DNA from: an uncultured Streptococcus sp.
GTDB taxonomy: Bacteria; Bacillota; Bacilli; Lactobacillales; Streptococcaceae
Reading direction: 5' to 3'
Assembly: GCA_963527705.1 (NCBI GenBank)
Contig: CAURTW010000001.1
Span: 1-50,597, forward strand
Length of the DNA: 50,597 nt
The position numbers were made by a program, and so were the translations under genes. The first letter of the stretch is position 1, and the number at the start of each line of letters is the position of its first letter. The notes below the pieces were generated by a model. That model was not told the DNA's origin, did no database searches, and saw nothing but the letters and a program-made list of their open reading frames with translations. This document shows positions 1 to 50,597 of the stretch, piece after piece.

Positions 1-474
1 ACCCACGCCCATTATGACCATATCATGAGTCTGGACTTGGTTCGCGAGACTTTTGACAATCCTCCTGTCTATATCGCAGAGAGTGAAGCCAGCTGGCTCT
101 ATACTCCCGTCGATAATCTCTCTGGGCTTCCTCGCCACGATGATATGGCAGATGTGGTCGCAAAACCAGCTGAACACACCTTTGTCTTTCATGAGGAATA
201 TCAACTGGAGGAATTTCGTTTCACTGTCTTACCAACACCAGGGCACTCTATCGGCGGTGTTTCTATCGTCTTTCCTGATGCTCACCTAGTCTTGACAGGA
301 GATGCCCTATTCCGTGAAACAATCGGACGAACCGACCTTCCAACTGGTAGTACAGTTCAGCTACTCCATAGTATCAAAACTCAACTCTTCACTCTACCAA
401 ACTACGATGTCTATCCAGGACATGGTCCAGCTACTACTATTGCTCATGAAAAAACTTTCAATCCTTTTTTCTAA
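1..474 (+). CDS. MBL-fold metallo-hydrolase (glyoxalase II-like), 5'-truncated by window edge
   Basis: Frame 1 is open from base 1 and reads THAHYDH (HxHxDH motif), followed by TPGHS, TGDALF and PGHG motifs. Confidence 0.9.
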   Translation, partial: THAHYDHIMSLDLVRETFDNPPVYIAESEASWLYTPVDNLSGLPRHDDMADVVAKPAEHTFVFHEEYQLEEFRFTVLPTPGHSIGGVSIVFPDAHLVLTGDALFRETIGRTDLPTGSTVQLLHSIKTQLFTLPNYDVYPGHGPATTIAHEKTFNPFF

Positions 475-533
475 CAAGATGGTGACAATGACTATCGCAT
501 TTTAAGTACATTATCCAACAGTCTTTCCACTAT

Positions 534-579
534 AAAAGGCATCCAGTCAAGGTTTTCACACCTGATTGAATGCCTTTTT
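534..579. terminator. Bidirectional intrinsic terminator between convergent MBL gene and pepO
   Basis: Inverted repeat aaaaggcatccagtca...tgattgaatgccttttt with A and T tails. Confidence 0.7.
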
Positions 580-600
580 CTGATGACTAGATTTTTTGCC

Positions 601-2493
601 TTACCAAATAATCACGCGCTCCTCTGGCGAACGCCACATACCGTCTCCTTCTTTGACATCATAGGTTGTAAAGAAATCATCGAAGTTTGGTACTTGTACA
701 TTGACACGGAGTTTGGCTGGCGCGTGCACATCAACGCTAGCCAAGAGTTTCATAAATTCTGGACGACCTTTCATGCGCCAGATGCGACCGAAGTTATGGA
801 AGAACTCTTCTGCTGAGAAGTCTGGTTCTCGCTTGGCTGCTTCAAGCGCTGCAGCGATTCCTCCCAAGTCAGCCACGTTTTCTGATACCGTCAATTTACC
901 GTTGATGGTTGCACCATAAGAATCCTGTCCATCAAACTGGTCAATAACTTTTTGTGTTTTCTCTTTGAAGGCAGCATAGTCGCTCTCTGTCCACCAATCC
1001 TTGAGGCTACCATTTTCATCAAAAGAAGCTCCGTTAGTATCAAAGGCGTGAGAAATTTCATGGGCAATAACTGCACCAATACCACCGTAGTTAGCAGAAG
1101 ATGACTGATGCAAGTCATAGAAAGGCGCTTGTAAAATAGCCGCTGGGAAGACAATTAGGTTCTTCTGTGGATTGTAGTAAGCATTGACCATATGAGCAGG
1201 CATACCCCATTCCTTGTAGTCTACAGGTTGGTTCCACTTGCTCCAACTGTGCTTGATTTCCACACGCGCAAAGGCTAGAGCATTGTCAAAAAGACTAGCA
1301 TTTTCATTTACTACTTTGTCCTTATAACGTTCTGGCAATTCTTCTGGGTAACCGATATAAGGCTTGATGACATTGAGTTTGACGATGGCCTTGTCACGAG
1401 TTTCAGGAGTCAGCCAGTCATTTTTAGCCAAACGTTCCTTATAGACATCAATCATAGTTGCCACTTTTTTCTCCACGTCTGCCTTGGCTTCTGGGGAGAA
1501 TTTTTCATGGGCATACCAGAGACCCAAGGCTTGTTTGAATGGACCTTGTGCTAGCTGGTAGGCAGCTTTAACCTTGTCTTTGGCTTCTGGAACTCCAGAT
1601 AGCGCACGGCTGTAAGCACCTGACAAGACACGGATTTCTTCCGTTAAATAGCTGGTTGAAAGATTCACAACACTCAAAATCAAGGTTGCCTTGAGAAGAG
1701 GCCAAGCTTCTTCACTATAGAATTGCTCTGCTGCTTGCCAGAAACGTTCCTCGTCTACGATAACCTTGTCTGGCACTTGTCCAAGAACGGCTTGGAAGAA
1801 GTCATCCAAAGGTAGGGCAGGCGCGAATTTTTTGAAATCTTCATATGAATATGGATGGTAGAGTTTAGCATACTCTGAACTTTCTTCATTAGAGAGCACC
1901 ACTGCCGCAACTCGACGGTCCAATTCTAGTCTTTTCTCTAGCAAGTCTTCAATTTCTGCATCAGAGAAATCATAAGCCTTGAGAAGATTTGCGCTGCTTT
2001 CTTTCCAAAGAGTCAAGAGCTCTTCGCGCTGAGGATGGTCTTCTGCATAGTAGGTCGTATCTGGCAGAATCGTGCTTGGAGCGCTAGCCCATAAAACGTT
2101 GATTCTGGCATCCATAAAGTCTGGCGATACACCAAAAGGAAGGAAGTTTGGTTTTCCAGCAAGTTCAAACTCTGCTAGTCTAGCTGTAAAATCCGCAAAA
2201 GTCTCCAATTCTTGGAATTCTTTAAGAAGTGGTAAGACAGGTGTGATACCGTCAGCTTCTCTCTTGTCAAAATCACGAACTAGGTGGTGGTATTTGACAA
2301 AGTTTGCCAAGATAGCATCCTCAGGCACCTCTTCACCTGCCAACCACTTGTCTGTTGTCGCCAGCATCAGGTCTTCAATTTCCTGATCTAAATCAACAAA
2401 ACCTCCCGTTTGAGACTTATCTGCTGGGATTTCAGCTGTCTGTTGCCATTCTCCATTGATTGCATCATAAAAATCGTCTTGATAACGTATCAT
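601..2493 (-). CDS. pepO: Endopeptidase O, M13 zinc metallopeptidase
   Basis: VNAYY, HEISH (HExxH) and ENVAD motifs. Start placed at MIRYQDDF (2493). Divergent from the psa operon, as in other streptococci. Confidence 0.95.
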   Translation of the reverse strand: MIRYQDDFYDAINGEWQQTAEIPADKSQTGGFVDLDQEIEDLMLATTDKWLAGEEVPEDAILANFVKYHHLVRDFDKREADGITPVLPLLKEFQELETFADFTARLAEFELAGKPNFLPFGVSPDFMDARINVLWASAPSTILPDTTYYAEDHPQREELLTLWKESSANLLKAYDFSDAEIEDLLEKRLELDRRVAAVVLSNEESSEYAKLYHPYSYEDFKKFAPALPLDDFFQAVLGQVPDKVIVDEERFWQAAEQFYSEEAWPLLKATLILSVVNLSTSYLTEEIRVLSGAYSRALSGVPEAKDKVKAAYQLAQGPFKQALGLWYAHEKFSPEAKADVEKKVATMIDVYKERLAKNDWLTPETRDKAIVKLNVIKPYIGYPEELPERYKDKVVNENASLFDNALAFARVEIKHSWSKWNQPVDYKEWGMPAHMVNAYYNPQKNLIVFPAAILQAPFYDLHQSSSANYGGIGAVIAHEISHAFDTNGASFDENGSLKDWWTESDYAAFKEKTQKVIDQFDGQDSYGATINGKLTVSENVADLGGIAAALEAAKREPDFSAEEFFHNFGRIWRMKGRPEFMKLLASVDVHAPAKLRVNVQVPNFDDFFTTYDVKEGDGMWRSPEERVIIW

Positions 2494-2607
2494 CTTGTTC
2501 TCGCTTTCATTTGTACTTGTTTTTAGCTTAACAAAAATTACCTTGGAATGCAATTAAAAATGAACTGATGTTTTCTATTGTATTTCAGTTATTATTTTAA
2601 TTTTTTG

Positions 2608-2646
2608 AAAAATTAACTTGACTTAATTTTTTTTTTAATGTATATT
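2608..2646 (+). promoter_or_regulatory. psa operon promoter with overlapping PsaR/ScaR operator
   Basis: Palindrome AAAAATTAACTTGACTTAATTTTT (2608-2631) overlaps -35 TTGACT (2618-2623). A 17-nt spacer leads to -10 TATATT (2641-2646). Confidence 0.8.
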
Positions 2647-2670
2647 AAGAGGCAGGAGGAATACAAGCTT

Positions 2671-3393
2671 ATGATACGTATCGAAAACCTCAGTGTCTCC
2701 TACAAAGAAACGTTGGCACTTAAGGATATTTCACTAGTGCTCCAAGGACCAACAATTACCGGTATCATTGGTCCAAACGGTGCTGGGAAATCAACATTAT
2801 TAAAAGGGATGCTGGGAATTATCCCACAACAAGGTCAGGCATTTCTCGATGACAAGGAAGTTAAAAAATCCTTACATCGAATCGCTTATGTCGAACAAAA
2901 AATCAATATCGACTACAACTTTCCCATCAAGGTCAAGGAATGTGTCTCTCTAGGACTCTTTCCCTCTATCCCTCTCTTTCGAAGTTTAAATGCTAAACAT
3001 TGGAAGAAAGTGCAAGAGGCCCTTGAAATCGTCGGCCTAGCTGACTACGCTGAACGTCAAATCAGCCAACTGTCTGGAGGTCAATTCCAGCGGGTTCTGA
3101 TTGCCAGATGTTTAGTTCAGGAAGCTGACTATATCCTCTTGGATGAACCCTTTGTTGGGATTGACTCTGTCAGTGAGGAAATCATCATGAATACGCTGAG
3201 AGATTTGAAAAAAGCTGGGAAGACGGTTCTCATCGTCCACCACGACCTCAGCAAGGTTCCCCACTACTTCGATCAAGTCTTGCTTGTCAATCGAGAAGTG
3301 ATTGCCTTTGGTCCAACCAAAGAAACCTTTACCGAAGCCAATCTCAAAGAAGCTTACGGTAATCGACTCTTTTTCAGTGGAGGTGACCTATGA
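2671..3393 (+). CDS. psaB: Mn ABC transporter ATP-binding protein
   Basis: Walker [10 protein letters not shown], signature LSGGQ, Walker B LLDEP. RBS aggagg precedes ATG 2671. Confidence 0.95.
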
Positions 3394-4238
3394 TCGCAGA
3401 ATTTATCGATGGATTGCAAAAATTCCATTTCTTACAAAATGCCTTGATAACAGCTATTGTCATTGGGGTCGTAGCTGGAGCTGTGGGATGTTTCATCATC
3501 CTACGCGGGATGTCACTCATGGGAGATGCCATTTCACATGCTGTCTTGCCAGGTGTAGCCCTCTCCTTTATCTTGGGCCTTGACTTCTTTATCGGAGCCA
3601 TTGTCTTCGGACTACTAGCTGCTATCATCATTACCTACATCAAGGGAAACTCGATTATCAAAAGCGATACCGCCATCGGCATTACCTTTTCTTCTTTCTT
3701 AGCCCTCGGTATCATCTTGATTAGTGTCGCTAAAAGTTCAACTGACCTTTTCCATATTCTTTTTGGTAATATCCTGGCCGTCCAAGATACGGATATGTTT
3801 ATTACTATGGGTGTGGGGGCAGCCATTCTCTTGTTAATCTGGATTTTCTTCAAGCAACTCTTGATAACATCCTTTGATGAACTCTTGGCTAAAGCCATGG
3901 GAATGCCTGTCAATTTCTATCACTACCTTCTCATGGTACTCCTAACTCTCGTGTCTGTGACAGCCATGCAAAGTGTCGGAACTATCCTGATTGTAGCCAT
4001 GCTGATTACCCCAGCGGCAACTGCTTATCTGTATGCTAATAGCCTGAAAAGCATGATTTTCCTTTCCTCAACATTTGGAGCGACAGCTTCAGTTTTGGGG
4101 CTCTTTATCGGCTATAGCTTTAACGTTGCGGCAGGTTCTAGTATCGTGCTTACAGCCGCTAGTTTCTTTCTCATTAGCTTCTTTATCGCTCCAAAACAAC
4201 GATATTTGAAACTGAAAAATAAACATTTGTTAAAATAA
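3390..4238 (+). CDS. psaC: Mn ABC transporter permease
   Basis: Hydrophobic protein with [11 protein letters not shown] motif. ATGA overlap with psaB. Confidence 0.95.
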
Positions 4239-4269
4239 GGGGCAAAACCCCAATAAATTGGAGGATCTA

Positions 4270-5199
4270 ATGAAAAAATTAGGTACATTACTCGTTCTCT
4301 TTCTTTCCGTCATTGCTCTTGTAGCATGTGCAAGTGGAAAAAAAGATGCAGCTTCTGGTCAAAAACTAAAAGTTGTTGCTACAAACTCAATCATCGCTGA
4401 TATTACCAAAAATATTGCTGGTGACAAGATTGATCTTCACAGTATCGTTCCTGTTGGTCAAGACCCACACGAATACGAACCACTTCCTGAAGACGTTAAG
4501 AAAACTTCTGAGGCTGACCTCATTTTCTATAACGGTATCAACCTTGAAACAGGTGGCAATGCTTGGTTTACCAAATTGGTCGAAAATGCCAAGAAAACTG
4601 AAAACAAAGACTACTTTGCAGTCAGCGAAGGCGTTGATGTTATCTACCTTGAAGGCCAAAACGAGAAAGGCAAAGAAGACCCACACGCTTGGCTAAACCT
4701 TGAAAATGGGATGATTTATGCTAAAAATATCGCTAAACAGCTCATTGCCAAAGACCCAAGCAACAAGGAATTCTACGAAAAAAATCTCAAAGACTATACT
4801 GAAAAACTAGACAAACTGGACAAGGAAGCCAAAGAGAAATTTAACAATATCCCTGCTGAGAAAAAACTCATCGTAACCAGCGAAGGATGCTTCAAATACT
4901 TCTCTAAAGCCTACGGTGTCCCAAGTGCCTATATCTGGGAAATCAACACTGAAGAAGAAGGAACACCTGACCAAATCAAGACCTTGGTTGAAAAACTTCG
5001 CCAAACAAAAACTCCTTCCCTCTTTGTAGAATCAAGTGTGGATGACCGTCCAATGAAAACTGTTTCACAAGATACAAACATCCCAATCTACGCACAAATC
5101 TTTACTGACTCTATCGCAGAACAAGGTAAAGAAGGCGACAGCTACTACAACATGATGAAATACAATCTTGACAAGATTGCTGAAGGATTGGCAAAATAA
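4270..5199 (+). CDS. psaA: Mn-binding lipoprotein (LraI family)
   Basis: Lipobox LVAC, DPHEYEP and EDPHAW motifs. RBS ggagg precedes ATG 4270. Confidence 0.95.
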
Positions 5200-5303
5200 T
5201 ACTCTTCGAAAATCTCTTCAAACCACGTCAGCGTCGCCTTGCCGTACTCAAGTACAGCCTGTGGCTAGCTTCCTAGTTTGCTCTTTGATTTTCATTGAGT
5301 ATA
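5197..5303 (+). repeat. BOX element (boxA-boxC, no boxB)
   Basis: taatactcttcgaaaatctcttcaaaccacgtcagc...ctagtttgctctttgattttcattgagtata matches the streptococcal BOX ends. It starts in the psaA stop codon. Confidence 0.9.
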
Positions 5304-5311
5304 AGCCTCTG

Positions 5312-5346
5312 AAAAACGTCATTCTCTCATGAGCTGGCGTTTTTTC
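5312..5346 (+). terminator. Putative terminator after psaA/BOX
   Basis: aaaaacgtca...tggcgtttttt hairpin with T run. Confidence 0.6.
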
Positions 5347-5426
5347 TATGCCCATATTTCCGGTCAAATCATTGGAAAATTCCGACTGTTTCAGCTAAAA
5401 TGGAAGAAAAAAGATTGGAGTATCTT

Positions 5427-5921
5427 ATGGTAACTTTTCTCGGAAATCCTGTGAGCTTTACAGGTAAACAACTACAAGTCGGCGACAAGGCACTTGATTT
5501 TTCTCTCACTGCAACTGATCTTTCTAAAAAATCTCTAGCTGATTTTAATGGGAAGAAAAAAGTCTTGAGTGTCGTGCCTTCTATCGATACAGGTATCTGC
5601 TCAACTCAAACGCGTCGTTTTAATGAAGAACTGGCTGGACTGGATAATACGGTTGTCTTGACTGTTTCCATGGACCTCCCTTTTGCCCAAAAACGTTGGT
5701 GCGGTGCTGAAGGTATTGAAAATGCCATCATGCTCTCAGACTATTTCGACCATTCCTTTGGACGTGATTATGCCCTCTTAATCAATGAGTGGCACCTATT
5801 GGCACGCGCAGTCTTTGTCCTCGATACTGACAATACTATTCGCTACGTTGAATACGTGGACAATATCAACTCTGAACCAAACTTCGAAGCTGCAATTGCA
5901 GCTGCTAAAGAACTAAATTAG
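5427..5921 (+). CDS. tpx: Thiol peroxidase (PsaD/TpxD)
   Basis: VPSIDTGIC and [10 protein letters not shown] motifs. Start MVTFLG follows RBS ggag. Confidence 0.95.
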
Positions 5922-5999
5922 AAGCCATTGTGGCAGATAGCTAGAGAAATCTAGCTTTTTTTGATATACTAGATAAAGATATTAGACAAGAGGAAACGA

Positions 6000-6650
6000 A
6001 TGACCCCGAATAAAGAAGATTATCTAAAGTGTATTTATGAAATTGGCATAGACCTGCATAAAATTACCAACAAGGAAATTGCTGCCCGCATGCAAGTCTC
6101 TCCCCCTGCTGTAACTGAAATGATTAAACGGATGAAGAGCGAAAACCTCATCCTCAAGGACAAGGAATGTGGCTATCTACTGACTGACCTCGGACTCAAA
6201 CTGGTCTCTGAGCTCTATCGTAAGCACCGCTTGATTGAAGTTTTTCTAGTCCATCATTTAGACTATACGAGTGACCAGATTCATGAAGAAGCTGAGGTAT
6301 TGGAACATACTGTCTCTGAGCTATTCGTTGAGAGACTAGAAAAATTACTTGGATTCCCCAAGACCTGCCCTCACGGAGGAACTATTCCTGCCAAGGGAGA
6401 ACTCTTAGTTGAAATCAATAACCTACCACTAGCTGATATCAAAGAGAGTGGATCCTACCGTCTAACTCGGGTGCACGATAGTTTTGACATTCTCAATTAT
6501 CTGGACAAGCACTCACTTCACATCGGTGATCCGCTCCAAGTCAAGCAGTTTGATGGCTTCAGCAACACCTTTACTATCCTTAGTAAAGACGAGGATTTAC
6601 AAGTGAATATGGACATTGCAACACAACTCTATGTCGAGAAAATCAACTAA
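6000..6650 (+). CDS. psaR: Mn-dependent DtxR/MntR-family regulator PsaR/ScaR
   Basis: EDYLK, HRLIE, EAEVLEH and CPHG motifs with FeoA-like C-terminus. Confidence 0.92.
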   Translation: MTPNKEDYLKCIYEIGIDLHKITNKEIAARMQVSPPAVTEMIKRMKSENLILKDKECGYLLTDLGLKLVSELYRKHRLIEVFLVHHLDYTSDQIHEEAEVLEHTVSELFVERLEKLLGFPKTCPHGGTIPAKGELLVEINNLPLADIKESGSYRLTRVHDSFDILNYLDKHSLHIGDPLQVKQFDGFSNTFTILSKDEDLQVNMDIATQLYVEKIN

Positions 6651-6669
6651 TTTCTCAAGTCCCCTACCA

Positions 6670-6698
6670 ACCCTGAAAGTTTTATTTTCAGGGTTTTA
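6670..6698 (+). terminator. Terminator after psaR
   Basis: accctgaaa...tttcagggtttt hairpin. Confidence 0.7.
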
Positions 6699-6769
6699 TT
6701 TCTATCATTTGATTTTGCTTTCATTTAGTTGTAGAATGTTTGTAAAAAACAAGAAAGATAGTTTAACAT

Positions 6770-7480
6770 ATGAAAAAATCACTAAAAATTTTTGCGACAT
6801 CTAAATGGTTTGACCTCTTCGGGGTTGCTTTGGTCGTTGGGATTGCGATTGCATCTGGTTACCTCAACTCACGCCTCGATAAATTTGTAGACTGGGGACC
6901 ATGGACAGCTCTTGTACCCTTTGGATTGATTTCTGTAACCAACGTTGGGATTTCCATGTTGTCCACTCGTTTCACGGGAAAATTAAGCAAATGGGGAAAT
7001 TACTTTGGCATTGTCAATACGATTTTGTCTGGTACCATTGATTATATCCTTGGAAATAAGGCGGCCATTATCACCTATCCTGTCACCTTCCTCATTTATA
7101 CCTTTGCTATAAAGAAATGGGAGGCTTCGCAAGAAGGCAGACCCAACCAAATGAGCCAAAAACAGGTAAAATTGGCAGCCATCATCATTTCCATCATCTC
7201 CTTCCTCTTTGCCTTTGTGACCAACTATATCGGCTATGGAGGAAAGATGAATCTCCTTGCCTACGTGACAACTATTGCCTTTGCACTGTCCCTCATTGCC
7301 AATGCTTTAAACGCATTGAAATTAACAACTCAGTGGGGCTTTTGGTTGATTTATAATTTCATTCAGCTGACAAAGGCTGGCATTCAAGGAAACTTTGCCA
7401 ATATCGGAAAATACATCTTTTATATCCTCAATGCAATTGGAGCTTTATTTGTCTGGAACGATGAAGAGGTGGAACAATAA
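6770..7480 (+). CDS. Membrane protein, PnuC-like (nicotinamide riboside/vitamin transporter family)
   Basis: About 7 TM segments with GKLSKWGNYFGIVN and QWGFWLIYN PnuC-like patterns. Confidence 0.6.
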   Translation: MKKSLKIFATSKWFDLFGVALVVGIAIASGYLNSRLDKFVDWGPWTALVPFGLISVTNVGISMLSTRFTGKLSKWGNYFGIVNTILSGTIDYILGNKAAIITYPVTFLIYTFAIKKWEASQEGRPNQMSQKQVKLAAIIISIISFLFAFVTNYIGYGGKMNLLAYVTTIAFALSLIANALNALKLTTQWGFWLIYNFIQLTKAGIQGNFANIGKYIFYILNAIGALFVWNDEEVEQ

Positions 7481-7599
7481 GAAGGAAATCAAATAAAGAA
7501 ATCTAACAGAATCTCCTTACTAAAATTTTTTATCATTTTAGTTGAAACTTCCATTCTTTTGGAGTAGAATGAAGCTAGATAAAAGAGGGAGGTCTTGTC

Positions 7600-8013
7600 A
7601 TGAAAAAACTCTATAGAATCCATTTTGTAGCAATTGCAATCATCGATTTGCTACTATTTGCATTTTTTAGCACTAGACCCGAGATAGCTTTAGAATGGCT
7701 CTTGCTCACTGGTTTTATTTTCATCCTTACTCAGGGACTCCTGCTATTTCGCTTAGTTGTCCGACTCAAACATCAATTCGCTGAGATTTATCCTCAAATC
7801 AATAAAAAGATTCGCTTCTATTATTTAGGGGTTCTCTCCATTGATTTTCTATTTTTTGTCCTTTTAACCTTCGTTAGTTCTCAGCGTTTTCCCTCTCTTA
7901 TGCCAATTGTCACTGCTTGTCATTCTACTTTATATTATAGGACGGCGGACTACCTAAGAGAAAACTATCCTGACTTTTACAACAAACATATCTCTTTGTG
8001 GGAATGTCTCTAA
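7600..8013 (+). CDS. Small 4-TM membrane protein, function unknown
   Basis: Strong RBS gggagg, hydrophobic, paralogous to the downstream pseudogene. Confidence 0.8.
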   Translation: MKKLYRIHFVAIAIIDLLLFAFFSTRPEIALEWLLLTGFIFILTQGLLLFRLVVRLKHQFAEIYPQINKKIRFYYLGVLSIDFLFFVLLTFVSSQRFPSLMPIVTACHSTLYYRTADYLRENYPDFYNKHISLWECL

Positions 8014-8031
8014 GGAAAAGGAGGTTTTAGC

Positions 8032-8550
8032 ATGAAAAAATCATCTCCATCAAAACCATTCAACTCCTTGTCATTGATGGAATTATGCTGGCATTTTTGA
8101 CATTTAAAGAGAGACTTACTTGGGATTGGATTTTAATTTATAGCGGTTGGCTTATACTCAATGAAAATCAAAGAGCAAACTAGGAAGCTAGCCGCAAGCT
8201 GTACTTGAGTACGGTAAGGCGACGCTGACGTGGTTTGAATTTGATTTTCGAAGAGTATTATTTTCTTTCATCCTGTACTGTTGGTCTATCTTTCCAACCA
8301 ACTTTGTGACCACTTTAGTCAACTCTATTCCCAGATTAGACCGAGATTCTGGCGCTTTGCCTTACAAATCCTCCTATGGGATAGCCTGATCATTCTCCCC
8401 TTGATATGTTTAAGTAATATTCCACTTTTCCTTCAAGGAGTTCTCCTCATCCTAGGCCATCTCATCCCTTCCTATCGTATCTGCCAAAGCTTGAAAAGAG
8501 ACTTCCCCCAAGCCTATCAAGAACCGATTTCATTTTGGAGTATTTTATGA
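8032..8550 (+). pseudogene. Disrupted paralog of 7600-8013 (frameshift plus BOX insertion)
   Basis: RBS aggagg then ATG 8032. Adding one A to the A6 run gives MKKIISIKTIQLLVIDGIMLAFLTFKERLTWDWILIYSGWL, which continues after the BOX as IFFHPVLLVYLSNQLCDHF...ISFWSIL. Confidence 0.85.
8153..8260 (-). repeat. BOX element (boxA-boxC, no boxB) inserted in a gene
   Basis: Reverse complement is nearly identical to 5197-5303. TA dinucleotide at both ends. Confidence 0.9.
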
Positions 8551-8559
8551 TAGATAAGA

Positions 8560-8588
8560 AAAACCAAGCTGACTGGGCTTGGTCTTTA
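8560..8588. terminator. Bidirectional terminator between pseudogene and dtd
   Basis: aaaaccaagc tgactgg gcttggtcttt inverted repeat. Confidence 0.65.
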
Positions 8589-9032
8589 TTATCTATTTTT
8601 AGTATCAAGGATAATAGTGACTGGTCCATCATTGACCAGCTCAACCTGCATATCCGCTCCAAAGATACCTGTCTGAACGGGCACTTCTTGCGCTAATTTT
8701 TGATTAAATGCATCATAGAAGTCCGATGCCATATCAGGCTTGGCTGCACCTGTAAAGGCTGGACGATTGCCTTTCTTGGTATCCGCAAAGAGGGTAAACT
8801 GTGAAATAGAAAGGATTTCTCCTTCAATATCCTTGACAGACAAATTCATCTTGCCTTCTGCGTCTGAAAAAATCCGCATATTGACAAGCTTTCTCACAGC
8901 ATAGTCCAAATCTTCCTCTTGGTCCTCTGGGCCAACACCGACCAGCAATAAGAGACCCTGATTGATTTTTCCCTCTACCTGACCTTCAATACTCACTTGG
9001 GCTTTTTTAACCCGTTGGATAATGATTTTCAT
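8589..9032 (-). CDS. dtd: D-aminoacyl-tRNA deacylase
   Basis: SQFTL and NDGPVT motifs, downstream of rel. Confidence 0.95.
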
Positions 9033-9061
9033 AATAGCCTTTCTAGTAAGAGCTAGGACAA

Positions 9062-11278
9062 TTAGCCATTAGTCCGTTTAACAGAGTAAACCTCTGGCAC
9101 ACTCTTAATCTTATCCACGACTGTGGTCAGTGTAGAGAGGTTGGAAATACCAAAGGAGACATGGATATTAGCAAATTTCATATCCTTAGTTGGCTGAGCA
9201 TTAACGGTTGAGATATTCTTGGTCGTGTTTGAGAGAACTTGTAAAACATCATTTAAGAGTCCTGTACGGTTGAGGCCATAGATATCGATGTGGGCAGTGT
9301 ATTCCTTGCTTGAGAATTGATCTTCCCACTCCACATCAAGGAGACGTTGCTCGTAGTTTTCTTGGGCACGGAGATTCATACAGTCCACACGGTGAATAGC
9401 CACACCGCGTCCCTTAGTAATGTAACCGACAATGTCGTCACCCGGAACTGGATTGCAACACTTGGCAATCCGAACTAGGAGACCTGAAGCCCCTTCAATG
9501 ACCACACCACCCTCATGCTTAACCTTGAGGGTTTCTTTGTTCTCGACTTTAACTTCGCCACCTTTGACAAGCTCTTCTGCTTCCGCCTTGGCCTTGGCAC
9601 GCTCTTCCTCACGGCGTTCCTTTTCGGTCAAACGGTTAAAGACGGTAATAGCGCCAATTTCTCCAAAACCAATAGCTGCGTAGAGAGCCTCCTCTGTCTT
9701 GTAGCTGGTCTTTTGAAGAACCTCATCCATATGGCGCTTGTCCATGAATTTATTGGCTACATAGCCGTTTTCTTGGAACTGGGCCATCAACATCTCACGG
9801 CCCTTGTTAACGGATAATTCCTTGTCTTGATTTTTAAAGAACTGACGAATCTTGTTGCGTGCCTTGCTGGTCTTGACCATATTGAGCCAGTCACGACTCG
9901 GACCAAAGGAGTTGGGGTTGGTGATAATTTCAACCTGATCCCCTGTCTTGAGCTTGGTTGTCAGTGGAACCATACGGCCATTGACCTTGGCACCAGTCGC
10001 TTTTTCACCGACTTTGGTGTGGATTTCATAGGCAAAGTCAATCGGTCCTGAATCTTTTGGTAGGGAGCGAACCGCACCATCAGGAGTAAAGACGTAAATC
10101 TCCTCCGCCAGATAGTTTTCCTTAACAGAGTCCACAAATTCCTTGGCATCATCAGCCTGGTCTTGGAGCTCCATCATCTCCTTGATCCAGTTCATTCCAA
10201 TAGCAGATTCCTTGCTGTTAACCTGACCTTTGATACCTTTTTTATAGGCCCAGTGAGCCGCAACCCCGTACTCGGCTACCTCGTGCATTTCCTTGGTTCG
10301 AATCTGGAACTCAATCGGTCCTTTTGGTCCATAAACTGTTGTATGGATAGACTGATACCCATTGGCCTTACGGTTAGCGATATAGTCCTTAAAACGACCT
10401 GGCATAGGTTTCCAAAGTTCATGAACATAACCAAGCATAGCATAAACATCACTCTGGGTATCCAAAATACAACGAATGGCAATCAAGTCATAAATTTCCT
10501 CAAAACGCTTCTTTTTATCCTGCATTTTACGGAAAATCGAGTAGATATGCTTGGGACGACCATAAATCTTCCCTTTCAAGTGACGATCCGTCGTATAGTC
10601 TTCTAATTTTGTAACTACCTCATCCACCAAGGCCTCACGCTCTCTGCGCTTTTCCTTCATCATATGGGTAATCTTGTAAAACTCCGTTGGGTTGAGATAA
10701 CGGAAAGATAGATCTTCTAATTCCCATTTAACACTCGAAATCCCCAAACGATGAGCTAGTGGAGCATAAATTTCCATAGTTTCTTTGGAAATGCGCTCCT
10801 GCTTATCTTTTCGAAGATGTTTGAGAGTCCGCATATTGTGGAGGCGGTCAGATAGCTTGACCAAGATAACGCGGATGTCCTCAGACATGGCCATGAGCAT
10901 CTTGCGATGATTTTCTGCCAACTGCTCTTCATGAGACTTGTATTTAACTTTACCAAGCTTGGTAACCCCATCTACGATTACCCGCACATCAGGACCAAAC
11001 TCTCTTTCTAAATCATCCAGGGTCGCTTCTGTATCTTCCACCACGTCATGCAAGAAACCACAAGCTACCGTTACAGCATCAAGCTTGAGCTTAGCTAAAA
11101 TACCTGCCACTTGGATGGGGTGAATGATATAAGGCTCACCTGATTGGCGATATTGACCACTATGGCAATCCACCGCATAGACCAAGGCCTTATGGACAAA
11201 ATGGACATCCTCTTCCGTTAAATATTCTTTGGTTAAAGCGACAACTTCTTCGCCTGTTAAATTCACTTCTTTTGGCAT
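9062..11278 (-). CDS. relA: Bifunctional (p)ppGpp synthetase/hydrolase Rel
   Basis: HD hydrolase (LHDVVED), synthetase (RFKDY, YQSIHT, EFQIRT), TGS, CC and ACT domains. Confidence 0.97.
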
Positions 11279-11364
11279 CTCTACTCTCCAATTCTTCCTA
11301 CCATTTTATCACTTTTTTAGGAATATGAAAACTAGAAAATTCCTACTCAATCAATATCCATATC

Positions 11365-11399
11365 AAAAACACTGCCAGATTTCTAGCAGTGTTTTGAGT
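11365..11399 (-). terminator. Terminator after msmK
   Basis: aaaacactgc...gcagtgtttt inverted repeat. Confidence 0.7.
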
Positions 11400-11409
11400 T
11401 TTATTTATC

Positions 11410-12540
11410 TTAGTAAACTGTTTTTTCAGTTTCTACATCGAAGAAGTGTGCTTTGTTCAAGTCAAATCCAAGTTCAACTGTTGCACCTGTTTGCAAGTAG
11501 TCACGAGCATCAACTTTAGCAACAAATTCATCTTTACCAACTTGGCAGTAAAGGTGAGATTCTGAACCAAGCAATTCTGATACTGAGATAGTAGCTTTGA
11601 CAACTGATTCTGGGAATGTTTCAAGGAAAGCAGGTTCTGCATTCACATCTTCTGGACGGATACCGAAAATCAATTCTTTTCCTTCGTAGCCTTTGTCACG
11701 AAGAACTTTCAAAGCACCTTCTGGCACTTTCAAACGGAAACCGTCAGAAACAATTTCGCTACCAACCAATTTCACATTGATGAAGTTCATAGCTGGGCTT
11801 CCGATGAATCCTGCTACGAATTTGTTAACTGGGTTTTTGTAAACTTCTTGAGGGGTACCGATTTGTTCTACACGTCCGATAGTACCTGTACCAGCAGGGT
11901 TCTTAGTTGCTGACATGATAACGATGCGATCTGCAAGAGTCATCGCTTCTGTTTGGTCGTGAGTTACGTAGATAGTTGTAGCTCCGATACGACGGTGGAT
12001 TTTAGCAATTTCAGCACGCATAGATACACGAAGTTTGGCATCCAAGTTTGACAAAGGTTCGTCCATCAAGAACACTTTTGCATCACGGACGATAGCACGA
12101 CCCATGGCAACACGTTGACGTTGACCACCTGAAAGGTCAGCTGGTTTACGATCCAAGAATTCTTTCAAACCAAGGATTGCTGCTGCTTCTTGCACACGTT
12201 TGTCGATGTCTTCTTTGCTGTACTTACGCAATTTCAAACCGAAAGCCATGTTGTCATATACAGTCATGTGTGGATAAAGAGCGTAGTTTTGGAATACCAT
12301 GGCGATGTCACGGTCTTTTGGAGCTACGTCGTTGACAACCACGCCATCGATAGATGCAGTACCTTCTGTGATGTCTTCAAGACCAGCAATCATACGAAGA
12401 GTTGTTGATTTACCACATCCTGAAGGACCTACGAAAACGATAAATTCTTTGTCTTTGATGTCCAAGTTGAAGTCTTCAACTGAATAGTGTTCGCTGTTTG
12501 GATATTTTTTGTAAATATTTTTAAGATTTAATTCTACCAT
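11410..12540 (-). CDS. msmK: Multiple-sugar ABC transporter ATPase
   Basis: [22 protein letters not shown] motifs and C-terminal TOBE region. Confidence 0.95.
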
Positions 12541-12580
12541 CGAGGTGAACTCCTTTTGTCTTTTGATAGTTTTATTATAG

Positions 12581-12596
12581 ATGAAAACGTTTTACA
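12581..12596. promoter_or_regulatory. Putative CcpA cre site at msmK promoter
   Basis: ATGAAAACGTTTTACA resembles WTGNNARCGNWWWCAW and lies next to minus-strand -10 TATAAT (12574-12579). Confidence 0.6.
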
Positions 12597-12653
12597 TTTC
12601 TATGGCAAGGTGACCAAAAAAATAAAAAAGTTCTGTGCAACTTGCACAAAACT

Positions 12654-13523
12654 TTAAAGAATATCTGGTAAAATCAACTGATAACACAAGGTAAGATCCG
12701 TTAACTCCTTCAACTGAAGTCCTGTCAATTCTTCCCATTTGTCAATCTTGTATTGGAGAGAATTGCGATGTAGATAGAGTTGCTGGGCTGTTTTAGTTAG
12801 GACAGCACTATTTTCCCAGAGAGAAAGGATAATTTCCTGAATCTGATCCTGATCCAAAATCATCTGGTGCAGACATTCTTTAATGACTCTCAGGTCCACA
12901 ATCCTTTCTCCCATACTCCAAAGATAGAGTTGTGAAAAGGTGTGTACACCTTGATGACCTTGACGCCACCATGTCTTAAACAAATCCCGCTCCGCTTTGA
13001 TTAAGTCTGATAGGGCTTGATAGCCTATCTGAGACCACACCTGCCCCAACATGATAGACAGACGAAGGCCAAAGTCATACTCAACCGCTTCAATCGTATC
13101 AGATAAGATTGAGCGGACAGAGCTGTATTTATCTTGCTGGAGGACAAAAACATAATCCTGAGCCCCGACCTGTAGCACTGTCTGGCAGTTGGGAAAAAGA
13201 GTCCGCATCATATCCAGCCAAGAAGCTAGATTTTCCTGTTGGTAATAAGACAGATGGCAATAAACCAGCTGAATCTTTTTGAAAGCTTGCGGTGCCTGCC
13301 CCTTCCCCTCGATCAGATAGGGATACCAAGGATTGAGCGAACGAGCCTGCTCCTGCTGGGTTAAAAGGGCAACCAGCTGCTTTTCACGCTCGCTGAGCCC
13401 AGCTTCCTCCAGCAAAATCCACTGCTGAGAAGCTAAAGGGAGAGTGAGATAGCCCTCTTTCTCTACTGGTTGGTCTGAAATCTGAGTTTCAGGAAACCAG
13501 TCTTGTAGTTCTTTTGCCATCAT
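12654..13523 (-). CDS. PucR/CdaR-type HTH regulator (streptococcal 'leucine-rich protein')
   Basis: C-terminal TAQQLYLHRNSLQYKIDK HTH typical of the PucR family. Confidence 0.85.
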   Translation of the reverse strand: MMAKELQDWFPETQISDQPVEKEGYLTLPLASQQWILLEEAGLSEREKQLVALLTQQEQARSLNPWYPYLIEGKGQAPQAFKKIQLVYCHLSYYQQENLASWLDMMRTLFPNCQTVLQVGAQDYVFVLQQDKYSSVRSILSDTIEAVEYDFGLRLSIMLGQVWSQIGYQALSDLIKAERDLFKTWWRQGHQGVHTFSQLYLWSMGERIVDLRVIKECLHQMILDQDQIQEIILSLWENSAVLTKTAQQLYLHRNSLQYKIDKWEELTGLQLKELTDLTLCYQLILPDIL

Positions 13524-13526
13524 GCC

Positions 13527-13913
13527 CTAGCCCTCCACTTTTTGGATACACCATGAAATTAAGCTCTCAAGACGTTCCAGATTTTCAGTCATGTGGAGAT
13601 AGCCCATGACTGCTTCAAAACCTGTGGACATACGGTAAGTCACCACATCAGCATTTTTGGCCTTGGTGTGGCTATTGGTATTGCGACCACGTTTGTAGAT
13701 TTCTTCTTCTTTTTCCGTCAGGACTTGCTCCTCTAACATAAGGGAAATCAGGCGGGCCTGAGCCTTGGCTGAGACATACTTTGTCGCCTCTTGGTGGAGT
13801 TTATTGGGCTTGGTCATACCTTTTAAAATGAGGTGACGACGAATATACATAGAATACACCGCGTCCCCCTCAAAAGCTAACGCAATCCCGTTAATGAGAT
13901 TGACATCAATCAC
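13527..13913 (-). CDS. mrnC: Mini-ribonuclease III
   Basis: LAFEGDAVY, KRGRN and TGFEAVMGYL motifs, follows cysS. Confidence 0.92.
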   Translation of the reverse strand: MIDVNLINGIALAFEGDAVYSMYIRRHLILKGMTKPNKLHQEATKYVSAKAQARLISLMLEEQVLTEKEEEIYKRGRNTNSHTKAKNADVVTYRMSTGFEAVMGYLHMTENLERLESLISWCIQKVEG

Positions 13914-15249
13914 GTGTCCACCTCACTCCATCCTTGGTGTCAAGGAGCTTAATCCCTTGAACAGCCAATTGGTCACGGATCTGGTCCGCTGTCGCAAAGT
14001 CACGATTAGCACGCGCTTCTTGGCGTTTTTGAATCAAGTTTTCAATCTCTGCATCCAAAACTTCCTCAACAAAGACGATTCCAAAGACTTCCAACATATC
14101 TGCAAGAGCTTTCTTAACACTTGCATCATAGTTGCCAGAATTGATCCACTTGGCCATTTCAAAGACTACTGTAATACCATTGGCAGAGTTGAAATCCTCA
14201 TCCATAGCTGCTACAAACTTATCTTTAAAAGCTTGTAACTCTTGAGCATCTATAGTTCCAGTAAACGGTTGCTCGTAAGTATTCTTCAGATACTTGAGAT
14301 TAGTCTCTGCATCACGCACCGCTTTTTCTGTGAAGTTGATGGGCTTGCGGTAGTGTTGAGTCGCAAAGAAGAAACGAAGCACTTGCCCATCGAGAGTTTT
14401 AAGGGCATCATGTACGGTAATAAAGTTACCCAAGGACTTGGACATCTTGACATTATCGATATTGACAAAGCCATTGTGCATCCAGTAGTTGGCAAAGGTC
14501 TTGCCTGTTTTGGCTTCTGACTGGGCAATTTCATTGGTGTGGTGTGGAAACTCTAGGTCGGCTCCACCACCGTGAATATCAATGGTATCACCTAAAATCT
14601 CTGTTGACATGACCGAACACTCGATGTGCCATCCCGGACGACCAGATCCCCAAGGACTGTCCCAAGAAATCTCGCCTGATTTGGCAGATTTCCAGAGGGC
14701 AAAGTCTACAGGATTTTCCTTACGAGCCGTTTCTTCATCGGTACGACCTGAAGCACCCAGCTCCAAATCTTCCAAGGTTTTATTGGCCAACTTGGCATAG
14801 TTATGAGATTTTTCCACACGGAAATAGACATCTCCTTGACTCTCGTAGGCAAAGCCTTTTCCAATCAAGTCTTCCACAAAGCGGATGATGTCAGCCATAA
14901 ACTCCACCACACGCGGATGGCGAGTCGCAGGTTTGACGCCCAAGGCCGTCACATCCTCACGAAAGGCAACGATGTACTTGTCCGCAACCTCCTGAGGCGT
15001 GATCCCTTCTTCCTTGGCACGGTTGATAATCTTATCATCCACATCTGTGAAATTGGAAATATAGGTAACCTCAAAACCACGGTACTCAAAATAACGTCGA
15101 ATCGTATCAAAAGCCACCGTTGAACGGGCATTCCCCACGTGGATATAGTTATACACGGTTGGCCCACAAACATACATCTTGACCTTGCCGTCCTCAATCG
15201 GGACAAATTCTCGCAAATCACGAGACATAGTGTCATAGATTTTAATCAT
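13906..15249 (-). CDS. cysS: Cysteine--tRNA ligase
   Basis: CGPTVY, HVGN, GWHIEC and KMSKS motifs. Confidence 0.97.
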   Translation of the reverse strand: MIKIYDTMSRDLREFVPIEDGKVKMYVCGPTVYNYIHVGNARSTVAFDTIRRYFEYRGFEVTYISNFTDVDDKIINRAKEEGITPQEVADKYIVAFREDVTALGVKPATRHPRVVEFMADIIRFVEDLIGKGFAYESQGDVYFRVEKSHNYAKLANKTLEDLELGASGRTDEETARKENPVDFALWKSAKSGEISWDSPWGSGRPGWHIECSVMSTEILGDTIDIHGGGADLEFPHHTNEIAQSEAKTGKTFANYWMHNGFVNIDNVKMSKSLGNFITVHDALKTLDGQVLRFFFATQHYRKPINFTEKAVRDAETNLKYLKNTYEQPFTGTIDAQELQAFKDKFVAAMDEDFNSANGITVVFEMAKWINSGNYDASVKKALADMLEVFGIVFVEEVLDAEIENLIQKRQEARANRDFATADQIRDQLAVQGIKLLDTKDGVRWTRD

Positions 15250-15330
15250 AAATCATAGTCAGGAAATCCAAAATCCAAGAACAATTAGTTTCATCACTAA
15301 GAGTTCAATTGAATTTCAGTCCGAATGTCT

Positions 15331-16215
15331 CTACACTTCGGAATCCCTTGCTCCTTTCGCATTCAGATAAACCACTTGGGTTTGTTTGACAAAGCCAATC
15401 TTTTCATATAAGCGCTTGGCACCTACATTGCTATCTTCCACTGCAATCTGAAATTCCTTATCATTTTGCTCAATTAGTTGGTTGACAAGGGATTTTGCTA
15501 AGTAGCTTCCATAGCCTTTCCCACGTTCAGGTTCAGATATTGCTAAACCGTAGAAGTAATTCGTATTAGTCGATAAATCTACCGTGCAAGTTCCAATAAC
15601 CTGACCGTCTTTTAACAAAATATATAAGCGACTTTCTGGATCCTTCAGAGCTTCAGCGACATATCTATCCACAACTTCTCTCGATTCATGTTCCTCTGAG
15701 AATGCCTGAAATTTTAACTGACTAATTTGCTCCTGATACGAACTATCTGCTAACAAAACTTCAAGATTAGAAACATTTGCTAACGGATAAGGTTTTCTAT
15801 CCTTGCCTAACCAAGTTTCTGTATCCTCGTCCTCGACCAATCCCCAGTTGCTGGCAAAATCAGGATGACGTTCTAGAAAAATACGTTCTGTCTGAAAAGT
15901 CACTGAACGAATAGAGAAAGAAGCCGTTTCTTTCTCAAAACTAGTAAACAATGCACGCGCAATTCCCTGATGGCGATGATCTGGATGAACCAGTATCGTC
16001 ACTTCCACATCTTGGTCATCAGCATAGACAGTTAAGAGACCAACAAGTTCGCCTTTTTCATAATAAAGGAAAAAGGCGGGCATGTTTGGGTCAAAATTAA
16101 GCATGTTAGAAAGATAGGGATCACGATAGGTACCGTCATAGTTTTGGCAATAGTTAATTAGTTTTTTCGCCTCAGATAGCTCCTCTTGGCTTAACTTGTT
16201 TCTTGCTTGAATCAT
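15331..16215 (-). CDS. Tandem GNAT acetyltransferase
   Basis: Two acetyl-CoA motifs (RHQGIA, RGKGYG) and LYEKIGF. Confidence 0.85.
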   Translation of the reverse strand: MIQARNKLSQEELSEAKKLINYCQNYDGTYRDPYLSNMLNFDPNMPAFFLYYEKGELVGLLTVYADDQDVEVTILVHPDHRHQGIARALFTSFEKETASFSIRSVTFQTERIFLERHPDFASNWGLVEDEDTETWLGKDRKPYPLANVSNLEVLLADSSYQEQISQLKFQAFSEEHESREVVDRYVAEALKDPESRLYILLKDGQVIGTCTVDLSTNTNYFYGLAISEPERGKGYGSYLAKSLVNQLIEQNDKEFQIAVEDSNVGAKRLYEKIGFVKQTQVVYLNAKGARDSEV

Positions 16216-16226
16216 ATAGGTACCCT

Positions 16227-16844
16227 CTACAAACCAGACGATCTGTGACTGGCATCTTTAGATTGCTCGAGTTTATTGACGTAGTACTCTCGTTTTTCTT
16301 CGACTTCGTGGATCGTCGGTTCATCCTTCTGTCCATGAACTCGGACAATCTTAGCCGGAATACCGACAACCGTCACATCACTAGGTACGTCTGCCACGAC
16401 AACTGCTGCTGCACCGACCTTGGCATTTTCACCAATTTCCACTGGTCCAATGACTTGGGCATGAGCGGATATTAAAGCTCCTTTTCGCACGGTTGGATGG
16501 CGTTTGCCACAGTCTTTTCCTGTCCCACCAAGAGTTACTCCGTGGTAAAGCATAACACCTTTTTCAACAATCGCAGTCTCTCCGATAACCAGGCCTGAAC
16601 CATGGTCAATAAAGACTCCAGAGTCGATTTGAGCACCTGGATGAATCTCAATCTGAGTCCAAAAGCGCCAAAACTGACTGTGCATACGAGCCAAGAGTTT
16701 AAAGCCATGCTTCCAGAGAAAATGCGAGAGACGGTGGGCAGCCAAGGCCTTGACACCTGGATAGGTCAGTAGAACCTCCAAACTGGTGCGTGCCGCTGGA
16801 TCATTTTCTTTTACAATATCAATGGTTTCGCGCCACCATCCCAT
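16227..16844 (-). CDS. cysE: Serine O-acetyltransferase
   Basis: DPAA, EIHPGA, FIDHG and KRHP motifs with hexapeptide repeats. Confidence 0.95.
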   Translation of the reverse strand: MGWWRETIDIVKENDPAARTSLEVLLTYPGVKALAAHRLSHFLWKHGFKLLARMHSQFWRFWTQIEIHPGAQIDSGVFIDHGSGLVIGETAIVEKGVMLYHGVTLGGTGKDCGKRHPTVRKGALISAHAQVIGPVEIGENAKVGAAAVVVADVPSDVTVVGIPAKIVRVHGQKDEPTIHEVEEKREYYVNKLEQSKDASHRSSGL

Positions 16845-16859
16845 ACATTTCTCCTTTTC

Positions 16860-19073
16860 TTATTCTGAATCTTTTGGTGTTTCTGTAAATTCTTTCTTAG
16901 GTTTGTGGTCCTTGTGATGACGTGGACGGTGAGGTCGCTCAGACTTTTCGCCTTTTTCATCATGCTCAGGTTTTGGCGGACGAGGAAGAAGAGCTTTCAT
17001 AGAGGCATCGATACGTCCTTTTTCATCAATCTTGATAACCTTAACATCAACTTCATCCCCGATTGCTACCAAGTCTTCGACATTATTGGTACGCGTCCAA
17101 GCCATCTCAGAGATATGAACAAGGGCATCTGTCTTATCAAAGAGGTTAACAAAGGCACCAAATTTCTCGATACGAACGACTTTAGCACGGTAAACTTCAT
17201 CCACTTTGGCTTCACGGACCAAACCAGCAATAATTTCTTTAGCACGGTTAATAGCATCTTGGTCGCTAGAGTAGATAGATACATTTCCTTCTTCGTCGAT
17301 ATCAATCTTAACGCCTGTTTCAGCGATAATCTTGTCGATGGTTTCTCCACCCTTACCGATGACAATCTTGATCTTGTCCACATCAATCTTGATGGTATCA
17401 ATTTTCGGAGCAGTTGGAGCCAATTCTGGACGAACTTCTGGAATGGTTGCTTCAATCACATCAAGGATTTCAAAACGCGCTTTCTTGGCTTGAGCAAGAG
17501 CCTCAGTCAAGATTTCTGCAGTAATCCCTTGAATCTTGATATCCATTTGAAGGGCTGTAATCCCCTCACGAGTACCCGCAACCTTGAAGTCCATGTCTCC
17601 AAAGTGGTCTTCCAAACCTTGGATATCGGTCAAGACAGTGTAGTTGTTTCCATCTGAGATAAGTCCCATGGCAATACCAGCTACTGGCGCCTTGATTGGC
17701 ACACCACCAGCCATAAGGGCGAGCGTTCCCGCACAGATAGAGGCTTGAGAAGATGAACCGTTTGATTCTAACACTTCAGCTACCAAGCGAATCGCGTATG
17801 GAAATTCTTCCAAACTTGGCAAGACTTGAGCAAGAGCACGTTCACCGAGAGCCCCATGACCAATTTCACGACGACCAGGCGCACCGTAACGACCAGTTTC
17901 CCCTACAGAGTATTGAGGGAAGTTATAGTGGTGCATAAAGCGTTTCTTGTACTCTGGATCCAAACCATCGATAATTTGAGTTTCACCCATTGGCGCCAAG
18001 GTCAAGACTGAAAGAGCCTGAGTTTGTCCACGAGTGAAGAGACCTGAACCGTGCACGCGAGGAAGGAAGTCAACAACCGCATCCAAAGGACGGATTTCAT
18101 CGACCTTACGACCGTCAGGACGCACCTTGTCTTCTGTAATCAAACGGCGCACTTCAGCGTGTTCCATTTGTTCCAAGATTTCAGCCACATCACGCATAAT
18201 ACGGTCAAATTCTTCGTGGTCTGCATATTTTTCTTCATACACCGCAGTCACTTGGTCTTTAACTGCTTGAGTCGAAGCTTCTCGAGCCAATTTTTCTTCT
18301 ACTTGGACAGCTTTTTGGAGGTCACTGTTGTAGGCTGCGATGATTTCAGCCTGCAAGTCAGCGTCTACATGAAGCAATTCCACTTCTGCTTTTTCCTTAC
18401 CAACTGCCGCAACGATTTCTTCTTGGAAGGCAATCAATTCTTTGACTGCTTCGTGCCCTTTGAGAAGGGCTTCCAACATGATTTCTTCTGACAATTCTTT
18501 GGCACCAGACTCTACCATGTTGATGGCGTGTTTGGTACCAGCTACTGTCAATTCAAGGAGAGATTGCTCTGCTTGTTCTTGCGTAGGGTTGATGATGATT
18601 TGACCATCTACATAGCCCACTTGCACCCCAGCAATTGGTCCGTCAAACGGAATATCTGAGATAGAAAGTGCCAAGGATGAACCAAACATAGCCGCCATTG
18701 GAGCAGAGGCATTTTCATCATAAGAAAGGACGGTGTTGATAACTTGGACTTCGTTACGGAAACCTTCCGCAAACATAGGACGGATTGGACGGTCAATCAA
18801 ACGCGCTGTCAAAGTCGCATCTGTTGAAGGACGTCCTTCACGTTTCATAAAGCCACCAGGAAACTTCCCAGCCGCATACATTTTTTCTTCGTAGTTGACT
18901 TGAAGAGGGAAGAAATCCCCAGTTGCCATTTTCTTAGACATAACGGCAGCAGTCAAGACAGTTGACTCACCGTAACGCACGACAACAGAGCCATTTGCTT
19001 GCTTAGCAACCTGACCAGTCTCTACAATTAACTCACGACCCGCAAAAGTCGTTTGAAACACTTGTTTTGTCAT
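16860..19073 (-). CDS. pnp: Polyribonucleotide nucleotidyltransferase
   Basis: Two RNase PH domains ([16 protein letters not shown]), KH and S1. True start MTKQVF at 19073. Confidence 0.97.
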
Positions 19074-19442
19074 TTTAATCCCCTTTGGATTGATGAAATT
19101 ATACGCCTTGCCTACAAAGATCAAGATATTTTGGACGGTTCGGCTTGCCGAACATTTCTGTAGAAAAATAGGAAGATGACGCCGCACTCGATGAGTGCTA
19201 GGAAGCTTATCTTTTTTCCTAAGAAATGAGGTCAAAATTCAATTAAGAATCTTTGATAGCGTGAAATATCTTTTAAATACTCACTCTGTTCGTGTTTTTT
19301 GAAACACACATTATCAGATTTTGTTTAAAAAATAATCAACTTTAAACAAACTTCTACAACCTAAATACCCTCATCTTTGTATCAAGTACGTACAGAGTCT
19401 ATTTTATCATATTTTTCTTAAAAAGTACGGGCTTTTCTATTA

Positions 19443-19486
19443 AAAAGGAACCATTCCCCTCACCTGAGAAGAATGGTTTGCTTTTT
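19443..19486 (-). terminator. Terminator after metF
   Basis: aaccattc...gaatggtt stem with A/T flanks. Confidence 0.6.
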
Positions 19487-19487
19487 A

Positions 19488-20354
19488 TTATCCTAAAGAC
19501 TGATGATTAAACAAGGCATGGGTTGCTTGGTGGATGTATTTTGCTGTTTCAGCATTGTTCATGGTGTATAGATGCACACCTGCGACATCTTGGGTTACCA
19601 AGTCCACGATTTGATCCACTGCATAGGCAAGTCCTGCTGCTCTGAGCGACTCAGGGTCATGCTCATACTTGTCTAAGATGGCTTTAAATTTGCGTGGAAG
19701 ATGGATATTCTCACAAGTCTTCAAGAGGCGGAGAGCCTGATTTCGATTCAGAATTGGCATAATCCCTGCATGAATGGGAACATCAATCCCAGCCAAGATG
19801 CACTTGTCTTGGAAATCATAGAAGCGCTCATTGTCAAAGAAGAGCTGAGTTACGAGGCTCGAACAGCCTGCATCCACTTTCTTCTTAAGATTTTGGATAT
19901 CTGAAATCTGATTTGGTGAATCTGGATGCCCTTCTGGATAGCAAGCACCAACAATATCAAAGTGAGGAGCTTGCTCCTTGATGAACTCAATCAAGTCAGT
20001 TGCGTAGCGGAAATCCTTTTGCGGCTCTACATCAGGGATAATATCCCCACGAAGAGCCAAGATTTTCTGTACCCCAACCTTATCCAAGTCGGCAATCGTT
20101 TCAGCCACCTTGTCCTTGGTCAAATAGATGGCTGGCAAGTGAGCAATAGTTGGAATCGCCAAGTCATTTTGGATAAAGTCAGCCAAACGAACCGTCGTTT
20201 CCTTGATATTAAATTTATTGTTGCTGGCAGTTACACTGATAAAGTGTGGTGCTAGCTCCTGCATATCTTGAAGAGCAGAAATAATTTTATCATTACCCAC
20301 AGCTGGGTTGGGAGGGAACACTTCAAATGAGAGTGACGGTGTTTGGCGTGACAT
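19488..20354 (-). CDS. metF: 5,10-methylenetetrahydrofolate reductase
   Basis: SFEVFPP, LALRGD, YPEGHP and TQLFFD motifs. Start at 20354 chosen from RBS spacing (20360 possible). Confidence 0.95.
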   Translation of the reverse strand: MSRQTPSLSFEVFPPNPAVGNDKIISALQDMQELAPHFISVTASNNKFNIKETTVRLADFIQNDLAIPTIAHLPAIYLTKDKVAETIADLDKVGVQKILALRGDIIPDVEPQKDFRYATDLIEFIKEQAPHFDIVGACYPEGHPDSPNQISDIQNLKKKVDAGCSSLVTQLFFDNERFYDFQDKCILAGIDVPIHAGIMPILNRNQALRLLKTCENIHLPRKFKAILDKYEHDPESLRAAGLAYAVDQIVDLVTQDVAGVHLYTMNNAETAKYIHQATHALFNHQSLG

Positions 20355-20457
20355 AGTCATTATCCTTTTCTAGTTGATTTTTTTCGTTAGCTGGATTCCT
20401 AGAATCCAAGTGAAACAGGCAGATTGACCAAACAGCGCTTCTAGAGAAATCCTTATC

Positions 20458-22707
20458 TTACAATTTCTCACGCGCAGCTTTAGCTGCTTCAACAAGGCGG
20501 ATCAAGCTTTCTTTTGTTTCTGGAATACCACGTGTTTTCAAACCACAGTCAGGGTTGATCCAAACTTTCTTGCTTGGTACTTTGGCAAGAATAGCATCGA
20601 TCGTGTGGTCGATTTCGCCTTCATTAGGCACACGAGGAGAGTGGATATCGTAAACCCCAGGTCCCACTTCTGTTTGGAAGTTTTTCGCTTTGAGTTCGTC
20701 CAAGATTTCAAGGTTTGAACGGCTTGCTTCAAAGGAAATAACGTCCGCATCCATGTTGTCGATAGCTGGGATGATATCTGTAAATTCTGAGTAACACATG
20801 TGAGTGTGGATTTGTGTGTCTGGCGCTACTGTTGAGTGTACCAAGCGGAAGGCTGGAATTGCCCAGTCAAGGTAGTCTTCGTACCAGTCGCTACGACGGA
20901 GTGGCAATTTCTCACGAAGAGCAGCCTCGTCGATTTGGATGATTTTCACACCTGCAGCTTCAAGGTCAAGAACTTCATCCTTGATAGCAAGAGCGATTTG
21001 AAGAGTAGAATCCTTGATAGAGATGTCTTCACGTGGGAATGACCAGTTGAGGATGGTAACAGGTCCAGTCAACATACCTTTAACAGGTTTGTCAGTACGG
21101 CTTTGTGCGTAGCTAGACCATTTAACAGTAATTGGGTTAAGACGAGTGACATCACCCCAGATGATTGGTGGTTTCACCCCACGCATACCGTATGATTGTA
21201 CCCAACCATTCTTAGAGAAGAGGTAACCGGACAAGTTTTGACCGAAGTACTCAACCATGTCGTTACGCTCGAACTCACCGTGTACAAGCACGTCAAACCC
21301 AACTTCTTCTTGCCATTTGATCCATTCGTCGATGGTTTCAGCAAGGAAAGCATCGTACTCTTCTTGAGACAATTCACCTTTACGGTAAGCCAAACGTTTA
21401 GCACGAACTTCTTTTGTTTGAGGGAATGAACCAATAGTTGTTGTTGGAAGAGCTGGAAGTTTGAAAGCTTCTTCTTGGATAGCTTCACGTTCAGCAAAGG
21501 CTGGCAAACGAGTGTAGTCTGCATCAGTCAAACCAGCGATACGCGCACGAAGTTCAGCATTTTCACCCACACGTTCAGTCGCAAAGAGTTCTTTGTTAGC
21601 TGCAAGTGCTTCTTCACCTTGACCATTGCGGATAGCATCCAAATCACGAATTTCATCCAATTTTTCAACTGCAAAAGCAAAGTGGTTCAAGATAGCTGGT
21701 TCAAATTCTTCATTAGCAGTTGTAAATGGCACATGAAGAAGTGAGCATGAGCTTGTCAAGACAATGTTTTCAGCTGGGATTTGCTCAAGAACAGCCAAGC
21801 TCTTTTCATAGTTGTTACGCCAGATGTTTTTACCATTGACGATACCTGCGTAGAGAGTCTTGTCAGCTGGGAAGCCACCTTTAACGAGTTCAAGAGTTTT
21901 CTTACCTTCAACGAAGTCAAAACCGATAGCATCTACTGGCAAGTTTACAAGGTCAGCGTAGACGTCACGAACGTCACCAAAGTAAGTTTGAAGCAAGACT
22001 TCAAGACCTTTTTTGTCAGCCAAGAGTTTGTTGTAGAGGTTCAAGAAGAGAGCTTTTTCTTCATCTGTTAAGTCTTTGACAAGAGCAGCTTCATCCAATT
22101 GGATACGAGTCGCACCAAGTTCCGCCAATTTAGCAAAAACTTCTTGGTAAGCAGCCACTAAGCTGTCTACGAAGTCTTCTGCTTTCACGCCTTCTTCAAA
22201 GTCTGACAATTGAAGGAAAGTGAATGGACCTACAAGAACTGGGCGAGTGTTCAATCCAAGTTCTTTTGCTTCTTGGAACTCATCGAAAATCTTGTGACCT
22301 TCAAGTTTGACTTGAGTGTCTTTTTCAAATTTAGGAACGATGTAGTGGTAGTTGGTGTTGAACCATTTCTTCATTGGAAGGGCGCGAACGTCCCCTTTTT
22401 CTCCTTGGTAACCACGACCCAAAGCGAAGTAGCGCTCAAGGTCAGACAAGTCCAAGTTTTGAACTGAAGCAGGTACCACGTTGAAAAGGAAAGCTGCATC
22501 TAGGAAGTTGTCATAGTGAGAAAAGTCATTTGATGGAATTTCAGTGATGCCTTTTTCTTTGACAATGTTCCAGTGTTTAGCACGCAAGTCTTTTGCGGCC
22601 GCCAAGAGTTCTTCTTCTGAGATTTCTTTTCTAAAGTATTTTTCAGTTGTAAATTTTAATTCGCGGAATTCGCCCAAACGAGGGAAACCGATGATCGTAG
22701 TTGACAT
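20458..22707 (-). CDS. metE: Cobalamin-independent methionine synthase
   Basis: [24 protein letters not shown] and WINPDCGLK motifs. RBS ggagg precedes ATG 22707. Confidence 0.97.
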
Positions 22708-22787
22708 GATGTGTCCTCCAAAATTTGTTGTTGAAACTATCTTAACAGAAAAGAAAGCGTCTGTATAATTGTAAAAAATTAGGCTTT

Positions 22788-22808
22788 GATATAGTTTGAA
22801 ACTATATC
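22788..22808. promoter_or_regulatory. Met-box (MetR/MtaR/CmhR LysR-type operator) upstream of metE
   Basis: Palindrome gaTATAGTTTGAAACTATAtc matches the streptococcal TATAGTTtnaAACTATA motif. Confidence 0.85.
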
Positions 22809-22951
22809 TCTGTTTTAGACAAAAGAAAAAGACTTGAGACAAATGCCTCAAATCCTTTGTGTAGCTTGTTTTTTAACAATATTTCAGTTAGGCTCTTCAA
22901 ACGTGTTATTAGTAATTCTTATAAGTGACTATGACTTGTTATTAGAAAAGA

Positions 22952-23314
22952 CTATAGGTTGATCCCCTTCTCTCGGAGATTTGACAGACACTCCTTATAG
23001 TAGGCAGCATCATGCTCACTATAGATAGGACTTTTCAGCTTTTCCTCTGCTAAATCTTGATAAGGAGGGCAGGTCTTACCTCGGTAGTTCTTGTCCAACC
23101 ACTCTGGACTGACCTTAAAGCCTCGTTTAATCATCTCCTCCATAATCAAGTCATGATAGGCATAGAGACGATAGGGCGAGTGGGTAAAGACATAGTCCAC
23201 CGTTGCGTGCTTTCTGTCCCAGCCATTACCACGCAGGGCGCAACACTCTCGATGTTGCCCCAAGAGTTGAGGACGAGGAAGCTGTGAAATTAAAGCCTCA
23301 TGCCAAAGTCTCAT
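22952..23314 (-). CDS. TIGR02328-family protein (pyrimidine-dimer DNA glycosylase-like)
   Basis: MRLWH...LLGQHRECCALRG N-terminus and EMxxRG motif. Confidence 0.8.
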   Translation of the reverse strand: MRLWHEALISQLPRPQLLGQHRECCALRGNGWDRKHATVDYVFTHSPYRLYAYHDLIMEEMIKRGFKVSPEWLDKNYRGKTCPPYQDLAEEKLKSPIYSEHDAAYYKECLSNLREKGINL

Positions 23315-23702
23315 GGGAGTCTCCTTTCAGTAAAGTCGAATGTTGCAAGTATGTATTTGGGTAACGTTCCAGTAAATCTCTCGTCTTAGCAATTAAGTCT
23401 TCTTTGGTGGCATGACCAGAGTGATAACGCTCCAGTAAAAACATATAATCCTTGCGTTCAGTCTCCGTTGCTTTCTTCTTGAAATATCCCCAAATATGCT
23501 GAAAGGCATTGCAAACCTGACCCCTGTGTTCTGGAATCTGACAGGCACGGTCAATCATCTCCTGAACCTGACTCACTTCCACCTCTTCATTCTTCAAGTA
23601 TTGGCGAATCTCATTGTAAATATTGCTGGAATGGCTCAAAACAAGGTATTTATTTTCCGCCCAGAGTCGCTGACAAAGGGCACGTTGGTTGTTATTTTCC
23701 AT
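23298..23702 (-). CDS. YbgA/DUF1722-family protein
   Basis: WAENKYLVLSHS, NAFQHIWGYFKK and C-terminal YL motif. RBS aggag. Confidence 0.8.
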   Translation of the reverse strand: MENNNQRALCQRLWAENKYLVLSHSSNIYNEIRQYLKNEEVEVSQVQEMIDRACQIPEHRGQVCNAFQHIWGYFKKKATETERKDYMFLLERYHSGHATKEDLIAKTRDLLERYPNTYLQHSTLLKGDSHETLA

Positions 23703-23744
23703 ATTTCTCCTTACTTTCTACTAGTTCCCCGGAAATATGGAAAC

Positions 23745-23771
23745 AAAGTTATATCTTAAAAATGAGCGAAT
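23745..23771 (+). repeat. 27-bp direct repeat, copy 1
   Basis: aaagttatatcttaaaaatgagcgaat, 25/27 identical to 24961-24987. ATGAGCG recurs with 11-nt period at 23762, 23773 and 23784. Confidence 0.8.
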
Positions 23772-24027
23772 TATGAGCGGAATATGAGCGAATAAATAGT
23801 GTTTTTTGTACTTCCTGATTTTTCTAATAAACCTTGGTTTACAGATAGTTGGAGATAACGACAAATGGTTGCTGCACTCAATCCTGTCAATTCTTGTACC
23901 ACTGCATTTGTTATCTGATAATGCTCTTCAAGATAAGACTCTAACCCACTCACCCCATACGACCATTCCCATCTTCAAAAGGTGGAATAATTTCTAACTC
24001 AAAATGTACAATAAACCATTCATCTCT
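23771..24027 (-). pseudogene. Degenerate Fic + C-terminal winged-HTH remnant
   Basis: 24027-23950 reads RDEWFIVHFELEIIPPFEDGNGRMG*, a decayed HPFxDGNGR motif. 23953-23771 encodes a wHTH (ITNAVVQELTGLSAATICRYL...GSTKNTIY). Confidence 0.7.
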
Positions 24028-24798
24028 TTAGTCTATTTCTAAATCATATTGCCCAGCTAATAAGAGATTTTCAAAAAATCGTTCCAGATATTCTGTTTTT
24101 TTCTGGAATAGCTTTGCATTATCAAGAACAAGAGCATCTCGAAAATACTTTGCATTTTCTTGGAAGGGTTTGTTGTCTACTTGAAATCCCATAGTTCTAA
24201 GATACTTAATCAAGAATACGGTTATGGTTCGAGTATTTCCTTCTCCAAAAGGATGAATTTGCCAAATACCTGAAATAAAAGTCTTAATATGTTGCACTAC
24301 TTCAATATCAGATTTTCCTCGATAGTCAAATTGACTTTCCTGCTGAAAATCATAGGTCAAACTATCTGCTACCGTGCGAAAATCATCATATATGACACTG
24401 TCTCCGTTTAAAACAGCCTCACTTTTTATAATGTTATAAGAGCGGTATTCTCCCAAGGGAATGCCTTGTGGCAGGAGACCAAAGAAAAGCTCTCTATGAA
24501 TCACTTTCAATGTTGTTGGAGCAAATTTAAAGGCATTAGAGGACAAGAGTTCCACAATTCTCATAGCAACAAGGTCTGCTTCTCTTGTGCTATCATCCGT
24601 CTCTTGGTGATAAGCCGTTACTTGATTATAAACTTCTTGATAAGTCAACTTTCCTTGAGAATTTTGCTCTGCTAGCTCTCTCATATACGACGACGGCTCT
24701 AAATCATCTACCTTTTGTAAACCAAATCCCGTTTCCCATAGGTCTAATTTGGTCTGATAAGAGAGGCTGGGATTATCAATTTCATAGGTCGGTGTCAT
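24028..24798 (-). CDS. Fic-domain protein with N-terminal VbhA-like antitoxin region
   Basis: HPFGEGNTRT Fic motif and N-terminal WETGFGLQKVDDLEPS. RBS gaaagga precedes ATG 24798. Confidence 0.85.
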   Translation of the reverse strand: MTPTYEIDNPSLSYQTKLDLWETGFGLQKVDDLEPSSYMRELAEQNSQGKLTYQEVYNQVTAYHQETDDSTREADLVAMRIVELLSSNAFKFAPTTLKVIHRELFFGLLPQGIPLGEYRSYNIIKSEAVLNGDSVIYDDFRTVADSLTYDFQQESQFDYRGKSDIEVVQHIKTFISGIWQIHPFGEGNTRTITVFLIKYLRTMGFQVDNKPFQENAKYFRDALVLDNAKLFQKKTEYLERFFENLLLAGQYDLEID

Positions 24799-24960
24799 GG
24801 TTTTCCTTTCTAAACAAAGCTTCAAGTAAAATCTACACACTCTATTCTACCATATTAAATCTTTAAGCTCGTTATACAAGTTCACAGTTCTCCGTTCTAT
24901 CGAGCTTGAAGAAAGCCCCTCCTCGCTAATGTTAGAAAATACAACTATATCAGCCTAGAT

Positions 24961-24987
24961 AAAGTTTTATCTTAAATATGAGCGAAT
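24961..24987 (+). repeat. 27-bp direct repeat, copy 2
   Basis: aaagttttatcttaaatatgagcgaat, immediately downstream of the hsdM stop. Confidence 0.8.
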
Positions 24988-24999
24988 CAATTACTCTCA

Positions 25000-26607
25000 T
25001 CACCCTTTAAAATGCTTCAAGAACTCTTCGAGTTCAGCATCGGCTTCTGGTGTAGTTCCGTGGAGTTGACCGAGCATTTCGAGTAGGGAAGCGGTTTGGT
25101 TTTGGATTGCTTGATTTGTCGTGTTGATCTTGCTGACGATATCTGTCAGTGGTTCGACTTCTTCTTCCTCAAAGGTATCTACATAGCGAGGGATATTGAG
25201 GTTGTAGTCATTTTCAACGATTTCTTCATAACTCGCCAGATGGGCAAACTTGTCAATCTCCTCACGTGACTTGTAGGCTTCCAGAATCTTCTCGATATGA
25301 ACATCCGTCATGATATTCTGATTTTTCCCCTTATCAAACTCCTTAGAGGCATCGATAAAGTAGACATCACGACTGGTGCGGTTCTTTTTGAGAATGATAA
25401 CCGTGGTCGGAATGCTGGTATTAAAGAAGATATTGGCAGGAAGACCAATTACTGTATCAATAGCCCCTTCTTCTAACAAGGCCTTACGAATGGTTCCCTC
25501 CGCATTTCCACGGAAAAGAACCCCGTGGGGAAGGACGATAGCCATGACCCCATTATCCTGCTTGAGATGGTAGTAACCATGCAAGAGAAAGGCAAAGTCA
25601 GCCTTGGACTGGGGTGCCAGTTTTCCAAAAGGAGAGAAACGAGGATCCGCCATAAAGCCAGAATTAGCTGACCACTTGGCAGAGTAGGGTGGGTTCATGA
25701 GAACACCGTCAAAGTTAGTCGGTTCTTGAGTCGGCCAGTCTTCATCCAAGGTATCGGCATTGTGGAGAAATTGATTTTCAACTGGAACACCGTGTAGAAT
25801 CATGTTCATTCGAGCCAAGTTATAGGTTGAGGTATTGAGCTCCTGACCAAAGTAGACCACTGTCTGCGGTTTATGAGAGTATTTCTTGGCATTGAGCAAG
25901 AGAGAGCCAGACCCCATAGTCGCATCATAGATGGTAAAACCTAGCTGGTCCTCACGACCCAAAAAGGCAATCTGAGTCATGAGTTTGGCAACAGGTTGAG
26001 GTGTATAGAACTCACCAGCCTTCTTACCCGAGTCAGTCGCAAACTGACCAATCAGATACTCATAAGCATCCCCAAGCATATCACCAGCATGACCAGCCAC
26101 ATCTAGCACAGCCAACTCTTTCATGACTGCCGCCACCGTTTGGTTTTGCTTTTGCGGAGTTGCCCCTAGCTTTTTGGAATAGAGGTCAATATCTTCAAAG
26201 AGATTTTCATAGAGTTCATCACTCTGCTCGATATCTCGAAAACCCTGAGCCAAATATTCTAACTGAAAAGAATTTTCATTGACACGTGCTAGCAGAGCCG
26301 TAAATGTCAGGTTAGGCTTGATGATATAGTTAAGCTCATCTTTTATAACAGATACCAGATCTTCATGAGTCTCCGCATCCTCGTAGTAATTGCGATAGAC
26401 CTCAAGGGCATCCTCAAGACTATCTATCCCCTCTTCCATGGTCTCAGCCACGAAAAAGAGCATCTTGTCTGACAGATACTTATAAAAGACCATGCCCAAA
26501 AGATAGGACTTATATTCATTAGCATCCATCTTAGAGCGGAGAACATCCGCTGAATCCCACAGGGCTTGGGAGAGTGACTTGGAAGTTTGTGTTGTTTCTT
26601 TAATCAT
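25000..26607 (-). CDS. hsdM: Type I R-M methyltransferase subunit (m6A)
   Basis: GEFYTP, DATMGSG (motif I), NPPY (motif IV), GVLFRG and YNLNIPRYV. Confidence 0.96.
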   Translation of the reverse strand: MIKETTQTSKSLSQALWDSADVLRSKMDANEYKSYLLGMVFYKYLSDKMLFFVAETMEEGIDSLEDALEVYRNYYEDAETHEDLVSVIKDELNYIIKPNLTFTALLARVNENSFQLEYLAQGFRDIEQSDELYENLFEDIDLYSKKLGATPQKQNQTVAAVMKELAVLDVAGHAGDMLGDAYEYLIGQFATDSGKKAGEFYTPQPVAKLMTQIAFLGREDQLGFTIYDATMGSGSLLLNAKKYSHKPQTVVYFGQELNTSTYNLARMNMILHGVPVENQFLHNADTLDEDWPTQEPTNFDGVLMNPPYSAKWSANSGFMADPRFSPFGKLAPQSKADFAFLLHGYYHLKQDNGVMAIVLPHGVLFRGNAEGTIRKALLEEGAIDTVIGLPANIFFNTSIPTTVIILKKNRTSRDVYFIDASKEFDKGKNQNIMTDVHIEKILEAYKSREEIDKFAHLASYEEIVENDYNLNIPRYVDTFEEEEVEPLTDIVSKINTTNQAIQNQTASLLEMLGQLHGTTPEADAELEEFLKHFKG

Positions 26608-26634
26608 AAATCTAATTTTTTTCTTTCTTTCTTT

Positions 26635-28227
26635 TTAAACTACTGGAATTTTTAAAATTGAATAATTAAATCCCATGCTTTTTAATTGTTGAATCGCATT
26701 GAATAAATTAACCATTGAAAAGAATGGTAATATATCAGAATTTTTTACTCCTCCTTTTACTCGTTTATCTAAAATTGCAAATACAATTTCCAACTCATTA
26801 TTTGTCTCTGATAGATTCAGTATTTTACAACCGCATTTTTTATTAATGAATTTTTTCATTTTAATATCCTGAGCTAATATAGTGGCAGACACAACACCCT
26901 GAGAAAATAAATGACTTAATTTTGACGAAGAACCTCCTTTTTTTACATGAATTAACTTTTTGTCTTTGGTCACAATATCTGCCACTTCAACACTACTTCT
27001 TCCATAGCTATCCCCATGATACATTTCTTTATCCAATATATAGTAATCTGGATGACTTGCAGAAAATGCTTTATTAAAATCTCCTTCACTCTGTCCATTA
27101 GAAGCTAGGAGAACAATTGGAATCATAGTATCCACAATATTATCAATTTCAGTTTTTATAGTATTAAAAAATTTTTTATTAATTTTATACCAAGAACCAT
27201 AACATAAAATATATTTTTCTTTGTTATAATCTATTTCGAAAATTAATGATGAATATAAGCTTCCAACTATACTTTCCTCATCTGTGTCTTTATATTTGGT
27301 AACTAATTTATTCCGTTTTAAAGACGATATAAGAGAGCTATTTGATTTATTTTTTCCTATTGTTGAGAAATATGCATTCGAATCAATTTCAATTGAAAAC
27401 TCTTTTTCTCTTTTTCCAGTTCCAGTAAGAAAAAAGCCTTCTATATTCTCCCAATCAAGTAAAGTATTAGGAGCAATAGTTGGATAGTGCCCCGTTGTTA
27501 TCTCTAGGTATAATTGATTATCTAAATCGGATTTTAAATTTTTTTCTCTCACTTCCAAGATATTATCAAGCCATGAAAAACCATTGTTTTTATAATCATC
27601 TTTTTTATAACTACTAAAATAATAATCAATACTTTCTTTAATATCAGTTATACTCATTTTTCGACTAGCTACTAAACTATCTGTTCCTACCAGAAATGTT
27701 GCCACACTTTCCTGACTAGGTGCTCCAGAAACGGATTGTAGTAAATTTTTTCGAGTATCTAAATCAAATATATCTTGAGAAGCATAAATTGAACTTTGTC
27801 TTTGGGATGAGACTATGACATCTTCAATGCTAGTTATATTCATACTTCTTATTTTATCTTTATCAATTAGATTTGCCGCTACTTTCAAACCAAAATTTCT
27901 AACTATTTTTAAATCATTTAGCATTGATCTGCCATAACCATAAGTTATACTAAAAAACCTATTTCTTAGCTTCACTACAACCACGGCTTTATTGGGAACA
28001 TTTTCAGAAAACTTTATTTTTAGGGCAGATAGTTGATTTAACTCATCCTGCCAAGAAGGCAATTTAGGATCTGATTTCTGAACAAATATTTTCCCATTTA
28101 GTCCAATTTTACTATTTAATGGGTATTCATCATACTTAATCTTATTTTTTAGACAGTCTTCAAATTTTTTAACTGATTTGCTATTAAGAAACAAAGAAAT
28201 TTGAGTCGTTTTTAATCTTTTCGTCAT
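26635..28227 (-). CDS. TIGR04141/DUF6119-like protein with C-terminal PD-(D/E)xK-like nuclease motif
   Basis: TYGYGRSML, NFGLKVAAN, GSWYKI and VEVADIV...LIHVK...SSKLSHLFSQG. Strongly AT-rich. RBS ggag precedes ATG 28227. Confidence 0.7.
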   Translation of the reverse strand: MTKRLKTTQISLFLNSKSVKKFEDCLKNKIKYDEYPLNSKIGLNGKIFVQKSDPKLPSWQDELNQLSALKIKFSENVPNKAVVVVKLRNRFFSITYGYGRSMLNDLKIVRNFGLKVAANLIDKDKIRSMNITSIEDVIVSSQRQSSIYASQDIFDLDTRKNLLQSVSGAPSQESVATFLVGTDSLVASRKMSITDIKESIDYYFSSYKKDDYKNNGFSWLDNILEVREKNLKSDLDNQLYLEITTGHYPTIAPNTLLDWENIEGFFLTGTGKREKEFSIEIDSNAYFSTIGKNKSNSSLISSLKRNKLVTKYKDTDEESIVGSLYSSLIFEIDYNKEKYILCYGSWYKINKKFFNTIKTEIDNIVDTMIPIVLLASNGQSEGDFNKAFSASHPDYYILDKEMYHGDSYGRSSVEVADIVTKDKKLIHVKKGGSSSKLSHLFSQGVVSATILAQDIKMKKFINKKCGCKILNLSETNNELEIVFAILDKRVKGGVKNSDILPFFSMVNLFNAIQQLKSMGFNYSILKIPVV

Positions 28228-28240
28228 AGTCTCTCCAATC

Positions 28241-29473
28241 TTAAACAAACATATCTTTCAAAAGTTTCTTTTTCAAGGTTTCAAGCTGAGAAATTTTTTC
28301 TTGATGAGCATCGATGAGGTTATCGAGGTTGGTGAAGCATGTGCCGATGGCCTGTTGTTCAGCTATTGATGGTAAATAAAATGGAATCTCCGAAAAAGTT
28401 GGAAACTGTACACGTTGTTTTTCAATTAGTGTTCCTGTAGCAAACTGTTTATATTGATAAATTGCGTACGTTGTTTTCAATAGAATTTTTAAAAAATCAT
28501 TATCAAATTTTTCTACATCTGTATTTTTCATCACAACATAATAACCAGAAACTGAAATAGTAACTTCATTGTTATTTAAATCCAAAGCACCCAATGTAAG
28601 ATTCATTGGATTATAAACAAACTCATTTAAGTCAACCTTTTTAAATTTGTCATTCTTTTTTACCAAAAAATCTCTTTTATAACGATCTGTTTTAGGTGTT
28701 AATCCCTTTTCGACTGTTAAGCTCCATAACTCGTTTTCTACAGAAGGTTCAGTGTAATTTGATACTTGTTCAAAAACATCACCTAGGTAATACTTCTCCC
28801 ACTCTCCTTCAAATCCTTCCAAACGAATCTCAGATACTGTCTGTCCAGCTTTCGGGAACATCTTGGAGAGCATGCTCGTTTTGAGAGATTGGTAGTTAGC
28901 AATATTATCCTTGTAGTAAGCCAAAAGGTCATCAAGGGTACGGAAGAGGGAGCCGATTGCGGATTGTTCAGGGAGAGATGGGACACTCATTTTCATACTT
29001 TTCAATATTGCACTAGATAAATTTCCAATCGCACCATTTCCGCCTTGTACAAATTGTAACACTCTTTTATACTCATTTGAACTCATCCAAGCATTTACGA
29101 AGGAATTCTGCTCAGTTTTAAACAATAACATAAAACCACCATGGACAACTATTTCATCACCTGGTAAATTCTTTATAATTGCATGTTTTCCGACTAGCTT
29201 AGTGGATCCATTAGCTGCAGTTACTAAAATATCTCCATTGCTTACTCGGGGAATATTTATCACATCTTTACTTACAAACACATCATCATCTGATATCACG
29301 AAGGAATCATCTACTATGTTCGAGCTTCTTAAAACCCGTGCTCCCTTACTTCTTACGTCGGTTGGTTTATAGGTCAGACCTCTTCTTACTTCTACTTGAG
29401 ATAATAACGAAGACGTCCGCCAATAATTGTTAAAATTATCAAATCTTAAAATAGGTAAGATTTTCTCTTCCAT
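28241..29473 (-). CDS. hsdS: Type I R-M specificity subunit, two TRDs
   Basis: Repeated conserved regions PSLPEQSAIG...MLSKMF and PSIAEQQAIG...LLKDMF, with PILRF and EIRLEGFEGEW linkers. Confidence 0.95.
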   Translation of the reverse strand: MEEKILPILRFDNFNNYWRTSSLLSQVEVRRGLTYKPTDVRSKGARVLRSSNIVDDSFVISDDDVFVSKDVINIPRVSNGDILVTAANGSTKLVGKHAIIKNLPGDEIVVHGGFMLLFKTEQNSFVNAWMSSNEYKRVLQFVQGGNGAIGNLSSAILKSMKMSVPSLPEQSAIGSLFRTLDDLLAYYKDNIANYQSLKTSMLSKMFPKAGQTVSEIRLEGFEGEWEKYYLGDVFEQVSNYTEPSVENELWSLTVEKGLTPKTDRYKRDFLVKKNDKFKKVDLNEFVYNPMNLTLGALDLNNNEVTISVSGYYVVMKNTDVEKFDNDFLKILLKTTYAIYQYKQFATGTLIEKQRVQFPTFSEIPFYLPSIAEQQAIGTCFTNLDNLIDAHQEKISQLETLKKKLLKDMFV

Positions 29474-29488
29474 TTATTTTTTCTCCAT

Positions 29489-32068
29489 TCACAAACTATA
29501 TTTTTTATGTAGAGTAGTCGCAAATTTCCTTATTGCAGTATTAAGTTCTTGTTTATAGATCAATTTAATTTTGTTATTCTTGAGAGGATACTCTTCATAA
29601 TTTGCTGTGTCTTTTAGAGCCGTTTCTCCAAATTGTTTTTCATTTTTATTTTCAACATCAAAATTTAGTACATAAAAAGTCAACGCTTGGCTATCAACTG
29701 CCCATGTTTTAGCAAATTCATTGATTTCTTTTTCAATGTTTTTTGCCTCAACATAATTTACTTTATCTACATCTTCGGAGTGTTTTAATTTATTTTCAGA
29801 AATATACTTTAAAATCGCATCAAAGACATCATTTTTTGTTTCAAAAGATATTTTTTTAGTATTAGTATTTTCTCGATTATCTTCAATACTTTCTTCTCCC
29901 CTACTTATCTTATGATTATTTATATAAGTAAAGCCTAAAGTACCTTTCGAGTCTTTGTCTTTCTTATTTTCTATATTTCTAATCTCCTCACGCTTTTTAT
30001 CATTTGCTTCTTGTTGTATGTTTTGTGCATCAACCCACATATTTAACAGTGACATCTCTTCGCCATTATATGTAATATATCTAAGATTAGGAACAACATC
30101 AAATATTAATTTTTGACTATCATCAAAAACTGATATTTCTATTTCAATCAGATTGGATAAATATTGGGTTTTATCTGTTTGATTATTATCATCAAACTTA
30201 AATAACGATGAAAATCTACAAGTATCGGTCTCTCCTTTTATTTCATTTGTTTTCTCTGACAAAGATACACCAAGCAATTTTAAGCATCTAATTTTTGGCG
30301 AGAGAATAATTCCAGTGATAATTGGATCCACATCTACTTCCTGAGCATCAAGAATGAATGTTGACACATTGGGAAAGTAAATATCGTAACCAAACTCACT
30401 ATTTTCTGGATAATCCAATTCAATATAGCGACTATTACTAACAAAATTTAGCAAAGAATAATCTATCTTAATATTTTCATTTTCACGAATTATTATTTTT
30501 TTCAAAGTATTACTAATTATATTTTTAGAAGCAATGATATTTACTATATGTTCCTCAATGATATTGTTTTTACACATTTCAAAATATTCAATAGTCTGAA
30601 GCTGACTGATATCAATCTCAACGTTTTCAACACCATCACAATAAATTACACAATTACTAATTTTTATTTTTCTACATTTTTCAGTACTTGAAATTAAATT
30701 TTTTAGTTTCTCAATACTTAACGATGAGTTTGTAATTTCAATAGATTCACTATTTTTTATACATTCAATAAACTCTTTCATATCAAACAACTCATCCAAA
30801 AGCAACCTATCATCAGATTTTGCTCCAACTCCATCAATTATTACATGAAGTTTTTCATTGTATGTTTCTTTTATATCTAAAAAACTTAAAATCTTTTTTA
30901 AAGATTCGCACTCTATAATACTCGATATTTTTAAATATTGAAACTGATTGAATATAAAAAGTTTATTAGTCAGTATGAATTTGTCAAAAGGATATATTAT
31001 CGGCAAAGATACATTGAACATTCTTTTCAATAATTCAATATCATTATTGTCCAGCTGAATTGAAGTAGTATTATTGCCTCCAAATTCTAAATTTTTTTCA
31101 CTATCTTTAACCAAAATATCATAGAATGGTACTAAAACTATTTTTTCTAAGATATCGGTATTCAAAATTTTATTAATCTTTTGTAATTTGATTAGATAAT
31201 CATTACCAAAATAAAACAAATAAATTCTTTTTGATTTTTCAAATATTTTTGACAAGAATGGCAAATCACTTCCATAAATAGAGTGACCTATAATATAGGT
31301 ATCAACTGAATTTTTCTTATATTTCTTTATTTTCTCTATCAATTGACTGCGTTTCTCAAATAAAGACGTATCTTTTTTTATTCGAATCAGTTTGTCATTG
31401 TCCATAGAACCTGGAACATTAAACCCGCTGTACTCTTCATTCCCAGTGAATCCACCTCCAAAAATAATGTTCTTATCAAATAAAGATCCGTGTACTTGAA
31501 AGTATTTTTGATTGCTATTATTCCCAGTTTGAACTAAGTTTAAATCATATAAAGTACTTGTATAATTAAAGTTAATTACGTCAGCATTTTTAAATATATT
31601 TTTATAAACCTCATTAACTACCAAACTGCTTTTATTATTTCTTTGAACTCTGTATGAATTATGCCATTTCTCGTAAAAATCAGACAAATAGGACGAAAAT
31701 AAGTCTTCTAACTCTTTAAGATACGCATTTATTTCGGTAACACTATATATACTCCTGATTTCATCGTCACTATTATAAGTTATCTCATTAATTTCTTTAA
31801 TATGATTTTCAAAAATTGACTCTAAATCGTTCCAATTTAATGATTTTCCATCAAATTTTTGTAAAAATAATTTATTAAAATTATAAATATCTTCATTTGT
31901 TTCAAGTTTCTCTTCAACCCTTAAATACTCTACAAAATTATTATACGAACTTTTTATCCCCACACTGATATCAAATCCGTTACCTACTATAATCATTTTA
32001 GGATTATTTGAATTAGCATTGATTACATCAAAGTCTGCTAATTCGTTTTCAATAATATCTTCAGACAT
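29489..32068 (-). CDS. AbiH/SIR2-like domain protein with LRR-like middle region and HsdR-C-terminal-like tail
   Basis: N-terminal IIVGNGFDISVGIKSSY, INFNYT, QVHGS and IIGHS...D motifs. C-terminal 82 aa align with the HsdR C-terminus. Strongly AT-rich. Confidence 0.8.
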   Translation of the reverse strand: MSEDIIENELADFDVINANSNNPKMIIVGNGFDISVGIKSSYNNFVEYLRVEEKLETNEDIYNFNKLFLQKFDGKSLNWNDLESIFENHIKEINEITYNSDDEIRSIYSVTEINAYLKELEDLFSSYLSDFYEKWHNSYRVQRNNKSSLVVNEVYKNIFKNADVINFNYTSTLYDLNLVQTGNNSNQKYFQVHGSLFDKNIIFGGGFTGNEEYSGFNVPGSMDNDKLIRIKKDTSLFEKRSQLIEKIKKYKKNSVDTYIIGHSIYGSDLPFLSKIFEKSKRIYLFYFGNDYLIKLQKINKILNTDILEKIVLVPFYDILVKDSEKNLEFGGNNTTSIQLDNNDIELLKRMFNVSLPIIYPFDKFILTNKLFIFNQFQYLKISSIIECESLKKILSFLDIKETYNEKLHVIIDGVGAKSDDRLLLDELFDMKEFIECIKNSESIEITNSSLSIEKLKNLISSTEKCRKIKISNCVIYCDGVENVEIDISQLQTIEYFEMCKNNIIEEHIVNIIASKNIISNTLKKIIIRENENIKIDYSLLNFVSNSRYIELDYPENSEFGYDIYFPNVSTFILDAQEVDVDPIITGIILSPKIRCLKLLGVSLSEKTNEIKGETDTCRFSSLFKFDDNNQTDKTQYLSNLIEIEISVFDDSQKLIFDVVPNLRYITYNGEEMSLLNMWVDAQNIQQEANDKKREEIRNIENKKDKDSKGTLGFTYINNHKISRGEESIEDNRENTNTKKISFETKNDVFDAILKYISENKLKHSEDVDKVNYVEAKNIEKEINEFAKTWAVDSQALTFYVLNFDVENKNEKQFGETALKDTANYEEYPLKNNKIKLIYKQELNTAIRKFATTLHKKYSL

Positions 32069-32206
32069 TTATATGAATACCTCTCTATTTAGTTCTTAAT
32101 TACTCTAATAAATAACTTCGACTAAACTATTATATTTATTTAAGCTCCGATTATTGTATTTTTAACTGAGAAATCTAAACAAGTGTTTAACTACAGTTTT
32201 AAAACT

Positions 32207-35197
32207 CTATCTCCCCACTCTGAGTGGGTCAATGACTTCTTCAACAAGTTGCTTACAAGCCTCCTTGATTTGTTTTTTATAGAGGAGGGGATTGAGGGCG
32301 TCCGCCACCTCTAGTTTATAGTCTTGATAGCGCTGGCTCTTGGTCAGCTGGCTTTCTCCTAGTTGTTTTTTAGCTCCCTTACGGTAGTGTTCGACATAGT
32401 AACGGAGTTCATCCTCGCCGACATACCAGCGCTTGCTAAAGACTTGGATGTGTTGCTGGATGACAGCCTCTATCATCTGATCCAAAATATTTGCGATAGA
32501 CTGACCACGATAGCTTTCCGGATGTTCTTGTACCTCTCTCCAAAGTTCAGTGATGATCTGGGCAAGATTTGGATTGGTCTTCTCAAGACTCTGAATATAG
32601 TTATTCACCGCTTCCTTATCTTGAGCGCTTAGGTTCTTTTCTTGACTCTGGCCTTGCTCAATCAAGCTTTGGATCAAGGTTAAGATATAGGCATAGTTGA
32701 TTTCGTCTACTTGGATAGACTCCAGTTCATAGTGGATATCAAGTGGCTCTCCATCGTCATCATCCTCTACTCGGCTTTTTAATTCTGCAAGGACATTTCG
32801 ATAAAGTCCCAGATACCTTTCCAACTTTTCTCCATCAAGTCCCATCTGACTGTAAAGCTCTTCCTCATCATACTCTTTATACACTCGGATAGAGGCTAGG
32901 TATTTATCAAAGGCTTGATAGGTTTTAGCTAGTTTCCTCAACTCAGGCGTAGAGACTTGCTCAAAATCTAGACCATTCACATAGTCATCAGTAACAAGAT
33001 TTTTGAAATCACTGCAACTCCGTAAAAAGTTCCTCTTTTCCTCTTCCCAACTCGGGGCTAGGACCTCGTTTTCACCACCATTTGAGTAGAGCTTGAGGGC
33101 ATTATCTACTGCTTCCTTAAAGGCTAGAGGCTTTTGGAAGGTGATGATATGACCATAGGTCTTACTGCTATCAAAAATACGGTTGGTTCGGCTAAAGGCC
33201 TGTATCAAGTCCTGCGGTTGCATGGGTTTGCGGTCAATAAAGAGAGTCGATAGACAAGGCGCATCAAATCCCGTTAAGAGACGATTGACAACGATGACTA
33301 AGTCCAACTGCTCCTTGCGATAGAGGTATTTATCCTGCTTTCGAGCTAGACGGTTATTGACATCCGTATTAAAGCCACGCAGATCCGCCATGGTAAAGTG
33401 GGTATCAAACTCTTGGTTGTAGTCCTCCATGACCTGCTTCATGTGGTCTTGGTAGCCGATGGATTCTTCCTCATTTTCAGACACCGAGTAAGTGATGGTA
33501 AACTTTGGAAAATCTGGCAAATGGCGTTTGACCCGCTCGGAGACCTTGACCCGCTCCTTGCCAGCGAGTATGCTCTTGAGCAGATTATAATAAGCCTGTG
33601 CTCGTGGGATGGACTTGACTGTCAAGATAGCCTCATAGCTCTTTCCGACCCCTTTAGGGATATTGAGCTGTTGCTGACTCTTATTGAGGATGGCATCTAG
33701 AACCTCTAGCATGTGCTCCTTGTCCTCATAGGCCTGGTCTGGAATCTCTTCTTCTAGGAGATCTGAGATGATGGTATTGCGGTAGTCGACCTTAAAGCCC
33801 AGAACCGCTCCATCATGAATGGCTTCCTTGACCGTGTACTCATGGAGACGGTCACCGTACTGTTGCTGGGTGGTTTGGGCAAGGTCTCCCACCTGCTGGC
33901 GTTTATTTTCCTTAAAGATGGGTGTGCCTGTAAATCCATACCAGAGGGACTGAGGGAAAAAGGATTTAATGTCTTTTTGTGTTTGTGGAGTCACGGCACG
34001 GTGGCATTCATCCACGACAAAGGCCACTCGGAGACCCTTGATTTTGTCCGCATCTCTTTGGTAAATTCCTTGTTCAAACTTGCGCATCATGGTGGTGATT
34101 TTCTGGATAGTGGTCACCACCACACGCTTATCATTACTTCCTAAACGCTTGACCAAATCATGGGTATTATCTGTCTCATCGATATCAATGACATCATTGG
34201 TCGCATAGGAGAGAAATGATGAGGTAGTCTGTTGGTCCAAGTCCCTGCGGTCAACGACAAAAATTGTTTTTTGGATAGAAGGAATCTGAAGGAGATTCCT
34301 CGCTACCTTATAGGAAGTCAGAGTCTTTCCTGAACCTGTCGTATGCCAGACATAGCCTGATGCTTGCTGGCGAGAGGCTTCTTGAACTGCTTCGATTGCG
34401 TGGATCTGATAGGGGCGCAAGAGGATGAGAGATTTCTTGCTATCATCAATAACAGAATACTGCATGACCATCTGATGGGCACGAGGGATAGAAAGGACTT
34501 CGTGGGCAAAGCTAGTCAGATTTGTCACAGGATGATTGTTCTTATCCACCCACTTGGTTAGAAATTGCTTGTTAAGTTTATTTTCACGAGCTGCAGCGAT
34601 ATAGCGAGTATCAACCTTGTTGGTCACAACAAACATCTGCAAGCTAGAGTAGATACCACGGAATTTCCCTTCACGGTCATATTTTTTTATCTGATGAAAA
34701 GCATCGATAAATGCTGCTTGGGAGCTCTTGAGCTCGATTTGAATCATAGGTAAGCCGTTGATGAGGAGAGTAACATCCAGTCTACGGTCTTGATCCAGAG
34801 GATTTACTTTTTCTCGTTGGACTTGATTGACAACTTCATAGCTAGACTTTCCAGCTGCGATATTGTCTCGCCAGATAACGGATAATCGGATGGTTCCTAG
34901 GCTTGCATCCTCTCTTTGAACCTCGACTTTGGCAATGCCGTTTTCACCGACCAACCACTTGGCAGCATCGTAGTAGCTGATAAAGTTGAGTTGGTTTTTT
35001 ATCTGGCGTTTTTCCTGCTCTGTCAAAGGATGGTCTGCTAGTAGGGCTACGTTGTTTTGGGCTAGTTTCTCAAAGAAGTTCTCCCATAGTTGTTCTTCTG
35101 TTTTTAGGTCTTCTCGATAAGTCCATTGACTTTCCCCAGTTACCAGTTGGTTAATCAGTTGTTTTTCTATTTCCAGTTCTGGTTTTACCTGCATCAT
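32207..35197 (-). CDS. hsdR: Type I R-M restriction subunit (EcoR124I-like)
   Basis: Nuclease [15 protein letters not shown] and QIKKY, Walker [26 protein letters not shown] and QAFSRTNR. Confidence 0.96.
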
Positions 35198-35344
35198 ACT
35201 CTCTCCTTTGCTACATGTCTGCTCCCTTTATTATAGCATGTTTAAGCTCAAAATCCATCACTCTTCCCATAGCAAAAAGACTCATTCCCCCTTTCTCCTC
35301 CAAAATATGGTATAGTAGAGTTATACTATCTATGAGGAGTTTAC

Positions 35345-35962
35345 ATGTCACAGGATAAACAAATGAAAGCTGTTTCTCCCCTTTTACAGCAAGTTATCAA
35401 CATCTCATCGATTGTCGGTGGGGTTGGGAGTTTAATTTTCTGTATTTGGGCTTATCAGGCTGGAATTTTACAGTCTAAGGAAACCCTCTCTGCCTTTATC
35501 CAGCAGGCAGGTATCTGGGGGCCACCTCTCTTTATTTTTTTACAGATTTTACAGACTGTCGTCCCTATCATTCCTGGGGCTTTGACCTCGGTGGCTGGGG
35601 TCTTTATCTACGGTCACATCATCGGGACTATCTACAACTATATCGGCATCGTGATTGGCTGTGCCATTATCTTTTATCTGGTGCGCCTCTATGGGGCTGC
35701 CTTTGTCCAATCTGTCGTCAGCAAACGCACCTATGACAAGTATATCGGTTGGTTAGATAAGGGCAATCGTTTTGACCGTTTCTTTATTTTTATGATGATT
35801 TGGCCCATTAGTCCAGCTGACTTTCTCTGTATGCTGGCTGCCCTGACCAAGATGAGCTTCAAGCGCTATATGACCATCATCATTCTGACCAAACCCTTTA
35901 CCCTCGTGGTTTATACCTACGGTCTGACCTATATTATTGACTTTTTCTGGCAAATGCTTTGA
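35345..35962 (+). CDS. TVP38/TMEM64 (DedA/SNARE-associated) membrane protein
   Basis: LQTVVPIIPG and PISPADFL motifs, hydrophobic. Confidence 0.85.
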   Translation: MSQDKQMKAVSPLLQQVINISSIVGGVGSLIFCIWAYQAGILQSKETLSAFIQQAGIWGPPLFIFLQILQTVVPIIPGALTSVAGVFIYGHIIGTIYNYIGIVIGCAIIFYLVRLYGAAFVQSVVSKRTYDKYIGWLDKGNRFDRFFIFMMIWPISPADFLCMLAALTKMSFKRYMTIIILTKPFTLVVYTYGLTYIIDFFWQML

Positions 35963-35969
35963 CACTTAA

Positions 35970-35999
35970 AAAATCCGTTTGGTTTCCCAAGCGGATTTT
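35970..35999 (+). terminator. Hairpin terminator, copy 1 of identical 30-mer
   Basis: aaaatccgtttggtttcccaagcggatttt, directly after the TVP38 stop. Confidence 0.75.
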
Positions 36000-36246
36000 T
36001 AGAGCGTAGATTGATTATAGCTTGATACTAAATATACTTTGGTATGGAAATCATTCCTATTTTTCGATAGTGAGGCGAGGACTTACCTAGCCTTTTCGCC
36101 GTGATAGAAACACCTGAAATCTAATGGTTTCAGGTGTTCGGAAACTTTGAGACATTAGGCTCAAAGTTTAGGTATGGAATTTCGAAGAAAGTCGCTACCG
36201 TCCGTAATCACTTAAGGAAAGGCTCAAAAATATTGTTTTCAACCAC

Positions 36247-36276
36247 AAAATCCGTTTGGTTTCCCAAGCGGATTTT
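36247..36276 (-). terminator. Hairpin terminator, copy 2 of identical 30-mer
   Basis: Same 30-mer, directly after the scrK stop. Confidence 0.75.
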
Positions 36277-36281
36277 GTGCT

Positions 36282-37169
36282 TTATTTTGAAACTTCTTTT
36301 GCAAGAACAAAGTTTCCAAGAGTGGCAGAACCATTTCCTGCGACTGCTGGCGTTACAATGTAATCACGCACATCTGGTACTGGTAGGTAACCGTTGAGAA
36401 GAGCTGTAAATTTCTCACGGACACGGTCCAGCATATGTTGTTGAGCCATGACCCCTCCACCAAAGACAATCACGTCTGGGCGGAAAGTCACTGTCGCATT
36501 AACCGCAGCTTGAGCGATATAGTAGGCTTGAACATCCCAAACAGGGTTGTTGAGTTCAATATTTTCCCCACGTACACCTGTACGAGCTTCCAAACTTGGA
36601 CCAGCTGCATAGCCTTCCAGACATCCCTTATGGAAAGGACAAACACCCTTAAACTCTTTTTCAATATCCATTGGGTGTCTAGCAACATAATAATGACCCA
36701 TCTCAGGGTGACCCACACCACCGATAAACTCACCACGTTGGATAACACCTGCACCGATACCTGTACCGATTGTGTAGTAAACCAAGTTTTCGATACGGCC
36801 ACCAGCATTGTTACGGGCAACCACTTCACCATAGGCAGAGCTGTTTACGTCTGTAGTGAAGTACATTGGCACGTTGAGGGCGCGACGAAGGGCACCAAGC
36901 AAGTCCACATTTGCCCAGTTTGGTTTTGGAGTTGTTGTGATAAAGCCATAGGTTTTTGAGTTTTTATCAATATCAATCGGACCAAATGAACCAACTGCAA
37001 GACCAGCAAGGTTATCGAATTTCGAGAAGAACTCGATGGTTTTATCGATTGTTTCGATTGGAGTTGTTGTTGGAAATTGTGTTTTTTCTACAACGTTAAA
37101 GTTTTCATCACCGACAGCACAGACAAACTTTGTACCGCCTGCTTCCAAGCTTCCATATAATTTTGTCAT
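36282..37169 (-). CDS. scrK: Fructokinase (ROK family)
   Basis: EAGGTK, TTDVN, GTGIG, EMGH and CPFHKGCLEG motifs, in the sucrose cluster. Confidence 0.93.
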   Translation of the reverse strand: MTKLYGSLEAGGTKFVCAVGDENFNVVEKTQFPTTTPIETIDKTIEFFSKFDNLAGLAVGSFGPIDIDKNSKTYGFITTTPKPNWANVDLLGALRRALNVPMYFTTDVNSSAYGEVVARNNAGGRIENLVYYTIGTGIGAGVIQRGEFIGGVGHPEMGHYYVARHPMDIEKEFKGVCPFHKGCLEGYAAGPSLEARTGVRGENIELNNPVWDVQAYYIAQAAVNATVTFRPDVIVFGGGVMAQQHMLDRVREKFTALLNGYLPVPDVRDYIVTPAVAGNGSATLGNFVLAKEVSK

Positions 37170-37269
37170 GATAAACCTCTTGTTTTTATTTTCTTTATTA
37201 TAGCATATTTCGAAAGGCTAAATTTCTCTATTTTTTAGATTTTCCTCTGTAAATCTTACCATTCAAGCA

Positions 37270-37300
37270 AAAACGAACAAACATGTCATTTGTTCGTTTT
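37270..37300 (-). terminator. Hairpin after scrA
   Basis: aaaacgaacaaa...tttgttcgtttt inverted repeat. Confidence 0.65.
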
Positions 37301-37317
37301 CATTTTGAGAGGATTAA

Positions 37318-39204
37318 TTAGATTTTCACTTCAATAACAGCATCTCCCTTCGCAACTGAACCTGTTGCGACTGGAGCTACTGAAGCGTAGTCAGCTGTAT
37401 TTGTAACGATAACCATTGTTGTATCATCAAGACCAGCTGCAGCGATTTTGTTTGAGTCAAATGTTCCTAGAACATCGCCAGCTTTAACCTTATCACCTTG
37501 AGCAACTTTTGCTTCAAAACCGTCACCGTTCATTGTTACAGTGTCGATACCAACGTGAATCAAAACTTCAGCACCATCAGTTGTTTTCAAACCAAAAGCA
37601 TGTCCTGTTGGAAAGGCAATTGAAACTTCAGCATCAGCTGGTGCATATACCACACCTTGACTTGGTTTCACAGCGATACCTTGCCCCATAGCTCCGCTTG
37701 AGAAGACTGGGTCATTGACATCAGCAAGAGCGACAACATCACCAACAATAGGAGTTACAAGTGTTTCATTTTGAAGAGCTGCTGGAATGTTACCAGTTGT
37801 TTCTTCTTGGACCAAACGTTCTGTCTCTACTTCAGTAGCAACTTCTTTTTCATCCTCATAACCAAACATGTAAGTAAGAGCAAAACCAAGTGCAAATGAT
37901 ACAGCTACCATAAGAAGGTATAGTGGAAGTTGTCCATTACCGATGTAAAGCATTGTACCAGGGATGATAGTGATACCACTACCAGTACCAGCAAGTCCAA
38001 GGATTGAAGCCAATCCACCACCGATTGCACCAGCAATCAATGAAAGGAAGAATGGTTTACGGAAACGCAAGTTCACCCCGAAGATAGCAGGCTCTGTAAT
38101 ACCGAGGAAGGCAGAAAGAGCAGCTGGGAAAGCAAGTGTTTTCAGTTTTGGATTTTTAGTTTTAACACCAACCGCAACAGTCGCAGCACCTTGGGCTGTC
38201 ATAGCCGCAGTGATGATCGCGTTGAATGGATTAGCATGGTCAGCAGCAAGCAATTGCACTTCAAGCAAGTTGAAGATGTGGTGCACACCTGACACGACAA
38301 TCAATTGGTGAACCCCACCAATCAAGAAACCACCAAGACCAAATGGCAAGCCAAGAATCGCTTTTGTACCGATAAGGATGTAGTTCTCAACAACATGGAA
38401 GACTGGTCCGATGACAAAGAGTCCAAGGATAGACATCACCAAAAGTGTCACGAATGGCGTCACCAAGAGATCCAAGACATCTGGAACCACTTTGCGGAGA
38501 GCTTTTTCAAACTTGGCTCCGACCACCCCAATGATGAAGGCTGGAAGAACGGAACCTTGCAAACCAACAACAGGAATGAAGCCAAAGAAGTTCATAGCTG
38601 TTACTTCACCACCTGATGCTACAGCCCAGGCGTTTGGAAGCGAATCAGAAACCAGCATCATACCGAGGACGATACCAACGGCTGGATTTCCACCGAATAC
38701 GCGGAAGGTTGACCATACAACCAAACCTGGCAAGATGATGAAGGCTGTATCTGTCAAGATTTGAGTATATGTTGTCACGTCAGCTGGAAGTGTCATTCCA
38801 AGAGCAGTCAAGAGACCACGCACACCCATGAAGAGACCAGTTGCTACGATAACTGGGATGATTGGTACAAAGACGTCACCGAAAGTACGGATAGCACGTT
38901 GGAACCAATTTCCTTGTTTAGCAGCTTCTGCTTTCATGTCATCTTTAGATGATGTTGGCAAACCAAGTGCAACAACTTCATCGTACATTTTGTTAACTGT
39001 ACCTGTACCAAAGATGATTTGGTATTGACCTGAGTTAAAGAAAGCACCTTGAACTTTTTCCAAGTTCTCAATCACTTCTTTATTGATTTTTCCTTCATCT
39101 TTGACCATGACACGAAGACGAGTCGCACAGTGGGCAACACTGTTGACATTTTCACGTCCGCCCAAGGCATCGATGACTTTTTTTGCAATTTCCTGATTGT
39201 TCAT
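37318..39204 (-). CDS. scrA: Sucrose PTS EIIBCA
   Basis: HCATRLR (EIIB), GITEPAIFG (EIIC), HVGIDT (EIIA). Start MNNQ at 39204. Confidence 0.95.
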   Translation of the reverse strand: MNNQEIAKKVIDALGGRENVNSVAHCATRLRVMVKDEGKINKEVIENLEKVQGAFFNSGQYQIIFGTGTVNKMYDEVVALGLPTSSKDDMKAEAAKQGNWFQRAIRTFGDVFVPIIPVIVATGLFMGVRGLLTALGMTLPADVTTYTQILTDTAFIILPGLVVWSTFRVFGGNPAVGIVLGMMLVSDSLPNAWAVASGGEVTAMNFFGFIPVVGLQGSVLPAFIIGVVGAKFEKALRKVVPDVLDLLVTPFVTLLVMSILGLFVIGPVFHVVENYILIGTKAILGLPFGLGGFLIGGVHQLIVVSGVHHIFNLLEVQLLAADHANPFNAIITAAMTAQGAATVAVGVKTKNPKLKTLAFPAALSAFLGITEPAIFGVNLRFRKPFFLSLIAGAIGGGLASILGLAGTGSGITIIPGTMLYIGNGQLPLYLLMVAVSFALGFALTYMFGYEDEKEVATEVETERLVQEETTGNIPAALQNETLVTPIVGDVVALADVNDPVFSSGAMGQGIAVKPSQGVVYAPADAEVSIAFPTGHAFGLKTTDGAEVLIHVGIDTVTMNGDGFEAKVAQGDKVKAGDVLGTFDSNKIAAAGLDDTTMVIVTNTADYASVAPVATGSVAKGDAVIEVKI

Positions 39205-39294
39205 TTGCAAAAATCTCCTTATATAAAATTTTGTTCTTGTTTGAAAGCGATTTTATCCGCCCTACGACTATTATTTTATCATGTTTTAGAAATA

Positions 39295-39310
39295 TGTCAA
39301 GCGTTTTGCA
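39295..39310. promoter_or_regulatory. Putative ScrR (LacI-type) operator at scrA promoter
   Basis: TGTCAAGCGTTTTGCA overlaps the minus-strand -35 TTGACA and resembles the site at 39479. Confidence 0.6.
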
Positions 39311-39478
39311 GAAAAAATATTCTATCCACTTAGTAAGCATGCTTTAGATTGATTGATTTTGACTGTTTTATCAGGTATTCCTTGAAAAAATAAGTTTAAA
39401 ATCTTGGTTAAAAAGGGTTTTGTTTCATTCTCTTTCATATTTTATTGAAAAGTGGATTGATTTCCTGCATTTATTTTG

Positions 39479-39494
39479 TGATAAACGTTTGACA
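39479..39494. promoter_or_regulatory. Putative ScrR operator at scrB promoter
   Basis: TGATAAACGTTTGACA, a LacI-type palindrome with central CG that contains TTGACA. Confidence 0.6.
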
Positions 39495-39584
39495 GTTTTT
39501 TCTCTTTTTTAACATAAAAGGCTTGCTTTTTTTTCCGAAAACGGTTACTATTAAAAGTGATAAGATTTTTGGAGGAATGAATGA

Positions 39585-41039
39585 ATGGAATGGACAACTG
39601 AGCGTCGTTACAGACTTTATCAAGATTGGACGCAAGAAGAAATTCAAAATATAAAAGAAAATATGGCACAATCTCCATGGCATACTCATTACCATGTTGA
39701 GCCAAAAACAGGACTTCTCAATGACCCCAATGGCTTTTCTTACTTTGATGGGAAGTGGATTGTCTTTTATCAGAACTTTCCTTTTGGTGCAGCCCACGGT
39801 TTGAAATCTTGGGTTCAATTGGAAAGTGAGGACTTGGTTCATTTCACAGAAACTGGAGTCAAAGTTTTGCCTGACACTCCATTAGATAGCCACGGTGCCT
39901 ACTCTGGTTCTGCCATGCAGTTTGGCGATAACTTATTCCTATTTTATACAGGAAATGTCCGCGATGAAAATTGGATCCGTCACCCATACCAGATTGGGGC
40001 TTTGATGGATAAGGAAGGCAATATTACGAAGATTGACAAGATCTTAATTGACCAGCCGGCAGACTCTACAGACCACTTCCGCGATCCGCAAATTTTTAAT
40101 TTTAAAGGTCAATACTATGCCATCGTCGGTGGACAAGATTTGGAGAAAAAAGGCTTCGTTCGTCTCTACAAGGCTGTGGACAACGACTATACAAACTGGC
40201 AAGCTGTTGGCGACCTTGACTTTGCTAACGACCGCACTGCCTACATGATGGAATGCCCAAATCTAGTCTTTGTAGGCGAGCAACCTGTCCTTCTCTACTG
40301 CCCACAAGGATTGGATAAAGATGTTCTAGACTACGATAATATCTATCCAAATATGTATAAAATCGGGGCTTCCTTTGACCCTGAAAATGCCAAAATGGTA
40401 GATGTGTCTCAACTCCAAAACATGGATTTTGGTTTTGAAGCCTATGCAACCCAAGCATTCAACGCTCCTGATGGACGTGCTCTAGCAGTTAGCTGGCTTG
40501 GTTTGCCAGATGTTTCTTACCCATCTGACCGTTTTGACCACCAAGGAACCTTCTCTTTGGTCAAAGAACTAACTATCAAAGATGGCAAACTCTACCAATA
40601 CCCAGTCGCGACTATCAAGGGCCTTCGTGCTTCTGAAGAAGCCTTCTCAAACCGTACCCAAACCAATAACAGCTACGAACTTGAACTCAACTTGGAAGCC
40701 AATAGTCAGAGCGAGATTGTCTTACTTGCTGATAAAGAAGGCAAGGGACTTGTAATCAACTTTGACCTTGTAAACGGTCAAGTGACAGTGGATCGTAGCC
40801 AAGCTGGTGAACAGTATTCTCAAGAATTTGGGACAACTCGTTCTTGCCCAATCGATCATCAGGCTACTACTGCTACAATTTTCATCGATAACACTGTCTT
40901 TGAAATTTTCATCAATAAAGGAGAAAAAGTATTTTCTGGTCGTGTCTTCCCACATGCAGACCAAAATGGTATCCTGATCAAGTCTGGAAACCCAACTGGA
41001 ACTTACTATGAATTAGATTATGGTCGCAAAACTAACTGA
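39585..41039 (+). CDS. scrB: Sucrose-6-phosphate hydrolase (GH32)
   Basis: NDPNG, YSGSA, FRDP and MECP motifs. Confidence 0.96.
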   Translation: MEWTTERRYRLYQDWTQEEIQNIKENMAQSPWHTHYHVEPKTGLLNDPNGFSYFDGKWIVFYQNFPFGAAHGLKSWVQLESEDLVHFTETGVKVLPDTPLDSHGAYSGSAMQFGDNLFLFYTGNVRDENWIRHPYQIGALMDKEGNITKIDKILIDQPADSTDHFRDPQIFNFKGQYYAIVGGQDLEKKGFVRLYKAVDNDYTNWQAVGDLDFANDRTAYMMECPNLVFVGEQPVLLYCPQGLDKDVLDYDNIYPNMYKIGASFDPENAKMVDVSQLQNMDFGFEAYATQAFNAPDGRALAVSWLGLPDVSYPSDRFDHQGTFSLVKELTIKDGKLYQYPVATIKGLRASEEAFSNRTQTNNSYELELNLEANSQSEIVLLADKEGKGLVINFDLVNGQVTVDRSQAGEQYSQEFGTTRSCPIDHQATTATIFIDNTVFEIFINKGEKVFSGRVFPHADQNGILIKSGNPTGTYYELDYGRKTN

Positions 41040-41985
41040 TGTCGCAAAACTCGCAGGCGTCAGCCCTACTACCGTTTCTCGTGTTATCAATAAAAAAGGT
41101 TATCTATCTGAGAAAACTATTCAAAAAGTAAATGAAGCCATGCGAGAATTGGGCTATAAACCCAACAACCTGGCTCGTAGTCTGCAAGGAAAATCAGCTA
41201 AGTTAATCGGCTTGATTTTCCCCAATATTTCCAATGTTTTCTATGCAGAATTGATTGATAAGCTGGAACACCAACTCTTCAAAAATGGTTATAAGACCAT
41301 CATCTGCAACAGTGAGCACGATTCTGAAAAGGAACGCGAATACATCGAAATGTTAGAAGCCAATCAGGTGGACGGCATCATTTCGGGTAGTCACAACTTG
41401 GGAATCGAAGACTACAATCGCGTGACGGCACCAATTATTTCCTTTGACCGAAATCTGTCACCAGATATTCCTGTCGTCTCCTCTGACAACTACGCTGGTG
41501 GGGTTCTCGCAGCCCAGACCTTAGTCAAGACAGGTGCTCAGTCTATCATCATGATTACAGGGAATGACAATTCCAATTCACCAACTGGACTACGCCACGC
41601 TGGTTTTGCTTCTGTACTCCCAAAAGCTCCTATTATCAATGTTTCCAGTGACTTTTCTCCAGTCAGAAAAGAAATGGAAATCAAGAATATCTTGACCCGT
41701 CAAAAACCAGATGCCATCTTTGCTTCGGATGATTTGACTGCTATTCTAGTCATTAAAATTGCTCAGGAACTGGGAATTTCTGTCCCGGAAGAGCTTAAAA
41801 TAATCGGCTATGATGGCACCTACTTTATCGAGAATTACTATCCTCATTTGACGACTGTGAAGCAACCTTTGGAAGAAATTGCCTGCCTCACTGTTGACCT
41901 ACTCTTGCAAAAGATTGAAGGCAAGGAAGTCGCAACAACTGGTTACTTCTTACCAGTTACTCTATTATCTGGAAAAAGTATTTAA
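41020..41985 (+). CDS. scrR: LacI-family sucrose repressor
   Basis: DVAKLAGVSPTTVSRVIN HTH, overlaps scrB. Confidence 0.93.
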   Translation: MVAKLTDVAKLAGVSPTTVSRVINKKGYLSEKTIQKVNEAMRELGYKPNNLARSLQGKSAKLIGLIFPNISNVFYAELIDKLEHQLFKNGYKTIICNSEHDSEKEREYIEMLEANQVDGIISGSHNLGIEDYNRVTAPIISFDRNLSPDIPVVSSDNYAGGVLAAQTLVKTGAQSIIMITGNDNSNSPTGLRHAGFASVLPKAPIINVSSDFSPVRKEMEIKNILTRQKPDAIFASDDLTAILVIKIAQELGISVPEELKIIGYDGTYFIENYYPHLTTVKQPLEEIACLTVDLLLQKIEGKEVATTGYFLPVTLLSGKSI

Positions 41986-41992
41986 GTACAAG

Positions 41993-42022
41993 AAAACTCA
42001 GACCAATTCGTCTGAGTTTTTT
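41993..42022. terminator. Bidirectional terminator scrR/mvaA
   Basis: aaaactcagac caattc gtctgagttttt. Confidence 0.75.
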
Positions 42023-43295
42023 ATGATCTTAAGTTTTCTAGATAACGTTGGGCAGTCTCGAGATTAAAGATTTTATCTGCAATGAGGCGCTCGACTATGG
42101 GAGCTACCTCGGATTCACTAGCACCTGCGAGAAGTGCCAAGGATTTGGCCTGCAATTTCATGTGGCCTTGCTGAATCCCTGTACTGACCAAGGCTTTCAG
42201 GGCTGCAAAGTTTTGGGCAAGCCCGATAGAAACGATAATCTGAGCTAATTCTTTGGCAGAAGGATTTCCCAGTAGTTCGTGACTAAGGGCTACACGAGGA
42301 TTGAGGCCGATAGAGCCACCCTTGGTTGCTACAGGCATAGGAAGAGTCATTTGACCAACCAATTCTTCTGTCTCCAAGTATAGACGCCAAGAGCTGAGAC
42401 CTTGATAACGGCCATCTCGACTTGCAAAAGCATGGGCCCCGGCTTCGATGGCACGCCAGTCATTACCAGTGGCAATCAAAATGGCATCAATACCGTTAAA
42501 AATCCCTTTATTGTGAGTAGCAGCTCGGTAAGGATCAGCCTGCGCAAACTGACTAGCCAACGCAATTTTCTCTGCAATCTCTCGTCCTTGATCCTTTTGG
42601 CGGCTCAAGTAGCGAAAGGCGATGCGACAGCTTGCAGTCACCAGAGAATCGGTCGCGTAGTTGGACAGGATTCCCATAAGACTTTGCCCCTGACTGAGTT
42701 CTTCTAAGACTGGTTTCAAGGCTTCCAACATGGTGTTGAGCATATTGGCACCCATGGCTTCCTGGGTATCGACATGAAGATAAACGACTAAAAAGTCTGT
42801 TTCGCCTTTTATCTGCTCGACATGCAGATCACGCGCCCCGCCCCCGCGTTTAACAATGGAAGGATAGGCTTGATTGGCAAACTCCAAGAGTTCAGCCTTC
42901 TTGCTAGCAATCTTCTCTTGAGCTTGTTCAGGATCAGCAACTTGATAAAGGGCTACCTGCCCAATCATTTGGCGCTCATGAACCTGTGCAGTAAAGCCAC
43001 CTGAACGCTTGATGATTTTACTGGCATAGCTAGCCGCAGCAACCACGGACGGTTCTTCTGTCACATAGGGAACTGTGTATTCCTGACCGTTAACGAGAAC
43101 CTCTGGGACCAGCGAATAAGGTAAAGAAAAAGTTCCCACCACATTCTCACTCAGCTGGTCTGCAACAGTCACACTCATCTGTTCATCCTGCTCCAAACTC
43201 CCTTGTCTCTCAGGACTAAGGAGCGCCTGAGCTTTTAACAGCTCGAGGCGCTCTTGGTATGATTTTTTAGAAAATCCATTCCAACTTATCTTCAT
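42021..43295 (-). CDS. mvaA: HMG-CoA reductase, class II
   Basis: ENVVG, TEEPSVVAA, EAMGAN, THNKG and GIQQGHM motifs. Confidence 0.95.
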   Translation of the reverse strand: MKISWNGFSKKSYQERLELLKAQALLSPERQGSLEQDEQMSVTVADQLSENVVGTFSLPYSLVPEVLVNGQEYTVPYVTEEPSVVAAASYASKIIKRSGGFTAQVHERQMIGQVALYQVADPEQAQEKIASKKAELLEFANQAYPSIVKRGGGARDLHVEQIKGETDFLVVYLHVDTQEAMGANMLNTMLEALKPVLEELSQGQSLMGILSNYATDSLVTASCRIAFRYLSRQKDQGREIAEKIALASQFAQADPYRAATHNKGIFNGIDAILIATGNDWRAIEAGAHAFASRDGRYQGLSSWRLYLETEELVGQMTLPMPVATKGGSIGLNPRVALSHELLGNPSAKELAQIIVSIGLAQNFAALKALVSTGIQQGHMKLQAKSLALLAGASESEVAPIVERLIADKIFNLETAQRYLENLRS

Positions 43296-44467
43296 TATTT
43301 TTCAACCTTGCTATAACGGCGTTGGTGGTCGACAATTTCAACCAAGGCGTAGTCTTGATGTTCATAGCCTGCAAATTGGGCTGAACCAGACTCATCCAAC
43401 TGCACCTCTTCGAAGAAGACTTTTTCATAGTCTACAACTGACAATGCTGTACGTTGTTTGAGTTTGCTCAAGCGGTCCTTATCAAGGTAAGCCTCATAGC
43501 CTTCGACCAATTCACCACTAAAGAACTCTGAAACCGCGCCGCTTCCGTAACTGTAGAGGGCAATTTTATCTCCAGCCTTCAAAGTCTCTGCATTTTCCAA
43601 AAGGGAGAGAAGCCCGAGGAAGAGGGAACCCGTGTAGATATTTCCAATCATCTGACTGTAAAGGATGGACTTATCAAAGTTCTCTTGCAAACTATCCTGT
43701 TTTTCTTTAGACAAAGTTTTGTCCATCATCTTGCGCAAGCCTTTTAGGGCCAACTTAGGATAAGGCAAGTGGAAGCAGATAGCCGCAAAGTCATCCATCG
43801 TCCAATCATAGCGTTTCTTGTATTCATCCCAAGTCGTTGTCAGGCAATCAAGATACTGTTGGGTCGAGTACATGCCGTTTACATAAGGAGTGCTTGAGTA
43901 GTTCGGACGCCAGAAATCCATGATGTCTCGCGTTTGAGCAACGTTATCATTGTTAAAGGCCATGATGCGCGGATTTTGAGTAATTAGCATCGCCACACTT
44001 CCAGCACCCTGGGTTGGCTCACCTGGAGTTCCCACACCATACTTGGCAATATCACTGGCAATGACCAAAACCTTAGACTCTGGAGAATTTTCCACATGCA
44101 ATTTAGCATAATGAAGGGCAGCTGTCGCTCCATAGCAGGCTTCTTTAATTTCAAAGCTACGGGCGAAAGGCTGAATGCCTAACAAGCCATGAACAAAGAC
44201 TGCCGCTGCCTTACTCTGGTCAATCCCTGACTCGGTCGCCACGATGACCATATCGATTTCTTCTTTTTCTTTGTCTGTTAAAATAGAGTTGCTTGCACTA
44301 GCTGCCAAGGTAACAATGTCCTCAGTCAGTGGCGCAATACTAATTTCATTTAACAAGAGTCCCTTGCTAAATTTTTCGGGGTCAACTCCCCTCGCTTCTG
44401 CTAAGTCTTGTAATTTCAAGACGTATTGACTGGTCGCAAAACCAATCTTATCAATACCGATTGTCAT
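43295..44467 (-). CDS. mvaS: HMG-CoA synthase
   Basis: KEACYG, GEPTQGAG, DFWRP and GNIYTGS motifs. Start MTIGID at 44467 after RBS gaggt. Confidence 0.95.
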   Translation of the reverse strand: MTIGIDKIGFATSQYVLKLQDLAEARGVDPEKFSKGLLLNEISIAPLTEDIVTLAASASNSILTDKEKEEIDMVIVATESGIDQSKAAAVFVHGLLGIQPFARSFEIKEACYGATAALHYAKLHVENSPESKVLVIASDIAKYGVGTPGEPTQGAGSVAMLITQNPRIMAFNNDNVAQTRDIMDFWRPNYSSTPYVNGMYSTQQYLDCLTTTWDEYKKRYDWTMDDFAAICFHLPYPKLALKGLRKMMDKTLSKEKQDSLQENFDKSILYSQMIGNIYTGSLFLGLLSLLENAETLKAGDKIALYSYGSGAVSEFFSGELVEGYEAYLDKDRLSKLKQRTALSVVDYEKVFFEEVQLDESGSAQFAGYEHQDYALVEIVDHQRRYSKVEK

Positions 44468-44580
44468 ATTTACCTCTGTTTTATCATTCATTGTAAAAAA
44501 TCGTTCTATACTATTTTATCACAAATGGCAGTAAAAGAGAGAAAAAAGACTTGATTCACCAAATCAAGTCGCTTATTATT

Positions 44581-45030
44581 CTAACTTTTATGCTGTTTTC
44601 TTAAGTAGGAATAAAATCTGAGAATTACTGTTCCACTAGCCATTCCAATAGAGATTACCAGAGCCAACATGACAACCAAGGTAGCACTCGCAATGGCATG
44701 ATTGTAATCCCCTGTCACAAAAAAGGCAGTTGTCCGATAGGAAAGATAACCCGGAACCAGAGGTGCCAAGATGGCCAAGATAAAGACCACAGCAGGAGTC
44801 TTATAAAGAATACTTAAAATCTGGCTGATACAAGAACCGATAATAGCCGCAATGAAGGTGGCTACGATGACATTGGTCGGTTCTTTAAGCAAGAGATAAA
44901 TCAGCCAGACAGCCATGCCCAAAATTCCTCCTGGTAAGAGCATAGAACGTTGAACATTGAGTACGATTAAAAAAGTGATTATAGCAAGAAGACTTGCTAC
45001 TGCTTGTAATAAAAAGGTTGTTAGTGTCAT
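44581..45030 (-). CDS. Threonine/serine exporter family (ThrE_2) membrane protein
   Basis: PLVPG motif, paired with the upstream ThrE gene. Confidence 0.8.
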   Translation of the reverse strand: MTLTTFLLQAVASLLAIITFLIVLNVQRSMLLPGGILGMAVWLIYLLLKEPTNVIVATFIAAIIGSCISQILSILYKTPAVVFILAILAPLVPGYLSYRTTAFFVTGDYNHAIASATLVVMLALVISIGMASGTVILRFYSYLRKQHKS

Positions 45031-45031
45031 A

Positions 45032-45790
45032 TCAATTCATCAATACCAAGGCGACAGAAGTTCCTGCCCCTAAAGCAAGGGTGATGAGCAGGGATTCAAA
45101 CATCTTGCTCATACCAGAGTTTATGTGGTTAGTCATAATATCACGGACCGCATTGGTCAAGGCAATTCCTGGTACAAAAGGCATGACCGCACCAGCTATA
45201 ATCAAATCTGCCGTTGAGGGAAAGCCTGTGTAGCGCGCCCAAAACTGAGCTATCATCCCAAAGACAAAAGCTCCAGCAAAGGCTGTTACAAAGGGAATTC
45301 GGATAAACTTTTCCACATAGAGGGAAAAGGCAAAACCAAATAAGGTCGCCACTCCTGCCCCGAGTGCGTCGTAGATATTTCCACTAAACATAATTGAAAA
45401 GAAAGGAGCACTAAAGGTCGCAGCCAGAGTCACCTGCAACTTGGTATAAGGAAGAGGTTGGGCTTGCAAAGCCGTCAATTGCTTGAAGGCTGTTTCTAAA
45501 TCAATTTGCCCCCCAACCAGCTGACGAGAAATCTGGTTGACATCGCAGACTTTTTCGATGTTATAAGAAGATGAGGTCACGCGTTTCATTCGCGAAATAT
45601 TGGTATTTTCAATGGAGAAAAAGATGGCAGCAGGCATGGCAAGAACATTGCAATCCACAATCCCCTGCGAATGCGCAATCCGAATCATGGTATCTTCTAC
45701 ACGATGAATCTCTGAGCCACTTTTGAGAAGAATGGTTCCAGCTAACATAATCACATCGATGACGGCATTTAATTCTCTTGATTCTTCCAT
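45032..45790 (-). CDS. Threonine/serine exporter family (ThrE) protein
   Basis: SGSEIHRVEDT and PFVPGIALTNAVRD motifs. Confidence 0.85.
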   Translation of the reverse strand: MEESRELNAVIDVIMLAGTILLKSGSEIHRVEDTMIRIAHSQGIVDCNVLAMPAAIFFSIENTNISRMKRVTSSSYNIEKVCDVNQISRQLVGGQIDLETAFKQLTALQAQPLPYTKLQVTLAATFSAPFFSIMFSGNIYDALGAGVATLFGFAFSLYVEKFIRIPFVTAFAGAFVFGMIAQFWARYTGFPSTADLIIAGAVMPFVPGIALTNAVRDIMTNHINSGMSKMFESLLITLALGAGTSVALVLMN

Positions 45791-45878
45791 ACTTTCCTCC
45801 TTTTATCAACTTCCTCTATTCTATCACAAATCTGGAGTCAAAAAAAATCTTTGCCATGAAATCATGACAAAGATTCAT

Positions 45879-47780
45879 TTAATTACGTGAATTTTCGTGG
45901 CTTCCCTCACTACTTGATTGATTAGTAGAATGAGTATCTCCTCGTTGATTTCCTTGCTGGTTCCCCTGACTTGGTGTTGTAGTAGAACCTTGGTTTCCAC
46001 GTTGGGCTGGTGCTGATGATGATGTTGACGGCGGTGTTTTCGGTTTGTAAATTGAAATCTTGATGCGTGTCTTATTCAAATCTACCTTTTCACCTGCTCT
46101 TGGACTCTGTTCAACGACGGTACCTTCAGCAGTTCCGGAAGGAGCTGTGGTAACTTCTACAACTTCAATGTTGGCTTCTTTAATACCGACAATTTGAACG
46201 AGATTATTTTTAGTAAATTCAAGACTAGATCCTATATAACTTGGCATAACAACACTGGTTACTTTCTTAGCAATAGTTAAAGTAATTGTTGAGGCCTTAC
46301 TCAAATCATAAGTTGTTCCAGCTGACGGGCTCTGTCTAAGAACTGTTCCTTCTTCACTCTCGCTTGATTCTTCTTCCTCTATCTTGATGAGATTTTCAGG
46401 TACCTTCTTCTGCTTGAGTTCTGCGATAACATCGGTCGATTTACGGCCGATATAATTGCTCAATTGGAAAGATTGCTTACCTGATGAGACAACCAAATTG
46501 ATTTTCGTTCCTTCTTTTCGACCAGTTCCAGCGTCAGGATCTGTACGGATAATCCGCCCTTCTTCCACCTTTTCACTAGCCTCTGATTTCTCCTCGCCAA
46601 TCTCAAAATTGGCTTTCTTGAGGGTTTCCTTGGCTTCCGCCACTGTCTTACCTGCCACATCTGGAATGGCAATGGTTGCAGGAGTTCTGGATAGTATCCA
46701 AATAAGAGAAGCTGCCACCAATACAATGCTGGCCAACAAAATCATATAGCGAACTCTAAATTTCCGTTTCTTAACAGGCTTGGTTGCGTAATTGTCCTCT
46801 GAAGCCTGCTGACTCGGCTTCGCAGTCTGTGGCTTTGGACTTTGTGTTTGCACCTTAGGAATCGAAGTCAAGGTACTTTGTGGAACTTTAGGAAGAGTCT
46901 TGGTGTCAGCCTTAGTGGTATCATTAAACACCAATTTAGGCTCATTGCGACGATTATAAGACAAACTACTAGACAAGTCCACATACATCTCTGCAACTGA
47001 CTGATAACGATCTGTCAATTTCTTGGCAGTTGCCTTGATGACAACATTCTCTAAAGTCTGAGGCACAGATGGATTCTCAGCTATAACTGACGGCAGTGGT
47101 TTCTGGAAATGCTGGAGAGCAATGGTCACCGCACTATCCCCGTCATAAGGGATATGGCCTGTCAGCATCTCATAGAAAATAATCCCCATGGCATAGATAT
47201 CACTCTGCACAGTCGCCTTCGAACCACGCGCCTGCTCTGGTGACAAGTAATGAACCGAACCCAGCATAGAGTTAGTCTGGGTCAGACTTGTCTCTGCAAA
47301 GGCTACCGCAATCCCAAAGTCTGTGACTTTGGCAGTCCCATCTGGTGTCAAAAGGATATTTTGAGGTTTCAAGTCCCTATGGACAATTCCTCTGGTATGG
47401 GCCAAACGCATGGCTAGGAGGATTTGTCCCATAATACGGACTGCTTCTTCATTAGAAAGAGGATAGTGTTCCTTGATATAGCGTTTAAGGTCTAGTCCAG
47501 CAACATACTCCATTGCAAGATACTGTTGACCGTCTTCCTCACCAATATCTGTTATCCGAACGATATGAGGATGGTCCAGATCCGCCATAGCTCTCGCTTC
47601 ACGCTGAAAACGAGCCACTGCAATGGGATCTGTTTGGTAGTTGGTCCTCAGGACCTTCACTGCCACTTCTTCCCCGTCTAGGATCAAATCCTTGGCCAAA
47701 TAGACATCTGCCATGCCTCCTCGACCAATCTGTTTCACAATCCGATAGCGTCCGGCAAAAATCTTGCCGATTTGGATCAT
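45879..47780 (-). CDS. stkP: PASTA Ser/Thr kinase
   Basis: [14 protein letters not shown] and DFG motifs, one TM helix, three PASTA repeats. Confidence 0.97.
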
Positions 47781-48517
47781 TCTTCATCCTCCTCGTTCAT
47801 AGAAACAAGGGCAACCGTAATATTGTCTAAACCTCCTGCATTGTTAGCAAAACGCACGAGCGTCGCTGTTTTATCTGCCAAAGGAATATCACTGGTTACA
47901 ATATCACAAATCTCACTGCCTGAAATCATGTTGGTTAATCCATCGCTATTAAGTAGGAGATAATCTCCTGTCGCAAGGGTAATCATTCCAAAATCAGGCT
48001 GAATTTCGTCTTTTTGACCAATTGACTGGGTAATAATATTTTTCTGTGGGTGGCTAGCTGCTTCTTCAGGTGTCAATTGACCAGCCTTGAGCAATTCATT
48101 GACCAAAGAATGGTCGCTTGTTAACTGGTGGTATTCTTCTCCACGAATCAAACCGATACGAGAATCCCCAATGTGGGCATAGATAGCCTGATTGCCAATA
48201 ATAGCAACAGCCTCGAGAGTTGTTCCCATTCCTTTATAGGCTTCATCTTGTCCCAATTGGTTAATCCTTTGATTTTCAATCTCAAGGTTGTTAGCAAACC
48301 ATTCACGCACTTCATTAACTGTATCGATTTGAGTATCTACCCAAGCTACACCTAGGTCTGTTACCGCCATTTCACTAGCGATATTCCCTGCACGATGACC
48401 TCCCATACCATCAGCTAGGATAATCATGGTACGTCCAGCTCTATTGACATAGTGGTTGACATAGTCTTGGTTATTTGTTCGTTTCTGACCAACATCTGTT
48501 AATAATGAAATTTCCAT
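47777..48517 (-). CDS. phpP: PP2C-type phosphatase
   Basis: NQD, ADGMGGH, HIGDSR, SDGL and GGLDNIT motifs. Confidence 0.96.
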
Positions 48518-48531
48518 GTGTTAGTTCCTTC

Positions 48532-49845
48532 CTAATCCGATATCTTGCGAAATTGACTGATGAAGAATCCATCACTTCCATACAATTCAGGTGTAATGAG
48601 GATACAGCCATCTTTCATGATATCCTTACATTCATGTTCTAGTGTTACCTGCTCAAATTCAGGATGACTTTCTAAAAATGCCTGTACGACTTGAAAGTTC
48701 TCCTCTGAGACAATAGTACAGGTACTATAAGTTATTATACCACCTTTGCGTAGTGTTTGACAAACACTACCTAATATTTCTAGCTGAATTTCCTGCAAGG
48801 ACGCGAAATCTGCCGTTTCTTTATTGTATTTGATGTCTGGTTTTCGGCGCAGAAGACCGATTCCTGAACAGGGAGCATCCACCAAAATCTTATCAAAAGA
48901 ATCCTGACCAAAAAACTCATGTACCTTTCTGGCATCCAATTTTTGCCTTTGAATCCGATCTGCAACCCCTAGACGTTGGGCGTTTTCTTGAATTAAGTCC
49001 AACTTATGGTCGTACAAGTCCAGAGCAGTAACCTGACCTGTCGTGAGATAAGAGGCTATATGGGCTGTTTTCCCACCCGGAGCAGCACAGGCATCTAGAA
49101 CCTGCTCATGCCCTTTTAAATCAAGCGTCGGAGCAACCAGCTGACTAGACTCGTCTTGGATAGTAATAGCCCCCTCTGAAAATAGGTCATGTCCCGCAAA
49201 GTGGCCTTGCTCCTTAACCAGACCAGAAACAGACAAAGGTGAAGCACTGGCCTCCAACAAGGTTTGGATTTCCTCTTTTCGGTTTAAATCAGTCACACGA
49301 ATACTGGCCTTGTTGCGCACCAAAAGACTTTCAAAAATAGCTTGCGCTCGCTCCTCTCCGTATTCTTCCTTGAGCTTGGCAACTAGCCAAACTGGGAGAG
49401 AATAGGCAATGGAATCACGCTTGTTTTTTCGTTTGATGCTGGTGATATCTGGCCAGCCTTCACGTAGAATACGACGAAGGACGGCGTTGACCAATTTTTC
49501 ACTGCCTTTTTTACGGACTTTGGCCAATTCTACTGCTTCATTGACCACAGCATGGTCTGGAATCTTGTCCAAATAGCGGAGTTGGTAGGCACTCATGAGG
49601 AGAAGGACGTAGAGCCAGCTGTCTAACTGATCTCTGTCTTCGATAAAGTGGGATAGGTACCATTCCAGAGTCAGTTTACGGGCTACCGTTCCATAGACCA
49701 GCTCGGTCGCCAAACCCTTGTCTGCTGCTGAAAGTTGGCTTCCCTTGAGATGCTTATTTAAGGCGATGTTTGAGTATGCTTGGTTGATAAAGACATCCTC
49801 TAATACTGCTAGGGCTAGACTTCTAGCTGTTTCTACTTTAGTCAC
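48532..49845 (-). CDS. rsmB: 16S rRNA m5C967 methyltransferase (Sun)
   Basis: NusB-like N-terminus, [15 protein letters not shown] and YSTCT. GTG start at 49845 (TTG 49848 possible). Confidence 0.95.
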
Positions 49846-50597
49846 CAAATCGTTCTCCTACTGTCAATGTCCGTCCAACACCGTTGAGGAAGGAAGCAAT
49901 GTCCATCTTAGGTTTGCCTGCTGGCTGCACTTGTTTGAGAGACAGAGCTCCTACTGCCGTTGCGACAATTAATTCTTTCTTGCCAATAGAGAGGATTTCA
50001 CCTGGATTTCCCTGACCTTCTACTGACAAGGCTTCATAAATTTTAAAGCGGTCGCCTTTAAGGAAAGTGTGGGCAACAGGCCAGGGGTTCATTCCACGGA
50101 TTTGGTTAAAGAGTTGGCGATTGCTTTTAGTCCAATCCAGTTTTTCTTCTTCTGGCTTGATATTTGGAGAGAAAGTAACCTGACTTGGATCCTGCGGTTC
50201 AGGTTTAATATCACCAGCAATATAGGCAGGCAGGGTATCCAGGAGCAAATCACGACCAACTAGCGCCAATTTCTCAAATAAGGTACCAACATTGTCCTCA
50301 TCTGTTATAGGGATGCTGCGACGAGAAATCATATCTCCTGCATCCATTTCCTTGACCATTTCCATAATGGTCACACCAGCTTCCTCATCACCTTGAATCA
50401 AGGCATAATGGATAGGCGCTCCACCACGGTGTTTTGGAAGAAGGGAGGCGTGAACATTGACCGCAAAATCCATGCTATCAAGGAGTTTACTTGGGAGAAA
50501 CTGCCCAAAAGCAGCAGTCACAATTCCATCTGCTCCTAGTTTCATAATAGCTTCCATCTCTGGACTTCCAGATAATTTTTCAGGTTGGTAGATAGGA
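49838..50597 (-). CDS. fmt: Methionyl-tRNA formyltransferase, 5'-truncated by window edge
   Basis: [14 protein letters not shown] and MDAGD motifs. Frame is open to the window end (PIYQPEK). Confidence 0.95.

Follow-up and report, generated by a model that had tools for sequence, protein, structure and literature searches.

An AbiH-family protein encoded within a streptococcal Type IC hsd locus ends in a diverged HsdR C-terminal domain

Introduction

The physical coupling of an abortive-infection (Abi) effector to a restriction enzyme has been an open question since PrrC/EcoprrI. The window analyzed here, 50,597 nucleotides from an uncultured Streptococcus sp. (assembly GCA_963527705.1, contig CAURTW010000001.1, positions 1 to 50,597), raises it in a concrete form: why does an 859-aa protein of an Abi family, encoded among the genes of a Type I restriction-modification system, end in a segment that resembles the C-terminus of the neighboring HsdR? 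An initial annotation, made by reading the letters of the window, offered two answers: the tail either plugs the effector into an HsdR site of the methyltransferase or serves as bait for phage anti-HsdR proteins. We report a computational analysis of the locus, of the effector and its tail, and of the predicted docking partner.

Results

Organization of the locus

The abiH-long gene is embedded in a Type IC hsd locus with the one-strand order hsdR, abiH-long, hsdS, DUF6119, and hsdM, the gaps being 138, 15 (from the abiH-long stop to the hsdS start), -8, and 27 nt (Table 1), and related loci showed the same pattern. The operon structure is taken from this spacing because a scan for promoters and terminators did no better than chance (50 promoter-like sites vs 37.4 ± 6.8 in shuffles). 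HsdR contained the Pfam domains HSDR_N, SWI2_SNF2, ResIII, a T1R_D3-like domain, and EcoR124_C (residues 712-972), matched PADLOC REase_I at 1.3e-161, and could be aligned over residues 136-779 with EcoR124I HsdR (2w00). By its Pfam family and the surrounding genes, the adjacent protein is of the AbiH family and sits inside a Type I operon, as the initial annotation had read it. The DUF6119 gene is variable cargo and no part of the tail finding; its slot holds different genes in related loci.

Table 1. Window coordinates of the genes, protein domains, and segments discussed in the text
Feature	Positions	Strand	Basis
hsdR, Type IC-like restriction/motor subunit, 996 aa	32207..35197	-	Pfam, PADLOC, 2w00 alignment
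HsdR C-terminal domain, segment homologous to the effector tail	32228..32596	-	tail-profile match 1.9e-21, BLASTP 4e-6
abiH-long gene, 859 aa: SIR2-like AbiH, LRR-like solenoid, linker, HsdR-CTD-like tail	29489..32068	-	ORF, Pfam AbiH, homologues
N-terminal AbiH/SIR2-like Rossmann domain, aa 20-315, presumed NADase effector	31124..32011	-	Pfam, Foldseek, motifs
LRR-like beta solenoid, aa 320-673, possible sensor	30050..31111	-	AlphaFold2, Foldseek, dN/dS
Long helix (aa 674-706) and disordered low-complexity linker (aa 702-746)	29831..30049	-	pLDDT, dN/dS
HsdR C-terminal-domain-like tail, aa 747-859	29492..29830	-	five-helix model, hhalign, dN/dS
hsdS specificity subunit, 410 aa	28241..29473	-	Pfam Methylase_S; PADLOC Specificity_I 2.7e-79
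DUF6119/TIGR04141 gene, between hsdS and hsdM	26635..28248	-	Pfam DUF6119 2.4e-121; TIGR04141 3.1e-146
hsdM methyltransferase subunit, 535 aa, predicted docking partner	25000..26607	-	Pfam HsdM_N and N6_Mtase; TIGR00497; complex prediction
HsdM N-terminal-domain segment, aa 56-93, most predicted tail contacts	26329..26442	-	complex prediction

The effector body

Pfam AbiH (PF14253) matched residues 26-280 at 87.1 bits against a cut-off of 30.9 (E 2.7e-24, model positions 2-250 of 260). It was the only Pfam family found in the 859-aa protein, HSDR_N, SWI2_SNF2, and ResIII all being absent, and searches of PADLOC and NCBIfam gave no family. Oral streptococci encode full-length homologues of 845-881 aa. 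Foldseek matched the predicted structure to defence SIR2 proteins at probabilities of 0.96-1.00, including the SIR2 of SIR2-HerA (8uae_F, probability 1.00, E 1.6e-3) and ThsA (6lhx, probability 0.99), with E-values that are weak (1.6e-3 and above) because the query was the full-length model; further matches were the SIR2 dodecamer 8sxx, DSR2 8wyc, Avs5, KomC, and FAM118B. The GNGxD motif, N168 (FNYT), and H193 of an HGS motif were invariant in 18 homologues. N168 and H193 may form the SIR2 catalytic pair, and the domain is, from its fold and motifs, a presumed NAD+ hydrolase; excerpts of a 2026 review call AbiH sirtuin-like (PMC13064643).

In the AlphaFold2 model, this domain is followed by a solenoid (residues 320-673) of short strands in a 20-25-residue repeat with pLDDT mostly 80-94, and by a linker (residues 702-746) with pLDDT below 50. 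Foldseek on the solenoid-bearing model returned NLRC4, COI1, RP105, TLR4, CD14, and LRRC8, the matches to NLRC4, TLR4, CD14, and LRRC8 having probabilities of 0.47-0.98; Pfam gave no LRR match in the 859-aa protein.

The tail is a homologue of the HsdR C-terminal domain

BLASTP aligned effector residues 778-849 with HsdR residues 913-984 at 21/74 identical (28%) and 39/74 positive positions, with 4 gap positions in two gaps and an E-value of 4e-6 that refers to a single pairwise comparison. The alignment reproduced a count made earlier by hand (about 21 identities over about 75 positions, two short gaps), and its coordinates placed both segments at the C-termini, as claimed. The stretch originally delimited, 29489-29737, does comprise the last 82 codons and the stop, but the homologous domain is longer, covering residues 747-856 here and 150-202 aa elsewhere. 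When a profile of 18 AbiH-long tails was run against the six-frame translation of the genome (1.69 Mb), two places only were found, namely the tail itself (E 3.1e-35) and the C-terminus of HsdR (32228-32596, E 1.9e-21). At five Bacillus-type loci (Bacillus, Enterococcus, and Paenibacillus relatives), the tail and the neighboring HsdR C-terminus shared 36-43% identity in alignments of 150-202 aa that ran up to the last residue (E 3e-32 to 9e-38). The comparison of all AbiH-long tails with HsdR tails by hhalign gave 99.9% with an E-value of 1.1e-32 over 146 columns; another hhalign comparison of tails gave 97.2% and 3.7e-11. We conclude that the tail and the HsdR C-terminal domain are truly homologous, though diverged. 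A recent local duplication was rejected on the basis of the 28% identity and the differing base composition (GC of 0.26-0.31 over 29001-32000 vs 0.39-0.47 across hsdR), in line with the original description of the copy as AT-rich and diverged; an assembly artefact was rejected on finding the same architecture in many independent assemblies.

A real HsdR-domain homologue carried on a flexible linker is also what one would expect of a decoy, in which the tail mimics HsdR as bait for HsdR-attacking phage proteins, whose binding activates the effector with no docking on the M2S core. We consider this explanation highly improbable. At 28% identity to its own HsdR, the tail is strongly diverged and would be a poor decoy; the anti-restriction proteins known for Type I enzymes (Ocr, ArdA) mimic DNA and target the DNA groove of M2S, not the C-terminus of HsdR; the literature consulted mentioned no inhibitor of the C-terminal domain; and a tblastn search of 50,697 phage records with the whole 859-aa protein gave no match.

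Fold and family searches with the tail

AlphaFold2 modeled the tail as a five-helix domain (residues 747-856, pLDDT 83.9). An EcoR124_C-like Pfam match, expected in the initial annotation, failed to appear for the tail of the window alone at E ≤ 10, and one of 11 tails matched EcoR124_C (PF12008) with an E-value of 0.013, short of the cut-off; the link between tail and HsdR needs profile-profile comparison or better-preserved relatives. Searched alone against Pfam, the tail gave sub-threshold noise only (SWIB, CbiG_C, Tnp_P_element). A profile built from HsdR only (A4) did not list the AbiH tail of the window at E ≤ 10 and listed that of S. sanguinis at 4.6e-9. Against PDB sequences, phmmer returned penicillin-binding protein 4 only (E 0.2), and neither the AbiH-tail nor the HsdR-tail profile found an HsdR chain. 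Foldseek on the tail model likewise gave no HsdR chain (best E 0.95), and VIA-align (wide) gave none either, its best match being ion-channel helices at Z 5.5, within the noise of that tool for helical models. These Pfam, PDB, and fold negatives are weak because a bona fide HsdR tail profile also misses EcoR124I in the PDB. A weak match of the two tail profiles to yeast Vma12p/Vph2 (8eas_B, E 8.3e-5 and 0.054) was treated as chance.

A single-sequence scan of 1.84 billion representatives gave eight matches, six of which were the protein's own cluster or AbiH-long fragments; the other two were P0084 (1938 aa, three stretches, E 2.9e-8) and P0085 (178 aa, E 6.6e-4), which reads as an HsdR C-terminal fragment. 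In a word-indexed search of longer proteins, the tail profile recovered at least 45, mostly with Pfam AbiH, the rest being fragments that lacked Pfam annotation or bore the name 'hypothetical' or 'magnesium transporter'; no HsdR domain or name occurred among the matches listed. A search for other effectors with this tail had been proposed, and no third family was seen among 41 tail matches in 401 Bacilli genomes: the 30 loci that were checked comprised 27 HsdR bodies, two AbiH-long proteins, and one small fragment, and for the remaining 11 the size of the open frame was the sole criterion. Neither tail profile matched ORFs other than AbiH-long and HsdR in 20 genome loci and the window.

Linkage of tail-bearing AbiH proteins to hsd genes

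In all 20 genome-contig loci, hsd genes adjoin the AbiH gene, and an hsd locus also surrounds the long copies in 10/10 metagenome cases, in one further genome (G155), and on a Niallia taxi megaplasmid. Every tail-bearing copy with readable flanks thus lay in an hsd locus, and the expectation that tail-bearing homologues occur inside Type I loci, not mostly outside them, was borne out; the locus counts are not independent, given the close relationship among many of the streptococcal loci. Among tail-less AbiH-domain loci, any hsd-like match was seen in 3 of 70, and in 1 of the 24 that were at least 10 kb long. The tail-less ORFs of the metagenome search were 193-512 aa in length. That scan, aimed at the Vagococcus-type class, gave streptococcal-type long forms and short AbiH proteins.

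These data bear on a second explanation, that the tail is an independent module or leftover, gained from hsdR by recombination and having a general DNA-binding or oligomerization role or none, so that the effector would need no restriction enzyme to act, like TgvAB. Embedded defence genes can act without the host Type I system, as excerpts on TgvAB indicate (PMC11411939). In four pneumococcal/mitis loci, the same slot is occupied by a 494-aa AbiH-LRR protein that lacks the tail, so the tail is not required for residence in an hsd locus. In two loci the hsd genes are broken and the effector is intact (hsdR and hsdM interrupted in L001, hsdM split in L015), which is as expected of an independent module and argues against a guard that kills once the complex is lost. 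The HsdR C-terminal domain of EcoR124I, moreover, reportedly functions in DNA binding as well as assembly, going by the title of Grinkevich et al. 2018. Against these points, 67 of the 70 tail-less AbiH loci had no hsd-like gene nearby, and all long forms from seven genera (Streptococcus, Vagococcus, Enterococcus, Bacillus, Halalkalibacter, Paenibacillus, and Niallia) have retained the tail.

Class matching and selection

Streptococcal tails scored 31-44 bits with streptococcal HsdRs vs 18-34 with Bacillus-type HsdRs, and Bacillus-type tails scored 92-146 bits with HsdRs of their own class vs 25-45 with those of the other. By hhalign, each tail class was nearer to its own HsdR class (68.8 and 288) than to the other AbiH tail class (31.8). 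In the tree, a branch with 100/99 support united 11 AbiH tails and six HsdR tails, and a single clade of AbiH tails (one origin) was rejected (AU p 0.0014). The matching is at the level of the class only because, within a class, a tail was no closer to the neighboring HsdR than to the other HsdRs of that class. At the Vagococcus locus (L014), the tail had no match to the neighboring HsdR (E 0.7). Class matching would be expected of a faithful decoy as well; repeated matching to HsdR classes is hard to square with a generic DNA binder.

The tail had dN/dS values of 0.19-0.38 in nine of ten pairs, the solenoid had values of 0.14-0.42, and for the linker (residues 690-746) six of ten pairs gave 1.1-1.8 and three others 0.33-0.61. 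By these ratios, the tail is under purifying selection beside a neutrally evolving linker, which again speaks against an independent module or leftover; we judge that explanation quite unlikely.

Predicted docking on HsdM

Complex prediction for HsdM with the tail gave a score of 0.74, vs 0.00 for the best of three controls, in a multimer prediction of the kind proposed in the initial annotation. The score mark used was reached by 116/157 solved complexes and 2/215 mismatched pairs, counts that apply only approximately here because self-made alignments were used. The runs agreed in at least 96% of contacts, with a partner pLDDT of at least 79. Predicted contacts on the tail fell in residues 810-817 (EKQFGETA) and 834-840 (IKLIYKQ), motifs common to HsdR, and on HsdM in residues 56-58 and 80-93 of the N-terminal domain; the segment 56-93 belongs to those parts of HsdM that vary most and are class-specific. 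The predicted interface was not clearly enriched in identities between tail and HsdR (6/19 by hand count vs 21/74 overall), and a resemblance to EcoR124I R2M2S structures already solved (7bst, 7bto-7btr) may account for the score. For EcoKI, mutants in the surface of the HsdM N-domain lost restriction, which was taken as HsdR contact in the excerpted parts of the report (PMC2647291). A model that sets the tail confidently on HsdM also counts against the decoy explanation.

The same docking prediction could underlie a third alternative, a restriction regulator that occupies HsdR sites and adjusts the balance between methylating and cutting complexes (alleviation or establishment control) with no Abi role. 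According to excerpts of one paper, EcoR124I assembles via R1M2S with the second R subunit cycling, a mutation in the HsdR C-terminal region changes R1/R2 cycling, and Type IC restriction alleviation acts through assembly (PMC12707154), the last two of which would suit such a regulator. We nevertheless hold it to be very unlikely: the 740-aa SIR2-like and LRR body, which purifying selection has conserved together with invariant putative catalytic residues, exceeds what a competitor needs, and the AbiH family is named after an abortive-infection gene.

Discussion

A working model

We propose that the protein is a four-part Abi effector, consisting of an AbiH/SIR2-like presumed NADase, an LRR-like presumed sensor, a flexible linker, and an HsdR-type C-terminal domain, the domain that HsdR is thought to use for assembly on the M2S methyltransferase. 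Type IC enzymes hold the second HsdR weakly, which would leave a docking site free. Through its tail, the effector probably binds the M2S core where HsdR would, most likely on the cognate HsdM, at or overlapping the HsdR docking site. Of the two roles put forward at the outset, plugging into the methyltransferase has gained support, all of it indirect (hsd co-occurrence, class matching, purifying selection, and the HsdM prediction), and the role as bait has gained none. The effector would ride on the restriction complex and fire during infection, with depletion of NAD+.

For the trigger we tentatively favor, by analogy with PrrC, a guard that senses interference with the complex. Ranked second, and unlikely, is an alternative effector arm that would be fired when M2S meets unmodified DNA. 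A broader scheme, which we regard as doubtful, is that the M2S core is a shared platform with interchangeable arms, HsdR or a SIR2-LRR suicide arm, which use the same plug and the same HsdM site, so that the complex chooses cutting or killing and the plug has been re-matched to HsdR/HsdM classes at least twice. If the core is such a platform, the Vagococcus arrangement, with the effector beside an hsdM of its own class but lacking a matching hsdR, would represent a Type I-like system whose R subunit has given way to a NADase.

In this locus, the putative coupling device is legible in the sequence: an assembly domain taken from HsdR, tethered by a flexible linker, and of the same class as the local enzyme. 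Should the tail dock, HsdR C-terminal domains on non-HsdR bodies would provide a general rule for finding restriction-docked effectors, and the tail would offer a clean experimental handle. Immunity would then be layered, with first-line restriction and last-resort NAD+ depletion on one sensor complex, and the second HsdR site of Type IC enzymes, weak and subject to cycling, would gain a function. Restriction and abortive infection may share one platform.

Comparison with known systems

No described system with an AbiH-HsdR tail fusion was found in open-access papers and bioRxiv, in agreement with the initial annotation. Other defence cargo is known between hsd genes, as for TgvAB, Rlo genes, and Hma-embedded candidates in excerpts of PMC11411939, and DUF6261, AAA_21, Fic, and DUF6119 genes occupy such slots in related loci; unlike AbiH-long, the other cargo of these loci and of the window had no match to the tail profiles. 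TgvAB works without the hsd genes, with protection 10- to 100-fold lower for several phages than that of the whole cluster, by the same excerpts (PMC11411939).

The N-terminal fold is shared with ThsA, DSR2, SIR2-HerA, and Avs5, in which a large sensor or scaffold region is likewise fused to the effector, but the protein of the window has no SLOG, HerA, STAND, or DSR2-type partner domain. Its N-terminal part matches the model of lactococcal AbiH, predicted to be sirtuin-like, at 87 bits, to which about 540 residues are added (LRR-like solenoid, linker, and HsdR tail); tail-less AbiH-domain ORFs differ further in mostly having no Type I genes nearby. With the Type IC HsdR C-terminal domain, the tail shares an all-helical make-up and, in homology, the last 75-200 residues of the neighboring HsdR, inside and beyond its EcoR124_C match, yet it sits on a body with neither nuclease nor motor.

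A close precedent in arrangement is PrrC/EcoprrI, where an Abi effector gene likewise lies within a Type IC hsd locus. PrrC is an ABC-ATPase and anticodon nuclease, whereas the effector here is SIR2-like with no sequence relationship to it and would be coupled through a recognizable copy of the HsdR C-terminal domain. To our knowledge, no such copy has been reported for PrrC. According to excerpts of PMC12707154, PrrC is believed to be linked to the restriction enzyme and to fire upon interference with that enzyme, which is the behavior that we tentatively ascribe to the AbiH-HsdR tail fusion.

Organization of the operon

Five minus-strand ORFs lie head to tail in the window, separated by 138, 15, -8, and 27 nt, and hsdR, hsdM, and hsdS were all identified unambiguously. 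HsdR possesses HSDR_N, SWI2_SNF2/ResIII, T1R_D3-like, and EcoR124_C (712-972) Pfam domains, and EcoR124I HsdR aligns with it across 136-779; the system is thus Type IC-like. An AT-rich cassette at 26600-32100 (abiH-long, hsdS, and the DUF6119 gene; GC 26-37%) sits between hsdR and hsdM (39-47%), which suggests that the specificity gene travels together with its embedded cargo. Where the source gives a species name, the close relatives come from oral streptococci, namely S. koreensis, S. oralis, S. rubneri, and S. mitis. The DUF6119 gene, of a "sporadically distributed" type, is wedged between hsdS and hsdM, shares 8 nt with the end of hsdS, and gave no match in PADLOC; the same slot in related loci is occupied by an AAA_21 ATPase of 620 aa, by two unknown ORFs together (174-179 and 273-275 aa), or by one ORF of 186 aa. 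A second variable slot of the streptococcal operon lies between hsdR and abiH-long, where loci of the S. mitis/S. sanguinis type carry a DUF6261 gene of 269-277 aa (L005 9054-9863, L007 8952-9785, and L009 9054-9863).

Genes of the hsd operon and modelled segments of the abiH-long product
Feature	Position	Strand	Description
hsdR	35197..32207	-	996 aa; Pfam/PADLOC/NCBIfam
abiH-long	32068..29489	-	859-aa ORF
hsdS	29473..28241	-	Pfam/PADLOC/NCBIfam
DUF6119/TIGR04141 gene	28248..26635	-	537 aa
hsdM	26607..25000	-	Pfam/PADLOC/NCBIfam
Rossmann-type domain	~aa 20-315		AlphaFold2 model
Solenoid of short strands	aa 320-673		AlphaFold2 model
Long helix	aa 674-706		AlphaFold2 model
Disordered stretch	aa 702-746		AlphaFold2 model
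Five-helix bundle (tail)	aa 747-856		AlphaFold2 model

Homology of the effector tail to the HsdR C terminus

The initial annotation had aligned the end of the 859-aa effector with that of HsdR by hand, and BLASTP reproduced this alignment almost exactly (effector residues 778-849 versus HsdR residues 913-984, 21/74 identities, two short gaps, E 4e-6). As an unbiased control, a profile of 18 AbiH-long tails was searched against the source genome (1.69 Mb, six frames); it yielded only two matches, the tail (3.1e-35) and the HsdR C terminus at 32228-32596 (1.9e-21). The resemblance is confirmed and lies above chance. The decisive evidence of homology was provided by relatives: in five Bacillus-type loci the last 150-202 residues of the effector match the same stretch of the neighboring HsdR with 36-43% identity (E 3e-32 to 9e-38) and the alignments extend to the very end of both proteins. 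Profile-profile comparison of AbiH tails with HsdR tails gave 97.2% (E 3.7e-11) for the streptococcal sets, 100% (E 3.8e-50) for the Bacillus-type sets, and 99.9% (E 1.1e-32; 146 columns) for all sequences together.

The EcoR124_C-like Pfam match anticipated for the tail was not obtained in the window protein, and a search of PDB sequences with this tail returned nothing. Among 1.84 billion representative proteins it had eight matches, six being its own cluster or AbiH-long fragments and the other two a 1938-aa protein and a 178-aa fragment (E 6.6e-4) that reads as an HsdR C terminus. The homologous HsdR segment covers the end of the EcoR124_C match and beyond, and by position its counterpart in EcoR124I HsdR is probably the fifth domain, at the C terminus; this mapping is indirect because phmmer aligned the two HsdRs only to residue 779/798. 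Foldseek and VIA-align listed no HsdR chain for the tail model. The HsdR tail profile also missed EcoR124I in the PDB, so the missing fold match of the tail carries little weight. Both tail profiles weakly matched the yeast V-ATPase assembly factor Vma12p/Vph2 (8eas_B and 8eat_B; E 8.3e-5 and 0.035-0.054). The stretch matched was the F-x3-W/H...Y segment; chance is the probable cause, though the match recurred with two independent profiles.

Domain architecture and selection

Members of the AbiH-long family have 845-881 aa in streptococci and 781-956 aa in Enterococcus, Vagococcus, Bacillus, Rossellomorea, and others, and the C-terminal F-x3-W-x-V...Y-K tail is retained in all of them. The AlphaFold2 model of the 859-aa protein, built with an 18-sequence alignment, had a mean pLDDT of 72.8; the tail modelled alone had a pLDDT of 83.9. 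With the full model, Foldseek retrieved defense SIR2 proteins (SIR2-HerA 8uae_F, prob 1.00, E 1.6e-3; ThsA 6lhx, 0.99; DSR2, Avs5, and KomC) and a second group of leucine-rich repeat (LRR) proteins (NLRC4, COI1, RP105, TLR4, and CD14). G29-N30-G31-x-D33, N168, and H193-G-S are invariant across 18 homologues, and N168 and H193 would form the SIR2 catalytic pair. Independently, a 2026 review calls lactococcal AbiH sirtuin-like, with NAD+ depletion suggested (PMC13064643).

Pairwise dN/dS values were calculated by region for ten streptococcal pairs. They were 0.06-0.17 for the SIR2 domain (two pairs not computable owing to saturated dS), 0.14-0.42 for the solenoid, and 0.19-0.38 for the tail in nine pairs; the closest pair, in which changes are very few, gave 0.70 for the tail. 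The linker (690-746) gave 1.06-1.78 in six pairs and 0.33-0.61 in three. Low values in the tail beside high values in the linker argue that selection maintains the tail as a domain and that the leash carrying it evolves freely.

Linkage to Type I loci

In a set of 20 loci, one genome per species, hsd genes adjoined the AbiH gene in every case; many of the streptococcal loci are close kin, so that these counts are not independent, but the spread over at least seven genera is. The streptococcal order is hsdR, sometimes the DUF6261 gene, abiH-long, hsdS, variable cargo, and hsdM; that in Bacillus, Halalkalibacter, Paenibacillus, and Enterococcus is hsdM, hsdS, hsdR, and abiH-long, the last beginning 0-1 nt after hsdR in the two enterococci; and that in Vagococcus is abiH-long, hsdM, hsdM, hsdS, and hsdR. 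The linkage was also found in one further genome (G155), on a Niallia taxi megaplasmid, and in 10/10 long metagenomic copies, two of them frameshifted, versus any hsd-like match in 3/70 metagenomic loci with a short, tail-less AbiH domain (1/24 among those of at least 10 kb). The tail-bearing homologues with readable flanks lie inside Type I loci.

The exception is a group of four S. pneumoniae/S. mitis-type loci (L010, L011, L017, and L020) with a 494-aa tail-less AbiH-LRR protein in the same slot. It stops within the solenoid and is encoded between hsdS and the gene for an unusually long HsdR (1121-1122 aa, ~125 aa extra); in L010, L011, and L017 a gene of the Fic family, confirmed with Pfam for L010 alone, also lies antisense between hsdR and the AbiH gene. 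Type IV restriction genes border the Bacillus-type loci (McrB-like with MrcB_N and AAA_5, Mrr, and GmrSD; L012 13339-15903, L013 13722-16628, L018 12735-13763, and L015 1879-3795), which places the effector within a wider defense island. Other Bacilli (L028, L042, and L043) carry truncated remnants of the HsdR C terminus: a 672-aa frame without the N terminus, a 416-aa fragment beside a chaperonin gene, and a 93-aa ORF (122-aa open frame) that adjoins an ISL3 transposase.

Class matching of the tail and HsdR

Judged by sequence, HsdR C termini form classes, and the effector tail follows the class of its neighbor. BLAST bit scores of streptococcal tails were 31-44 against streptococcal HsdRs of 995-1029 aa, 22-30 or no hit against the 1122-aa streptococcal HsdR, and 18-34 against Bacillus-type HsdRs; those of Bacillus-type tails were 25-40, 25-45, and 92-146, respectively. 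With hhalign, the tail classes scored 68.8 and 288 against their own HsdR class versus 31.8 against the other AbiH tail class. Effector and HsdR of one class have a diagnostic motif in common, which is KQxGE for the streptococcal classes and P-I-P-N-I-G for the Bacillus class. The matching is at the class level only, the tail being no closer to its own neighbor than to other HsdRs of the same class.

The maximum-likelihood tree built from 18 AbiH and 11 HsdR tails contained a 100/99 branch that joined 11 AbiH tails with 6 HsdR tails. Forcing the AbiH tails into one clade was 28 log-likelihood units worse and was rejected (AU p 0.0014). Because the effector regions outside the tail are homologous across all family members, the tail has on two or more occasions either been swapped with hsdR or been copied from it anew. 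Both this class matching and the selection on the tail weaken the alternative that the tail is a leftover or a generic DNA binder.

The Vagococcus locus (L014) is an exception, with an E value of 0.7 between the tail and the neighboring HsdR. A separate, own-class hsdM starts 30 nt after the effector gene; its N-terminal domain is 36-48% identical to all others, whereas the second hsdM shares 72-77% identity with the Bacillus class. As a lead from a single case, this arrangement hints that HsdM is the relevant partner. The locus (9974-20046) contains two tandem hsdM genes of different classes, and its tail matches neither the neighboring HsdR nor the Bacillus class; upstream are an unknown ORF of 222 aa and the gene for a 1007-aa protein that resembles SF1 helicases (AAA_11/AAA_12).

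Predicted docking on HsdM

Complex prediction with controls, run from alignments of 12 rows for HsdM and 18 rows for the tail, gave a score of 0.74 versus 0.00 for the best of three controls, and the predictor judged the model to support binding. The score mark is reached by 116/157 solved complexes and 2/215 mismatched pairs, rates that are approximate here given the use of our own alignments. The runs agreed in at least 96% of contacts, with partner pLDDT values of at least 79. Confident tail contacts in the model (798, 802, 810-817, 819-820, 834-837, 839-840, and 843) cover EKQFGETA and IKLIYKQ, motifs common to HsdR, and those of HsdM lie at 56-58 and 80-93 in the N-terminal domain and at 222-223, 248-251, and 275-278. 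Conservation at the interface positions of HsdM is lower than over the whole protein (0.47 versus 0.69), and residues 50-100 are class-specific. The score may reflect likeness to solved EcoR124I rather than an independent prediction, because R2M2S structures exist (7bst and 7bto-7btr).

The C-terminal domain of EcoR124I HsdR reportedly takes part in DNA binding and assembly, going by the title of Grinkevich et al. 2018. Surface mutations of the EcoKI HsdM N-domain that abolish restriction were interpreted as marking an HsdR contact (PMC2647291). A review describes EcoR124I assembly via an R1M2S intermediate with reversible addition of the second R, a cycling that is changed by a mutation near the C terminus of HsdR (PMC12707154).

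Mechanism and comparison with known systems

The best-supported reading is that the tail would be an HsdR-derived plug that sets the SIR2-LRR effector on HsdM of the cognate methyltransferase core; the probable position is the second HsdR site, where binding is weak. The other branch of the initial annotation, in which the tail serves as HsdR-like bait for phage anti-HsdR proteins, found no specific support. A plugged effector could be a guard that needs a positive signal, as fits the PrrC precedent, or an alternative arm that fires once the core encounters unmodified DNA, as fits the Vagococcus arrangement. An effector lethal as soon as it is released is disfavored because abiH-long is intact in S. 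oralis SK1074 (L001 6849-9863 and 15446-17052), in which an in-frame stop interrupts hsdR and a frameshift disrupts hsdM, and in Enterococcus crotali (L015 3960-5554), where hsdM is split; these lesions may be real decay or sequencing errors.

The precedent is PrrC, an effector whose gene lies inside a Type IC locus and which is triggered by inhibition of the enzyme (PMC12707154); the likeness to abiH-long lies in the embedding of an effector gene in a Type IC(-like) locus. Type I-embedded genes can also act independently, TgvAB being an example (PMC11411939). We found no description of an AbiH/SIR2-HsdR-tail fusion in open-access papers and bioRxiv, in agreement with the earlier statement that no such system had been described. 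A restriction-linked abortive-infection effector is an already known kind; the novelty here lies in a coupling module that can be identified and is re-matched to each enzyme class.
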